This document shows positions 1 through 64,000 of a stretch of DNA of 64,000 nucleotides, one piece after another. Below the pieces are notes generated by a model. That model ran no database searches. It had not been told where the DNA came from and saw only the letters and a program-made list of their open reading frames with translations. Source of the stretch: Laetmonice hystrix. Taxonomy: Eukaryota. The DNA lies in contig OZ249436.1 in assembly GCA_965235115.1 (NCBI GenBank), positions 12,774,001 to 12,838,000 of the forward strand, written 5' to 3'. The position numbers and the translations under genes were made by a program. Positions within the stretch are counted from its first letter, which is position 1, and every line of letters begins with the position of its first letter.

Positions 1-754
1 GGCTATATATATATACCCTCTCATCACATCGATCCCCTCTTACCTCTAACAGCCCCCACCCCTCACACCCCCGACCCCCATACTGAGCGGGCCGATCTGA
101 CTCCCCACCTTCATGCCATGTGACCTCAGCCAAGCAAGATCTATGTGTGACCTGTCCTCTCCCGGCACACTCAGCCAGCCAGTTAATCTGTTAATCGTAA
201 TCATTTAAACTATATACTCTGACAGGCTGTCATAAACTCGCCCCAGACATGGGGAGTGAGGGCCATGGACAGGACCCAGGGGAGATGGGCCTGCACTGAG
301 GGCCGGCCCGACCTGGGCAGTCCGTAGTAGACTAGGGGGCGCAGCTGGCCTGGCCTGGCCAGGCGGAGTGACCGGGTTGGGTGGGTCGGTCACCCTGGGG
401 TGCGTTTCTATAAAGCCCAAAAGACTCTTTGAGACCCAAAAAGTCGTTGCGGCGACGTGGTGTTTCTATAACACTCTATTCTTTAATGCTGGTTTCGAAA
501 AGACTCTTTTAAAAGACTCTGTGCAAAGACACCTTTTCTTACAGAAACGTCACATGTCACATGTGCTCCAACCACAGTCAGTGGTGGATCAGGCGTGCAC
601 CCGGCACTCCGGAGGGGGGGGGGTGTACCTGGGCTATAAACTTGGGACAGTGGAATTCACAGGCGTGGTGAATTTGGTGGTTTTTTTGGCAGTGGAACTC
701 GCCACAGGCTTTAAGTAATTTGCGTTTGCGAGCGTGGCTACCGCTAACATACTC

Positions 755-940
755 CCTGCGATACAATGTTACACGATTAAAATATTTTGAACATGTTCAA
801 AAGGCTACGACAAGACAGCCTCGTATGGCAGGATATTGTATCGCAGACTAGCTCACACGGTGTGACAATCAAGGATCATGACTGACGTATCGTAGATAGT
901 TGTACGATATTGCAGCAAAATCACACCGTGTGAGGCCGGC
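755..940. mobile_element. Truncated PIF/Harbinger-like MITE (right arm and palindromic centre)
   Basis: Central palindrome TTTTGAACATGTTCAAAA, repeated CACACGGTG/CACCGTGTGA motifs and end CACCGTGTGAGGCCGGCT. It resembles the arm at 20602. Confidence 0.5.
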
Positions 941-2760
941 TCCAGTCTCAGCGCTCGGTTATAGTCTGGGTACTGCACAGGCAGCCACAATAATGCTGTC
1001 TACTTCAACCGTTCAAGTCCAAGTTAAGGAGGGATGAGAGTCAAAAATAAAAATATTGTCAAACTTCTACAGGGCTCTCAAAGTTGGCAGGAGTAGCAGG
1101 GTACAGAAGAAGAGAAAGTAGCAGGGTACAGTGCTCGGGGGGGGGGGGGGGGGGGTCCTGGGGCCCTCCCCGAGACAAATTTGAACAAATGCCCCTCTGA
1201 GATGTAATTTCCTGGCATCTGAGAGAGGCAATTGGTCATCACTGCCATCGTATAATCGTACGATCCTACGTGCAGGAAAGTGAAAAAAGAAATTGTTAAA
1301 AAGATTTTTTGTCATTCAACAAAAAGTAGGCGGCGGCAAAACTGGTTTTAGACAGCGTTTTGCTGCCATTGACCAGATACTTTTGAGGGTTCTGCTTCTA
1401 GAAAGCTTCCTAAGTCAAGAACTCCAATAATAGAGTCAAAATAAACAAAAATTTTAGGGGGTTGCCGTCCTAATTAGGCTCGTAGGACAACATATAGGTC
1501 ATCATGAATGCCAAAAAAGGCCAGATTTACATATTTTTAATTTCTCTCATCTGGACACCAAAATATATATGATCTACATCTTTCTTCTGTCACAAACCCG
1601 TCCATATACATCAAGCTTCGACACAGTATTGATTTTAAGTAGGTAGCAGCAATTTATATATTTAAAAAAAAAGATTAATGGTCACAAAAAGGTAAAAAAT
1701 TAAAAAAAATCATTATTTTGATATTTTAACAATGTTCTCATATTGTCAAATTTCCCATCTTTTGCCTGTACTTAGCCATGGACATATTTTAAGCAGAATA
1801 TTTTAAAAAAAACACGGTTGCCGTGCTTATTTTTTGTGGGGGAGCCTCATATATGTATCCCTTACCCCAAAATGTTCGTTTGGCTTGGCCCTCAATTTCA
1901 GTACTCGATATTCATTATTTCTTTGCCAGGATGTTCCAAATGAAAGCAGAACTTAGAAGTCAAACTTAAATTTCTCTAACTTCTAATTAGCCTACAACAC
2001 AAGAAATTCCAATGTGGGGCGGGTGTGGCCCTCCAGAAGGTCACCCTATAGATCTCCCTCACTCCCGCCCTCCGAGGCAGAGTGGGACCCGGCGGAGGCT
2101 GCCACCCACCCGGCTGGTCCTGCCCCCGGGCGCCTCCCTGCCCGACACTGACACTCACGAGTCAGCCGCGTGTGCCACGTGTTCACCTCTCGATCGTGGT
2201 GTCGTAATGCACACTTATGACAAGTTTTATTTGTATATACCTATATACTAATATAGTGCATAAAATGGCGTTTAAGAGAGGAGTGTTTAAATAATGTGGT
2301 AATCTTCTCATTTTATTAATATGGACAACCAGTCTTGCACTGTCGTAAACTAGCTGTCCCAACTGACTGACGGTGCGCAAACATTGCGCAGTGACACTCA
2401 CCTTAACGTGTCCCCAGACAGAGTCCTAGTATTAAAAGTGAGTCCTTACGCCCATGGCATAGGCCATACGGTTAGCACTCTTTTGGAGACGCGAAAGTTC
2501 TGTTGTAACTCAAAGGCCCCCAGCTGGCTGTGCCAGCCTGGGCCTCCTCGGCCGTGTCACCGCCAACGCATCCTAAACGTTCACTATTCCTGTTATGAAA
2601 TGGCCCGACATTAACAAACAAGGAATAACAATAACTGTTACCGTTTACCATCTGTAGGCCTACCATACTATCATCATGTTTAGGCATGACTGACCAAATT
2701 CGCCCCTATGTGATGCCCATGCATCCATTTGCAAGACCCTTCCTGATTAGTCACAATTAA

Positions 2761-3090
2761 ACGTCACAATGAGGGACTTGAGACGCATGCACAACTGAGC
2801 ATTACCAGTAATATCTGCATGGCGGCAGCACTCTCGCACGGTCCTCTTGGCTACACATTAGTATGATGTTAGATAGGACGACGAAATGCTAATGTGTGGC
2901 AGGATGTGTTTCGGCCATTTGTTATGAAAAATAATAACTTGTTAGGCTTCACCATGTTGAAGTACTCCTAAATGTACCATAATATTTCGTCGACCTATCT
3001 AACGTCATAATAATGTGGCCAGAGGGGACCAGGTTGATAGTGCTGCCGCCACGCGGAAAAGACGGTAACGCAAGTCTTTCATTGTGATGT
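2761..3090. mobile_element. Palindromic (foldback) MITE-like element
   Basis: Arms 2820-2887 and 2984-3051 are clear degenerate reverse complements. Outer arms 2761-2780 and 3071-3090 also pair. Confidence 0.75.
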
Positions 3091-5324
3091 CACTGATGAC
3101 GTTGCCTTCTCTTTGTTTAGTAAACAATGGGATTATCCATTGTCAAGTCTCCGTTTGATTCCGTGACTCTATCGGTAGAATAGATCACCTTGCCACGTGT
3201 GAAACGTAATTACGTATGCTCGGTCCGGGCCGCTACCTTTCCGTACGCTGGCCGGAACATGTGTTTTCGTTTGTGACGTTGCGGGATCACGATAGTGCAC
3301 GCCAGCCATTTTATAAACATGTATACATATATGTATAGATATTAATTGAATTTATTTATGACTTTGAATGGATGTAATATAAAGAACTGAAAAATATTAA
3401 TTTACTTGTTTTTTATCAGATACAACGAATTTGCCAGTACAATAAAATGAAGAAATGGTTAATCTTGGCTTAAATTTCATATTAACTAATCCATGATGCC
3501 GTTACATTTTCATGACGTTTTCTGGCTAAAAGTTTGCCAAAACAGCTCTAAAAGGTTATTCGCCCAACGGACGAATACCCCTTGGCTTTGTACCCTTCCC
3601 GACATCATTTGCTCTCGCTTAGGCAAGTGGGTGATTGGATCCCGCAACCCCTGTACATAGGGAAATACTGCCTTGAGTTATAGATTTATCAGTTATGTAT
3701 GTTCTTTCGCTTATTGTTCAAACCTGAAATTTTAAAATGGTGTCCCTGAGGTTCAAAGATAAGTATCTCAGGAATTTTTCGGGTCACTTTAATTTGCACC
3801 ATCCATATCAAGTCAGGATGTTTCTCTTTTGAGCCAATGAAAAAAAACAAACCTGATTCTATATTTCCCCTTGAGTGGAGGAAAGCCCCATTATTTCTGT
3901 CAGTGTCACTGTCACAGTGAAATTATACAGGGCTTTCCGTGGTCGTTTTCATCAACCACTTGAAATGTTGGATTTTGACACCAGGTGGCATACCTGAGAG
4001 GACAAAAATAATAATTCAGTTTCAGGCACTAGGTGGCATGGGAGTCGTGGTATAAATGGTATTTATACTGTCCCTGCTCATTTTCTGGAAACACCTCAAA
4101 CTAATATTAATTCTGTTGCTCACGTGTTAAATGTGAAAATGGGGCTAACTTAACTTAAGTAAAAGGTGTTACAGATCAGATCGCGATGCATGAAGCTTGA
4201 TCATATATTAAAAATGTTAGTTGTTATCAATCAGTTGGTGGCAGATTACCAGAATAGGAAAGCATAGATTGAGTCGGGGGGGGGGGGGGACAGTGCCTTC
4301 TTATTTTATGTAAATCTATATGTGCGAGTGTCTTTTTCTACAAATCTTTTTTGGATTGATAAAATTTTATCGGAGCAATTTTTTCTAAATTCTCTCTCAA
4401 TTCACAAAGATCTTGCAGATAGTCCTTGTTTCAATAGATTAAATTTTGTCTATCTCCCATTTATGCAGTTATCCAGTGCTGCATTAACTGATTAAGCCTA
4501 AACCCGCTCCATACCAGGAGCGGTGGCTGGCTTAATTTTCCGACTGACGCCGGCTGCTTAATGATGCAGCATCAGTGGATTCTGATTGGCTGGCGTGTGT
4601 AGAGCAGAGGCGCAGTGGCAGCACACCTGGACAGGAAGCGTGCAGGTAGCTGCAGCTCCTACCTGGCTATGTTGATACCTGTAGGGCTAGTGAGCATGGC
4701 TACCGCATGTGGGCGTGGCTGAGGTCAAGAACGCCGGTGGTTCTCACTCTTCCTTTGAGCTGTGCACCATTGCTCGCTGCTCTGGATAGTGTTTGTAATG
4801 ATGTCATAGAACTTCTGTGGGGCTCTTGTCGGGGAGGGCTCATTGAGCTGAGCGAGCGCTGTCAATGCTTTAGTTACTCATCGTCATGTTGTGAAGAGGC
4901 TGACAGAATAATGTGAAGGTGTGCACAGTAAGATGCATTTTGTTGTTGGTGTCATCTTTTGGGTGAATTTTTTTTATGCCAGAACATGTTGTGAGGTTTT
5001 GGTGCAGTTATAACAATATGAAGTGCCACTTCATATTACAGGATGATGGAAGAATGAGAAAGCTGCACAGCCTCACAGTAAAGTGACGCTCATGTCTCAA
5101 CGTTTTAAACTTGAGCAGACAGTAGGTATATCGGGTAACTAAACCACCACAGAACAGAACAGGATGTCTGGATAGGTGCTGTACTATTGCTAATAATAGT
5201 TCTTGTTTTTATCAGTAATTAGTCGCCATCAGGTTTCGTATGAATATTGCTGTACATCCTTTGTACATCCTACTAGTAGTAATAGATGAGAGGGGGAAAG
5301 CAGTGCCTTATAACCTGCCTTCAG

Positions 5325-5524
5325 GGTTTTCTTCAAGAATATAAGTTTGCCAACATTTTCCTCACTTAGGGTAAAACGCTGGGCAGTAACAATGTCCACA
5401 GCAGTTGAGCACACTCTTTCAGAAGGAACACTAGTTGCAGATATTCCCAAATATCTCATGGCGTATCATATTGGACACAAAATATCGCGATGCACCGATA
5501 TATCGATGAATCATTTCAGCCCTA
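5325..5524 (-). mobile_element. hAT transposase remnant (C-terminal dimerization domain) next to a TAGGG-type TIR
   Basis: Minus-strand RYLGISATSVPSERVCSTAVDIVTAQRFTLSEENVGKLIFLKK matches the hAT dimerization motif (ATSVPSERxFS...LIFL). The terminus CGATGAATCATTTCAGCCCTA ends at 5524. Confidence 0.85.
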
Positions 5525-7723
5525 CCTACTAGTGATGACAGGGCTCGAAAAATCACATGCCCGCGTGCCCATGACCATAGGCACCTAAATTTTTATCAGG
5601 GCACCTAAAAAAGGATTTTGTCACAAAAGAAAGTGCCCATTCGGGCACGTTCAAATGACCCAGGCCAGTGCACGACATCATTACAATCATGCATATACTG
5701 ATGTTGACAGTATGACAATATGAAGTTATAAACGGGTGACTTGGCCCTATGTCTAATATACAGTGTTCTTTACCCTTATTAGCACCAAGCCTTCGGAAAA
5801 ATTTTCTACCCCTGGATGAATATATATATATACATTTGGACCTTTGCCATTCAGTATATAGTTTGAACCAATCAAAGGCATATACTTGAGACTTGAGGGA
5901 GTAAAAGTGATAATCATAAATATGCTAGAGACTAGATTAAGGCAAAACAAGGCCCTGTCAGGAGGCAATATTGATATTGAGCAAATATTGGGTTAATGCC
6001 CTCATTAAAGCAACACCATTTTAAAACCCAAAATGAAACGCATACTCATGATACTGTTTATCTATATAACATAGGTTACAAAATAGCTCTAGACTTGCAG
6101 TAATTGGAATAAATTTAAAGTAAGTCTAATTGAGTAATTCTTAAACTAAGGGGCATGTTAGAACCAAAACTACAAAAGTGGCTTTTCCAAAGAGTATTGC
6201 TTGGTTCTAGATAGTTTAGACACATTAAAAACATTGGCACTACTGAAGCGTCTAGACATATAAGCAGCGATTTCCACGAGTTCAGTGGAGGAAACGAGAA
6301 GGTAGTGCGTCGCCCAAATCCAGTGCGGATGTAGCTGTCAGTCGCATACATGTATTTCGTGAGACATTTCAGTCATCTTGCAGAGGGTGTCAGCAGAGAG
6401 CCCAGTACTCCTAAAGTTCTAGTGCTGGCCAAAGAGGGGCTTTACTGGTGGAATAAATGGTGATCATAGAACTTTGTGTGTTGGTAAAGGACAACAAAAA
6501 CAAGAATAAAGTGTTTTGAATGAGTTATATTCACAAAGTTCAGGCAGGAAAGGATAATGCAGTTGCAGGTAAAACTCCTCGCCTGTATGAAGAACTTAAA
6601 GAAGTTTAGTTTCTTTGGAAATGACACTTTCATCTCATCAAGACCTGGTGTGCCATACTTCTGTCTGATCCTAACTGCACAGAAATATAAATTCTCACAA
6701 CAGTTCCACCCTTTCCATTGTACAGAGCATCAAATTGTAGCATGGCCCCTGTCATTTTTTGTATGTTGGTAATTGGGATTGACCCATGGTGACAGGTGTG
6801 AGTGTTCTGACAGAGTCAGAGGCTAATACATTGTTGTACCATATTTACAACCACAGTTCATAATGGTTTGGTGTCATACTAGCCTAACAGAAATATTCCT
6901 TGTCTTTCCAGCACCTCCAGCACTGTCATTCTTCATTTTTTACCGTCAGCCAATTTCAGGTATGTACCCGGTAGATAAATTTCTAAGATAGCGATTTCTA
7001 AAGATAACATAAAAATACTCTTTTAGTTCATTCTTGTCTTTTGTAAGTTTTGTATGTAAAATTTCAAAACTATTTCTATGAAATGTTAAGATTATTTAAC
7101 TACTAGTACTTACTACATGTTTCCTGCACGTACATACAAATACCTCACACTCCTTACACTTTATGGTGACCTCTACGTCCATTCTCAATATAAAGTGATT
7201 CAGTAACTATATTTCCGAACCTGTACATATTTTAATAGGCCCCAAAGTGTTTGGATAAACAAGGTCGAGCTAATTTTGTATCCCCCCCCCGTTTGGTGGT
7301 CTAAGTTTACCCCACTGTCCCCAGCATTGATGTACAAATATCAACCCTCATTGTGCTGCTGCTGCTGTGCTGCAGCATGAAGGAATGGATTAAGACCCAC
7401 AGCATCGTCTCCCCAGGCCCCCAAAGGGCGGTGGCTGTGTACAGGTCTTGCTTTCGGGAGTTCACCCAAACACCATCACTTTGATTAGGCTCAGATGGCA
7501 GGTATTTGACAGAGATCAAAGCTCACAACGAGGCTTTTACCTGGTCTGCAACAGTGTTGGTACTCTACAGTACAGGTAGCTTCTCTCCATAACTTACCTG
7601 AACAGTGAACTGTCAAGAGGGTACCTTTTTTAAAAGGGACGGACTGAAGATAATGTACACGCAGAGAAGTATGTGCCATGAACTTTTAGGCAGCCTGCAT
7701 AGGGAAATTCTGCAATACCCACA

Positions 7724-8002
7724 CAGCATTCTCGCCAGCCTTATTCTGCTTAGCGGGACGCTACATTGTGTATTTAGGCCGTGACACTGTCTTTTAGCCC
7801 ACTACACTGTCTCTTGAACAGCATAGCTAAAAACTGCCCAATTTAGCAAACCTTTCTCATCTGGCTATCTAGACTGCAAGATAGCCTGAATTACCACTAC
7901 CAGAGCTTGGTGGAGGGGGGCTTTGCCCCTCCTATACCCCTAACCAGGGCTCTGCCCTTGGTTTGACCACTACACTGTCGAAAATTTCTGGTGAGAACCC
8001 TG
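7724..8002. mobile_element. Non-autonomous CAGG-terminus DNA transposon (hAT-like MITE)
   Basis: Imperfect TIR CAGCATTCTCGCCAG / CTGGTGAGAACCCTG, flanked by CCACA on both sides. Confidence 0.55.
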
Positions 8003-11000
8003 CCACACCCTTATAAATATACTTAATCGTGATGATCATTTAAGTATTACAAAGGATAAAAATGAAAATATTCAGGAAATAAAGGAAACAGGAAAGGTAA
8101 CTCATTTAGGTTTTGCAGGGATTATACCCTGTTAAAAATAAAAGGTTTTGCCAACTCAGGCAATGCAAACTGCCTTTTCCGGTATGGCCTGCATGGCAAC
8201 TCTTTTTAGAAGGTTTGATATATACAGTATATACGTATAGAGTGGTAACCAGAAGTCCTGTGACATACCGGTGTAGGCAATATGCATGGGGCTTGTAGCC
8301 CTGCTCTGCTGAGATCAGAGCACGCATTCGTGCTGTGCCTGTGATCAATAATCTCTGTACATAGAGATGCTAGCTGTACTACCTTTCTTTGATTCTGTTT
8401 TACCTGTCGGCCTGCCTATGACCTCTTGCATCATGCCACCCTTCCCGAGTCCAACCAGTGTCTCCGTTCCTGACTCGAACTCAGTACAACATGTAACCCT
8501 ACTCGGTAAAGACCCTAGAAATGTTCAGACCCTGTGTAATCTGTGGCGTGTTTTTGGACCTAAATCCTAGTGAAGTTTGAATCCCTGACGCACGCCTCCA
8601 TTATAGTAGTAGTAAAAAGTGGGGATATGATGAGCGACAGACACGTCTGAAATGACCTGTGGTACCAGCTTGTCAGATCCGAAGAGGGGCACGCAAATTT
8701 TTCTTTTCAGAGTGTTCATTGTGCACAGAGGCGAATACTGTCAAATGTAGCTTGACTTGACCGTTTCTGGTATTCAAAGTCCTACTTTTTGGTTTTGAGA
8801 CATGTTGGCAGAAAACCTTGAAGCTGTATATGAACACGTAGATAAGAACATTTATTATTTACAGAGCTCTATACTGTTGGTTGCTCGGCTTATCTTGTCA
8901 GCTTTGTGCTTTCCTCGAGGCAGTCAAGTTTACAGAAACAGTATAAGATTTCTCTTGCATGGCATATAGACCAGTGATAGGAAGTCATGGCTATAGGTCT
9001 AGGAATTCATTTTAATCATTAGGCTTCCTAGATTTTGCACAGTTCCTAGATGTTCCGAATATAATCAGGGTATTGGTGTTACTGTCTGAAACCCGAATTT
9101 TTCTGAAATTGAATCTTTTTAGAGAAGTAGATGACTTTAGTTTGGCGAGTGACACAAAAAGGTTTACAACTTGATTAATTAGGCTCAAACCACAAACTGG
9201 TATTTTGTTATATGAGCTCACAAAATCATTCTGCCAGCGTCATTGTATGTGAAGAGTGCCTTGTCTTTTCTCGAAACAAAACTTTGTAAGCCTGGTAATT
9301 TTGCTCCTTGACAATATAAGGAGATGTAGACCCATGAGTAGGAATAAATAATGGAACACGGGTTGACTGGTTCACTAATCTTTGACAGCATACAACTACT
9401 AGTACCGCAATAGTGAATGATTTTGCACACAGTCGAAATGACAGGTTTTGTGCACACAGTAACAGGACAGGTGACATGTGCTGTTCTTACGCAGTCTTCG
9501 GACAGGTGGAACGCAGTGCATGAACTCCGCATTATGCTGCAGAAAATACCTGTACGCTGTAGCCTCCATAATTAAGCCCTATCTACCCTACCCGGTACAA
9601 CTTTGGATTGAAAGTGACAGTAAATCTTTATTGACACACTCTACATGATAGTACATCAAAGCTCTTTGATCCGTCCCTTGACTGCATTCTGTAAGAAGCG
9701 TGGATATCGTTATCTAGTATCAAGGTTTCTTGTAACAGAGCCAGATGCTTTGCAGTGGAAATTTCTTGAATAGTGCTGGCTGTATTCCTTCTCAAGCAGT
9801 TCAAATGCGTTATAATTGATATGTTGAGAAATTTTAATTCATGGAAAATTGAAACATTATTTAATATTTATTTACTAAGCGCAGGATAGCATTGATATGA
9901 TGGTGGGAATATGATATAGTGGGAATTCGGTGGAGCTATTTCATTCAAAATACCAGATCAATATAGAAAACTGAAGTACTTGGGATGTTCTAAGATCAGG
10001 CTGGTTGGTTTTGGAAGTTTGCCAGGCATAAATCTGAGTATGACTGTCACCTTAAGTTGGCGGAGGAGGCAGGCAGATCAGAGAGATAACAAGTTTACCT
10101 GTGTAGTATTCACCAGGTATGTACCTGCTGCCACCTCCCAGATGATTAGGTTTTACATACTGGCAAGTGTCTCCCAACCTGTCACACCCTTGTCTTTACT
10201 CCAGGTGCTGTCATACTCAGGTAGTATTGAGCCGCACATTCGTTAACTCTTTGACTTTGTGTCTCTAACAACCGCGTTAATGTGCCTGTTTCTGTATATT
10301 ATTTAATGGGTGAACTATATGGTCAAGTGTGTTGCTTGTTTATTTCGTACATGTACCGGTACTGGTAACAATAATAACAATAAATTTATGGATTATTAGA
10401 GAAGGTCATAGTTTAATAGTGTGAGTGGTGCTTTAAGCTCTGTGAGGTACTGGTCGATATCGACATTGTGTATCTTAGTTCAGTTCATGTATGCAGTCGT
10501 CATTCGTAAGATATACAGGTGTACTTGCATATTTTGGAAGTGATGAAAGAACTTGAGTTCAAATTCATATTTACCGCCGGTAAAAATTCCAAGGAAGGTA
10601 AGGGTGTGGCTCTTAGGTAGAATGTCTTTTCCTGGGGCTCCAAAGAGCTTCAGATGGAGCATTATTGATTGTGTTAAGTTCTGCCTACCTGTAGAAATCC
10701 GTAATGAGATAGCATTAGCAGTGGCACAAATTGGCACACTGTTGTTCTCTGGCCTTTGATGAACTGTTATGTTGCTAATATTGGAAATTGTCTATTCTAC
10801 TGAGAGAGAGAGAGAAAGAGTGAGAGAAAGAGTGAAAAAGGGAAAGAGAAAGCAAGCACTGTGCACAACAAGTTCCCTGTTGCCTGCCATGAAATCTTGC
10901 TTGTCAAAGTACATATTTCTGCTGTTCAGCCTTAAGTCTTTTATTTTTTTTTATCAATGTTCTGTGATTAATTCATTTGATTCTGTGGCTAAAATGGTTT

Positions 11001-12369
11001 GGAGGATTGAAAGTAGTGTCATGTCAAGAGGAGTATGCATATTTGGATCCGTTGATGAAATTCTTCATGGATAGGTCTATATCTCGGACACTAAGATGTG
11101 CACACATCTGTCAAAGCCATGACCGATTACTCATATCAAATAGAGGTATGGTAACTATCTAAACAGGAAGGCCCTGCAGGTTTCAGGTTCACTACCTGCA
11201 CACAGACAGGTAATTAGTGAAGCAGGTAATGAGAATCAGTCGACAGATCCGTTCATCTGTTTTGACTGATTGCGAAAGGTGCATGAATTTACCAGGAGTT
11301 GTACACACACTGGCACGGCTTAGTGTACGGATGTATATACTCCATACAAGCCACATGAATGAACTACGTGATTACGCTCAGAATTCGCCGGGAGAGGCTT
11401 GTCGTAGTATTACGGTACTTCATCGGGGTATTGTATGTTGCAGAGATGAAGACATTCTTGGCTGATTGCATCTGCGGGTGTGGTTTATACACACGGATTC
11501 AGAGTCGCCAAACACATGAACAAGAGGTACACACAGTAGCTTTGGCCACAGGTCATTTGGTGGCCCAGTGCCGGTGTTGCGCCCACTTCGCGGCACTTCC
11601 TTTTTGTTCAGCTGAGCCATTTTTATAACATCCTAAAATGTACAACTGTATATGTGCCATATCCAAATCAGGTGTGTCGGCAATGATGATAAACGGGAAA
11701 CAAGATCATGAAGATGTCATTATCTGCTATATAGTTAAAACCTGGAAGTATACATATACAACATGTATATTCCTGCCAAAGTCCTTCGTTACTTAGCCAA
11801 ACATTATGACAGAATTACTGATGGGATGGATGTGAAGGACAATCCCTATTTATTGTAAATTAAAGGGATTCATATCGGACACATTCTGATGAATAATTCA
11901 TGTCGATTTGTTTTGATTGACAAGCTTCTCCTTGTTCGAATAGGCTGAAGAGTTATGATAAGCTGTTAATCTCAGGTCTGGCCGTTCTGATATAAGTGTG
12001 CATTCCACCTGATGATGCTGACATGGGCAAGATATTCTACTGCTGGTCAACCTGTTAAAAGGTCCATGTATGAATTTAAATGTGGAGATTGTATAGTGAA
12101 AAATTCAATGTTATTAAAACTGCCCTTTGCGGTGGGAAGGAATGTATTGCTACGCGCATACAGTCAGGATTATCTTTCACCTGTACAGGTAGGTCTGAGG
12201 CTGGTTTTGACAAGGCAAGGTGGGAGTGATGTGGAGGGACCTGGAGACCCTGATGTCGTGTTGATTTTGTCAGCTGGCCAATTCACTTGCAACCCTTTGT
12301 CCTGATTACTGTACACTAAAGTAGGAATCCAGTGGGGCAGTTCAAGGAGTCGCATTGAAGAGACCTGTC

Positions 12370-12510
12370 AGGCAAGATGGCTGCCATCACGTGGTGCAGG
12401 CTTAATATGCAATCTGAAGGCGCCAGTCTGTGTACTTGCCACGTGCTCATTGGTTCTCTCCTCTTGTCTGCCCAGGTATAAATCGTTTGGCGTGGCAGCC
12501 AGGCACTAGT
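12370..12510 (+). promoter_or_regulatory. Putative core promoter of hnRNP K distal first exon
   Basis: YY1-like CAAGATGGCTGCC at about 12373, E-box CACGTG 12440-12445, reverse CCAAT (ATTGG) 12449-12453 and TATAAAT 12477-12483, followed by an ATG-free leader to 12740. Confidence 0.5.
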
Positions 12511-12740
12511 GGCCGTACATAGTGTGTGTCTGAGCATCACTGCCATCAAGCACAGAATCAGCATTAGCAGCCGACTCCGCGGAAGCAGCAGCATCAGCAG
12601 CAGCAAGCTTGGTGCAAGCATACCTGTTGGCGACACACCTTCCCCCACCTGTCATCACAACCTCCCGTTCAGCGACAGCCACCCTCCCTCCATTCGTGAC
12701 AACTCTCCGGACACTCAACTGCATCTTTCATCTGACCAGA

Positions 12741-12765
12741 ATGGCCGACGAGTCTCAAACCCAAG
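12741..12765 (+). CDS. HNRNPK: Putative distal first coding exon of hnRNP K (MADESQTQ-G, phase 1)
   Basis: First ATG after a TATA box, in good context (agaATGG), ending AAG|GTAGGA. The phase-1 G plus the GT that opens the exon at 37679 makes Gly in frame with MKRELEDD. Confidence 0.62.
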
Positions 12766-13373
12766 GTAGGACCTCCTTCCTTCTCAGACATTCACAGGCC
12801 GACCTCTCAGCAGCACCACGCCCTTTATTCAGTCAGCTACCTGCCCAGCAGAACAAACGGCAGGCACAGAAGCACTCATGCACACACTCGACATACACCC
12901 TCACCCCAGCAGACACCCGCCCACACCCCATCCACACCCGCACACACACACACACACACAAATCTGCATAAGTAATACTGAACAGTCGTAGGGGAGTGGA
13001 TATCGTACAGGGTGTTGTAATTCGCCTAGCCCCAAGACCGCCACCCACACACCTATCCCAGTAGAAATAAGACTACTAGTACATGGTTATAGAATCCAGA
13101 ATTTTGTTACACTAAAAGCCAGTGCTTCTTTTAGCAGTTGCAAAAAATATCTGTAGCATTCGTCATTAGCATATAAGGAAGTAGTACCTTTGTTGTGTTC
13201 AAGAGTGTTTTACCGTGAGTTGTTACCTTGAAAATCTACAAACTGTCGCCTTAACAGCAAGAACTGTGTAAGTACATGTATATATGTGAGGTTCTTTATA
13301 CAGGTGTGTTAGTCTAGAACAGGTAACCTTCTCACATATAATTTAATAAAATGGATATTAGGTGGAGCATGTA

Positions 13374-13555
13374 CAGTCAGACCTCGTTCATTCGTATTTA
13401 TTTAATCCGTATACATGTACATCATAATCGCAACACACTTTCTGATAACCTTCTACCATTCTTTATTTTTAAAATTGGTTCAGTAATCTGTATGTTTCAC
13501 AATCTGAACACATTTGATTGGCCATCAAGATGTTTGGATAAACGAGGTCTGACTA
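13374..13555. mobile_element. Tc1/mariner-pogo type MITE
   Basis: TA|CAGTCAGACCTCGTT ... AACGAGGTCTGACTA inverted termini. A related fragment lies at about 7165-7270. Confidence 0.75.
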
Positions 13556-16500
13556 CATATTTCAGCTCTGTCTAAATGGAGAGCCCTATGACTGAACGTG
13601 AGGCAAAGCTGTTGCCAGGTAAATGCCAGATGCCCGTTGAGGGCTCCATCAGCAGCAAGTGCCAACAGAGATGAAAGATGGCTGCCAGCTTTGTATTTGT
13701 CCATCGGGAGGTGTTCTGACGTACTAAGCAGTTGATGTCAATGAGACATCAATGTTTTAAGGTGGGGTATGTATAGTCGATAAGGGGAAGGGGCTTTTAC
13801 ATAGTGGGGCCTGGCTAGTAAGGCTGTGCATGCAGGGCGCCCTGCAACAGGTAGAGAAATGTTAGTGAAACCCCCTTTGCTTTGACTATCACTCACGTAC
13901 ATACCTGTACTCGAGTAGAACAGAGTTGCATGTCAACACCCATCAATTCTCAAGGTGTTGCCAGTCCTGGGTTTTAGCGAAAGATCCACAGAAGTCGCCA
14001 CAAGGGACGTAGATTAAAAGGGTTATCAGGTAGGTGTGAACACGGAATCGGTCCCTGCACGCCGAATGATTGTTTGTTAATGTTTTCATACTAATCATAG
14101 CGAGTGATGAGGCCCTCAGTAGGCCTGGAAAATCTGAAATACATGTATCTGCGTCGATAGTGCTTGGTGAATCTATGAAATATGACGTTGCCCTTCTGTG
14201 TCGTTTGACCTTCAACACTGCCTCATCCGTTGACTTGCTACAGAAGACAGACATGCAATCAGATCTGGCATGCAGGGACGCCAGTGGACCTGGCCTGGTC
14301 TCCAGGTCACGCCAAGTCATTGACGATGAATGACGGACTGTGTTGTAGGAGGGTCGTTGATTTATTTGTGTTCTGTGTATCATGTTCATGGATCATGTTA
14401 TTTGTCTCGCAGTAAATTCCGTCTTAAATTTTATTCTCCTCCGTCATCTTCGTATGCCCGTGTCATTCATCGGATCACACTGGATGGCCTTATAAAGAGA
14501 CCCCAGATGTTCACAAATTTGGCAAGAAAAGTAGCATCATCATCTTGGTCTTATCTGACCAGATTCCAGGTGTAAATGGAAGAGGCTTTCTATACGGCTG
14601 CATGACAGAGCTTGTGTTTCTGTACAGCATTGGTAGAGAAGGGGCGAGGGTGAGAGATAGGGAGAGATTGAGATAAAGAGCTGGTATGACGGAAGGAAGG
14701 ATACGGCTACCGCGGCGGTAATGGGCGTGGCCCAACCCTCTCCTGTCTTCCTTACAGTACACACAGGTAGAAGTCAACGTCACGTCAACACTATGCACCC
14801 TGGAAACAAACGTGAAGCTGAACAATTGATCATGCACATGGGTAATCTTGGTAATCTACTCTAAATGTACCAACTGATCCAAGTTGGTATGTGTTCATTA
14901 ACCATAAAGTCAGTGTTATCTTTGGCCCAGTACATAGTATAAATTACCTCATTAGTGAGGTAGCGATTCGACGGCAGCGGAGAAAGAGACAGAAAACGTG
15001 TTTAGAAATTATTTCATGGGTTTGCTGAGATCAATCATTGAAATGGATTGGTATTTCAAGAAAACCATCATTGACAAGGGCAGCCCTGCACTAAGATTTG
15101 GGATCACGCAATGAGAATATTGGCTGCACAAGACGCATACCTGCTGTGGCCCTCACCAATTGCAGCAATTTCTGCCGGAATCCTTGTCTGGGATCAGGCT
15201 CTTTTTTCAAATTTCAAGCCAACAGAAGTTTATTTTTCGGCCTAAGGATATTGAAGTCACTGCCGTTATGCAGTCTAGTAAAGGCGAGAATCCTGATATT
15301 GTTTTCTGCAGACTTATGGAAGACCTATTCCTAGGCGAGCGCATCACCTCAGGGAGTTTAGGGCCCAAGGGATTACGGCATGGTAACTTGTTTGATCAGC
15401 TCGGTCTCATTAGAAGAGTTGGCTTTCTTCATTGAAACGTCTTGGATTTTATTCTTGTCTCCATTCCACCAGAGTAGAATTTGCACCCATAGCAACGGCT
15501 TAGGTACTGAAGATATCACCATGCTGAAAACATTCAGTTTCTAATCTTTATGGCCAAAACCAAATGTCAATCCGGTGTCCAATTCGCCAAAATCTTGTAG
15601 TTGGAGTGGTGGGAACTTGGTTGTTGAAATGGTGCAGGATTGTAGCGTTTCGTGTCTGAAAAGTACCATGGGAAACACAGCCTGTCACTTTGCAGATCCA
15701 GTTAATGTAGACGGCAGGGGCCATTTAAATACTTTCTGATCCATGTTGGGCAAAAAACCTGGTGAGAAAGGAAAGCATGTCTGATTGTCGTCCCTCCAGT
15801 GTGTAATGCCATATAGATAATAGAAAAGTGAATAGTGGTCGCATTAATGCGAATATTCGTCCTCATTCACAACCCTGGGTAGACATGTGAGTTTTTGTAG
15901 TGAGACCGATATTTTGTATATTATATATTATCTGGAGGTGGAGACAGATCCCAACCGACAGCTTGTCCTGGCTTTAGTCCGGCAGCTGAGCGCCTCACCT
16001 CTGATCAAGTGCTGCGACTTTCTAGGTCTTGTGCATTCAGTGTCGTGCCAATTGCAGCTTGTAGGTGGATTAGCTTGGATAGCTTGATTACCTGTGCAGG
16101 TACCGACTTGCCGATCATCCGTGATGGGCATATATCGATCTAACCCGTTGATGCTGGCCTACTGGGCCTGGATGAGTCAATGGATGGACCCTGAAAACAA
16201 ACAGGTTGAATTGATTAGGTACGGAAGGTAGTGGCCACCCAACGGAGTATTTGGAGAATGCAAGCAAAGGCTATTACAGAATCCTTGTCACCACACCAGG
16301 CCAGAATGGTGGTTTGTTGTCGGAGAGTATAGGAGCCTAGGTGTGTGTTTAGGTTTTGCTGTCCTGTACACATACCGGTACTAGTGGCTAAAATGCTAAT
16401 GGGGAGGGGGGGGGCGCATAATCATAATTGTATTGACTTCTGGCCGTTAATGATTAATGTTGGTAGTTTATTTTCCTTGGCCAGGGAGGACCTTTGCAAT

Positions 16501-17053
16501 CAGGTAGCTCCATCTCTCATTACTTGGTAGGTTTCGAGGCAGGCGTTTGGTTTCCGGACTTGTGGAGACTAGTTCTGTACACATGATAGCTCTAGCTCTC
16601 CAGGTGTTCACCATTGTAAATGGAACACGTTCCTCGGCGTCTTTATCCTACTATCACATGATGCGCCATGGTGTTGCCATGACAACAGATGAGCTGCCCA
16701 TTCTGAAGGCATTGGTTGCTGATAGTCAGGATGTTCATGGAAAGTTAGCCGATTAGTGAGGAGAAGGTTTAGGGCCAAATTCTGTGGATTAGAACCAAGT
16801 CAAGTTCCCTGTGCCATTGGCGTTAGGTGGCCAATGTGTGACCTTCCGTTTTGTTTTGAGTGCTGCGGTGGAAGAATCCGGCGGGAAAGCTGCCATTTAT
16901 CAGGCCTCAAGCCGATCTAAGTCGGCCAGGTTGAGAGGTTGGTGGGTGATCTACGGTCAAGGGCATTTGGCCAGACCGGCTCGTGGCAAGTAGCAGCCAT
17001 AACGAAAGGTCCCAGTGCTTTTTCTGTGTCCCCGTGTTTGACATTGTTTTCAG

Positions 17054-17225
17054 GGGGGCCGTTTCACTAAGACTCGTATCGTACGGGCTCAAATCCCTCG
17101 TAAATCGCAATGACCAAAAAGCCTGTAGCTATACGAGTACGTCATACATACCAGGAAATGTGGCTGAAATGAACTTGTATTATTATTATTTTTTTTTTTA
17201 AACTTGTATTATTGAAACGGGCCCC
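17054..17225. mobile_element. Harbinger-like MITE
   Basis: GGGGGCCGTTTCACTAA ... TTATTGAAACGGGCCCC inverted termini. Confidence 0.55.
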
Positions 17226-20200
17226 TCGTATCAGAATATGGAAACAAATGAATGGATGATGTAACGGCGGCTACGGCTGTATTGGTGCTCGACCAGAAGG
17301 GTCAGCCAAGGCGCATTACGTGCGATACCTCTCTTTACCAGAATGTGTTAGCCCCGTGTAAGCTCTTTAACTGAGGAAATCTTATTAGAAATACACCTTT
17401 AAGGGGTTTTCTGCCGTTGTCGCCCCTAGGTCTGTTTCTGAGAGACACCAGTTCATGTAATACGCCCTTTGCAGAAAGTTCCCCTTATATTTGCTTGCAA
17501 TGGTCACAGCGATCATGGTCATAATGATCGTTCAGACTGTTATGAACTGCAGGTTAAAAAGGACAGGTAGGTTGTGACTGCGTTGTCATAGTTCACCTGT
17601 GTCACTGTCACTCACTGAATCAGTAAGTGAGTAGGAAGTCCATTAGGAAAGTGATATGGACCCCGAGATGGCGGTTAGCTGTCGTAATCCTCTGTTATGT
17701 AAGTGGACAATAGCATATTGTTGGTCAGTGGGCACGAGCCCATTACCTGGCTCACGCACAGCTCTTGCATAATTCAGCACTTACCCTAACGCTGCACTCC
17801 ACCGAGCATGCGCAGCCGTTCCCACCACGCTTCCTGTTTACTCTCACCTTCTCTCTGTTCGAACGAATCTAGATCTATGCAAATTGGAGTGGGTTGATTT
17901 GTTGCATCACCTAGTTTAAAAAAAATTGCTTTATTGGTTAATATATGTGGCATAATTCTCGAACCAGATATGAAATATCGGTGATTCACATCGACATTGA
18001 AAAAGCTAGCGACAGGGAAAGTAGGCAGAAACCCCAAGTAGCTGGAACGGGTTCGTAGCCAGGACTTTACATTGGAAGGAGCTGAGATTTCATGAAATCA
18101 ACAATCCTAAAAAATGTCTTCGGTGCCCACTGAAGGTTTTTGGGTCACCTCGTGAGCAGGTCACACGGCCAGTTAAAATGGATGAAGTTAGGTTTGACAG
18201 TGGCCACGAATGCCCCTTAAATAGAGTGGTTCTAAGTGATGTGGGAAGCCTGGAGATTACGAGGAGATGATCCCCGTAATCCCTGCTGCGACATCACGTG
18301 ACGGTGTACGTTGACCCCGTCAGGGCAGGGCGGACAGCCCGATCTGTCAACGAATGAACTCGGGTGTGCCTGTAAGTCAGCATTTAGTTAGAGAATGAAT
18401 GAGGTGCTACTGTTGAAGAGGTCTCACTATTTAGGCATGTATCAAATACTATCTTACATAGGACGTTGTCTCCTGAAACAAAAAATATAATATAAAAAAT
18501 AGAATTTTGCAAAATAAGTATGAACAGTAAGTTTTCATCCAATTTGGAATTTGTCTGTCTAGATTCTGTGGATGTCGTTGTACAAGTGCAGTTGTGAACC
18601 AACACGTGGATGTTTGCTGGTTGACTCAGAGGCACATGGAGAAGTTACACTACTGCATGACAGTAATTAAAAATTAATTATTCTGCGTTGAAAAGTATGA
18701 AATATATATTGAACTGGCGACATTGGTCGGAAGGAGTGTGCAGAGGGCCGTGTCCGTATTATGACTAGTAGCTGAAGCGTGTCCATTCGTCAATGTTGGA
18801 TGCAGGGCGTCCGCCTTTCTCTGACCGTTAGAATGGCCATCCTATACAATATTCATATATCTGAGGCACGTGCACAGTCCCTGTTGTCGCCTCTCTATTG
18901 GTACCGAGTCCCCATTCCTCTTGGTTACGGGCCCTTATTGACTGAGCAAATGGTAAGACAAATGTTGGATCTGATGGTGGTAGGCAGGGCTCCCTACTGA
19001 GAAGGCAGTTAGGTGACTATGCGCTAGAGAGACCTGCTGCTCTTGGGGTCCAAGTACAAGATTTGCGTCGTTGCCCGACCGTTTTTGATTTTTGTAGGAA
19101 GGAACCAACACAAATATATTGAATCAGTCAGCGAGATAATGCCAGCAGTATTCGAAATCAAACTATAAATTAATGTATATGACTGATGTATGTACATAAA
19201 ACTCAGTGGGGAAACACATGTAATCTGATCATGCTTGGGCACCGCCGATTAGTAATAGTATCCTAGGTATAATACAATGCGTCTAGTGCTAATTTAGTTA
19301 GACTGGAATGATAAGCTTTTCATGATTAAGTCGACCATAACTATAAATTTGAGAATATGTATAGAATTGCACTGGTGAACGGAGGACAATCGTTTAGACA
19401 ATTACGGTTGAAATATATCTTTTGGCTGATTGAAGAATGTATTTTTAATATCGAGAAGCCCACATTGCAATTTTTTTCTAACAGCATTAGAAGCCCATAG
19501 GTAGCTTTCCACAGTTAGAGTTTAGACCTTAGAAGAACAATCAGAAGTACCAAAAGTTCTTGACCAATCGCTTTGGTGGGACAATACATGTATGTAAAAA
19601 CCAGAATTATTCATTTGTATATATATGTCTCGTTCAAGCGAAATTTATTGGAAGTCAATGTTGCTCTAAAGATTCACACGAAAACAGGGGAAAACGCCGT
19701 TTTTCTTTAGCTGCAATTACGAAGAAACTGATTCTAAGTATAGACATATTACTTGTCACTGTAGAAGGGCACTTATGAAAGGATACAGTGCGATCATCAG
19801 ACATGTGAGCTGTAATAGGAACAGGTTTGATAAAACGATGGCAGGGACTGATGTGGACAGCCAGGCCGAGCCGCTCTGCTCCTGGCCTCTACTTAGTTAC
19901 AACAATATTAATCACTATTGGCTGACAAACATGCCCTACATAAGCACTGAACAGATAATTACCTCGAATAAATCAATTGTCTCGAGCAAGACTAGCACTT
20001 ATGGAAATTAAAGGTTCAGGTTCTGCGCTTCAAATAAACCTACCACCTGCATTTTTTCTATCCAACAAATCTGTTGATTTACCACTATGCATAAAATGAT
20101 TTCTCATTTTCTGGGAGTAGCATGATTATGTCAAAGAAGTCTTAAAGATTACGTTTAGTAGAAAGGTCGGTAGGAAAGGGGAACGTACCTGCAGTCCATG

Positions 20201-20601
20201 CATCTTTGAAGTGAATCATGTTTTATCAGTAGTACAGCATAAATTTATGGTTTAATGCATCATACCTGTTTTTAGCCCCTAATTTAAATTCTGATCAATT
20301 AATAATACCGTAATTGTGAACAGGTGGCCCAATAAATACCAAACCAATGGATACGAATGTGCAGGTGGGCAAGTATTTTTGTGGTATACTGAAAAAGAAG
20401 GATGTCAGGACCACCAGATCTAGGCCAGAGGTCCTCAGCCTTTACCAAATGCGGTGCTTTTTTTAGCCCATATTTCACGATAGCAGCCATATGTAGCAAG
20501 TTTATCTCAGACTTTTTGGTATTGCAAGTCGGGACCATAGCGCGGGGTATAATTGGTATTTCGAGTCAGACGTATAGGGCATATTGCATTCACCTAAAGT
20601 T

Positions 20602-20835
20602 AAAGCTGGTGTCACACGGCATGATATTTCTTTCCAACCCTCCGATCCCATGATATCAGGGCTATATCGGACTAAATATCGGGCAGTGTGCGCACAAGAT
20701 CGTGCAGTGATGATCATGATATTTTTGATCCGATGGTCGCAGCAATATCGGATGGTCGGTAAGTCTGATAGTTTCGATAATTATCGGGCATTCGGATGTA
20801 CGTCGGGGGTCTACCTACGATCATCGGAAGCTCGG
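20602..20835. mobile_element. Truncated Harbinger-like MITE (left arm)
   Basis: TAAAGCTGGTGTCACACGGC start and many internal ATATCGG/CGAT subterminal repeats. No matching right end found. Confidence 0.5.
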
Positions 20836-23800
20836 GGTGTTGATTTCTTCAAATTGTTCCTATGGGGGTATTGATACTGATACAAGGCGCGTTCAGGTAA
20901 TCTAGACCCTGTTTTGTTATCTTTGTGCCAAATTGTGGCTCAGTCGGAAATTCCCTTTGAAGATAGATGGAGCAGGTGGGTAGATTGCACCATTTCCATC
21001 TAGATATAGATCTGTATCTGTACAGGAAGTGGACCAGAGTTGTTGGTGGTAGCCTGGCGACCATGTGACGGTTTCCAGGAAACACAAACACACATAGGGG
21101 TTGCCCAGTTACTGTCAGGAAGTGTTGAGTACACCTGCGTCCACCTGTAAACCCCCCCCCCCCCCCCGTCCACTGTCACGATGACCAGTTGACCAAAATT
21201 GGACAGTGTACGCGCTTTCACAATTACTGCCAACTGCAACCGAGCCTCTTGGCTGGGAAAAAGTTGCAACATATCGTACCGCAGACGAACATATATATCC
21301 TAATTTCACCCTCAATGTCAAGGTCCCCATCATAAACTCATGATTTTGTTGTGATCACTGAATTAGATAGGTTATGGGACACTAGGGCTAGTGATGTGCT
21401 ATTTCTCAACATGTAATTACATCAAGAGGGCGTTAGTCAGGCCAGGGTCTATCTCCTATCTGATGGTGTTGTTATAAGCAGCCAATAATGAACAGCATTG
21501 GCAAACATGCCCTGTGGACCGTCACTGACTCAACTTGTGTTAGATAGGTGAAGCCTTTCTCGTGGAGTGCTGCTTCACAGTTGGACCCTGCCATAGGCCC
21601 TGTGTGCCTGCAAGCCTGCCCACAGCTCGCTGTGTGGACGGCGAGGGAGTGGCGAACAGTGTGCATGACAGGCGACCTCGAATGTAGGCCACTCTCGTCT
21701 ACGACTACGAGATTTGCCGCAACTGTCATCCCAACGGCGTGGATGCCTCTGTGCCAGTCCGTGTCAGGCAGCAGCAGCAGCAGCCGCAGCAGCAGCACAC
21801 CAAGCATAGACTTGAGGAAAAGCCTTTCGGCTCGGGTTGTCTCTGCTGAAGTAAAGCAGCAAGAAGAGCGCAATCCAACCAAGTCGCCTTGCTAGAACCG
21901 AGAATCAGGTAATTAGCATGTTTTCCTGACCATTTGTGTGGATTCACGTGGTGATGTCAGCTCCACGATGTCCACCATGCCTGCTGCAATCATGGCAGGT
22001 CATCAAATCCAACAGACACCCTCTTCCTCCAAGTGGAGAAGAGGTAACATAGTTAGCAAGTGGACCCCGATAAGAGGAGAGATGATGGAGCTCGTTACAA
22101 GCTGCATATAGGTCAGGCATGAACAACTTGGCACACGCTAGCTTCGTAGGGGCGATGAATTATACATCGGTGACCCTCTCAGCTTTTGTTCTACCCCCTG
22201 CTCTATTTCTCTAGAGTGTCCCGCCTATCCAACCCTCAGTCACCCTTGTGCCGTTATTGGTGTGATACATAAGGCCAACAACCATAGACTGTCGTACCTG
22301 TCCACTGAGACAGGCTACAGGTCTGCTCATCATCAGGGAGAGCCATATAAGGAACCGCGTATGATTCCTAAACAGTCTTGTCTAAATCCCATGGCTGTGC
22401 TGGTGGTAGTCCAGGAAGCCACATAATTAGGTAGAGAGACATTACTACTCTGGTCTCACCGTCTGTCTTTGTATCTATGTTGGGGAGGGGGGGGGGGGGG
22501 TCGATAGTACGAGCTGAGCTGAAAGGGAGGCAGTGTCGCCATGGTGATCAGATAGCAGCTACATCCATGATGACTGCGAGCTCGAATTCCTGTGATCCAC
22601 GGGCGGCAGGTGAAGTGATGAAGGTGGCAACAGTCGAGGTGAGAGGGAGGGAGATAGCAGCAAACACCCAAGATCTGGTGGGAAGGAATATTGCATATTC
22701 AGTAGTGATGGGCAAGATACCGCTTGACGGCCGCTAATTTCAGTTTCTCTCTGTCACAGAGAGAGCTTGATTATTGCTGTACATTTCATTAAGACCATGG
22801 AGAGGCGTCTCATCTTCTTTAAGGTCGCATCTCTTCGCATCTCTGCGCTCTGTCTTTCCGCAACCTTGATGATGTCGTAAAAGGGCAAACCAGCAGATAC
22901 GGGTGCTACCTGTACGCCCCTCGGTTAAGGTAAGTTTAGGGTTAGGTCTATTTGAATGAACGCTATTTGCAAATTGCGCACGCTATTTGCAAATTGACAA
23001 ATTGAGTACGACAATGACAAGCCTAAAGAGTGGCGCCCCCTTTTAATAAATAAACATTTATTGCAGATTTGCAGCATAAGTAGGCAGTGTATGGTTGAAA
23101 AGAACAGGTCCACTGATAAGTTTGATATATATTCCAGCCGGCTGTTCAATTTTCCGTTCCAAATCATTGATACTTTAATAAGAAAGCAACTACATTCACG
23201 TGTCTGGAGTTTGCCAGTTGCTGCATGCAGTTTGACTACGGTGAAAACCAATGCATCCATGATTAACCTGTGTGGTATAGCAGACCAGGGTTACGTGTCC
23301 GAAGAATGGTAGGTGTGAAGGCTGAAGGAAGGGCAAACAGTTGGGTTGTCCCCATGGAAACATACCATCTGGAAGCCATTGGAGATGTACTTGGCATGTA
23401 GTTTCAAGGAATACCGGTCCTATGCAAGACTAGAGAGAGGGGGAATGGCGCGTAACAGTGCAGGTACATGTTTCAGACCTATTGTGAACAGTGCAGCAGA
23501 CTGCTTTATCAAAGGCCGGCCCTGTCACGATATGTCTATGTGGAGGAACACGTTAAAGATTCTTCCCATCATCTCATCATTATCATACAATGGGTTTCGG
23601 GCTGAGTTCTTTTGACTTCTCGCCCTGATAGAGCTGAAATTCGAGAAGAGAAAGGGAATGATGCTTTTACCTAATATGGCATTATTAACAATTATCCATC
23701 TCTTTATTCTGCTTCTTCGTCTTTTTATTTTTCAAGTAATTGTTTACATTTAGGGTGAAAAGCGATTTTTATGGTACCTTTTCTGTGCGTTTCAATAATT

Positions 23801-26800
23801 GTCAAATGCAAAGAGTTTTGAAAAATTATCGTGTTATGCTGTAAGTGTAAATTAGTAGTGTGACTGACTTATCAGGGAAACCCACTTTAAGTTTTCCTCT
23901 GGTTCAATTTCTATTCTGAGCCAACGATATGATCTTTTGTTGTGTGCATCATCACGGTTTGAAAGTCCATTTTAAGTGATTCCTCAGGCCTTTTCCTTTG
24001 AAGTAATTGCCGGCAGCTAATTGCTTAGGGCAAGGTATGGCTAGTGAGTAAAAGATGAACTACTACCGAGCGTAGTTAGTAGCTTTCACTTGACTCCACA
24101 CATCGTAAATGTAAATTTCTCTTGTATTATACAAAGGTTGTTATGTACATGACCAGTGTATAAGATGCATAGAGACGCGTTTACATGTAGTAGTGAGTTA
24201 GTTACAAATCGTTATGATTTAAGACACCCCTTTTCCAGGTCAAAAATTGTTATATTTGTATGGTGCCTAGATGCATTGAAAGAGTAACAAAAAAAGAATG
24301 AAATCTTGCCACGGAGATGTTTATGCATAATAAAGCAAGCCACCTCAAAGCGATGGTCGTTTTGAGCGAAAGGAAACTGAAGTGAAGGAGGGATGGCTGT
24401 TAAATACAGTGCCGGGCCAAAAGACCCCACATATCCCTGATGGCTAGAGATTACCATGTTGTCTGTGTTTAGGCTCAAACTAAAAGCCTGTGATCCCCCG
24501 AGGAATTGTTCTGCTTACAGCCCGACATCAAAATGTCGCTTCATTTTCCGACATCCTCGCCATGGGTAAGGAACTGTGATGGGAAATGCAGAGCAAAGGT
24601 GATCGCAGGTAATCTCAAGTAAAGGGGTACAATTTGCATGGAGAGACGGGGGTGGTAGGGTGCGTCCAGGTGAGCCGGGCCCGTGGGAACTGCCCGGTGT
24701 GATGCACCAATTCCGAGGCCACGACCAGACGGCGGCCGGCATGGGGACGAGTCCTCAAAAACCAATCAAAGGAGGCGACCGTGAGCGGAAGGCCGCCCAG
24801 TGAATGGTGGCATGTTAAACCGTTTCATCCTTTCCGAACATGACAGTGTTCTCCAGGCCTGACATCAAAATGCTTTGCAGGCTTGCTGACCTAGGTAGTC
24901 CACGCATTTGATGTCATCAGAGAGATCGGATGTTAAAATCCCGCATGAGATTCAGTGCCCAGAAAGCACACATACACACACAAAATTCAAAATCCTAGAG
25001 ATTGGTATTTCTCAGGTAATTCTGGTCGGGATGTCTTGAAGTAGATTTGACGGCTAGTTATATATGACGTGCCGTGAAGGCTAAAGGTAAGCCGGGGCTT
25101 GGTGTTTTAAGTGAGCCCCCTTGGGCCAGGTGTGAGCGGGGAGGGGGTGCGACAGGTAGGGAAGTAGGGTGGGGATGATGCTGACGCTGCTCCATCAGAC
25201 TACCCCCCCCCCCTCGATATAGGACACGGCCGTGGGCCTCATTAAGCAGGTCCATCCAATGCAGCAGTTGCCCCTTCATTGGATCATTGTCGCGCCTCTA
25301 TGACGCTACACAGTGTAGGTATTGTCACAACAGGGAGGTCATCAGGGACTCTGGCATTGACCATACCTGGTGCACTTTAGAGGTCATAACAAGGTCATGA
25401 GAAGAGAATCAATGTTCCAATATGACCACCAGGAAAGAGAGTGTCATTGAATCCTGTGATGGAGCTAAAAGCAGGTCCTATATAAAATGATCTCCGCAGG
25501 GGCGAGGAAAGGGCCGCTTTCACATAGATCTGTTTTGAAATACACGTCTCTGTCTTTGCCAGAGAAAAAAACATTTTACACTGGAGCTCGATGTATCTCC
25601 AATGGTGCTGGATTTGATATTTTACCATGAAGTTTTACAGTCCTTCAGTTCTTTATAAATAAATAAATTTGTACCGAGAAACTATAATATAGTACCCGAG
25701 ACCAAAAATATGACAAGTGTATTAGGCGCTCTACTAGTACTTTGTAAGCAAACTAGGCATTAACAGCAGAAATACTAGTAGTAGTTGTCCCAGAACTGGT
25801 AGCTCGCAGGCTATAACCGAGTCGGAAAATCTATTTTAAAATAGGTAGATAGCTTCTCAACCGTTTACACTGGCGAACCTACGCGAAAAGCTTCTTCAGA
25901 GGCGACGTGATGAAGCACCGTTGTTTCATGAAATGGTGATTGACTAGTAGATAATTCGGGTTTAGGTCGTGGAGTTCAGGGCCAGTCATGCGATTGACCA
26001 ATCGCACCTGTACATCAGTATCCTGCCCCACAGTCACCTCCTGTCTGCCTCCATACCTGACAAAGATCCACTAATGAGCAGTCACGAGATGCTGATGGTG
26101 ATGTGAGGAAATATAGATACCCGTAATTATAACAATATTGGATGAATGTGAAAATAACAGTAAGCGGCCTTCCCTTGAGCAGTAGTATGAAGGTTATTGC
26201 CTATGTGACTGAGCCTAACTTTCTATTTCAACCCCCTTTGAAGTGGATCACCGCTCCTGTGTGTTTAGCCGGCCATTAAGTAAGGCTCATGAAAGGTAGA
26301 CTAAACATTGATTTCTTGAATATTTGTAGCATTGATATGAAACATTTAAATCAGGTCATGTGGTTGACGGCCTTGGGAACGTGAAATTGAAAGTAGAGAT
26401 AGCTGACCTGTAGGAAGTTACCAAGGTCGGTCAACCCCCGGCCTATACATGGTCGTTTATGTCGTGCCAGTGTTTGTTTTAAAATGATCACCAGGACGAA
26501 GGGTTCAAAAAAATAACATAGTACCGATCTTGACAACAGAGTATGATCACAGCAGGTCAGTATGGATGTACATACGAGGACAAAGGTATAGACATATATA
26601 TTAGAGATGACGCGATGTTTGGGCCCAGGGCTATTGCTGCGTGGGCGAACACTGTTCCCATCTATTGAAAGCACCCACTTCGTCCAATTTTAAAGGGAAG
26701 AACAGGGAGAAGCGTAAGATTTTTTTCTGCTCACCCAACATTTTCTTTGAGCAGTATCAAGCGGGTTGTTAAAAGGTGCACTAAGGTCTTGACTAAGGTA

Positions 26801-28805
26801 ATACATCTACATCACATGTATGCATACATCATGTACAACGTATGTGCTACTTGTAGGGAATGTATGTTTCACCCATGTATTTTGATGGAAAGGAAGATTT
26901 TAAAGTACTTTTAATGTTTTTATTGAAAATTAAATAGATGACAATTAAATTAAAAGGGAGGAAATACCATGACATAGCTAAGCAGTATGTATTTGGTTGT
27001 AGACACAACAGTGTAAACATAAACTTTAAAGAAAAGGCACCTGACTATCTGTGCGGTCGAAACTCATGGAATCTGGCCACCTTAGAACGGTCTCCCGCTT
27101 CTACTTAAGATGAGTGTAACTATATTTCATTCACAGTTTGGATGACATGTTGAGTGATGGAGATAGTTTGTTCATGTGAGGACCGTGTGGATGGCGCTGG
27201 AGGTGTTGAAACACCATTTGCTTCTCTTCACGAGCGAAAGCAGTCGGTGCTTGTAAGGTTGCCACGGCCTGCGGCCCACATAGATTATTGATGTCCCCTG
27301 CTGGTGCCAGAGCCGGTCATGCTCGCATGCACACAACTATCCCATACTGCATTGCTGCCCACGTTTCACTGTTCAGCGAAGCTTAACTCGGAAGTCACGC
27401 GGTGTTCCACCATTAGAAGCCATTAGAGGGTTCACTTCTGCTGGTGTACGTTTGAAGATCGTTTTCCACCCTCTGCTGCTTGGATTTGGTAGATTTTTGT
27501 ACACCATACATCAGATACGATAAGAGAATGGCTGATAATAACGGTACGTACACCTCAGGGTCAGCGGGGAAGGAGGGGATGTGTGTAGTTCGGTGTTAAC
27601 TGTACGTGGGAGTGTTTGGGTTGGGTGTGGATTGGCTGCAATATGGCAGGACTCGCCGATGCTACAGGTGGTCAGGGCAGGATGGAATGGGATACATTCA
27701 CCTGGAACCCATTTTCTGCCACCTCCGCTGGTCGAGTCGAGTCCGCACCGGCAAGGTGGGGAAAGGTGTAGGTTTTGGGGGAGAGAAATGGAGATGTAAG
27801 CGAAGACTGTACTAGGGGGCGAGCTGACCTCAGGCAAGCGTGCTCCAGTGGCTGCGGGTAGTGTGGTTGGTGGCGGGCGGCGTTCTCAGCTGCGGGTTCT
27901 AGTTAGGTTAAAAATACCCGACACTGACAGTGGAATTCCTAGTCATCTGAGAGAAGCAGGCGTCGTTGGTGCGTGATAAACTCGGGTTAAACCTGACCAC
28001 CTGTCTCAGACAAAGGCAAGAGGAGGTTGGTAGCTGTTAATTAAGTGCAGTAGCCTTTGTTTGTCCTACAAAACTGTGTAGTGGTCTGCGATTTCTCACC
28101 CCTAGTCTCCAGTATTGAGAAGTCGGGAATGTCTAGGAAATATTGGCGAAAAGTTTCGTGGCAAAGTTGCATGGTCTCAGAGAGCCATCTCGAGAGACCT
28201 ACTTATTAACAGGTAGAACTGCAGATCTGGTACAAGGTTTTCGACCCTCTCCTCTCCGTTCGATCGATTGTGCTGGAAACCAAAGGTAACAGGTGGAGAG
28301 GAAGTGGCTAGTGAAAGGCACGCATAGAGAGTTATGCTTGGACGAATTATAATACGTCTTGCAGTTTTTCAGGGATAATGGAATCAATCCAGTATATCTT
28401 TTATCCTGAGTGTCTGTCCATTATGGTATAACCGAGGGACGGTCCATGTTTCGTCATATTGGGTGCGAGAATAATAATGAAATCGTCGGAACATGTGAAT
28501 GACCGAAATGGACGGAAGAAATTGCAGCCCTTTAATTTTGTAATTGATGGCATCCAAAGTGAATTAGAAACGACCAAATCCATAGCGTAGGTATCCACAT
28601 GAGCTTCAGTTACAAACCAATCTACGGGTAAGTATTATATCTCGGTGTTAAAACCGTTTGAGGTAGGAACAGTATTTGGCAAAAATTGTAAACTATATTG
28701 TGGATGTAGGATAGTGTGGTTTAGTTCCGATCTAGTACATGGTTTTGCAAAGGCTTATTATGGAGGGTGGTTCTACAGCCAGTGTTCTGACAATCTGACC
28801 ACTAA

Positions 28806-29283
28806 AGCCGCTTTCACACTACGGAGGGCGAAAACCGTTTTCTACAACCGTTTTAAGAATGTGGTTTTCGAAACGCTATGCATTCACACTGTAGAGAAGT
28901 AAGGGTTTTCTCACAGGTTTCGAGAACCGTTGTCGAGACGGGTACCGTGTTCACACTACAGTGATTTCTGAAGCGGTTTCGGAAACGGGTTTACCAGCAC
29001 ATGTCCAGGTTCTGTGCATGACACAGACACGCTATCCCATAATATTCAGTGCATACGGTTTTCCAATACGCTTCCCGTGTTCACACTATAGGGCGGCCCA
29101 CTAAAACCGTTTCACAGGAAACCTTTTATGGAAACGGTATCGAAACTACCTATTTCATGCGCCTCGTTACGCTTCGTCTAAAACGGTTCGACACGCTTGC
29201 AGTGTGAACACAAGGCGTTTTTGGAGGGTAGAAGGGTTTCGGAAACCCAATTAAATGAATTCGGGTGCAGTGTGAAAGCGGCT
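28806..29283. mobile_element. Intact PIF/Harbinger MITE (478 bp)
   Basis: Perfect 15-bp TIR AGCCGCTTTCACACT / AGTGTGAAAGCGGCT, TAA target duplication (28803-05 and 29284-86), internal TTCACACT repeats. Confidence 0.92.
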
Positions 29284-31798
29284 TAACAGACAGTGTTGCA
29301 GGGAACAAAGGCCAGCTTAGCTACTGTGAAATGTTCTGTAACGAGACCTTAAGACACACCTGTACTTGTGTGATCCTTGGCGTATGTGGGGCCAGGTATG
29401 AACAGGTACCACAGACAGGAGCAGCACCCTCCGCCTTTTGATACACCTGACACAATCTAGAAAGGCTTGCCAAACTTGTAGCTACCTGGAGATACGACAG
29501 GTAATGGTACGTGACCCAGCGGCCGAGTTCAAGTGGTAAATGGGCACAAAAGTTTGCCATTCAGTGTCACGGTTTTTCATCGACTTCCCCAGTTCAGGTG
29601 AAAAGATCATGTAGGCAAGCGGGGATCGATGACAGTGCAGCGTACAGTGGGATTTTCCTAAGTTCTTTAACAGGAGGATACCTGATACCGTATAGAAGAA
29701 AGTTACCTACCTGCCGTTATTGGATGGGTGGTGCATGTATTTCAATTGTCGCCATGTAATTGTGAAATAGGGAACGGTGTTTTTTTTCCTCTTTTATTTC
29801 TGAATACTGTGGAAATGGTTGGAACTGTTTTGAAGAGTACATAAATTCTACTTGTCGAGATTGCAGCAAAGAACTGTTAGCTGCATGCAAACGCCAGCTC
29901 AATAATACAATAAGTGAAATGTCCTTCTCCTGTTTGACGTCCAAGATTACCAAGCACAGAGAGGGTATTAGGGATAGAATCCACGGATATGCAAGCAGGG
30001 GTGGGGCCCAGGTATGCAACACCTGTACAGGTAGCACAGGCATCAAAGCTAGATCTTAAAGATAAAGAGTATGAGGCGTTCATAATGTAGCGACCTGTAC
30101 CAGGGTACAGTAGGTCCAACATACCCATACCTGTGATAATGTAGAAAATGTACGTGTGGTGATCAGTCGGCAGGTTAAAAAATCTCTCACCACCTCCTCT
30201 TGACGTACCCCCGGTAGCTGATAATACCAACACATGTACTCTACATTCAGATGTAACAAATGAGAAGGATATTTTAAAAAGGTGTTCACCAACTGTAGCT
30301 AAGCGTTATACCCAGGTAGTATTAATACCTGTCATTTGGTCTCACAGTGGTGCGCATCAACTCTGGATATTATCTACTACTACTCTGGACTAGTACGGTG
30401 AAACTAAGACTGAAGGGCCGGGGGTCATAAGAGTACATGTAAAGGTAACCTGTGCTGTTACTGGTGTAGTTTGATCGTCTGATTGTTTTGAATTCCCAGG
30501 TGAGGCTAGAGCAGCAAACAAAACGAAAGCATTAGGGTAGCAGGTTTTGTAAAAGGCTCTCTGGTTCTTGCGGCTGTCGGGTTTGCTAGTTTGCCTTGTT
30601 GGCTGGGTACAATGAGCCCATATAGGAAAGCCTGTTAAAATCAATGTCTGTTGAATCCAGGCGATTGGGACCGGTTCAGGTAAATTTGTAACGTGGTGTT
30701 GGCAAAGCCAAACACTGACCACCGTCGGGCGGGCGATGAGTGGCTCAGGTAACCATGGGGCAGTTTCGAGACCAAAGCAGGGGGCAGAAATACGAAGATA
30801 ATGGGTCGAGGAGATCGATGTAGGCTTGGCTCACTCAGTGGGAATACATTGATTGGAGCCCGGTGCTGGGGCTGTGTGATGTTTGACAATGCACCATGAG
30901 CCGTACAGCCTGAACGATAGAGGTGCTGCAGCAGTAGCAGCAGCCCTTGCCGCCGCCTCTGGAGCAGCAGCAGGGCAGGAGGCAGTCTCATTGTATTTGT
31001 TTCCACGACCTAGGGGTTCATTGCCAGTGTGTGTGGGAAGAGGGAGTATTGTAAATCTGGCAGTTATTACAGCTAGGGCTAGAACGAACGAAGTTAGCAT
31101 GTATAGTGGTCTCACTGGTCTGTATGGTAGGAATCCACACAACAGAGTCATGCCACGTCTGGCCCATGGCTGAACACGCAGCACACGATTACCCTCGTTA
31201 AAAGAGGAAGTAACAAGCTTAAGTTGCTGTCGTTCATTTAATTACTTCACTACGCAACGACTTTAGTCATAACACCATTACCAACGAGATCAGACCTGAA
31301 TCGACAGACCTTGTGAATTACATGTATATGATTCAATATTGATGTTGACGAGATGCAAGTTGACATGTGTGCTAGTTACAGAATCATCGACTCATTCTGC
31401 TCCATGCCTAACTAACAATGTGGTTAGGCTGAATGGCAAATCTTCAATTCGCCTTCATGAGGTGGGGAAAAAGTGAAGAAAACAAACAAGTAAAATATTC
31501 TCAGGGTCTCAAGACACTCGCTCGATTATGACCTCCCACCTGCCCCCCGAGTTCGAATGCTTTGTTTCTGTGTAACATCATCTCAAAGAAGCACTGCAAA
31601 TGGAGTTTTAAATCCACAATATTGAATTTCCTCGTGAATAACCCTTTTAAATGTGAGGCAGTAGAGATGATCATTAGAGAGGTAACTTTGAAATGGAGCA
31701 GTTGTGGAGTGGGGAGAGTGCTTACCTTTGATGAGAGTAAAGGTGTTTGGCATTATGCCATGCCTGCCCCTCAATACGTGGCCTTACCAGAAGCATGT

Positions 31799-32931
31799 CA
31801 GGCCCGTAGGCTGGTCTGAAAATGGGTGGGTTACTTATCAGGGGCGGACCCAGGATTTTCAAAACGGGGGGGGGGGGGTGCGCTATGGATAAAGGGCACT
31901 TTCTCACCCCCCCCCCCCCAGTGAGTATAGCCTAAACAGTCAAATAAAAGTGGCACATGTATATCAACAGGGCCGTAGTTAGTAATGTCTGAGTGCGGGG
32001 GCAGTCAGGGGCGAATCCAGGAATTTGGTAAAGGGGATGTCCCCCATGGGTGCGAGCGCCGAAGGCGCGAAGCCATGAAGGGAGGGGGTCTGGGGGCCCT
32101 CCCCCAGCCAAATACGCGATATAGACCAGCCTTTAGGGCTATAATAGGCCTAGACAATTGGACATTTAGATTTTAAATATCTTTCGTAAAATAAAAAAGG
32201 GCACTTGAGGGGGAGAGAAAAGGGCACATGGGGCGAGAGGGGGGTGCACTGCTTAGGCCTATAGTGAAATGAGTTCCATAAATTTGCATGGGGTGGATCC
32301 AGAGCTGTTTCTTGACCATGCACTGATATTGAAACTGGTTTCCAATAGGCCTACCAGTGGTTCCAACGTTTAAGAATGTGAAATGCACCAGCAAAGCCAC
32401 TGTAGGGAGCACCATAGGCACGAAGCGTTTGTACTAGGTGCTGGTACGGGGGCATGCTCCCCCGGCAGGAATTTTTTTAAAACTAGGAGTGAAATGATGC
32501 ATTCTGGGGGCATTTTGGCCATGTTTCTGAAATCTGAGAGCAATTACTGAGGCACAGTATACAAGGAATCTCTTTAGATTTTCAGATTGGGAAGTAACCC
32601 CCCCCCCGGGTGGTTCTCGCCTCTTCTGAGATACCAGTGGCAGTGCAGTTCTGCCCCTGGTGAGGTCATATTTAATATGGGCGTGCTAGGGGGTCTGAAT
32701 CTGGGGTCCGGGACATGTTCCCCCAGAAAAAAATGAAAAATTGGAGGCTTAACAACCATACATCTGTGTTTTTTTCAATTGGCGGAGCATATTTGTGCCC
32801 CCTCCCCCAACTGAAAAATCGGTCCCGCGCCCCTGCATGGGCAGACCTTTTTACCTTGACTAGGCGGACCTTGGCTGCCTCTGCGGGTAGGTTACGAGTA
32901 ACCCAAGTAACCCCCCCAGCCTACGGGCCTG
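31799..32931. mobile_element. Composite non-autonomous DNA transposon with internal CAGGG-terminus fragments
   Basis: Perfect 16-bp TIR CAGGCCCGTAGGCTGG / CCAGCCTACGGGCCTG, with CATGT on both flanks. Further CAGGG termini lie inside (31839, about 31968, about 32006, 32835), with G/C-run motifs. Confidence 0.85.
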
Positions 32932-34404
32932 CATGTCTAGAGTCATCTAGAGTTACTCCAAGCGATTCTACATTCAACCTTGCCAATATCACCAGCCATT
33001 GAGATCTATTTAAAAAGCAAGCAAATTTACTGTTGGCCAAGGTTCAATTTCGCCGTGGCATTTTAACATGGTATTCAAGAAACCTTGGCTGCTGTTGCCG
33101 TCTAGAATAATTAGAGGTGTGTTCAGTACTGTCCACATTTTCATAGGTCTTTAACAGGGCACAGCTGGTTTCGAATTATGATCTAGCTTGATATGAAATG
33201 GAGAGCGCCTCTGAATGGTGTGGTACAGTACATGTAATAGAAAGAAGAACTTTACGTCTATAACCCATAGAAGCCATCCCAGTGATTCTGACGTATTCTA
33301 CGTATCAAGACCACCCGGTTGTAGGTGGACAATTCGGTGTAAGGTTTAGTGGAGAAATACAACTCGTTATTGACAGGTGCACTGATATTAGGACTAACTC
33401 GATGTGTTCCGCCGGATGAGAGGTGTGTGTTTCTGAGACTCGAGTTCCTGCATTTTACCTGGTATACCCGTTGTCAGTTTGAATGGACGTGATCATGTTA
33501 TAGTCGCCAATTATCAGGCTGTCCAGGGCGTGCTAATGGTATCCATTCATGGTATACATCAAGACAGGTAACAAACAATGGGCTGGACAGGTGAGGCATG
33601 ACAGGTGATAATGATTATTGCAAGCCTTAGGCCACCGTGATGTTCATTATAATAAAAATGCGTGCCACGCCTTGTTGCTAGCTACCTGCAGCCGGAGCAT
33701 GTTGCACAGGTGAAGATGGTTGCTTCCGCTGGTACCCTCCACCCCCGCCGAAGTGGAGTGGTACAGCCCACGGGAATATAGGGAACTGATAGGTGACAGT
33801 TGACAGTAGTGACATGGACAAGGTTGCGCCGTTCATTTCGGCTTTGGTCTTCAGAAGGACGTGTACACGGTGTGCATGGTAGCGACAAACGTCAGCACAG
33901 TATTGGGAGCACCACCATTATGGCTTACACAGTGTCTACCTTGGCAGCCTTGGCCTCTAGCTCTGACTGCAGGTTTTCACCGTCACATGGCTGCCTGTCT
34001 GCAGCACAACGTTGCCATGCGACCTTGATGTCATCTGTCGCCAGTAGTGGGGACAAGAGAAAGCCCCGCCTAGCTACCTGCAGTGTAGCCCAGCGAAACA
34101 ATCTAAGGTGAGCTACTACTAGGTATTTGGCCAGCAAAAACATGATCAGGTGTACATATGCCCCTCAGGGCAAACCTTCGACTGGACAACATAAAGAAAA
34201 GGTAACCCGGATGGATCAGTTCAGAACAACTATAAAAGAACCATACAGGGTTTCACACAACTACCGGTACACAAGTCAGGTTTCATATTCTGGGAAGGAT
34301 CTGTTCTTTTGGAATGAGTGAATGAGTATTTATATGACCAGTTGAGATGGTTCTCTGTATAGCTCCAGGGTAGGAACGTGTAGGTGGATATAGATGGGGT
34401 GAAT

Positions 34405-34406
<2 letters not shown>

Positions 34407-34490
<84 letters not shown>
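34407..34490 (+). repeat. Perfect (CTG)28 microsatellite
   Basis: 84 nt of uninterrupted CTG. Confidence 0.97.
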
Positions 34491-34493
<3 letters not shown>

Positions 34494-34836
34494 TAGGAGC
34501 AGCTGTTGTGTAATACATGCCACTGATTGGCAGGCCATGCTGCAGTGGCTGTCCACTCAAAGGAAGATTGTCTGACATGAAGGGCAGAAAGAATGCCAAC
34601 CCTGATGTGGCACATCAAAGGTAGAATGAAATAGAGATGATGATCTTATGGATCGGTCTGCAGTCCTTGCTCATTCCTACTTGCTCTCCCTTGTGGATGT
34701 TCGGGGCGAGGATATGCTTCCCCTCCACCACAGAACTCCTTGCCCGTGAGTCCAATGGGCCTGGTTGTCAGATTTTGTAAGTCGCATGAGCAAAAGGCCA
34801 GAGTTCACCGGGTTTAGGTGGTCAACGAACGCCTGA

Positions 34837-35480
34837 CGGGTAGGACTGAAATCGCCAGGTATGGAGTACTGGGGGGGGGGGGGGGGGGGGGGGGGCACAG
34901 GTGATGCTTCCCTTGCTCACTAGGTATTTAGTAAATTATCAGATATGTATTACAGGTAGGGCTTAGAACACAGTTATGTAATGCAGGTAGAACTGAACAC
35001 ATCAGGTATATAGTACAGGTAGGACTGAACCAATCAGGCATATAGTACAGGTAGGACGTAACACATCAGGCATATAGAACAGGTAGGACTTAACACATCA
35101 GGCATATAGTACAGGTAGGACTGAACCCACCAGGCATATAGTACAGGTAGGACGTAACCCATCAGGCATATAGTACAGGTAGGACTGAATCAGGTACGCA
35201 GTACAGGTAGGACTGAAATCATTCAGGTCTGTAGTACAGGTAGGACTGAACCCAACAGGTATACACCGGTAGTACAGGTAGAACTGAACCCATCAGGCAT
35301 GTAGTACAGGTAGAACTAACCCATCAGGCATAAGTACAGGTAGGACTGAAATCATCAGGTACGTAGTACAATGTACAGGTAGAACTGAATTCATCAGGTC
35401 TGTAGTACAGGTAGAACTGAATTCATCAGGTCTGTAGTACAGGTAGAACTGAATTCATCAGGTATGTAGAACTGGTAGGT
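34837..35480 (+). repeat. Minisatellite, about 17-18 copies of a 30-32 bp unit (AGTACAGGTAGGACTGAACCCATCAGGCATAT)
   Basis: Direct tandem repeats visible by eye. The first, degenerate copy is separated from the rest by a G25 run at 34871-34895. Confidence 0.93.
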
Positions 35481-37359
35481 GAGAGGTTTGTTGAGGGAGT
35501 AATGTACAAAATATTCTGTCTAGGGCGCGTTTCAGGCAAGCAGGTTAGAGAGTTAATCGGAGTTTATAAATCTATGGTGTGAGCTAATTTTGTTGGAATT
35601 CTAATACAATTTACCTGTTTCTGTTTGAACTAAGATATGGTGATTAAACCTGATCAACTGAATACTGGTGGAGGGGCCAACAGCATTCAGTCATCCGATA
35701 TATCCTAAACAAATGATTATCATTTAAGTTATCATTTATTATCAATGACTGCATTGCAGGAAGTAAATTGAATTCAGAATTTCACATACTGGGAGATGTA
35801 TGGAATAGGATTATATTTATTGGACAGGATATTACAATGCTGTCATAGTCTGGTTGAAAAAGCCGTGCTGGCGGTTTTAGGTGTGAGAAGTAGCTGCAGT
35901 GCTGATGCTCTACGGATGGGGGGGGGGGGGGGGGGGGGGGGGGAAGACTACCCCGGTATGTCAAGGTTATGTCGAGGAGAGGGAGGCACAGGATTCCCCT
36001 GATCGCCATGGAGGCGTGGCGGAGGCCACCGCCGGCTCGGGTTGGGCGGGGCAGGCGGGGTGGGGCGGGCTCCCCTTGATTCCACCCAGACGTACGTAAT
36101 GAGATCGTGACTGATTGAGGCGTTCGGTCGTCATGCCGACACCTGGCCCAGATGCCGGGAGAAATGGTGGGGCGCGGTCACACCCAATACTTAGACATCG
36201 GAGTGTAATCGTTGATTGCCACTGTTAGGTTACAGGTAACCGGCAGGCTAACATGCCCGGAACTTTTCCCTTCAGTGGATTTCATACTAATAGGTAGTAT
36301 TCTGATCCATTGTTCAAGAGTAATTTGATTTTCATTGTTGCAATACAGAATTTCAGTCGTGTTTGGATTCTGTTTCTCGAGAGTATTGCTATTCTGGTGT
36401 GTTTGGATTCTGTATTTGCTGGGTGTATGAACTAGGGGCAGGGAGGAGACGGTGGTGGTGGTGGTGCTGGGGGAGGGAGGGAGGAACCGAGTGTTGGTGT
36501 TGGGGGAGGGAGAGGGGGAGGGGTGGGGTAGGGGGGAGACGGGGGATGTCTTGGATCACCTTACAACTCATTGTGTTATCTGACCACGGTCCTTGTGTGA
36601 TACTCGTTCCTGCAACCTGAGCGTTGTCAGAAGGCAATCTCCAAGGCCCCTCCACCATTGACGTGTGCTCAGGTCGGTCACCAGGTACACATCATTTACT
36701 GCACAACAATCAATAGCAAAGGCTCTGGTAGGGTAGACACCATCTCACGATAAGAAGTTCTTCGGATCTGTTCAGTCAGTGTCGGTTAATAAAGTGTGAA
36801 TAACATCCATTAGGTTTACAGTCTAAATGCTTCTTCAATGATGACCAGAATCATTGGTTGGTTGTTACTGGGACGGGTTTATTCCTGTTCAGACACGTGT
36901 TCTTTGCGTGTTGTAGTAGATTTGAAGTGTAATTACCAAGGGAGTGGCCAACGCAAGAAACAGAAAGTATCTCTGATTGGATGCAGGTACGTTATCAGCG
37001 TGCAGCGGTGCTGTCTGCTGGTTGGTCCCACAGCATCACTGCTGTGGAGACTTCTCATTGGCTGTGTACTACACCCATTGATTGTTGCTATGGTGACGGA
37101 GTTGCACAGCAGCAGTGGCTGAGGTGCGTTTGTGGTGACAGAGCCGGTGATATGAGATGTTGATTCTGTTGTGTGTCCAGGCACGGTGGGCGATATGATT
37201 AGCGTCATTGGTCAGTGTCAATCTACCTGGTGCTACTGCTGCCCAGGAGGGACTCTGTATTCCTGGGTTACTACATGTAGTAGGTTGAATACAGGTGGAC
37301 GGTCTGTGGTTCATGGAGTAGGGATAACTTTCCCCAAGCTTGAAACTGACGTTAAGTAT

Positions 37360-37546
37360 ATTGAGGCTATTGAGACTACTTTATCGGCTTTAAGTCAGTA
37401 TAAAAGGAGGATACTTTAAATCAGTGATAACTGCAGTTTCGTGAGGCATAGCATTCGCATCATTTTAAAACATGATGTAAGAATTGTTATTTTCACAACA
37501 TAGTGGGCAGGGCAGGTGTGGTCAATCTGACCTCAATAGCCTCAAT
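37360..37546. mobile_element. Small MITE-like element with 15-bp perfect inverted ends
   Basis: ATTGAGGCTATTGAG (37360-74) / CTCAATAGCCTCAAT (37532-46). Confidence 0.6.
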
Positions 37547-37678
37547 CTGGTTGTGATGAGGGGGTTCAAGCCAGTTTACTAAATGTTTGTGTATGCTTGT
37601 ATACGTATGGTTACATACCGGTAATTGTTGCAGTCGGTACCGTGACTAATGTCCCCCTCCTGGGCATTGTTTCTGCAG

Positions 37679-37800
37679 GTATGAAGCGCGAGCTGGAAGA
37701 CGATGTGGACACGGAAGGCGTGGGAGAACAGTCCAGTCAGCTCAAGAGGAGGAGAGGCGAAGGGCCCCATGTGGAATTCCGCGTCTTACTTGCTAGCAAA
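37679..37800 (+). CDS. HNRNPK: hnRNP K exon: MKRELEDD...[19 protein letters not shown] (NLS-like basic cluster and start of KH1)
   Basis: Acceptor ttctgcAG 37677-78, branch-like ACTAAT 37645-50, ATG 37681, donor GTATGT 37801. Confidence 0.93.
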
Positions 37801-40800
37801 GTATGTCTTCCTATCAATATATCAGAAACGTATCCCTTGATTTAATGAACATGGAGTATTCAGGCCCCCTACCAATTTGATACTCCAGTGTTCTCCTCAG
37901 GATGAAAAGTGGCACTGGTCGTGTCCCACATGCAGCACAATAGTTCGCCAAAAGGTGAACCTGATGCTGATGAAGGCCTGACAGAGGGAGAGGACGGGAG
38001 GGGGGTACTCTACCTCTCGTGGGGGGGGGGGGCTCTCCAAAGAAAATATTTGTAAATAAGACTCCAAATGTTGTATATTGACGCTTTTCTAGGTAAAATT
38101 AAACTCTTTGGCCAGTCTGAATTTTTACTGAAAAACTGAGTAAAAAAGAAAATTGGGAAAAAAAGGGAAAGGTAACTTATATAGTAAGGGAACACTACTT
38201 CCTGATGGCATTTTGAATCTCATTTGTACTTCACGTTAAAAGTCCATGAAATAGAGATAAGTAAAAGTGTTGCCCAAAATTGATGTTCTCCATGCAAATG
38301 CCTGATGACTTACCCTACCCTTTTGTTTCTGACTTCACAGAATGCTGGAGCTATCATTGGCAAAGGTGGCTCAAACATCAAGAGGCTGAGAACAGACGTG
38401 AGTACTGACACATTTGACACATCAAACCCCAGTAGGGTCTCAGCAGCCCAAGGTGACTGCGGCTCAGTCGACTCTGATTCCCTCAGTGATCTAGAGATCA
38501 TATCTGAGGACAGTACACAGCCTTTGTGTAGAGTATGAGGAGAACGCAGCAGAGCTTAACTGTACCCACAAGTCCTCCATTTCCCAATGGTCGATGATAT
38601 GCAGCTATGAAATCCAGTAATAATAATTCATAAAGAGAACTCGCTAGAAGGATCGACAGTTATAATAGATACAGTGGATTTTTTTTCCTCTATTACTGTT
38701 TCTTTTTTTTTCTTTATTCTTTTTAATATAAGTCTCAAATAAAGTAACTTGGAGAGGGCTTTCCCAGTAGAATGAGGGAGAATCCCGCCTATTTCTGTAG
38801 AAGTAGATTCGAAGAAAGGAATACCCTAAAATAGACTCTAGATTTTATACAATATTGAATAATAATGACTATAGTGAATTGTTCCATTGTAATGCCCTAT
38901 TGTTTAATGATCAATCAGTTTGCTCAATGCTAAAGTTTATCAACCCTTTGCATGTTGGTTCTAGATAAATTCAGATAAAAAAGATTTGAGATTAGTTTAT
39001 TTTTTGTGGAAAAGTAATTTGAATGCCCCAAAATTCCGAATGTTTAATGCATTGTATACCATATCAGATTTTGTATTTGAAGACAAAATTTCTGTTTCTC
39101 TCTGGCTTTAAATTTTGCCTCGATAGTGTCTTTGGCATGAATAATTTTGACATTTTCCAAATTAAATATTTTTCCCGACTTGTTGCCATGCAAAGGGTTG
39201 CGTAATGTCCTTTCCAGCAGGAATTGAATGTCCTCTTTATACAGAATATGAAGCCCTCCACCCCAGCAGTCCAGAGGTATCCCAGTTGACTTACCAATTG
39301 CCTATATTTATTGCTAATTTACTCTAATGACTCATTATTATTATCTATCTTACATCCAGAGAACCAGACCTTTGTGCACAGATGCCCACCATTGTCCCAG
39401 ACCTGATAATGCTTTGATGCTTCCATGTCTTGTCTAGACTAAAAAGCAAGCAGAAAGTTGCCTCTTTTGTCGAAATGTCTTAAGGTTTAAATGAATCCAT
39501 GCAGATCGGTAAAGCTATAAATCCAGTTAGCAAAGTCGTATGGGTCCACTGTTAGACAAGGAGCTCTAAAATCCGTCTTTTTTACTTCATAATCGGTATA
39601 ATGTTTATTTTAAAGTTTATAATTTAGAAATAGATAATTATTTTGGTTAAAGTAGTGAATCCTTAGATTTCTTTCTCTGTATATAATACATGTTGAAAAA
39701 TAGTTTCCTCTTAGTTTATGGGTCCTCTAGAAGCCCCTCAGTTTCTCGTATCAGTGGTGATAAAAAAAGAGACGGATATATCCAAGTCTGTTGGTAACGT
39801 TCCAGAGACTTCTTGGAAACCTGCTTCTTTCTCCTTTTTTCCCTTTAATCCAAACTTTCTTACTTAATTTGAAATAAGTATTTTGATTTACAGCTTCTTT
39901 GCTTTTGTTTTCATTTCATGTCCACTTACCTGGCTCGCTCATTAGTGGTTAATGATTTAATTAATACTCGACTGTTTCTTATTATTATTACATTACAATA
40001 AACTTGATGCTTATGAAGCCTTTTTCCATTTTTATATAGGGAAGTGTGCCCCGTATAGAGGGCATGAGGCCCTGAAACCCCAGCCCCGCTGGTTCCTGCC
40101 TGATTTGCTGTGTACTTTAGAGAAAGTTATCTAGGTCCGGGGTCCACCCACTGGTGTCCATCTCCACGGCCTATGTCCAGCCCCGACCGACGCCGCCCGC
40201 CGTCATAAGACTGCTGTATGCTGCTCACTGTTTGCTGTTTGTGGTCAGGCCCGGGTCTGGGCCCGAGCCTCCTCTGGGTGCTAGGGATGGACGGCGGCGT
40301 GGCCGCTCACCCTGCAAGGTCCGACCTCCCTCCTCCATGGGGTTCACTGTGTTCCAGGAAAAAGCCCGTCGCCCCAGCCATGAGAGTGGGGCCTCTGCCT
40401 CCGGTCTGTCCACTCTCTCCAGTCCGAGACCTGTTGCTGTACTACTATTACTACTACAATATGCCATGCTGTGATGATAATGATGATGATGCTCTCTCCC
40501 TCTCTCACACCAGTTATGATCGTGATATCTATATATACCAGTAGATATACCGCTCTGCTGTATGTGTACATATGCATATATTATGCCATATGTGTGCTGT
40601 CAATGACCAGCATTCCACTTCAGATGTACTCATAATAACGTATTGTATTATATATCTACGTTGTGTCCTGGCCCGGCCCGTTTCTGACTGCCCGTTGGTC
40701 CACGCCCCTCAATACACTACAACACCACCACAAAATGTTGATGAATCCAACAAAATGGCATATGGCTATGCCCGTATTCCCTGACCTTGGATCGTGTCCA

Positions 40801-43800
40801 TCCATCCACCACTCAACTGCCCTATCCTTCGTCCTGGGCAGTACAAAGCAAGCGTTACGGTCCCCGATAGCAACGGCCCCGAACGGTATGCACACCATAC
40901 GTTCTAGCTACTCTACTACTATACATACATGCCACAACTGTTGGTTACTTTTGTTGTTATCTATTATAAAGCCAGATCTTGGCAGCACCGCCATGTACCC
41001 TTTGGGAGGACTTGAGCCAACAGCGCCCCCTAACGAGATTTTTGCTGTTACTTGATTTATTTGGGAGCAGTGTTTTGTAGAAGACAATCGGTATTATGTT
41101 TGCATATATAGCATTAGCAGTTTTCATAGGAGGGATTTCTGTAACAATGACAGCACGAATGCCATGACATGGCTCTTCCAACATGGTCTTTGACATTTTA
41201 ACATTTCATAAAACAGTCGGTGTTGAGGAAATAGGTGGCCCTGTTCCTCTTTTTTTGTACCTAGTAACTCAGTGCGTCATTGTTCTGATGCGGCATTTAC
41301 TCTTTGAAATCAGTGATCCCCCTTCGTGTTTTTTCACTTTAGTTTTTTATAACCTCTTAGTGTAATATGGCAATATAATGCTGCATTTGACTCAGGTAAC
41401 GACGAACAAATAATTTCTCTTGTTAATATCTTCAGTCCGCTGTCCGAATGATTACTGTATTGTTTTGGTGTCAAGACTTTTTTGTAGAAGACAGAAGTAT
41501 TTTCATTAGAATCCCTCTGTACTAGTCCCTAAGATCCCCAACCTTTAAACCAATTACCGGTAGATTAATAGATGTATCATAGATACTTGTCCGCCTGTTA
41601 AGAATTTGGACAGAAATTTTGAACCAGATTCCCCCATGAATGCCAATGATTATCTAGTAGATGCATTTTGGAAGCCCCAAATTCTTGTTGCGCTGTAGCT
41701 CACTAACAAACCTGTTTTAAAATTAGATGCAGGGTTGGGGGGTAAGGTAGGTCAAAGTTAAAAAGGTGGGTATCCATGTAGGTGGCGCTGTTGTAGGGTC
41801 ACTAATAGGGCATTGCTGTGGTATCTAGTGTTTGCTCAGCTTCTTTTTTCGTCAGAAATAGAGATAAGAACCCAACAGTAAATCTTGCAGTAGAAGTGGT
41901 GTTATTTTTTCATTTAAAGAAACATAAAGATGACTGAGTATAAAGGTATTTAAGCAACAGGCTACAGTTTCTGATTTAAGGCCAGAAAACTTGTTAAAAG
42001 ATAAAGGGAAAAGGTTATATCAGAAATACCTCGTGGTACACATGAACTTATCAGTTCCTCCTTTCACCAGTTCAGTAGTTATGTAATTTATATCTAATGA
42101 TTTACGGTACTTCACAGTGTTTGGCAGTGCAGCGTTTTCTAGGCACAACAGGGGTCTGCCCTGTCACAGAATCTTTAACTTTTCTCACCAACTCGTCCGA
42201 GTTTAGATAGAAGAAATAAATCATGATGGGTCTCATGCTGTTCTACTCCGCTGCTTCTATGAAACCTTCAGGAGGCTAGTATTTGTTAGTTTAAAGGATA
42301 TATATCCGGGGAGGATACATTGTTGGTACACTTTAATACAATTGTCCCCTTATTATTTGGGGGCACTACTACATTTATGTGGCATTATGGCCGCCGGTGG
42401 TGGTTGATTAGAATGTAGCGCAGTGGACATGAGTTGGGTTTGGGAGACTGTAGAGAATATACTGGGATCGTCAAGGGGTAACAAATTTCACGTGCCTTGA
42501 TGGCCAGGGGGAATGTGCGAAGGTGTGTCAGTGCCATCTCGCAGGTGTGATGCGGTTGCACCTCTAGGTTACAGTGCACCTTGGTGGGAGGTTCCTTCAG
42601 TCCCCGCTTTATAATACTCGGCTAATCCAACCCCATAGATATCTGAGCTCTTGTCATGCAGTATGTTGCCACAGTCGCCTGGCCTTCTACCACCTAGTAC
42701 CGATGTTCTCTTTATTGTTACCATCTCAAAACCACCTGTCCCAGTCATTATATTCTTATCCAGTGATCAAACAATAATGATGCTTGAAAGTTATTTCAAT
42801 CTGTTAAGATTTTACAAGAGAAAACAGAGAAAAAAGATGTAAACAGTCCTTGCATGTAAAAATAAATACCCATACTTTTCGACATTCTTGAAAAAGGGAC
42901 CTTTTTATAAGTGATTAAAAGAATATGCACAGAATTAAGCGATACCATTCAGAAAACAAAACTTCGTGGATGCCACCAAGGATTCCAGTTTCTGGCTTTT
43001 AACAAGTGGGGGTTCTCTGCACCTAAATTTTACCAAGCATGCCCATGCCGTTGTGACATGTTTTTGCTTTACTTTAATTTCCCCACTACACTAACTGTAA
43101 TTTTTTTGGTCTCAATGGTCATGGTGTCCCACGCCAGTGTGTGATCTCTCACTACATTTTTTTATGTCAGCTCTGATCCTATTTGGATAATAGAATCTAA
43201 AATATTAGTATAAACCCCAAAAGTCCTAAATTAAAGTCCCTTGTTATAGCAGCTGTTCAATAGAATGATTCCTAAAGAACACATGGTGTTGTTTTTCTGT
43301 TTTTGCAGAATTCTTACGGTCGGGGCTAATCTTGGCACGGTGTGCGAGATTTTGCTTGACCTCATCCCAACGCTGGAGGACGTAAGTTCAGAAGTAAATA
43401 TAGTGTTCCATACCTCTCGTAGCGATCTAACCGCCATGTTCACCCCACTAGCACATCTACAGCAAGCAGCCATAGTTTGTTCCCGCTCTTAAGGCAGCAC
43501 CAATTGGTATGGTCAGCGGTTAAGGTACCTGCTACATTTACTTGTAATAGTGAATTTTCCCATACATAATTCTCAGTCTTTGATCGTTTTAATCTTGAGG
43601 CATATCAATCACGTTGAGTTTATTCATGCGAATTTACTGTTTAATGATCTCGTTATGGGTGGAACTGAAAACAGGTGTTGGTGTTTGAAACAACAGCTCA
43701 GTTTTCTGACGAGTAAACAGTAGGACACCTGATGGTATGCCTTTGAGGTTGATTGATTAATAGACAAGGCCAATGTCTGTGCAGACAGTGATAAGTGTCC

Positions 43801-46800
43801 AGATTAAGGTGGCCTTCCTGTCATACCCTCCCCCCTCCGCGACACCTCTTTTTCTGCCAGTGCTTTTTGGGTGAACCAACGGTTCTAGACAGGAGGAACT
43901 AGTAAACTGAAGTGAGCATTTTTACCACATTTTCAACGAAACTGAAATTATTTTTCGGCAGGTAAATTACTTTAAACCTTGGAATAAACAAAAAAACATT
44001 TCTGGCTAGTTGTACTTGATCAGAGATGAAACTATTTGGAGTGTCGTTTTAAGTGCGACTATTTACCTGAGCTCTGTATTTGGTGGTGTGTTTGTTGATC
44101 GCAGTTTTGTTGTATACCAACAGTTCCTCCTGTGCAGTGTAGTTATTGTCATCATTACTGTTTGTGATATCTGTTGATGCTTTATGTGACGATGTCTAGC
44201 TCCCTGATAGACACATAATATGAAAGCTCTTTAATACGTACACGGTTCAGGATACGAACGCCATCGTTATGCACACATGTCAAGATACCAATGCCTTTCC
44301 CATATATGCAAGACACCAATGATTTCCTGGTGCGCATAGGATCTCATTGGCTTCCTGACATATCCAGGACACATGTGCTGTCCTGATTGTTACAAGCTGG
44401 CAACTGGCCCTGATAAAGGGCAAGGTATTGGGGATGATCTTAGGCTAGTTGGAAGAAAGTTCTGTTGGTGGGCCAGGTGGAAACCACAGAACATTTATGA
44501 GCATAATGATGAGGACTGAAGCGTCTGATATCAGACAGGCGGGCGTGGTAGAGTGTTTCAGGCCAACTCTCCAAATATTAAAACACTTTTTTTACCTCTG
44601 CTTGACACTATAACAGTTGACCAGCTACAACAGAAAAATTTAGTTTTTGGAAAGAAGCCGCGGGTATTGAGTAAGAAGTGCAGCGTGAAGGTGACTTTTG
44701 TGTCAGGGCGTGGTGTCGGTTTGAACCACGCCCAACCTTGTGCGGCAGTGAGGACATGGACCTCAAGAGGCTGGGTGTACGGCAAGGTTGGAGGAGCGAG
44801 AGGAGACACTGTTGGATAGCCTGCCACAGGGCCACCGCCCAGCCCCTGCCAGGTGAACGGGTGCAATCAACTTGAGCAGGTGCTCACGGAGGTGGAGCGG
44901 TACCGGTGGAGCCAACCCCGTGCCCGCCGCCACCGCCCGGCCTCGTGGCTGATGGTGGGAGGAAAGGCCATCGGAGCGGAGCAGTGTCAGTCCTGGCGCA
45001 TCGATTGAAACAGACCTTGTGTCACGTTCACCAGGACATGACCAGTCATTCTCCTGCTGCTCAGATCACATCATAAATGATGAACGATATTCGGGGGGAG
45101 GGGGGGGGGGAAGGCAGCCTCCAAGCACTTGGCTGTACATCAAGACTTAGGTTGTGCACTGTATTTGTAATAGCAAAACCGTAATTTTATCAGTAAATAG
45201 AACCTGAAGAAAACATTGTATCTTAGATCATGTATATTGGGTGCTGTATCTGTATCCTGCCTCGTTCACAGTACCTAGTTTGATTGTGGTGGGGGGGGGG
45301 GGGGAGATCATATCGATGACCTGAGCGGATCCAGGTCAGGGTGATTGCAGTGCAGATGTTCCTTGGCAAGGGAAGCAGGATGGGGGGGGGTGTCGTTCTC
45401 CACCCCAGTCATGCACACCTGGGGTATCCATCTAGGGCACGCACATGCCTTGGTCTGGGCTCGCTGTTTAGTGCCAAAAAGTCATGTCGTCATGTCTCTA
45501 TACAAAACAAAAATCGATTACTGATTGAAGGAGAAAATAGAAGCCGTTGTGAAGGGAAAATGTTGAAAGCCCAGGAGGAGAGACGGCCTTAGACTGAAGC
45601 CCCAGAGTGGCCAACAGGCTGTTTAATGATGTTTTTCAGAATGAATATAGGGTAATGTCATGTCGGTGAACTCTCAATAAGGACTTAGACTTACTCAAAG
45701 TGGTTTTTAAAAACCTGTGATGTATGGATACGTCAGAGCAGAGAGCCTCACCCCAGACAAGGAAAGGTCTCAGCTAGAGATGCTTGGCTCTGTATAAGCT
45801 ACACACTGTCTAAACTAACCTGTCCACCGAGCCTGCCCCTAGTGGTTGTGTGCAGCGTAAGGTGCTATGTAGAAAGTGTTTGGACCCTTTAGGCTATACA
45901 GAGAAGCACAGTAAAATTTCTGACACTTTTCCCTCACTTTGTCTGGATTTGTTGTTGCAGTGTCAAATATGCCATAAATATATTGTATGCAAATGGAAGA
46001 TGCAGTTTAAAAATAAGTAAAACAAATGAATAACTCGTTTTAACATAAGTGGTTAATTTCACCCATTTATTTGCAAAACAAAGAACAGCGATTTTTATTT
46101 GTCCTGTGCTGTTTGTAAGAGGCAATGTAATGGTGGAAATGACAACGACACAGGTAAAGTGTGATTTTTTTTTTAACAAAGGGAAACCTGGAACTTGGCA
46201 TCAGCAGAAGTTCCACGCATGAATCTGCAAAATTCCTAATATGGTATCCGTTTTACTTTGCAGTATCAAAGTTACAAGAACTTGGACTTTGACTGTGACC
46301 TACGTATGCTGGTACACCAAAGCCAGGCTGGTTGTATCATCGGCAGAGCCGGTTTCAAAATCAAGGAACTCAGAGAGGTATGTTGTCGCAAGGTATTAAA
46401 AGTATTCTGTTTTTGAAGAAAAACAAAGATTAAGAGTCAAGATGTTGCATAGTGTGTTTGTGCAGGTGTTGCCTCCAGTGAAGGACTGGTGTGTGTTAGA
46501 TTGATTACCACAATGATTTCGCCAAGTATGTGCCGTGGGACCTGTACATATGTAGGATGAGGCTGGTTTAGAAGTAGACCATAATGTACCGTTGTTATTT
46601 ACTTTGCAGGAGACTGGTGCAAACATCAAGGTGTACTCCCAATGTTGTCCTCAGTCGACAGAGCGAGTTGTTCAGCTGACAGGCAAACCACACGTCGTCA
46701 TCAACTGCATCGCCACAATCTACGACCTGCTTCAAACAGTAAGTCAGGTTCCTGCTGCCCACCTGTTTAAGCAGGCTTGGCGATAGCCAGAGAGGCACAG

Positions 46801-49800
46801 GTATATTCTGAGTTTTGGTTGCACCCAACATTTCCTCAGATTACAAGCCTGTTTCAGGACTTTTAATAGGTGAAAGTATTAAAGTAAACTTGGATAAGGT
46901 GAGCATATTAGGAAACGTTTGCCATTTGCCCACAGGCTCCACCCAAGGGATTCAGTAGTCCATACGACCCCCATAATTACGACGAGTTCTATGCTCACGA
47001 GTATGGAGGCTTCTCTGGAGCAGAGAGCAGCCGTCGCGGAGGTCAGGGTGATGGTGTGGCTACCGGACGGGGTGGACGAGGCGGCAGTCGGGGCAGGTGA
47101 GTAACAGAGGCCAGCTTTTGTTTTATAATATGAAAGACTAATCTCACTTCTGCTCTGACATATATCTGTCATTGCTTTACTGCATTCTTCTATTAATTTT
47201 GTGGTTTCCATGCTGTTAAATGGAAGGTGCTCTTTTTTTCCATGCAAGTCTGATTCATGGCTTCTCGAGCTGTTGTCTGTTTACTGTTTGCTGATGGTGT
47301 TTTATGCATTATTTCAGGGGCCGTGGTATGGGAGAAGGTGGCTTTGGGATGCGTGGTGGCCGTGGAGGCTCAGGCATGGGTATGGGCGGAGGAATGGGAG
47401 GACGTGGCGGCAGCATGGGCAGTATGGGGGCAGGCATGAGAGGAGGCATGGGAAGCCGAGGCAGCATGGGTGGCCGCGGAGGCCCCGGTGGTCGTGGAGG
47501 ATTTGGCAGGTGAGTGAAAGTCATGCTGAGGTTTGGCTCTTTGACCAGACATCACTCTGCATTAAATATATATTGAAGAATGTTTGATTTACATTTCAAA
47601 TTCTTCATCATGAGAAAACAAAATGAAAAGTATGGGTTAAAATGGCCATCACCATATATTCTACATAATATATGGTCGTTATAAAACAAAATGAAAAGTA
47701 TAATTTGAAAGGCAACACCACAGATTCTAGATGATATCTGGTCAAAGATACAATTAAGTCCCGATAATATCGGTTAGTACTGTGCAATTCTTTACCTGCT
47801 GAGTCCAGAGAGTGAACTGTGATGATGCCAGTAGATAATAATAGATAGTTGTATTACTTGCTCGCCGACACTCTATGCACACAATAAATATACACATGAA
47901 CATACTATGAATTCTTCCCCTGCGTGCCGCAATGTGCTGGCATAATTGACAAGAAAGGGACTACAGCCCAATCCTGATAAACTCTCTTCTCTTCCTCAAT
48001 AGTTCCTTCCAAAGCAGGAACGAAGAAAGCAGGTAAGCTGCTTTAGTCCAGTCCAAAACCTAACCCATCATGCACTAATAATCTTTTCACCTTTGGCATT
48101 TCTATCAAAGAAAGCCTGTCGGGGCTCGTCTCTTACCTGTCTTCTTTGAAAGAAATTTTGTCTTAAGGAACATCACATATATAGTTGTCTACTACCCCAA
48201 GGAAGAGGTCGACTTTCATCTCTTGTTTTGTCGAGATGGTGACATTCAGAATGGTTCCAAAAAAGAAGTGCATATTGCTTAAGTGTGCTTTCCAAATTTG
48301 ACCCAGACCAAGCCAAGTTCCAGTCCAGCAATGTTACCATTAACTTTAAGGCTTACCCAGCCGTGTACATCCACAGAAATCCCTCCCCAGTAACCCGACC
48401 GCCAACCGTAGTATGGGTGTGTGTGTATAATATACATGACAGCAGGGGATTCAAACCCTGCATGTATTACTGCCTTTGGCCAAGGTGCCATTCTTTCATC
48501 TTAAATCATGCACTTGCTGTTCAAGAATACTTCGTTATGACCCTGACTTGCTTGAAAACACCCTTAGGGCAAATTGTTTGAAACCACATTAATATAGTAG
48601 TAGACAGGTACTTAACGGTGGAGAGTGTCCTAGTGGTATGAGTAGGCTGATGGAGGTGGAGGATACACGATTTTAGAAATCACCATTTGATGTTGCATAA
48701 TTTCATTTAGAACTTTACACGTGACCAAGGTATGAAGATGTCGCGTTGTTGAAAACCACGTCACTGGGTCGTGGGGCTGTTTGGCAGTTTGCAGCGATGT
48801 GTAAACGTATTGTCATTTCCCTCCTTTCAGGGGAAGATCAGAAGGCGTAGCATCACTCATGCAAGGATCTTCACAAGACATGGGGTAAGATTTTTGTTCT
48901 TCATAGCAATTAAACATTAATCGAGAACTTTAAAGGTTTCAGTTAAAATTCCCCCCCCCCCCCAAAAAAAAAACTGGGGATAATGTTAGTGCATCGATTT
49001 TGATATATAGGCTTCAAGCCATGCTTCAAATTTATGACACGTTATATGTTATCTCTGACAGAGGTGGCATGAATGGCTATGGAGGCAACCGCGGCGGAAA
49101 CATGGGAGGTGGAATGGGTAAGTCTGGTTTTGCATTTGCGTTTCCAAATATAGTATACAGTGGTCCCCCTCTTAAAGACCACCCCTTATAAGCGACCACT
49201 CGCCTCTAGCGACCGCATTTCCATTGCATTAACCACTTCACACTATAATTCCACCCCTATAAGCGACCACCCGGCACTAACGACCAGCGACCGGCATATC
49301 CCTGCATCAACTCCACTGGTCACCCCTTATCAGCAACCAGCCTTTGAGAATCAGCCAGCCGTGGCTAGTCATAACACTTGTCTCCCCATGCCCGCCTGCC
49401 TGGCACCCTGCTGACCTAACACCAACACCGCCCCCCACCCACCCACTTCCATCCCACAATGGCCGGCCACGTGTCTCACCTTACCCGCCCGACTTCCATC
49501 ACACGGCCCAACCAATCTAATTAAAATTAGATCTTGGTATTCCGCGTCTCTCTCGGCTGTGTCAGTGTTGCCGCGCTCCATATGAGCGCATGCGAAATAA
49601 CTAAGACCTAATTTTAATTAGATTGACGGCCCAACCTTCCATCACACTTTAAGCTAACGGTTTTGCTCCCCCTCCTACTACCATGCCTGTTGAAAAAACG
49701 GTATGTCACCAACTGGCTGGTTGAAGCAACAAAATGTCTGAGGCAAACCAGACTCATGTATACACAGGTGCAGAGTACGATTTCCTACATATATGCCGTC

Positions 49801-52800
49801 TGACTAGGATCAGTCACCATTCAGATTCAATCTCTATTGCTGGACACATCACAGAAATGGCATCATCAAATCTCACTGGGAAGTCGCCACCTAGTGTTAA
49901 CTGTGTGTAGTTATCTCATATGCAGCCACCTGGTGGTAACTATGCGTACTTAACAACCCCTCGTTTAGGCGACCACCCGCCACTAGCGACCACTTTCTCT
50001 CTGCAGCAGGGGTGGTCGCTTATGAGGGGGACCACTGGTACTGGTACTCATCAGTGTATGTGTCTGAGGAGGGCAATGGCTTTCTGCTTATACCTCTGTT
50101 ACGACTGTTTTACCAGAAGAATTTATAAGACTTCAGGTCAGGATGCATGGCATATTTAACATCACAATTATTGTTGTAACCAAGAGACCCGTAGAAGAGG
50201 TAATATGATGGGTTCTCTTCATTTTTGCAGGTATGGGCGGTGGTGGAGGCGGTATGGGCGGTGGAATGAACCAAAATTTTACACAAGACACCATGGTAGG
50301 TACAGAGGTATGACCGTATGTGTGTTTCTGACTTATCCTAACTTAAGGCTAATTAGACTCAAGCTGATTCAAATGACATCAGGTCTAGATCTGATTTGAA
50401 AAGTATTCAACTTTTGCCGTTTTATTTTGTACTGAAAACAATAGCTGACTGTATCGTTGCTGTTTCAGAGTGGCATGGGTAACCAGGGTATGATGTTCGG
50501 CAACCAGTCCACCACCACTACACAAGTCAGCATTCCAAAAGACGTAAGTAAAACGCCTGCGCCCCCTAGTGGCAACTGCAAGAACTGCGTTATTGTAGCA
50601 TCTCCAGGTTAAGAGCAAAGGTGTTTGGTGACGGCTTTTGTGTAGTCTGTGTGAGTGGTGAGGCTCTTGGCGGCATCGGTTTTTGTGCTTTCTCCATCAT
50701 CAAATTACCTGACTGCTCCTAAGCGAGTTCATCTTTGATCTAGGTGCCACCTAGCTACGGGGGCATGCACTGAAGTTCACTCTTTGTGATACTACGCATC
50801 AAAGCTTTTCATGTTGAACGAGAAGCAAACGAGTTCAAAGTAGATAAGGAAACACAGGGGAGGATGAAACTCTAGTAAGGTCCAAAACACTAGTGAAGTA
50901 GGGATGGAAAGTGCAGGCGTGATACTGATGGCTGAACGAGTCATACACTGATGCTGAATGGATTATATGACAGGGTTAGAGGTCATCTGGTACAGACTCG
51001 TAACCCATATCAGAAGTATAGGGAACTTAACTTCAATCTACAATAAAACCGAGGTTGTTACAACTTACAGACTGATAGATTTGATGCTGATAGGTTAATT
51101 TATATGAAAAAGTCAACGATTGTTATTGTTAATCCAGTTGTAATTGTAAGCACGTCATGATCTCTTTTTTTATTTTGTATTTCAGCTTGCTGGAGCAATT
51201 ATCGGCAAAGGTGGTTCACGTATCCGGCAGATTCGACAGGAATCAGGTGCTGGCATTACAATCGATGAACCCGTGGCAGGATCCAATGACCGCATCATCA
51301 CAATCACAGGCTCCCAGGAGCAGATACAGAACGCGCAATACCTTCTACAGATGAGGTGAGTCTAGTCAGATATGCATGGAGTAGGGCTGGTTAACTGGCT
51401 ACAGCAGTTCAACTGTACAATAAAAACTTGCAGTAGAAATTACAGTAGTAGTAGTTTGATGCATATTCCTAACTAACTTATAGCACTAATTAAGAAATAC
51501 TGTTTAAGCTGGAAATCAAGTGATAGTATGAAACGTAGCACTGGAGGTGTATTAGTTAACACTTATAAAAAGTATTTAAGAGCTAATTCTAATGATAAAA
51601 TCAGTTAAGGAACCTGACTCGTTTAAGTGTATCATATGGGAGACTGAAAGTTGGGTTTCTGGCTCATCACGTCACGTGTCAGTGACTTTTCTAAAGTGCC
51701 CTGGTGCCAGGTGAATTTGTGAGACCAATAGCCCCTTAAAAACAAGACATTACATTATTCCTAGTTAAATGGTAATATCCTTTAATGTTAGCAGGAATGG
51801 TAAAGCCCAAATTATTGGAGGCAATCTCGCCTTTGAGAATTCAGATTTATATTTGTATGTTTGCGGCAATAGCTGTAGATAATAGTGCTCTAAAGGTGGT
51901 TCCGTACACAAGATGATAGGAAAAAACGTAATTCCATGGGCAGAGTTTGTGAATTCAAGTCATATTCCAAACCATGCCATAGAAAAGTATCTTGTTACCA
52001 TTATCCCTACACACGCTATCATGTGTACAGCGTTGCTAGGACGACCCTATGGATTTCCTTTTGTGACCACTATCATAGTTTGCTCATCAGCTAGTCAAGC
52101 ATGGAACTCAATAACGCATAACAAACAGTCTTATGGCATAGGGGTGTGCAGTCAATGCAAGTTGGGCCGTGGCTTGTTTACATGATGTTTATGTTGTTTG
52201 CCTGGCTGCTGCCACTGGCCACTAGCTCAGGTAGACACACGTAACTTCTGCTGGAAAACTCGGGGTGGTATTGATTGAGCCAGATGTAGACTAGCTGAAG
52301 GTTCTTGGCGGGGCACCCAGAATAACTTAAGATGAACAGCCTAGATGGGGCAGAACGATACGTTTTCTCGCGATACGATACGAAGTCACGATATGATTCA
52401 CGATACGATTTTTTGATACAGTAACTTAAGTACCATTTAACCATTTCTGTATGTTTTAAAAGCATGGCTAGCTACCCGAAATGCATGGGTAGGAATCAAA
52501 ACCAATCAGAGTAGCCGTTGTAAAATCAACGTTTCTAAGTTCCAAACTGGGGAAAATGTTGTGATTCATGAGTTTTATTGATTTCTTTAAAACGTTAATT
52601 TTTTCACGATACATAGCCCTGCGTATCGCGATTCGTATCGTGCCCCCTGAATCAGCGATTCATCGATACGATGAATAGTTCCAGCCCTACAGCCTAGTCA
52701 CCAAAGGTGGTGGATGGCTAACAGCATCCATTATATGGACATCTCCATAATGTATTACTGACTTAATGCAGACAGGGTAGTATGTATACATACGTTTGCT

Positions 52801-54681
52801 TTAAATACCGTAGTTAATATAGATGGGGGGGGGGAACATTTTGGTGGCATGAACCTGAAGGGTTAAAGATAACTCATTTACTATGTTACTAAACTCCCCA
52901 CAAAAGTGGCATGTACAAAATCTGAACCTAATTGCATGTAACGTGTAGTCCAGCTTTGCAACTGAAATAAGTGGCTTTATAGATAACAAGCAGTGTAGAA
53001 CTAGAGTGCTTGTAGTTTTGGTGCAGTGGACGGCAGTAGCTATGGTTACAGATAATTGGTGATGGTATCCTGGCTACAGGAATGCAATTTGGTGGCGGTG
53101 CAGCTCTTCTGCTGGAGCGTTTGGACCCCCTGGTGGCAGGTGAATGAACTAATAGGGTTTAGAGCTTAGGGATGGCATGCATGATTTGGAAGACTAGTGA
53201 TTTTGTTGTTTTATACTCGATAACAATGAATCGCTATCTTCCGTAATTGTGCATGCTGCTAACAGCATGCTAACGGGTGAAGGGAGAGCACTAACTGCAT
53301 CATACGAACAACAAAACCAACTGCCTAACTCCGCCTTATCTACTTCTTCCTGACTGCCTACCTATGCAAAGCAGCTGCATGATGGGAAGATACTGGCTTC
53401 AGTGAGATGACCCATTCTATCCGCCTCACTCTGGACCCTGGTCTTACCAATCTCTCCATTTACCAATATGGGACCTCTTGTACCTAAATTGGAAAGGAAT
53501 ATTATCCTTATTTAACCAAATGTGTGTGTATTATTCATAATTATCATGTACTATATTTTTTGAGAAGGTGACGTTTTACGGAATTGGGGGAAACGGTATT
53601 ATGAACAATACCACAGTTTAAATGAAGAAAGATTTTGGTGATCTTTATGATCCTGCTTGTAGTATGTGGTAATTCTGGTCAATTATGTACATGTATAGAT
53701 GTCATTAAGTCAAAGCTACAAGAAAGTGCTACTTTTCACTTTGAAATATGTAATGGTATAAGACCAATTGTTCAGAAGAACAGGAATACAGTTTCCTATG
53801 GTGTCTTGGGTTAAGGCCCGTGTTTCCTGCTTTATTGTGCTCGGGCTGTGATATATATTAGACATATATATTGATATTGGACGGTAGTGTCCTTTTGGGT
53901 CAGCATTATATATTGGGAAGAATGCGGTATCTCCAAACAAGATATTGGTATGGAATTTATATTCGTATATTCAGAGGATAAGCAAATGGTATGTTTATGG
54001 TTGAAAGCAGAAGATGTAATGACCTATTCCATTACCCTTATAGATCTATATCTGATTTGTTGCGTATCTTTCATAGAAGTGTCTTTGTGTCAGATGTTGA
54101 GGAATGGAGTTGAGTAACGATTTGGGTTACATAGGCAAGAAAAGAAGTGGAAATTGGCACTGCAAAGTACACATGGCATTAACAAAGTAGTTGATATATA
54201 TCATTTTCGTATATTCAGATGTTAGAAGTGCACACAACAAATATTGTAACAATTCGGTGACGGCGCCTGGAGCTTTATGGATGTCTTATTGTACAATGAT
54301 GGGCGTTGGTATTACCACGTGTGGTTGCCGAGACCAGGAACTGCTACCAATAAATGGTCGTTAGGTACTAACCCACCAAGGAAAAACAAGGCCATATTGC
54401 ATTTTCTGGTATTCATATTGTCTCAAATGTAGTAAGGCGAGGTTCACGAGACAGTGTAAGAAATTGAAAGCAAATGAGTGTCTAGGTCAGTGCTTCGCCT
54501 GAGATAAAAATGGCAACATTGTGATGGACGGTAGTCAACTTAGTGTTGTATGCGAAAGGGAGGTGCCAATGACAGATCGGAGTGCACTCCAGAATTGGAA
54601 AAGTTTATCTTTAAATGTTTCTAACACATTATCTTTTTTCACTCTCTTTGCAGTGTTAAGCAACATTCTGGGAAATACTAA
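37681..54681 (+). CDS. HNRNPK: Heterogeneous nuclear ribonucleoprotein K (three KH domains), multi-exon gene; core CDS 427 aa, up to about 464 aa with optional exons
   Basis: Core exons 37681-37800, 38341-38397, 40842-40885, 43309-43381, 46264-46377, 46610-46738, 46936-47096, 47318-47509, 49062-49117, 50231-50295, 50469-50543, 51186-51355, 54654-54681 (1284 nt including stop). All have GT-AG introns and matching phases. The translation follows hn[50 protein letters not shown] (KH1), [29 protein letters not shown] (KH2), [14 protein letters not shown] region, [19 protein letters not shown]...[18 protein letters not shown] (KH3). Confidence 0.96.
38341..38397 (+). CDS. HNRNPK: hnRNP K exon: [19 protein letters not shown] (KH1 GxxG loop)
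   Basis: cacAG acceptor, GTGAGT donor, phase 0-0. Confidence 0.96.
40842..40885 (+). CDS. HNRNPK: hnRNP K 44-nt exon: [15 protein letters not shown]
   Basis: Not represented in this frame in the ORF track. ggcAG acceptor, GTATGC donor, phase 0-2. Matches hnRNP K YNASVSVPDSSGPER. Confidence 0.95.
43309..43381 (+). CDS. HNRNPK: hnRNP K exon: [24 protein letters not shown] (end of KH1)
   Basis: tttgcAG acceptor, GTAAGT donor, phase 2-0. Confidence 0.95.
46264..46377 (+). CDS. HNRNPK: hnRNP K exon: [38 protein letters not shown] (KH2)
   Basis: tttgcAG acceptor, GTATGT donor, 38 codons. Confidence 0.96.
46610..46738 (+). CDS. HNRNPK: hnRNP K exon: [43 protein letters not shown] (KH2)
   Basis: tttgcAG acceptor, GTAAGT donor, 43 codons. 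Confidence 0.96.
46936..47096 (+). CDS. HNRNPK: hnRNP K exon: [26 protein letters not shown]...[10 protein letters not shown]
   Basis: cacAG acceptor, GTGAGT donor, phase 0-2. Contains the PYDPxxYDE motif of hnRNP K. Confidence 0.95.
47318..47509 (+). CDS. HNRNPK: hnRNP K exon: RGG/Gly-Met-rich low-complexity linker
   Basis: tttcAG acceptor, GTGAGT donor, phase 2-2; corresponds to ORF 47304-47513. Confidence 0.92.
48003..48032 (+). CDS. HNRNPK: Candidate 30-nt cassette microexon of hnRNP K ([11 protein letters not shown])
   Basis: Long pyrimidine tract ctctcttctcttcctcaatAG, donor CAG|GTAAGC, symmetric phase 2-2, open in frame. Confidence 0.55.
48831..48884 (+). CDS. HNRNPK: Probable 54-nt symmetric exon of hnRNP K ([19 protein letters not shown])
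   Basis: tttccctcctttcAG acceptor, GG|GTAAGA donor, phase 2-2, open in frame. Confidence 0.7.
49062..49117 (+). CDS. HNRNPK: hnRNP K exon: [19 protein letters not shown]
   Basis: gacAG acceptor, GTAAGT donor, phase 2-1. Required to keep frame with the next exon. Confidence 0.88.
49158..50037. mobile_element. Tc1/mariner-pogo type MITE (880 bp) in an hnRNP K intron
   Basis: TA|CAGTGGTCCCCCTCTTAAAGACCACCCC ... GGGGTGGTCGCTTATGAGGGGGACCACTG, a TIR of about 28 bp with subterminal GCGACCAC repeats. Confidence 0.9.
50231..50295 (+). CDS. HNRNPK: hnRNP K exon: [22 protein letters not shown]
   Basis: tttttgcAG acceptor, GTAGGT donor, phase 1-0. Confidence 0.87.
50469..50543 (+). CDS. HNRNPK: hnRNP K exon: [25 protein letters not shown] (start of KH3)
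   Basis: tttcAG acceptor, GTAAGT donor, 25 codons. Confidence 0.94.
50558..50588 (-). promoter_or_regulatory. CTCF-like binding site with upstream motif
   Basis: Minus strand reads GCAGTTC-TTGCAGTT-GCCACTAGGGGGCGCA: a near-consensus core with GCAGT at the spacing of the upstream motif. Confidence 0.6.
51186..51355 (+). CDS. HNRNPK: hnRNP K exon: [57 protein letters not shown] (KH3)
   Basis: tttcAG acceptor, GTGAGT donor, phase 0-2. Confidence 0.97.
52345..52689. mobile_element. hAT MITE with 8-bp target site duplication
   Basis: CAGCCTAG at 52337-44 and 52690-97. Termini ATGGGGCAGAACGAT / ATAGTTCCAGCCCTA; CGATAC subterminal repeats. Confidence 0.88.
53187..53245 (+). ncRNA. mir-7: microRNA-7 precursor in the last intron of hnRNP K (mature 5p at 53187-53210)
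   Basis: TGGAAGACTAGTGATTTTGTTGTT is the canonical miR-7-5p. The 3p arm AACAATGAATCGCTATCTTCCGTA pairs with it, and the lower stem is GCATGCATGATT/AATTGTGCATGC (extended hairpin about 53174-53257). Basal UG at -14 (53173) and CNNC (CAGC, 53263). The host position matches human HNRNPK and Drosophila bancal. Confidence 0.97.
54654..54681 (+). CDS. HNRNPK: hnRNP K terminal coding exon: S-VKQHSGKY*
   Basis: Strong pyrimidine tract and tgcAG acceptor. Matches the hnRNP K C-terminus SVKQYSGKFF. TAA at 54679-54681. Confidence 0.93.
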
Positions 54682-55624
54682 ACGGCACCCCCTGGCGTGA
54701 TTGCTTACCACTATACCTCATCTACGTCATCACGTCCATGACGTCGCGCCATATGACGTTATGATGTCCCGTCATTCGCGGCTTAGCCTGTAAAACTTAA
54801 GCAGCCATCCTAGTCTTTGATGCGTTACAATGATCACGAGCTATAGTTTATACAGTGACAGAGCGAGTGACTTTCTACAGAGAGGGAAGGACACCAACAT
54901 ATAGCTCCAGACATTGAATCTACAGTCATAACCTACAGTGTCCATACTTTACTATTGCAAACTATCTTTGATGATACGGATGATGAAGTGGGACGAAGAT
55001 GATGATGTTGATGATATTTCAGTTATAAACATTTAGGCAGCATATCTGTATGGTAGTTGTTGACATCTCTAGATGTCTTACTTCTCGATAGTGGTGTTTA
55101 CTAATTCCCTCTCCCATTTCCCACTTCAATTGTTATTATCACTTGGGAACTGTTCGGCCTCCCACACATTCATAATGTACGCCCCTCTTTTGTTGAATTC
55201 TTATCTATTTCCTCAGGCTAGATTTGCATTAACTGTATCTGTAGATTATATTTACGATATGGCTGTATCTGTCTGCAAATTTACATCCATCATGAAAGCT
55301 TATTTGAATTGGTTACTTGACAAATAACTTCATTACTGAAGTGTAGCCAAATTATTTTCATATATATACGAGATACACTGTGTACTATTCCAGACGTGCT
55401 GTAGTTAGGCCGAGTGAAACGAGCAGATAGGGAGATTTCACTCAGCTATAGGATAGGTTTTACGGATGGAATTAGAGTGTAGACCTGTGGAAGAAGACTT
55501 TATTTGAGAGTGTCGGTCTCTCAACCAGACGTCTTGTTAAGTTGATTGAATAGGGAGAGAAGGTTTAGTTTTGTACAAGTATGTTTTTATGCCATTTTAG
55601 TATGTATCAGGAATTTGGTAATTC

Positions 55625-55630
55625 AATAAA
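55625..55630 (+). terminator. Putative polyadenylation signal of hnRNP K (3' UTR about 0.95 kb)
   Basis: AATAAA about 950 nt after the stop, with U/GU-rich sequence downstream. Confidence 0.55.
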
Positions 55631-56354
55631 GGGAAGAGTAAATTTTAAAGAATTGGTGTCCGTTTTTCTTCCTAATAGACGAGAGGGTTGGTCCTTACCA
55701 CTTTTATGTACTTGACATGCTATTCCCTTCTACATTTCCATCATTTACTAAGTCTGTAGGAGCGAATGACAACAATATATATTACACGATTGCTGTTTTT
55801 TTTTAACGGTTCACGATAAGATGCCCATCGTAGTATTATTAGGTTTTATTTATACCAAAGAAATCGTGATCTTGATAAGATTCTGGAGTCTGGAAAACAT
55901 CTCGCAGGGTTAAAGGGTCTGGAATACGGGTTAGGTCAAGTTCTCCACTAATCTAACCAGATCCTGAATACAGTAATTGAGTTCACTGGGGAGTTGGTCT
56001 ATCTTTGTGATTATAATTGTCGGAAATCCTTTATGTAGAGATGCGAAGATTATGGTGATGGTGAGATTGTTCGCCAGTGCCCGACCAAGGGTATTTTGAG
56101 CCCCACCAGCTCGAGGCGTCCCTGCCCGTGTTAGGGGGCCTATTTAGTAGATTTCCTCACTCCACCCAAGCCAAGTCGCGTTTTTTAACCGTTCCCATGA
56201 TGGATATAAAAAGTTCTGAACTTACTGCTAGATGTCGCCATTAATGTTTGTCTGTCGACCCAACAGAGCCACCACTTCCCTCCCCCAAACAGAAAAAATA
56301 CAGGTTCAGTGTCACAAAGGAGTTGAAGCGGCAGAGGTATAGGAATAATTAATG

Positions 56355-57018
56355 TGTAACGTTCTTGGCCTCGTTGCCAGGTTAGCTACTGGGCTCCAAG
56401 TCCCTTAAAATGTGACACTGGATGAAAAGAACACAAACACACATATTTTGGTAGGAAAATAACTGGTTTTATTCAAATACGGGCATTAACTTAACCTATC
56501 CGGCCTGATGAACCTTAATGTTGTACTTCTCGCTGTGTTGTCCTCTGATTAAGATTAAGTCTGGGACCCCCCTCCCCCTAAATGAAAAATACCCTTGGTA
56601 AGGGATCTTGCCACTGCATATAGTGCCGGACTGATCACGGGTTAATTCCCATGCTAGCCAGTAGGGGTCAGAGTGGTGCTATATACCAGATATTGCTCGC
56701 CATGGCTGTAGGTGGCGCTGTTGCTCGTTCAGAGTTCGTGGGTCCCGGCTTGTGGATGGTAAGGGCTCAGCTGTCCCTTCTATGGAGTCAAGAGCTGTAC
56801 TCCCCGAGTTGTGATCATGCTGGGCCTTAGGCCTATATACCCACAGGTAATGGGTATGCATGAGAGGGTGACCAATAAAAGTACACCTGAGTGGCGTCAC
56901 AGCTCAGTTCAGGGGTTGGGGTACACAACTCAGTGGGGGACGGAGTCAACACATTGTTTATGGTGAGATACACATGCACTCAGACGTTGGGCTGACATAC
57001 CCCAGCCCAATCGTCACA
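56355..57018 (-). mobile_element. Probable solo LTR (Gypsy-like), 664 bp
   Basis: TGTAACG...CGTCACA termini (TG..CA, 6/7 inverted) and near-TSD AATG/AATA. TATATA (56834-39) then AATAAA (56468-73) on the minus strand, in U3-R-U5 order. Confidence 0.6.
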
Positions 57019-57464
57019 AATACACAGTACTTCCGAATGTTCACATGAGAACAAATTTAATTAAAACTAGAATAAAAGCATAATAAAGAAAAGTATGCAC
57101 CCTACAAAATCATCAAAAATTATGTTCATACGCCACTACAAGGCGTCTTGTAACATCTTCCAACGTTTTTTCTTCCCTTTTTTCCCTCTTTGCCCGAATA
57201 ATCCTTTATCGTGCTTTATTCACGCCAAATGCAAGGCATCCATTCTTTCCTCATGCAGTGCCCCCGATTCATCATGAAAGAGTATAGTGTTCCATAAAGA
57301 AAACATCGATTTATACAGTGGATAAAGGACGGTTTGGTTTATGTAAAGATGAAAGTATTTTACCTGAATGCTACCGAGGTGCTGCAAAGGTGATGAAAGG
57401 TAACCTGCACGTCCGATGTAGTCATGCACGTCATTCAATACGATGCGGTCTCTGTCCTGCTCCT

Positions 57465-57611
57465 TTGTAAACTGTACCAGTCGTCTTTTCTCGGTGTCCT
57501 GCCTTGCTTGTAAATCCTATCAGTCGTCTATTCTCGGTGTCCTGCCTTGCTTGTAAATCTTACCAGTCCTTTCTCGGTGTCCTGCCTTGCTTGTAAATCT
57601 TACCAGTCCTT
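57465..57611 (+). repeat. Tandem repeat, about 3.5 copies of a 39-43 bp unit (TTCTCGGTGTCCTGCCTTGCTTGTAAATCTTACCAGTC)
   Basis: Direct repeats visible in the sequence. Confidence 0.9.
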
Positions 57612-58044
57612 CCATCTGCCTTTTTGGAAATAGTAAATTTTTGGACCCTATCATTTTAAATAACGTCCTGGGTTATTTATTAGTTTCACGGCTGCTGTTA
57701 TAATGAACCGTAACGCTTGGACATACACCCCACCCCACCGCACACCCCTGAGCATTATATATAATTTATGGACGGCCCCTACAGGTGAAGAAAGAAGGCT
57801 TCAAACGTACACTGTCCACGTCTTCTACATGGTTTCATTTATTGGGTATCGTGGCAAGGTGTAGAATGATAGAATGTAGCGTGCAACATTACCTTGGATC
57901 AAATAAGTCTATGGTACCAGATTTCTGTGCAGACAGGACAAGTTATCGCAAGAAAAATTACGCAATTGGATCCCTTTAAGGTGAAGAAGATGTAAATTGG
58001 ACAAATAAGGAAAACCAAACATTTACAAACGCATACACCGCTAC

Positions 58045-58050
58045 TTTATT
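58045..58050 (-). terminator. Putative polyadenylation signal of SNAPC3
   Basis: AATAAA on the minus strand about 330 nt after the stop. Confidence 0.45.
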
Positions 58051-58381
58051 TACCCCAAATGCACTTAAAATATAGATTATTGTGGGTAGAAACAACGGTA
58101 ATATCACTGTAAACGGTACAACTATATGAACAAAAATAATGAAGAGAACTTGTTCTGGAATACGAATCTTGCAGCATGGTCTAACAGAGTAAATAGTTCA
58201 AAAGTTGGTGTTGCCATTCAACACTCCTCCACTGTAGCTTGAATCTGACCAGTTCTATTCTTGTTCCTTATGAGTTCGAGTGACCTGACATGACAAGTCT
58301 TGTGATGCCGAGCACAATGCCACCTCAGGATTGTGCAGGAGACGTTTTGTAGTATACACATGGATGATGTATGATGACACA

Positions 58382-58532
58382 TCATGGCCCCTGACCGGGT
58401 GACGAGCAGTATGGGTAAGCCTTGAAGTCCCCAACTTTGTTTCCCTCAGCATCATAGTGGAGCATTCGAAAGCAGGTATCACAGAAATAACATGGATCTT
58501 CAGGCGCCAACGGACTGTCTTCTGTCATCCAG
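58382..58532 (-). CDS. SNAPC3: SNAPC3 exon 9 ([49 protein letters not shown])
   Basis: ttaaAG acceptor, TGA at 58384-58382. Confidence 0.95.
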
Positions 58533-61500
58533 CTTTAATAAAAGAAGACAAAATCAGGAAAGATTAAAACTTGCTCTTCAAAGTCATTTTGGGCACTAGA
58601 ACTGAAAGCTATATGTACGTGAGATTTAGTATAACAAGCATTCCTCAACACTTTTGGATGTGCCCCTATGCCTCTGTCTGCACCAAGTTTGAAAGAAATC
58701 CAGATCGTTTTATGCTCTGAATCAGAATACAATGGCATATACATTGCCCTTCATATCCTTCTTGTTTGCACCAAATTTGAAAAATAAATCAGGATAGTTT
58801 TGTCAAGGATAGTTATTGCTGCAAATGTGTTTCCATCCAAAATGGCTGCCAAACGGCCATTTTAAAAATGATACCAAAAAACTCTTTGACATGTATTATC
58901 CTCAGACCTTCCCTGATTGTTCGGAAAGCTTAATTCAATTTGACCCAGACACTTCTGAGAAATCATTGTCTATGTATGGTCGGACAGAGACGGAGGGCAA
59001 ATTAGAAGCTCCTGGCCCTTCTGCTTGGGACTAATGAATACATACAAATATGAACCACCAGTGTAAGAGGTGGCACGTGATAGGTGTCGTAGCATCCGTA
59101 AGAACTTGTCACTCTACTTACACGGCTGTGTTAGCAAGGCAAATCCTACATTTTATGCGCCTGGGATTGACTTCATTTGTTATTAGTGGGTATTCATCCT
59201 CCTTTTGACAGTCCTCGGAGTGCAGGAGTCTGTTGGTGGTAGGGGAAAAATCAACTTCAAGGTCTATATCTATGGCAACCAAATACATCAAAGGTGAGCA
59301 CACATCATTAGAAGGGTTAAATTCAGGCATCTGAAAGGGATTTTTTTGCTTCTAACATTATCAGGGTCTTATATCTTAATTGCCTGAATTAAGTCTGTCT
59401 AAAAGTTTACAAATAAAGTGATGTAAGCATTCTAGCGCTTCTGCATGAAGTATGTGCACAGCACTTGATAGAAAAACAACATGATTACCTTATATCTGAG
59501 AATATAATCAAGTGTTCACAGTTTCCTTGATGTTGGTACACGTATGGGTAGCCCAGACGCACACTGAGGCTGTCAAATCTGGTTGTCTCCATGACTGCAG
59601 TACGGAAAGGCCCAAGGTTTCTGCGACTTTCTCGTTTAGCCCACTCCCGTATAGGTCTGAAGTAAACTCCACACCATAAAAACCACATTCATACATGTTT
59701 CATCAAGGCTACACACCAAAAAAAGGCAATCTGGTTAGCTGCATGCCATTTCAGTAAAGGTCTATGGCCTTTATTTCTTTTACTTTGTATAATTACTTTT
59801 ATACTGAATACCTCTCTAGATTATTGGGAAACAAGATTATTCTGCAACTGGGAACATACAGAATCAGGAAAAGGAAGTAACTTTTTCACACCTGCTATAG
59901 TCATGACAGCTTGGGTCTCGCATGTCGTTGTAGAAAACTCCCTCAATATAGAAGAACCCAGACTTGTAGAGGTCCTTAGGAATAGAAATACTGGATCAAA
60001 ACACAGAAATATATACAGAATTTTCACGTTTCATCTCACCATGGCTATGATTCCCAAGATTCATCCTTGGAATATAGTAGCATGTGGTAGAGTACTTTAT
60101 CCTTACGACTTACTTTGGTGGTGACATCTTGTGGCAAATCAGGATGATCAGAGTACTCGCCAACCACAACGCTGTCAGCCAGACATTTAATTGTATCACG
60201 TAGTTTATCCAAAGTCTGACGGCCTAAGACATGCATCTCCTGGCTCAGCCACAACTGAAATCGAATTTTAGAAATTAAGAGTATTAATTATAAAAGGAGA
60301 AGGGACTATAAGTACAAATTAATTAACCCTATCTGTTCATAAGTTTTACCAATTTGAAGCATTTTTGCCAAGACAACAAAGAGTTCAAGCAAGTGTATTA
60401 TATTTCTTTTCCTACCTTCTGCTTAAAAAAAAAGGGACAAAACACCTGAACCGAGATCAAGGCTTCTGGTAAGTTTTCCATCTCGTGTTCTGGGGACAAT
60501 CTCCGCTTAACCTCATGAACCTGTTAAAAAAATCAAACACAGAATTTCAAGTGTTCTTTAAGACATCCCCAATGGCTAAAATCATAAAAGGGATCCTATA
60601 TATTATTCAGGCAACATCGCAACCAGACCATATATTTTTGGCCTTCTAGATTCAAGGATTTTAATGGCTAAAATAAAATTTAAAAGCCTCTAAGAATTCA
60701 GTTATAATTTGACACCTAATGTTTTTAACATTTCCTGACCAGACAACTGAGGTCACCTACCCACGGTCCACCTTTCCGTTTGTATTTGAGTCTCTTCATG
60801 CTGTAGACTCTGTAGTTGGAATTACTACTTCTACGTGCAATATGTTGTTTCTGAGCACTGAAAATTGGGAAAATTCCAAGTTCCAGTTTATTTGTTTATC
60901 AAATTTCAAGAGGCCCTAGGTGCATCAAAACTAGACAGACTAAGCACCAACAGAATTTCTAGATGTAAAAAAAAATTTCAATCCATGCAAGGTCCGAGCC
61001 ATAAACTCAACTACACGATGTACTAATTACCTCCCAAAATGGAGGACCTTGGTTTAAGGCAGCAAAAATGCTACATTTTACCCAAAGTCAAAATAAATCG
61101 TTTTAAATAATCACTAGTGAATTATACACTCTTTAATCTGCAGTAATTAATTACCTTAGTATCTTATTCAATTTATTTCTCTTATTTCACATGCCGTAAG
61201 TGGGTATCCATTGTACATATCTGCCATCTCATCAACTGACATTATATTTTCTTTATATTTTATGTACTTCCTTAATCATATCTTTTTATTCAACCCTACG
61301 TTTACAAATAATAAATAAACTTATTGTAAGGGTTTGGGTTAAGGTCAGGGATAGGGATACGGATATGTTTTTCCCAGGGATAGGGATTTCTATAACAGTG
61401 ACTAAATTGCTCATGAAATAAGTGCACTTTTACAGTTGTTTTTAAAGCTGTTGCTGACTTACCTCAGGGTCATCAGTGATGTACTCTCTGGGATTTTTGA

Positions 61501-63239
61501 CCATTCCTTTGTTTGTTTTTCAGTGAAAGGGGTGCTGAGCTCACCCTCACATGTCAAGGCAGACAACCTAGAATTTGACAAAGTAATTGTAGTAATTGGT
61601 GTTGTTGATATTTTTAGCAACTGGGAGCCCAGGACTAAGCAGTAGAGAAACTATTAGCCAAACCTTTGTTCCCTAAACCAAGCTTCAGCATGATCTAAAG
61701 TAGCATATAGATCAAAAATTGAAAATATATATAGCTACTATAATTACTGCTAGATCCAGCTGGCATAGTGAGCACTATCGGTGCCCAGGGGCAAACTTAA
61801 CTTATGGCACTCCCCATTTCCAACTTGAAATATAATGTTATGGCATCACAATTTGGCGCCCCCTATACTTTTGCACACAGGGGCAAATCCCTGCTCCCTG
61901 CCACCCCCTCACTATGCCACTCGACCAGGCTACAGAAAATCAACACAAGTAGTACTTTTAATTTGTTGTTTGTATCACTATGGGGCAGACAAGGTGAAAC
62001 ATAGGGGCCTACTACCCCTCTTCTCCGGGTAAGCCAAAATGCTCATGCCAATGAAATTATGGTTAACCTAAATTTTGCCAAGTCCCTTTATTTGGCTGAA
62101 TTTGGCAAAAATTAAAGGCAGTGTATGTAGTATGTGGTAGGGTCACGTGACCATTAACACAATCATATTGGATAATGCTCTAGGGCTAAATAGCCAACTA
62201 TCCAATTAAGACCTAACGGTCAACCATTTTGAGACAAAAATAAAACTAGCCCAAGGCCTGACCCTAACCCTAACCCAAGCAATTTGTTTGAATTTGGTAA
62301 TTACAGTGGTCAAAATGGAAAATGGGGCAGTACTCACTTTGACAGACCAGTGCACCTCGGGTGGTACTGGTTTAAAAGTATTGGTCAGTACTGGTCCATA
62401 TATTTACAATATATCTTCCGACGCTACTGTAAAGTAATGATAATGTTGAGTTTGCTGTTAGTGTAAATATAATTGATTGCACTTGTAATGCATGGTATAT
62501 TTGTTCTTTTTCCTCTATCTATCTAGACTTAGATTGCAGACTGACAATTTTCCGGGGGGGGGGGGGGGGGGGGGGGCTAAACAGGTGTTAGTGAGTAAAG
62601 CTGCCTCTGTCATTTGTTTACACAGGATTAGATGGAGGTAGGGGGTTTCTGGGCTTCCTCTTGCCAATAGGCCTAATCATCTTTAGCCACCGTGGCTAAA
62701 ATGGGTAACCAAATCCTGTAGCCACATCAGAATTTCTTTAGCCACATCTCCCGACCGAAATATTAATAAATTAATAAAGACAAGGCAACTGATACGTGAA
62801 ATAAACACTTTTTCATATGACATGGAACAATAATCTCCTTGCCTTTCTTGGAATTTTTATATTCACCAATGTGGCGAAAATATGGTATTTTTCGCAATAT
62901 TTTCTTTTGCCATTTTGCTCTGTTTTTGACCAATGCGAATGTGGCGAACGGCTAGCGGAAGACGTTGTTATTTTTCAGGAGCCATGCCCATGGTCCTAGC
63001 CTTTGATCTAGACTATGACATTAATAATTTCTGACCTACCCACAGACACTGTCTAGCTCTGCTATCATCTCAGCTGTAACACTCATCTTCTCTGCGGCAA
63101 TTTCCAAGAAAGGCTTCTCCCCCTTATCATCATTTTCATCGTCAAGGTATACTTTAGTGTCATGATATAACTCTTCCACAAGTTCCTTAATGTTAATAAG
63201 TGGATAAACGTCGCCATCCACAGCTGCAGCTGAAGCCAT
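58382..63239 (-). CDS. SNAPC3: snRNA-activating protein complex subunit 3 (SNAP50), 9 coding exons, 385 aa
   Basis: Exons 63239-63040, 61567-61463, 60857-60761, 60520-60416, 60254-60114, 59974-59892, 59656-59489, 59229-59122, 58532-58382 (1158 nt including stop). All are GT-AG with matching phases. Motifs [55 protein letters not shown] and [18 protein letters not shown] (SNAP50 C-terminal zinc finger). Confidence 0.96.
58630..59035 (+). mobile_element. Helentron/DINE-1-like non-autonomous element in the last SNAPC3 intron
   Basis: Repeated CACCAA(G/A)TTTGAAA blocks, AAAATGGC..GCCATTTT palindrome, GGACAGAGACGGA microsatellite remnant and a 3' CCC..GGG hairpin. Assigned on architecture only. 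Confidence 0.45.
59122..59229 (-). CDS. SNAPC3: SNAPC3 exon 8 ([36 protein letters not shown])
   Basis: caacAG acceptor, GTAAGT donor, phase 2-2. Confidence 0.94.
59489..59656 (-). CDS. SNAPC3: SNAPC3 exon 7 (PIREWAK...[23 protein letters not shown])
   Basis: cttcAG acceptor, GTAATC donor, phase 2-2. Confidence 0.96.
59892..59974 (-). CDS. SNAPC3: SNAPC3 exon 6 ([28 protein letters not shown])
   Basis: cctaAG acceptor, GTGTGA donor, phase 0-2. Confidence 0.95.
60114..60254 (-). CDS. SNAPC3: SNAPC3 exon 5 ([47 protein letters not shown])
   Basis: tttcAG acceptor, GTAAGT donor. Confidence 0.95.
60416..60520 (-). CDS. SNAPC3: SNAPC3 exon 4 ([35 protein letters not shown])
   Basis: taacAG acceptor, AAG|GTAGGA donor, phase 0-0. 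Confidence 0.87.
60761..60857 (-). CDS. SNAPC3: SNAPC3 exon 3 ([32 protein letters not shown])
   Basis: ttttcAG acceptor, GTAGGT donor, phase 2-0. Confidence 0.82.
61463..61567 (-). CDS. SNAPC3: SNAPC3 exon 2 ([34 protein letters not shown])
   Basis: ttctAG acceptor, GTAAGT donor, phase 2-2. Aligns to GLDKLKC...IPENTDLVTL of SNAPC3. Confidence 0.88.
63040..63239 (-). CDS. SNAPC3: SNAPC3 coding exon 1 ([18 protein letters not shown]...ELDSVC-G)
   Basis: ATG at 63239, donor GG|GTAGGT. An acceptor tgtgcAG 9 nt upstream of the ATG (exon start 63248) suggests a 5' UTR intron. Confidence 0.85.
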
Positions 63240-64000
63240 CGTGGACTTCTGCACACAGAGCGTTTCACACAGTCGCAGCGAACCTCGGCTTAGCCTGGTG
63301 AAAAGGCCCTGCCAAGCCTCAGGCCAGTCAGGGTCCTGCCCGGCTCCTCACACCTCCCGTCCCGGGGCGGGGGGGGTATCCAATCCAGTCAGTGCAGGAC
63401 AGGCACCCACTGAGCCAGCCAGATACGTACTACTAATTTAGAATTAAGGAAGCAACAAATAAACAGGTTATTTCACACCCTGAAGCATTCAGACGAAGGA
63501 ACGTCTGCGATACCACGTCTGCTAGTTTTATTGATATTGTCAGAGGGTTTCCGATGTTGTCTTCAACCAACCATCGTGCGCGTATGGGCGATAATGTGAG
63601 AAAAGTGGGTTGTCACCAAAGCCTGATTAGAGAGTTGGTATGGATGTGCCACTACGCTGAGCGTTGTGCGGCATCTCCCACCGTGCATCATGTTAGAAAA
63701 TAGTTCTTAAATTTTTGGATGATATCCGAGTTTATCTGAGATGCCATGGTTCAAATATAAATCCGACTCATTGTACTGTGTATACAAATACATCTAAATT
63801 AATCTATCTGCTGTTTACATCCAAAGAGAGCTATATAGGTCAAGACTCAAGTAGTCCTTCGAGCTATCCCAGCAGCAGCTGGCTGCAGAGATTGATTACG
63901 TCGGAATCAGATTCTGCACCACACGCCCCGGATGAGACCCGACCTTGACCCGCGGCGAAAACATTGAAAACGAGGGACTCAAGAATCAGATGGCCAAAAG

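Follow-up and report, generated by a model that had tools for sequence, protein, structure and literature searches.

The gene that hosts miR-7 across bilaterians is broadly expressed, yet the microRNA itself is tissue-restricted. Because hnRNP K is broadly transcribed, miR-7 output has to be set at the processing step, as is established for mammals, where reports implicate HuR/MSI2, QKI, SRSF1 and NF90 in tissue restriction (PMC6298569, PMC4600152). What in the RNA could carry such control in an invertebrate? We addressed this question with a 64-kb stretch of DNA (the window) that contains a miR-7 locus.

A canonical miR-7 hairpin in the last intron of hnRNP K

The sole Rfam match in the window was mir-7 (RF00053), at positions 53173-53258, with a score of 54.3 bits (gathering score, 51.8). 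The hairpin yielded a fold z-score of -8.67, with none of 200 shuffled sequences folding equally well. These values confirmed the complete pre-miR-7 proposed in an initial sequence-only reading of this DNA. The fold predicts a 5p arm starting at 53187 and, given a 2-nt overhang, a 3' end at 53245. The basal UG at -14/-13 and the CNNC motif (CAGC) at +18, both pointed out in that reading, are indeed in place and make the hairpin a canonical Microprocessor substrate. The CNNC is present in all four aligned loci and the UG at -14 in only two of them. A second hairpin considered at 53360-53470 was discarded (z = -0.13; 85 of 200 shuffles equally good).

The hairpin lies on the sense strand of the last hnRNP K intron, 3' of the KH3 exon, which is the arrangement of a hosted MIR-7. 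The proposed placement of miR-7 within hnRNP K was corroborated by the exon model (Table 1), of which an RNA-like contig joins the last three junctions, and by the joint spanning 51356-54653. Run X4, the source of this contig, has no library record and is termed RNA-like on the sole ground that a spliced contig is present; the four runs represent one sample, perhaps the very source of the window. Capitella teleta (91%) and Ridgeia piscesae (89%) gave the best named matches to the KH3 exon, and the gene is annelid-like. Among the intronic contigs of run X4 (pieces of 151 nt, depth about 5), the interval 53185-53263 is uncovered; this is compatible with Drosha cleavage, and no inference was drawn from it. 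The 40 variants listed, out of 57, include none at 52836-53428.

Table 1. Features of the hnRNP K/miR-7 locus (positions in the window)
Feature	Position	Strand	Remarks
hnRNP K coding region (HNRNPK/bancal orthologue)	37681..54681	+	13 coding exons, 431 aa; open frame, GT-AG borders
KH3 exon, immediately upstream of the miR-7 intron	51186..51355	+	Pfam KH_1, E 2.7e-19
Last intron of hnRNP K, miR-7 host	51356..54653	+	joint skipping 3298 nt, GT..AG; run X4, 1 contig, depth 671
Second group of motifs, close to the 5' splice site	51373..51490	+	TGCATG at 51373; bipartite QKI-type element 51469-51490 (this element overlooked in the sequence-only reading)
ACTAAT, full STAR core	53148..53153	+	39 nt 5' of the 5p arm; likewise overlooked
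Basal UG (53173-53174) and 5' lower stem	53173..53186	+	includes TGCATG at 53178, absent in 3/3 closest loci
pre-miR-7	53187..53245	+	mature 5p about 53187-53210; ends predicted from the fold
Rbfox-type site 1 (TGCATG)	53250..53255	+	on the 3' strand of the lower stem; +5 to +10 counted from the Drosha cut (predicted)
Competing 8-bp flank hairpin (predicted)	53251..53270	+	pairs site 1 with site 2, CTAA in loop; isolated flank -13 kcal/mol, z = -1.44
CTAAC 1	53259..53263	+	at +14; final C is first C of CNNC; same place in L036, TAAC in L019, TAGC in L048
CNNC (53263-53266) and overlapping Rbfox-type site 2 (GCATG 53265-53269)	53263..53269	+	C[AT]GCATG at +17/+18 in 4/4 aligned loci
CTAAC 2 (53270), GGGTG (53275), ACTAAC (53290), CTAAC 4 (53325)	53270..53329	+	CTAAC not positionally conserved
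Weak cryptic acceptor look-alike	53325..53374	+	tandem AG after a pyrimidine-rich run, preceded by CTAAC or CTGAC; no joint listed in the RNA-like run, which does not show absence
Terminal exon and 3' UTR	54654..55630	+	codes 12 residues; AATAAA at 55625; RNA-like contig extends to 55550

Enrichment of CTAAC and TGCATG around hosted miR-7

The hairpin is followed by CTAAC at 53259, 53270, 53291 (within the ACTAAC at 53290) and 53325. As claimed previously, four copies fall within about 70 nt; the cluster (71 nt) is the single such place on both strands of the window. Four CTAAC arose in 4 of 20000 dinucleotide shuffles of 53246-53345, and four of any complex 5-mer in 123 of 20000. Some complex 5-mer occurs four times in 71 nt at 16 places in the window, many of which are repeats. 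Only one of the four CTAAC has the full ACTAAY core. With a QKI response element defined as a core ACUAAY plus a UAAY half-site within 20 nt (PMC9786888), one bipartite element is found near the hairpin (53271-53295). CTAAY also occurs upstream of the hairpin in loci L019 and L048 (at 30-39 nt) and twice in L033 (21 and 47 nt).

The window was compared with 15 other hnRNP K-hosted miR-7 loci, and 17 loci without an hnRNP K exon served as controls. Within 250 nt of the hairpin, the 15 hosted loci contained 19 sense and 2 antisense copies of CTAAC and 14 sense and 2 antisense copies of TGCATG, against 7 and 0 in the controls. Among k-mers at hosted loci, CTAAC ranked 3rd of 1024, while TGCATG and GCTAAC ranked 1st and 2nd of 4096. 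Leaving out three branch-point-like sites, CTAAC still occurred 16 times in sense versus twice in antisense (p = 0.0007). In seven long introns, TGCATG peaked at the hairpin (10 in 3.5 kb versus 7 in 11.7 kb, p = 0.002), and CTAAC was found 9 times in the 3.5 kb at the hairpin versus 12 times in 11.7 kb (p = 0.036). Two or more CTAAC copies were present in 8/17 hosted versus 1/17 control loci (p = 0.008). Thus, sense-strand repeats of the STAR-type CUAAC motif exceed chance at the sequence level, in orthologues as well as in the window.

The full QKI motif behaved otherwise: ACTAAY was not enriched (7 in hosted loci versus 9 in controls, p = 0.62), nor were bipartite QKI elements (5/17 hosted versus 2/17 control loci, p = 0.20). 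None of the 15 hosted loci had four CTAAC copies, and five had no CTAAC within 250 nt. Nine of the 19 CTAAC in the relatives lie 5' of the hairpin. When copies were compared by position, only the one at +14 recurred, in one of the three closest loci (L036), and copies 2-4 were not conserved. The expectation that the downstream cluster would be conserved in related species was therefore not borne out. The idea of an ancient Quaking/Rbfox module fared better in part: sense-strand enrichment of CTAAC and TGCATG extends to other hosted loci, but the four-copy cluster and ACTAAY enrichment do not. In the eight non-spiralian loci CTAAC occurred 7 times in sense versus once in antisense (p = 0.035; p = 0.09 against controls), and TGCATG, once the four annelid-like loci are removed, gave 5 sense versus 2 antisense copies (p = 0.23). 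Pattern scans of viral contigs and genome contigs returned no match. The strongest conserved signal is Rbfox-type, confined to the 3' side and mainly annelid-like.

A tandem GCATG element at the basal junction

TGCATG is found at 53178 and 53250, and a second 3' GCATG, missed in the sequence-only reading, overlaps the CNNC at 53265. Since GCATGC is its own reverse complement, the two stem copies are not independent. TGCATG does occur on both lower-stem arms, as had been noted, and the 3' copy is conserved, but the 5' copy is missing in all three closest loci; the interpretation as two sites was therefore rejected. The GCATG of site 1 is invariant in the four aligned loci. Its 5' partners vary to G-U pairs, with a non-pair in two of the four, and none of the 11 lower-stem pairs changes on both sides, so that the four sequences give no compensatory covariation.

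The tandem arrangement TGCATG-N8-9-[AT]GCATG turned up once in the window, with both strands scanned, and in 3 of the 56 loci fetched; it always follows the hairpin directly, on the 3' side. The search pattern was derived from the very loci in which it was found. A conserved (U)GCAUG on the precursor, the sequence hallmark of an Rbfox-type pri-miRNA, is present in the window and in three of the four annelid-like loci; annelid-like locus L006 has neither 3' GCATG site. Between the window and L048, only 5 of the 24 fourfold-degenerate positions in the KH3 exon match, so sharing of the tandem does not reflect recent kinship. What three divergent annelid-like loci retain at a fixed position is the tandem GCATG.

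The predicted cost of opening is 2.2-5.1 kcal/mol at site 2 and 8.2-13.4 kcal/mol at site 1, which is predicted to be 74-100% paired. In context, the native stem is predicted to be favored over the competing flank hairpin by 4.3 kcal/mol. In an exploratory search, both the window and all four annelid-like loci showed, close to the hairpin, GCATG followed by GGTG within 8 nt; in L006, TGCATG and then GGTG lie upstream of the hairpin, outside the stem.

A proposed model for control of pri-miR-7 processing

The hairpin, host intron, motif enrichment and positional conservation were observed; from them we infer which proteins bind, that they do so, and what they change in which direction. We propose, with a probability of roughly 0.5, that a landing pad led by Rbfox and assisted by STAR proteins tunes Microprocessor cleavage of pri-miR-7. 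The pad would be built onto the basal junction, flanked in annelid-like animals by two GCAUG sites. The CNNC is the motif used by SRSF3. Rbfox bound to site 2, which is cheap to open and lies over the CNNC, would displace SRSF3, and a second Rbfox on site 1 would melt the stem from which Drosha measures. Avidity would be increased by STAR proteins of the QKI/How/ASD-2 type on the CUAAC repeats close by, and by a GU-binding protein on GGUG. The number and placement of these helper sites turn over. The output would likely be miR-7 repression in muscle and glia, favored about 60:40 over activation through breaking of the competing flank hairpin.

Several observations weigh against a landing pad. 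The predicted fold leaves site 1 mostly paired, and RNA structure hinders Rbfox binding (PMC4872098). Conserved TGCATG, CTAAC and GCTAA are standard beside alternative exons (PMC3001076), and relatives carry such an exon in this intron. The stem comparison rests on only four sequences, neither ACTAAY nor the bipartite QKI element is enriched, TGCATG outside the annelid-like loci gives p = 0.23, CTAAC in the non-spiralian loci gives p = 0.09 against controls, and L006 is without both 3' GCATG sites.

Alternative explanations

The conserved flank might instead serve only the Microprocessor and RNA folding, through stem length, the CNNC and the palindrome-based flank hairpin, the extra CTAAC being products of local duplication or drift that bind nothing important. 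The location of CTAAC 1 and 2 inside a short direct repeat (53251-53274) would fit, as would the lack of positional conservation of copies 2-4, the hosted loci devoid of nearby CTAAC and the constrained CNNC included in site 2. However, the CNNC fixes two bases rather than GCATG, one-sided conservation of the stem is unexpected from pairing alone, the strand bias of CTAAC persists without branch-point-like sites, and the TGCATG-then-GGTG of L006 sits outside the stem. We regard this explanation as unlikely. The CTAAC might also be SF1/U2 sites, acting as branch points of a cryptic acceptor (53371/53374) that would give a short alternative terminal exon in competition with Drosha. A pyrimidine-rich run and a tandem AG do follow CTAAC 4 and a CTGAC at 53350, and a far stronger case lies beyond the hairpin of fish-like locus L023. 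Yet the pyrimidine share of this acceptor (0.53-0.59) makes it weaker than all 12 modelled acceptors (0.65-0.88), and it is absent at the same place in L019, L036 and L048. Furthermore, purine-rich sequence follows CTAAC 1 and 2, nearly half of the CTAAC in relatives precede the hairpin, and an RNA-like contig (53264-53414) runs unspliced across the acceptor, all of which renders this possibility very improbable.

In another scenario the motifs are intronic splicing regulators through which Rbfox, STAR and GU-binding proteins choose alternative hnRNP K C-terminal exons; they would gather at the hairpin because the intron is constrained there, and any effect on miR-7 would be secondary. L036 and L048 share an acceptor-ORF-stop-donor block (SAR...DY-stop type) 1.0-1.2 kb upstream of miR-7. 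A Mytilus-type protein (P0087) equals P0081/P0082 over 84 residues and then has a different SAR...DY tail, and four termite-like loci contain a stop-bearing exon and, following it, a donor, about 1.85 kb downstream. These motifs are also characteristic of introns that adjoin alternative exons (PMC3001076, PMC1500816), and the window has its second group of them close to the 5' splice site. On the other hand, the window intron has no clear homologue of the SAR...DY exon (a SAL-type frame after the AG at 51885 was dismissed for its weak tract and lack of a good donor), and the RNA-like run displayed only the direct joint, although rare forms are lost from contigs. Splicing control requires neither a constant distance from the Drosha site nor an overlap with the CNNC. 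We regard this scenario as the main rival, if a rather unlikely one. Equally tentative is a broader view, in which an old post-transcriptional switch of Rbfox, STAR and GU-binding proteins around the hairpin sets both Microprocessor cleavage and hnRNP K C-terminal exon choice. The motif set would have been kept across bilaterians via site turnover and hardened in annelid-like animals into the tandem GCAUG over the SRSF3 site; one tissue splicing programme would therefore decide where a broadly transcribed intron gives neuronal miR-7.

Relation to known systems

If the landing-pad model is correct, Rbfox competes with SRSF3 at the basal junction, and miR-7 output may be linked to an alternative hnRNP K C-terminus. 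One close precedent is human pri-miR-7-1, repressed by QKI-5/6 (PMC9786888, PMC4600152, PMC11703483), which shares with the window the miRNA family, the host intron and STAR-type motifs near the hairpin. Bird-like (L009) and fish-like (L023) hosted loci also have CTAAY within 250 nt, and lack the tandem GCAUG at the basal junction. The window differs from the human case, as described in those reports, in being invertebrate, in having mostly CUAAC without the 5' A, and in its position-conserved tandem. The MIR-7~hnrnpk linkage has been dated to Bilateria (PMC11848845); the window adds one more instance to that work, the available text of which concerns gene position as opposed to flanking motifs. 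Our literature search, which covered few subscription papers, found no description of the flanking motifs of invertebrate miR-7, and this is weak evidence of novelty.

Rbfox is reported to block GCAUG-bearing precursors, and a precursor GCAUG could block Drosha by changing the fold (PMC4872098). The site described there is in the terminal loop, whereas those of the window occupy the lower stem and overlap the CNNC; the main text of that paper does not mention miR-7. The GCAUG pair, conserved in position across the lower stem and CNNC, constitutes a precise, mutable element that can be tested in an annelid.

Rbfox and SUP-12 cooperate on egl-15. In unc-60 intron 1A of C. elegans, the STAR protein ASD-2 binds CUAAC repeats and SUP-12 binds UGUGUG (PMC3469465). 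This muscle splicing code resembles the window in placing CUAAC repeats beside GU-rich and GCAUG elements within an intron. The C. elegans elements, as reported, lie next to a splice site and govern splice-site choice, whereas those of the window are centred on a miRNA hairpin, with both modelled splice sites over 1.3 kb away.

Host gene and hairpin

The miR-7 hairpin of the window lies in the last intron of an hnRNP K gene modelled as an open frame of 13 exons, the last four of which are joined in one spliced contig of an RNA-like run that lacks a library record. This contig fixes the last intron and, with the 13-exon frame, upholds the placement of miR-7 within it; at exon 10, the RNA-like assembly takes the second of two in-frame GT donors. 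The best named relatives of the KH3 exon are Capitella (91%) and Ridgeia (89%), and the host gene is therefore termed annelid-like, a matter of likeness rather than identification. Mir-7 was the sole Rfam family found in the window (54.3 bits), its hairpin folding well above shuffles (z = -8.67). Relative to the Drosha cut predicted from the fold, the basal UG lies at -14/-13 and the CNNC motif at +18, which bears out the complete pre-miR-7 described in the sequence-only reading.

A motif scan returned the four CTAAC and two TGCATG of that reading, all at the positions claimed. The four CTAAC fall within 71 nt, the single such place on either strand of the window; local shuffles yielded four CTAAC in 4 of 20,000 cases and any complex 5-mer at that count in 123 of 20,000. 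The full ACTAAY core is present in the third copy alone, which together with a nearby TAAC makes up, by sequence, a single bipartite QKI element under the definition of PMC9786888.

Features of the window around the hnRNP K gene and miR-7
Feature	Position	Remark
Long trinucleotide run	~34290-34400	upstream of hnRNP K
Tandem array bearing CAGGTA	~34950-35460	upstream of hnRNP K
hnRNP K frame	37681-54681	exon model
Element in intron 9	~49158-50040	inverted repeats at its bounds, by eye
Exon 10 donors	50296, 50308	12 nt apart; second used, exon end 50307
Last intron	51356-54653	
TGCATG with dense ACTAAY/TAAY group	51373-51490	just inside 5' end of last intron
MITE-like repeat	~52340-52690	last intron; high-copy, depth up to ~15x flank in three DNA-like runs
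RNA-like contigs	53035-54254	over parts of intron 3' half; depth 5-11 vs 671 for spliced form
mir-7 family match	53173-53258	Rfam search
Pre-miR-7	53187-53245	5p start to 3' end, by predicted fold
Site 1, TGCATG	53250	3' lower stem
CNNC	53263-53266	
Site 2, GCATG	53265	overlaps CNNC
TAAC of bipartite element	53271	
Open frame, minus strand	63036-63347	resembles the initial coding exon of a convergent gene; Pfam search without match

Motif enrichment at hosted miR-7 loci

Searching metagenome contigs for exact copies of the mature miR-7 sequence gave 56 loci, or 37 groups once collapsed and with the window set apart; one locus per group was used. Fifteen have an hnRNP K exon in the contig (hosted loci), 17 lack one and served as controls that may still have a host gene and are not intron-matched, and 5 of unassigned host were set aside, two of which (L033 and L011) later yielded terminal exons. 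Loci were labelled by blastx likeness where exons were present, L019 and L036 as annelid-like from terminal exon and flank; the termite-like, bird-like and flatworm-like labels are ones we presume. Tandem miR-7 copies 100-250 nt apart occur in L005, L014, L037, L039, L045, L050 and L051, whose contigs hold no hnRNP K exon; in L016, L017, L029 and L038, also tandem and lacking the exon, the loops appear unusually long.

CTAAC and TGCATG were chosen from the window alone, which was left out of the counts, and the other loci therefore serve as a fair independent test. Hosted loci carried, within 250 nt of the hairpin, 19 sense and 2 antisense CTAAC, and 14 sense and 2 antisense TGCATG; the controls had 7 and 0, respectively. 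Against a dinucleotide model, TGCATG, GCTAAC and CTAACC ranked 1, 2 and 3 of 4096 hexamers at hosted loci, and GCATG and CTAAC 2 and 3 of 1024 pentamers, as opposed to control ranks of 404 (CTAAC) and 4007 (TGCATG). Densities per kb in 12 hosted loci were 0.66 in upstream exon-masked DNA vs 2.8 at the hairpin for CTAAC and 0.33 vs 2.1 for TGCATG, with a peak at the hairpin in 7 long introns.

Upon removal of the four annelid-like loci (L006, L019, L036, L048), the CTAAC excess stayed (12 sense vs 2 antisense, p = 0.006) and that of TGCATG did not (5 vs 2, p = 0.23). The 8 non-spiralian loci had 7 CTAAC vs 1 (p = 0.09 against controls). No hosted locus had four CTAAC (0/15), and 5/15 had none within 250 nt. 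ACTAAY was not enriched in hosted over control loci (7 vs 9, p = 0.62), nor were bipartite elements (5/17 vs 2/17 controls, p = 0.20). Given the sparse CTAAC per locus, the ACTAAY result and the weak non-spiralian signal, the proposed "ancient bilaterian module" reduces to a modest statistical CUAAC signal across loci, with no conserved cluster.

Positional conservation of a tandem GCATG

The window, L019, L036 and L048 can be aligned beyond the hairpin. All four share TGCATG at +4/+5, a gap of 8-9 nt and C[AT]GCATG with its C at +17/+18, the second GCATG overlapping CNNC in every case, a feature that the sequence-only reading had overlooked. The first CTAAC lies between the two GCATG in the window and L036 (TAAC in L019, TAGC in L048), and copies 2-4 have no counterpart in the alignment. 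Drawn from these same loci, the tandem pattern is found at one place in the window and in 3/56 loci, always at the miR-7 flank. Window and L048 share 5/24 fourfold sites of the KH3 exon; neutral sequence is thus saturated between them.

Across the four lower stems the 3' GCATG is invariant, its 5' partners drift to G-U and, in 2/4, to a non-pair, and no pair is altered on both sides, which argues for constraint on the 3' letters. Of the TGCATG noted on both arms, the 5' copy merely follows from its pairing with a near-palindromic sequence. Pure folding or drift is an improbable explanation of the flank motifs. In an exploratory comparison, GCATG followed by GGTG within 8 nt was seen close to the hairpin both in the window and in each of the four annelid-like loci, the remaining fetched loci being without it; L006 has it upstream and lacks the 3' GCATG pair.

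Splicing and branch points

As the chief alternative, the motifs might instead serve the choice of an alternative C-terminal exon of hnRNP K, and not primarily miR-7; we rate this as possible, at about one chance in four. Words of the CTAAC and TGCATG type are the top conserved ones beside alternative exons (PMC3001076, PMC1500816). L036 and L048 share a cassette-like acceptor-ORF-stop-donor block upstream of miR-7 (~1213-1156 and ~1019-968 nt, respectively; donor 2 nt past the stop), which would give hnRNP K another C-terminus. The Mytilus-type (mussel-type) protein P0087 carries a corresponding alternative tail past 84 residues identical to P0081/P0082, and in the termite-like L033, L027, L040 and L008 a stop-bearing hnRNP K exon lies ~1.85 kb downstream of miR-7, with a donor 33 nt later. 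The window yielded no clear homologue of the alternative exon, and in the single RNA-like assembly the direct joint alone is seen. The processing and splicing readings can both hold. The insect proteins compared form two or more C-terminal classes.

That the CTAAC copies are branch points is very unlikely: ~1.3 kb separate the cluster from the 3' splice site, more than an ordinary branch point would allow. The sense excess survives removal of 3 branch-point-like sites (16 vs 2). In the fish-like L023, 220-300 nt past the miR-7 5' end, a CTAAC, a 98% pyrimidine tract, an AG and a short in-frame peptide form a candidate alternative acceptor.

A putative role at the basal junction

The flanking motif feature is real at the sequence level; emphasis shifts from Quaking to Rbfox, with a putative function. 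We give roughly even odds (about 0.5) to Rbfox and STAR proteins acting at the miR-7 basal junction. Rbfox on site 2 would compete with SRSF3, and a melted site 1 would leave a shorter basal stem; predicted opening costs are 2.2-5.1 kcal/mol for site 2 and 8.2-13.4 kcal/mol for site 1. Pairing of site 1 with site 2 is also predicted for the window, enclosing CTAA in the loop, at 4.3 kcal/mol above the native fold. The favoured output would be miR-7 repression in muscle and glia, following the tissue patterns of Rbfox and STAR proteins.

Already known are the MIR-7~hnrnpk arrangement, dated to Bilateria (PMC11848845), and, in human cells, control by QKI. No account of an annelid tandem GCAUG over lower stem and CNNC, of a cross-phylum CUAAC excess near miR-7, or of an alternative tail exon in the miR-7 intron was found in the mostly open-access literature searched; the supplementary GCAUG tables of PMC4872098 may include miR-7. 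SRSF3 recruits Drosha through CNNC (PMC6298569), and Rbfox bound at terminal-loop GCAUG can block Drosha (PMC4872098). According to reviews, human pri-miR-7-1 is repressed by QKI-5/6 (PMC9786888, PMC4600152, PMC11703483). In C. elegans, STAR proteins bind CUAAC repeats lacking the 5' A (PMC3469465), in agreement with the motif form enriched at hosted miR-7.
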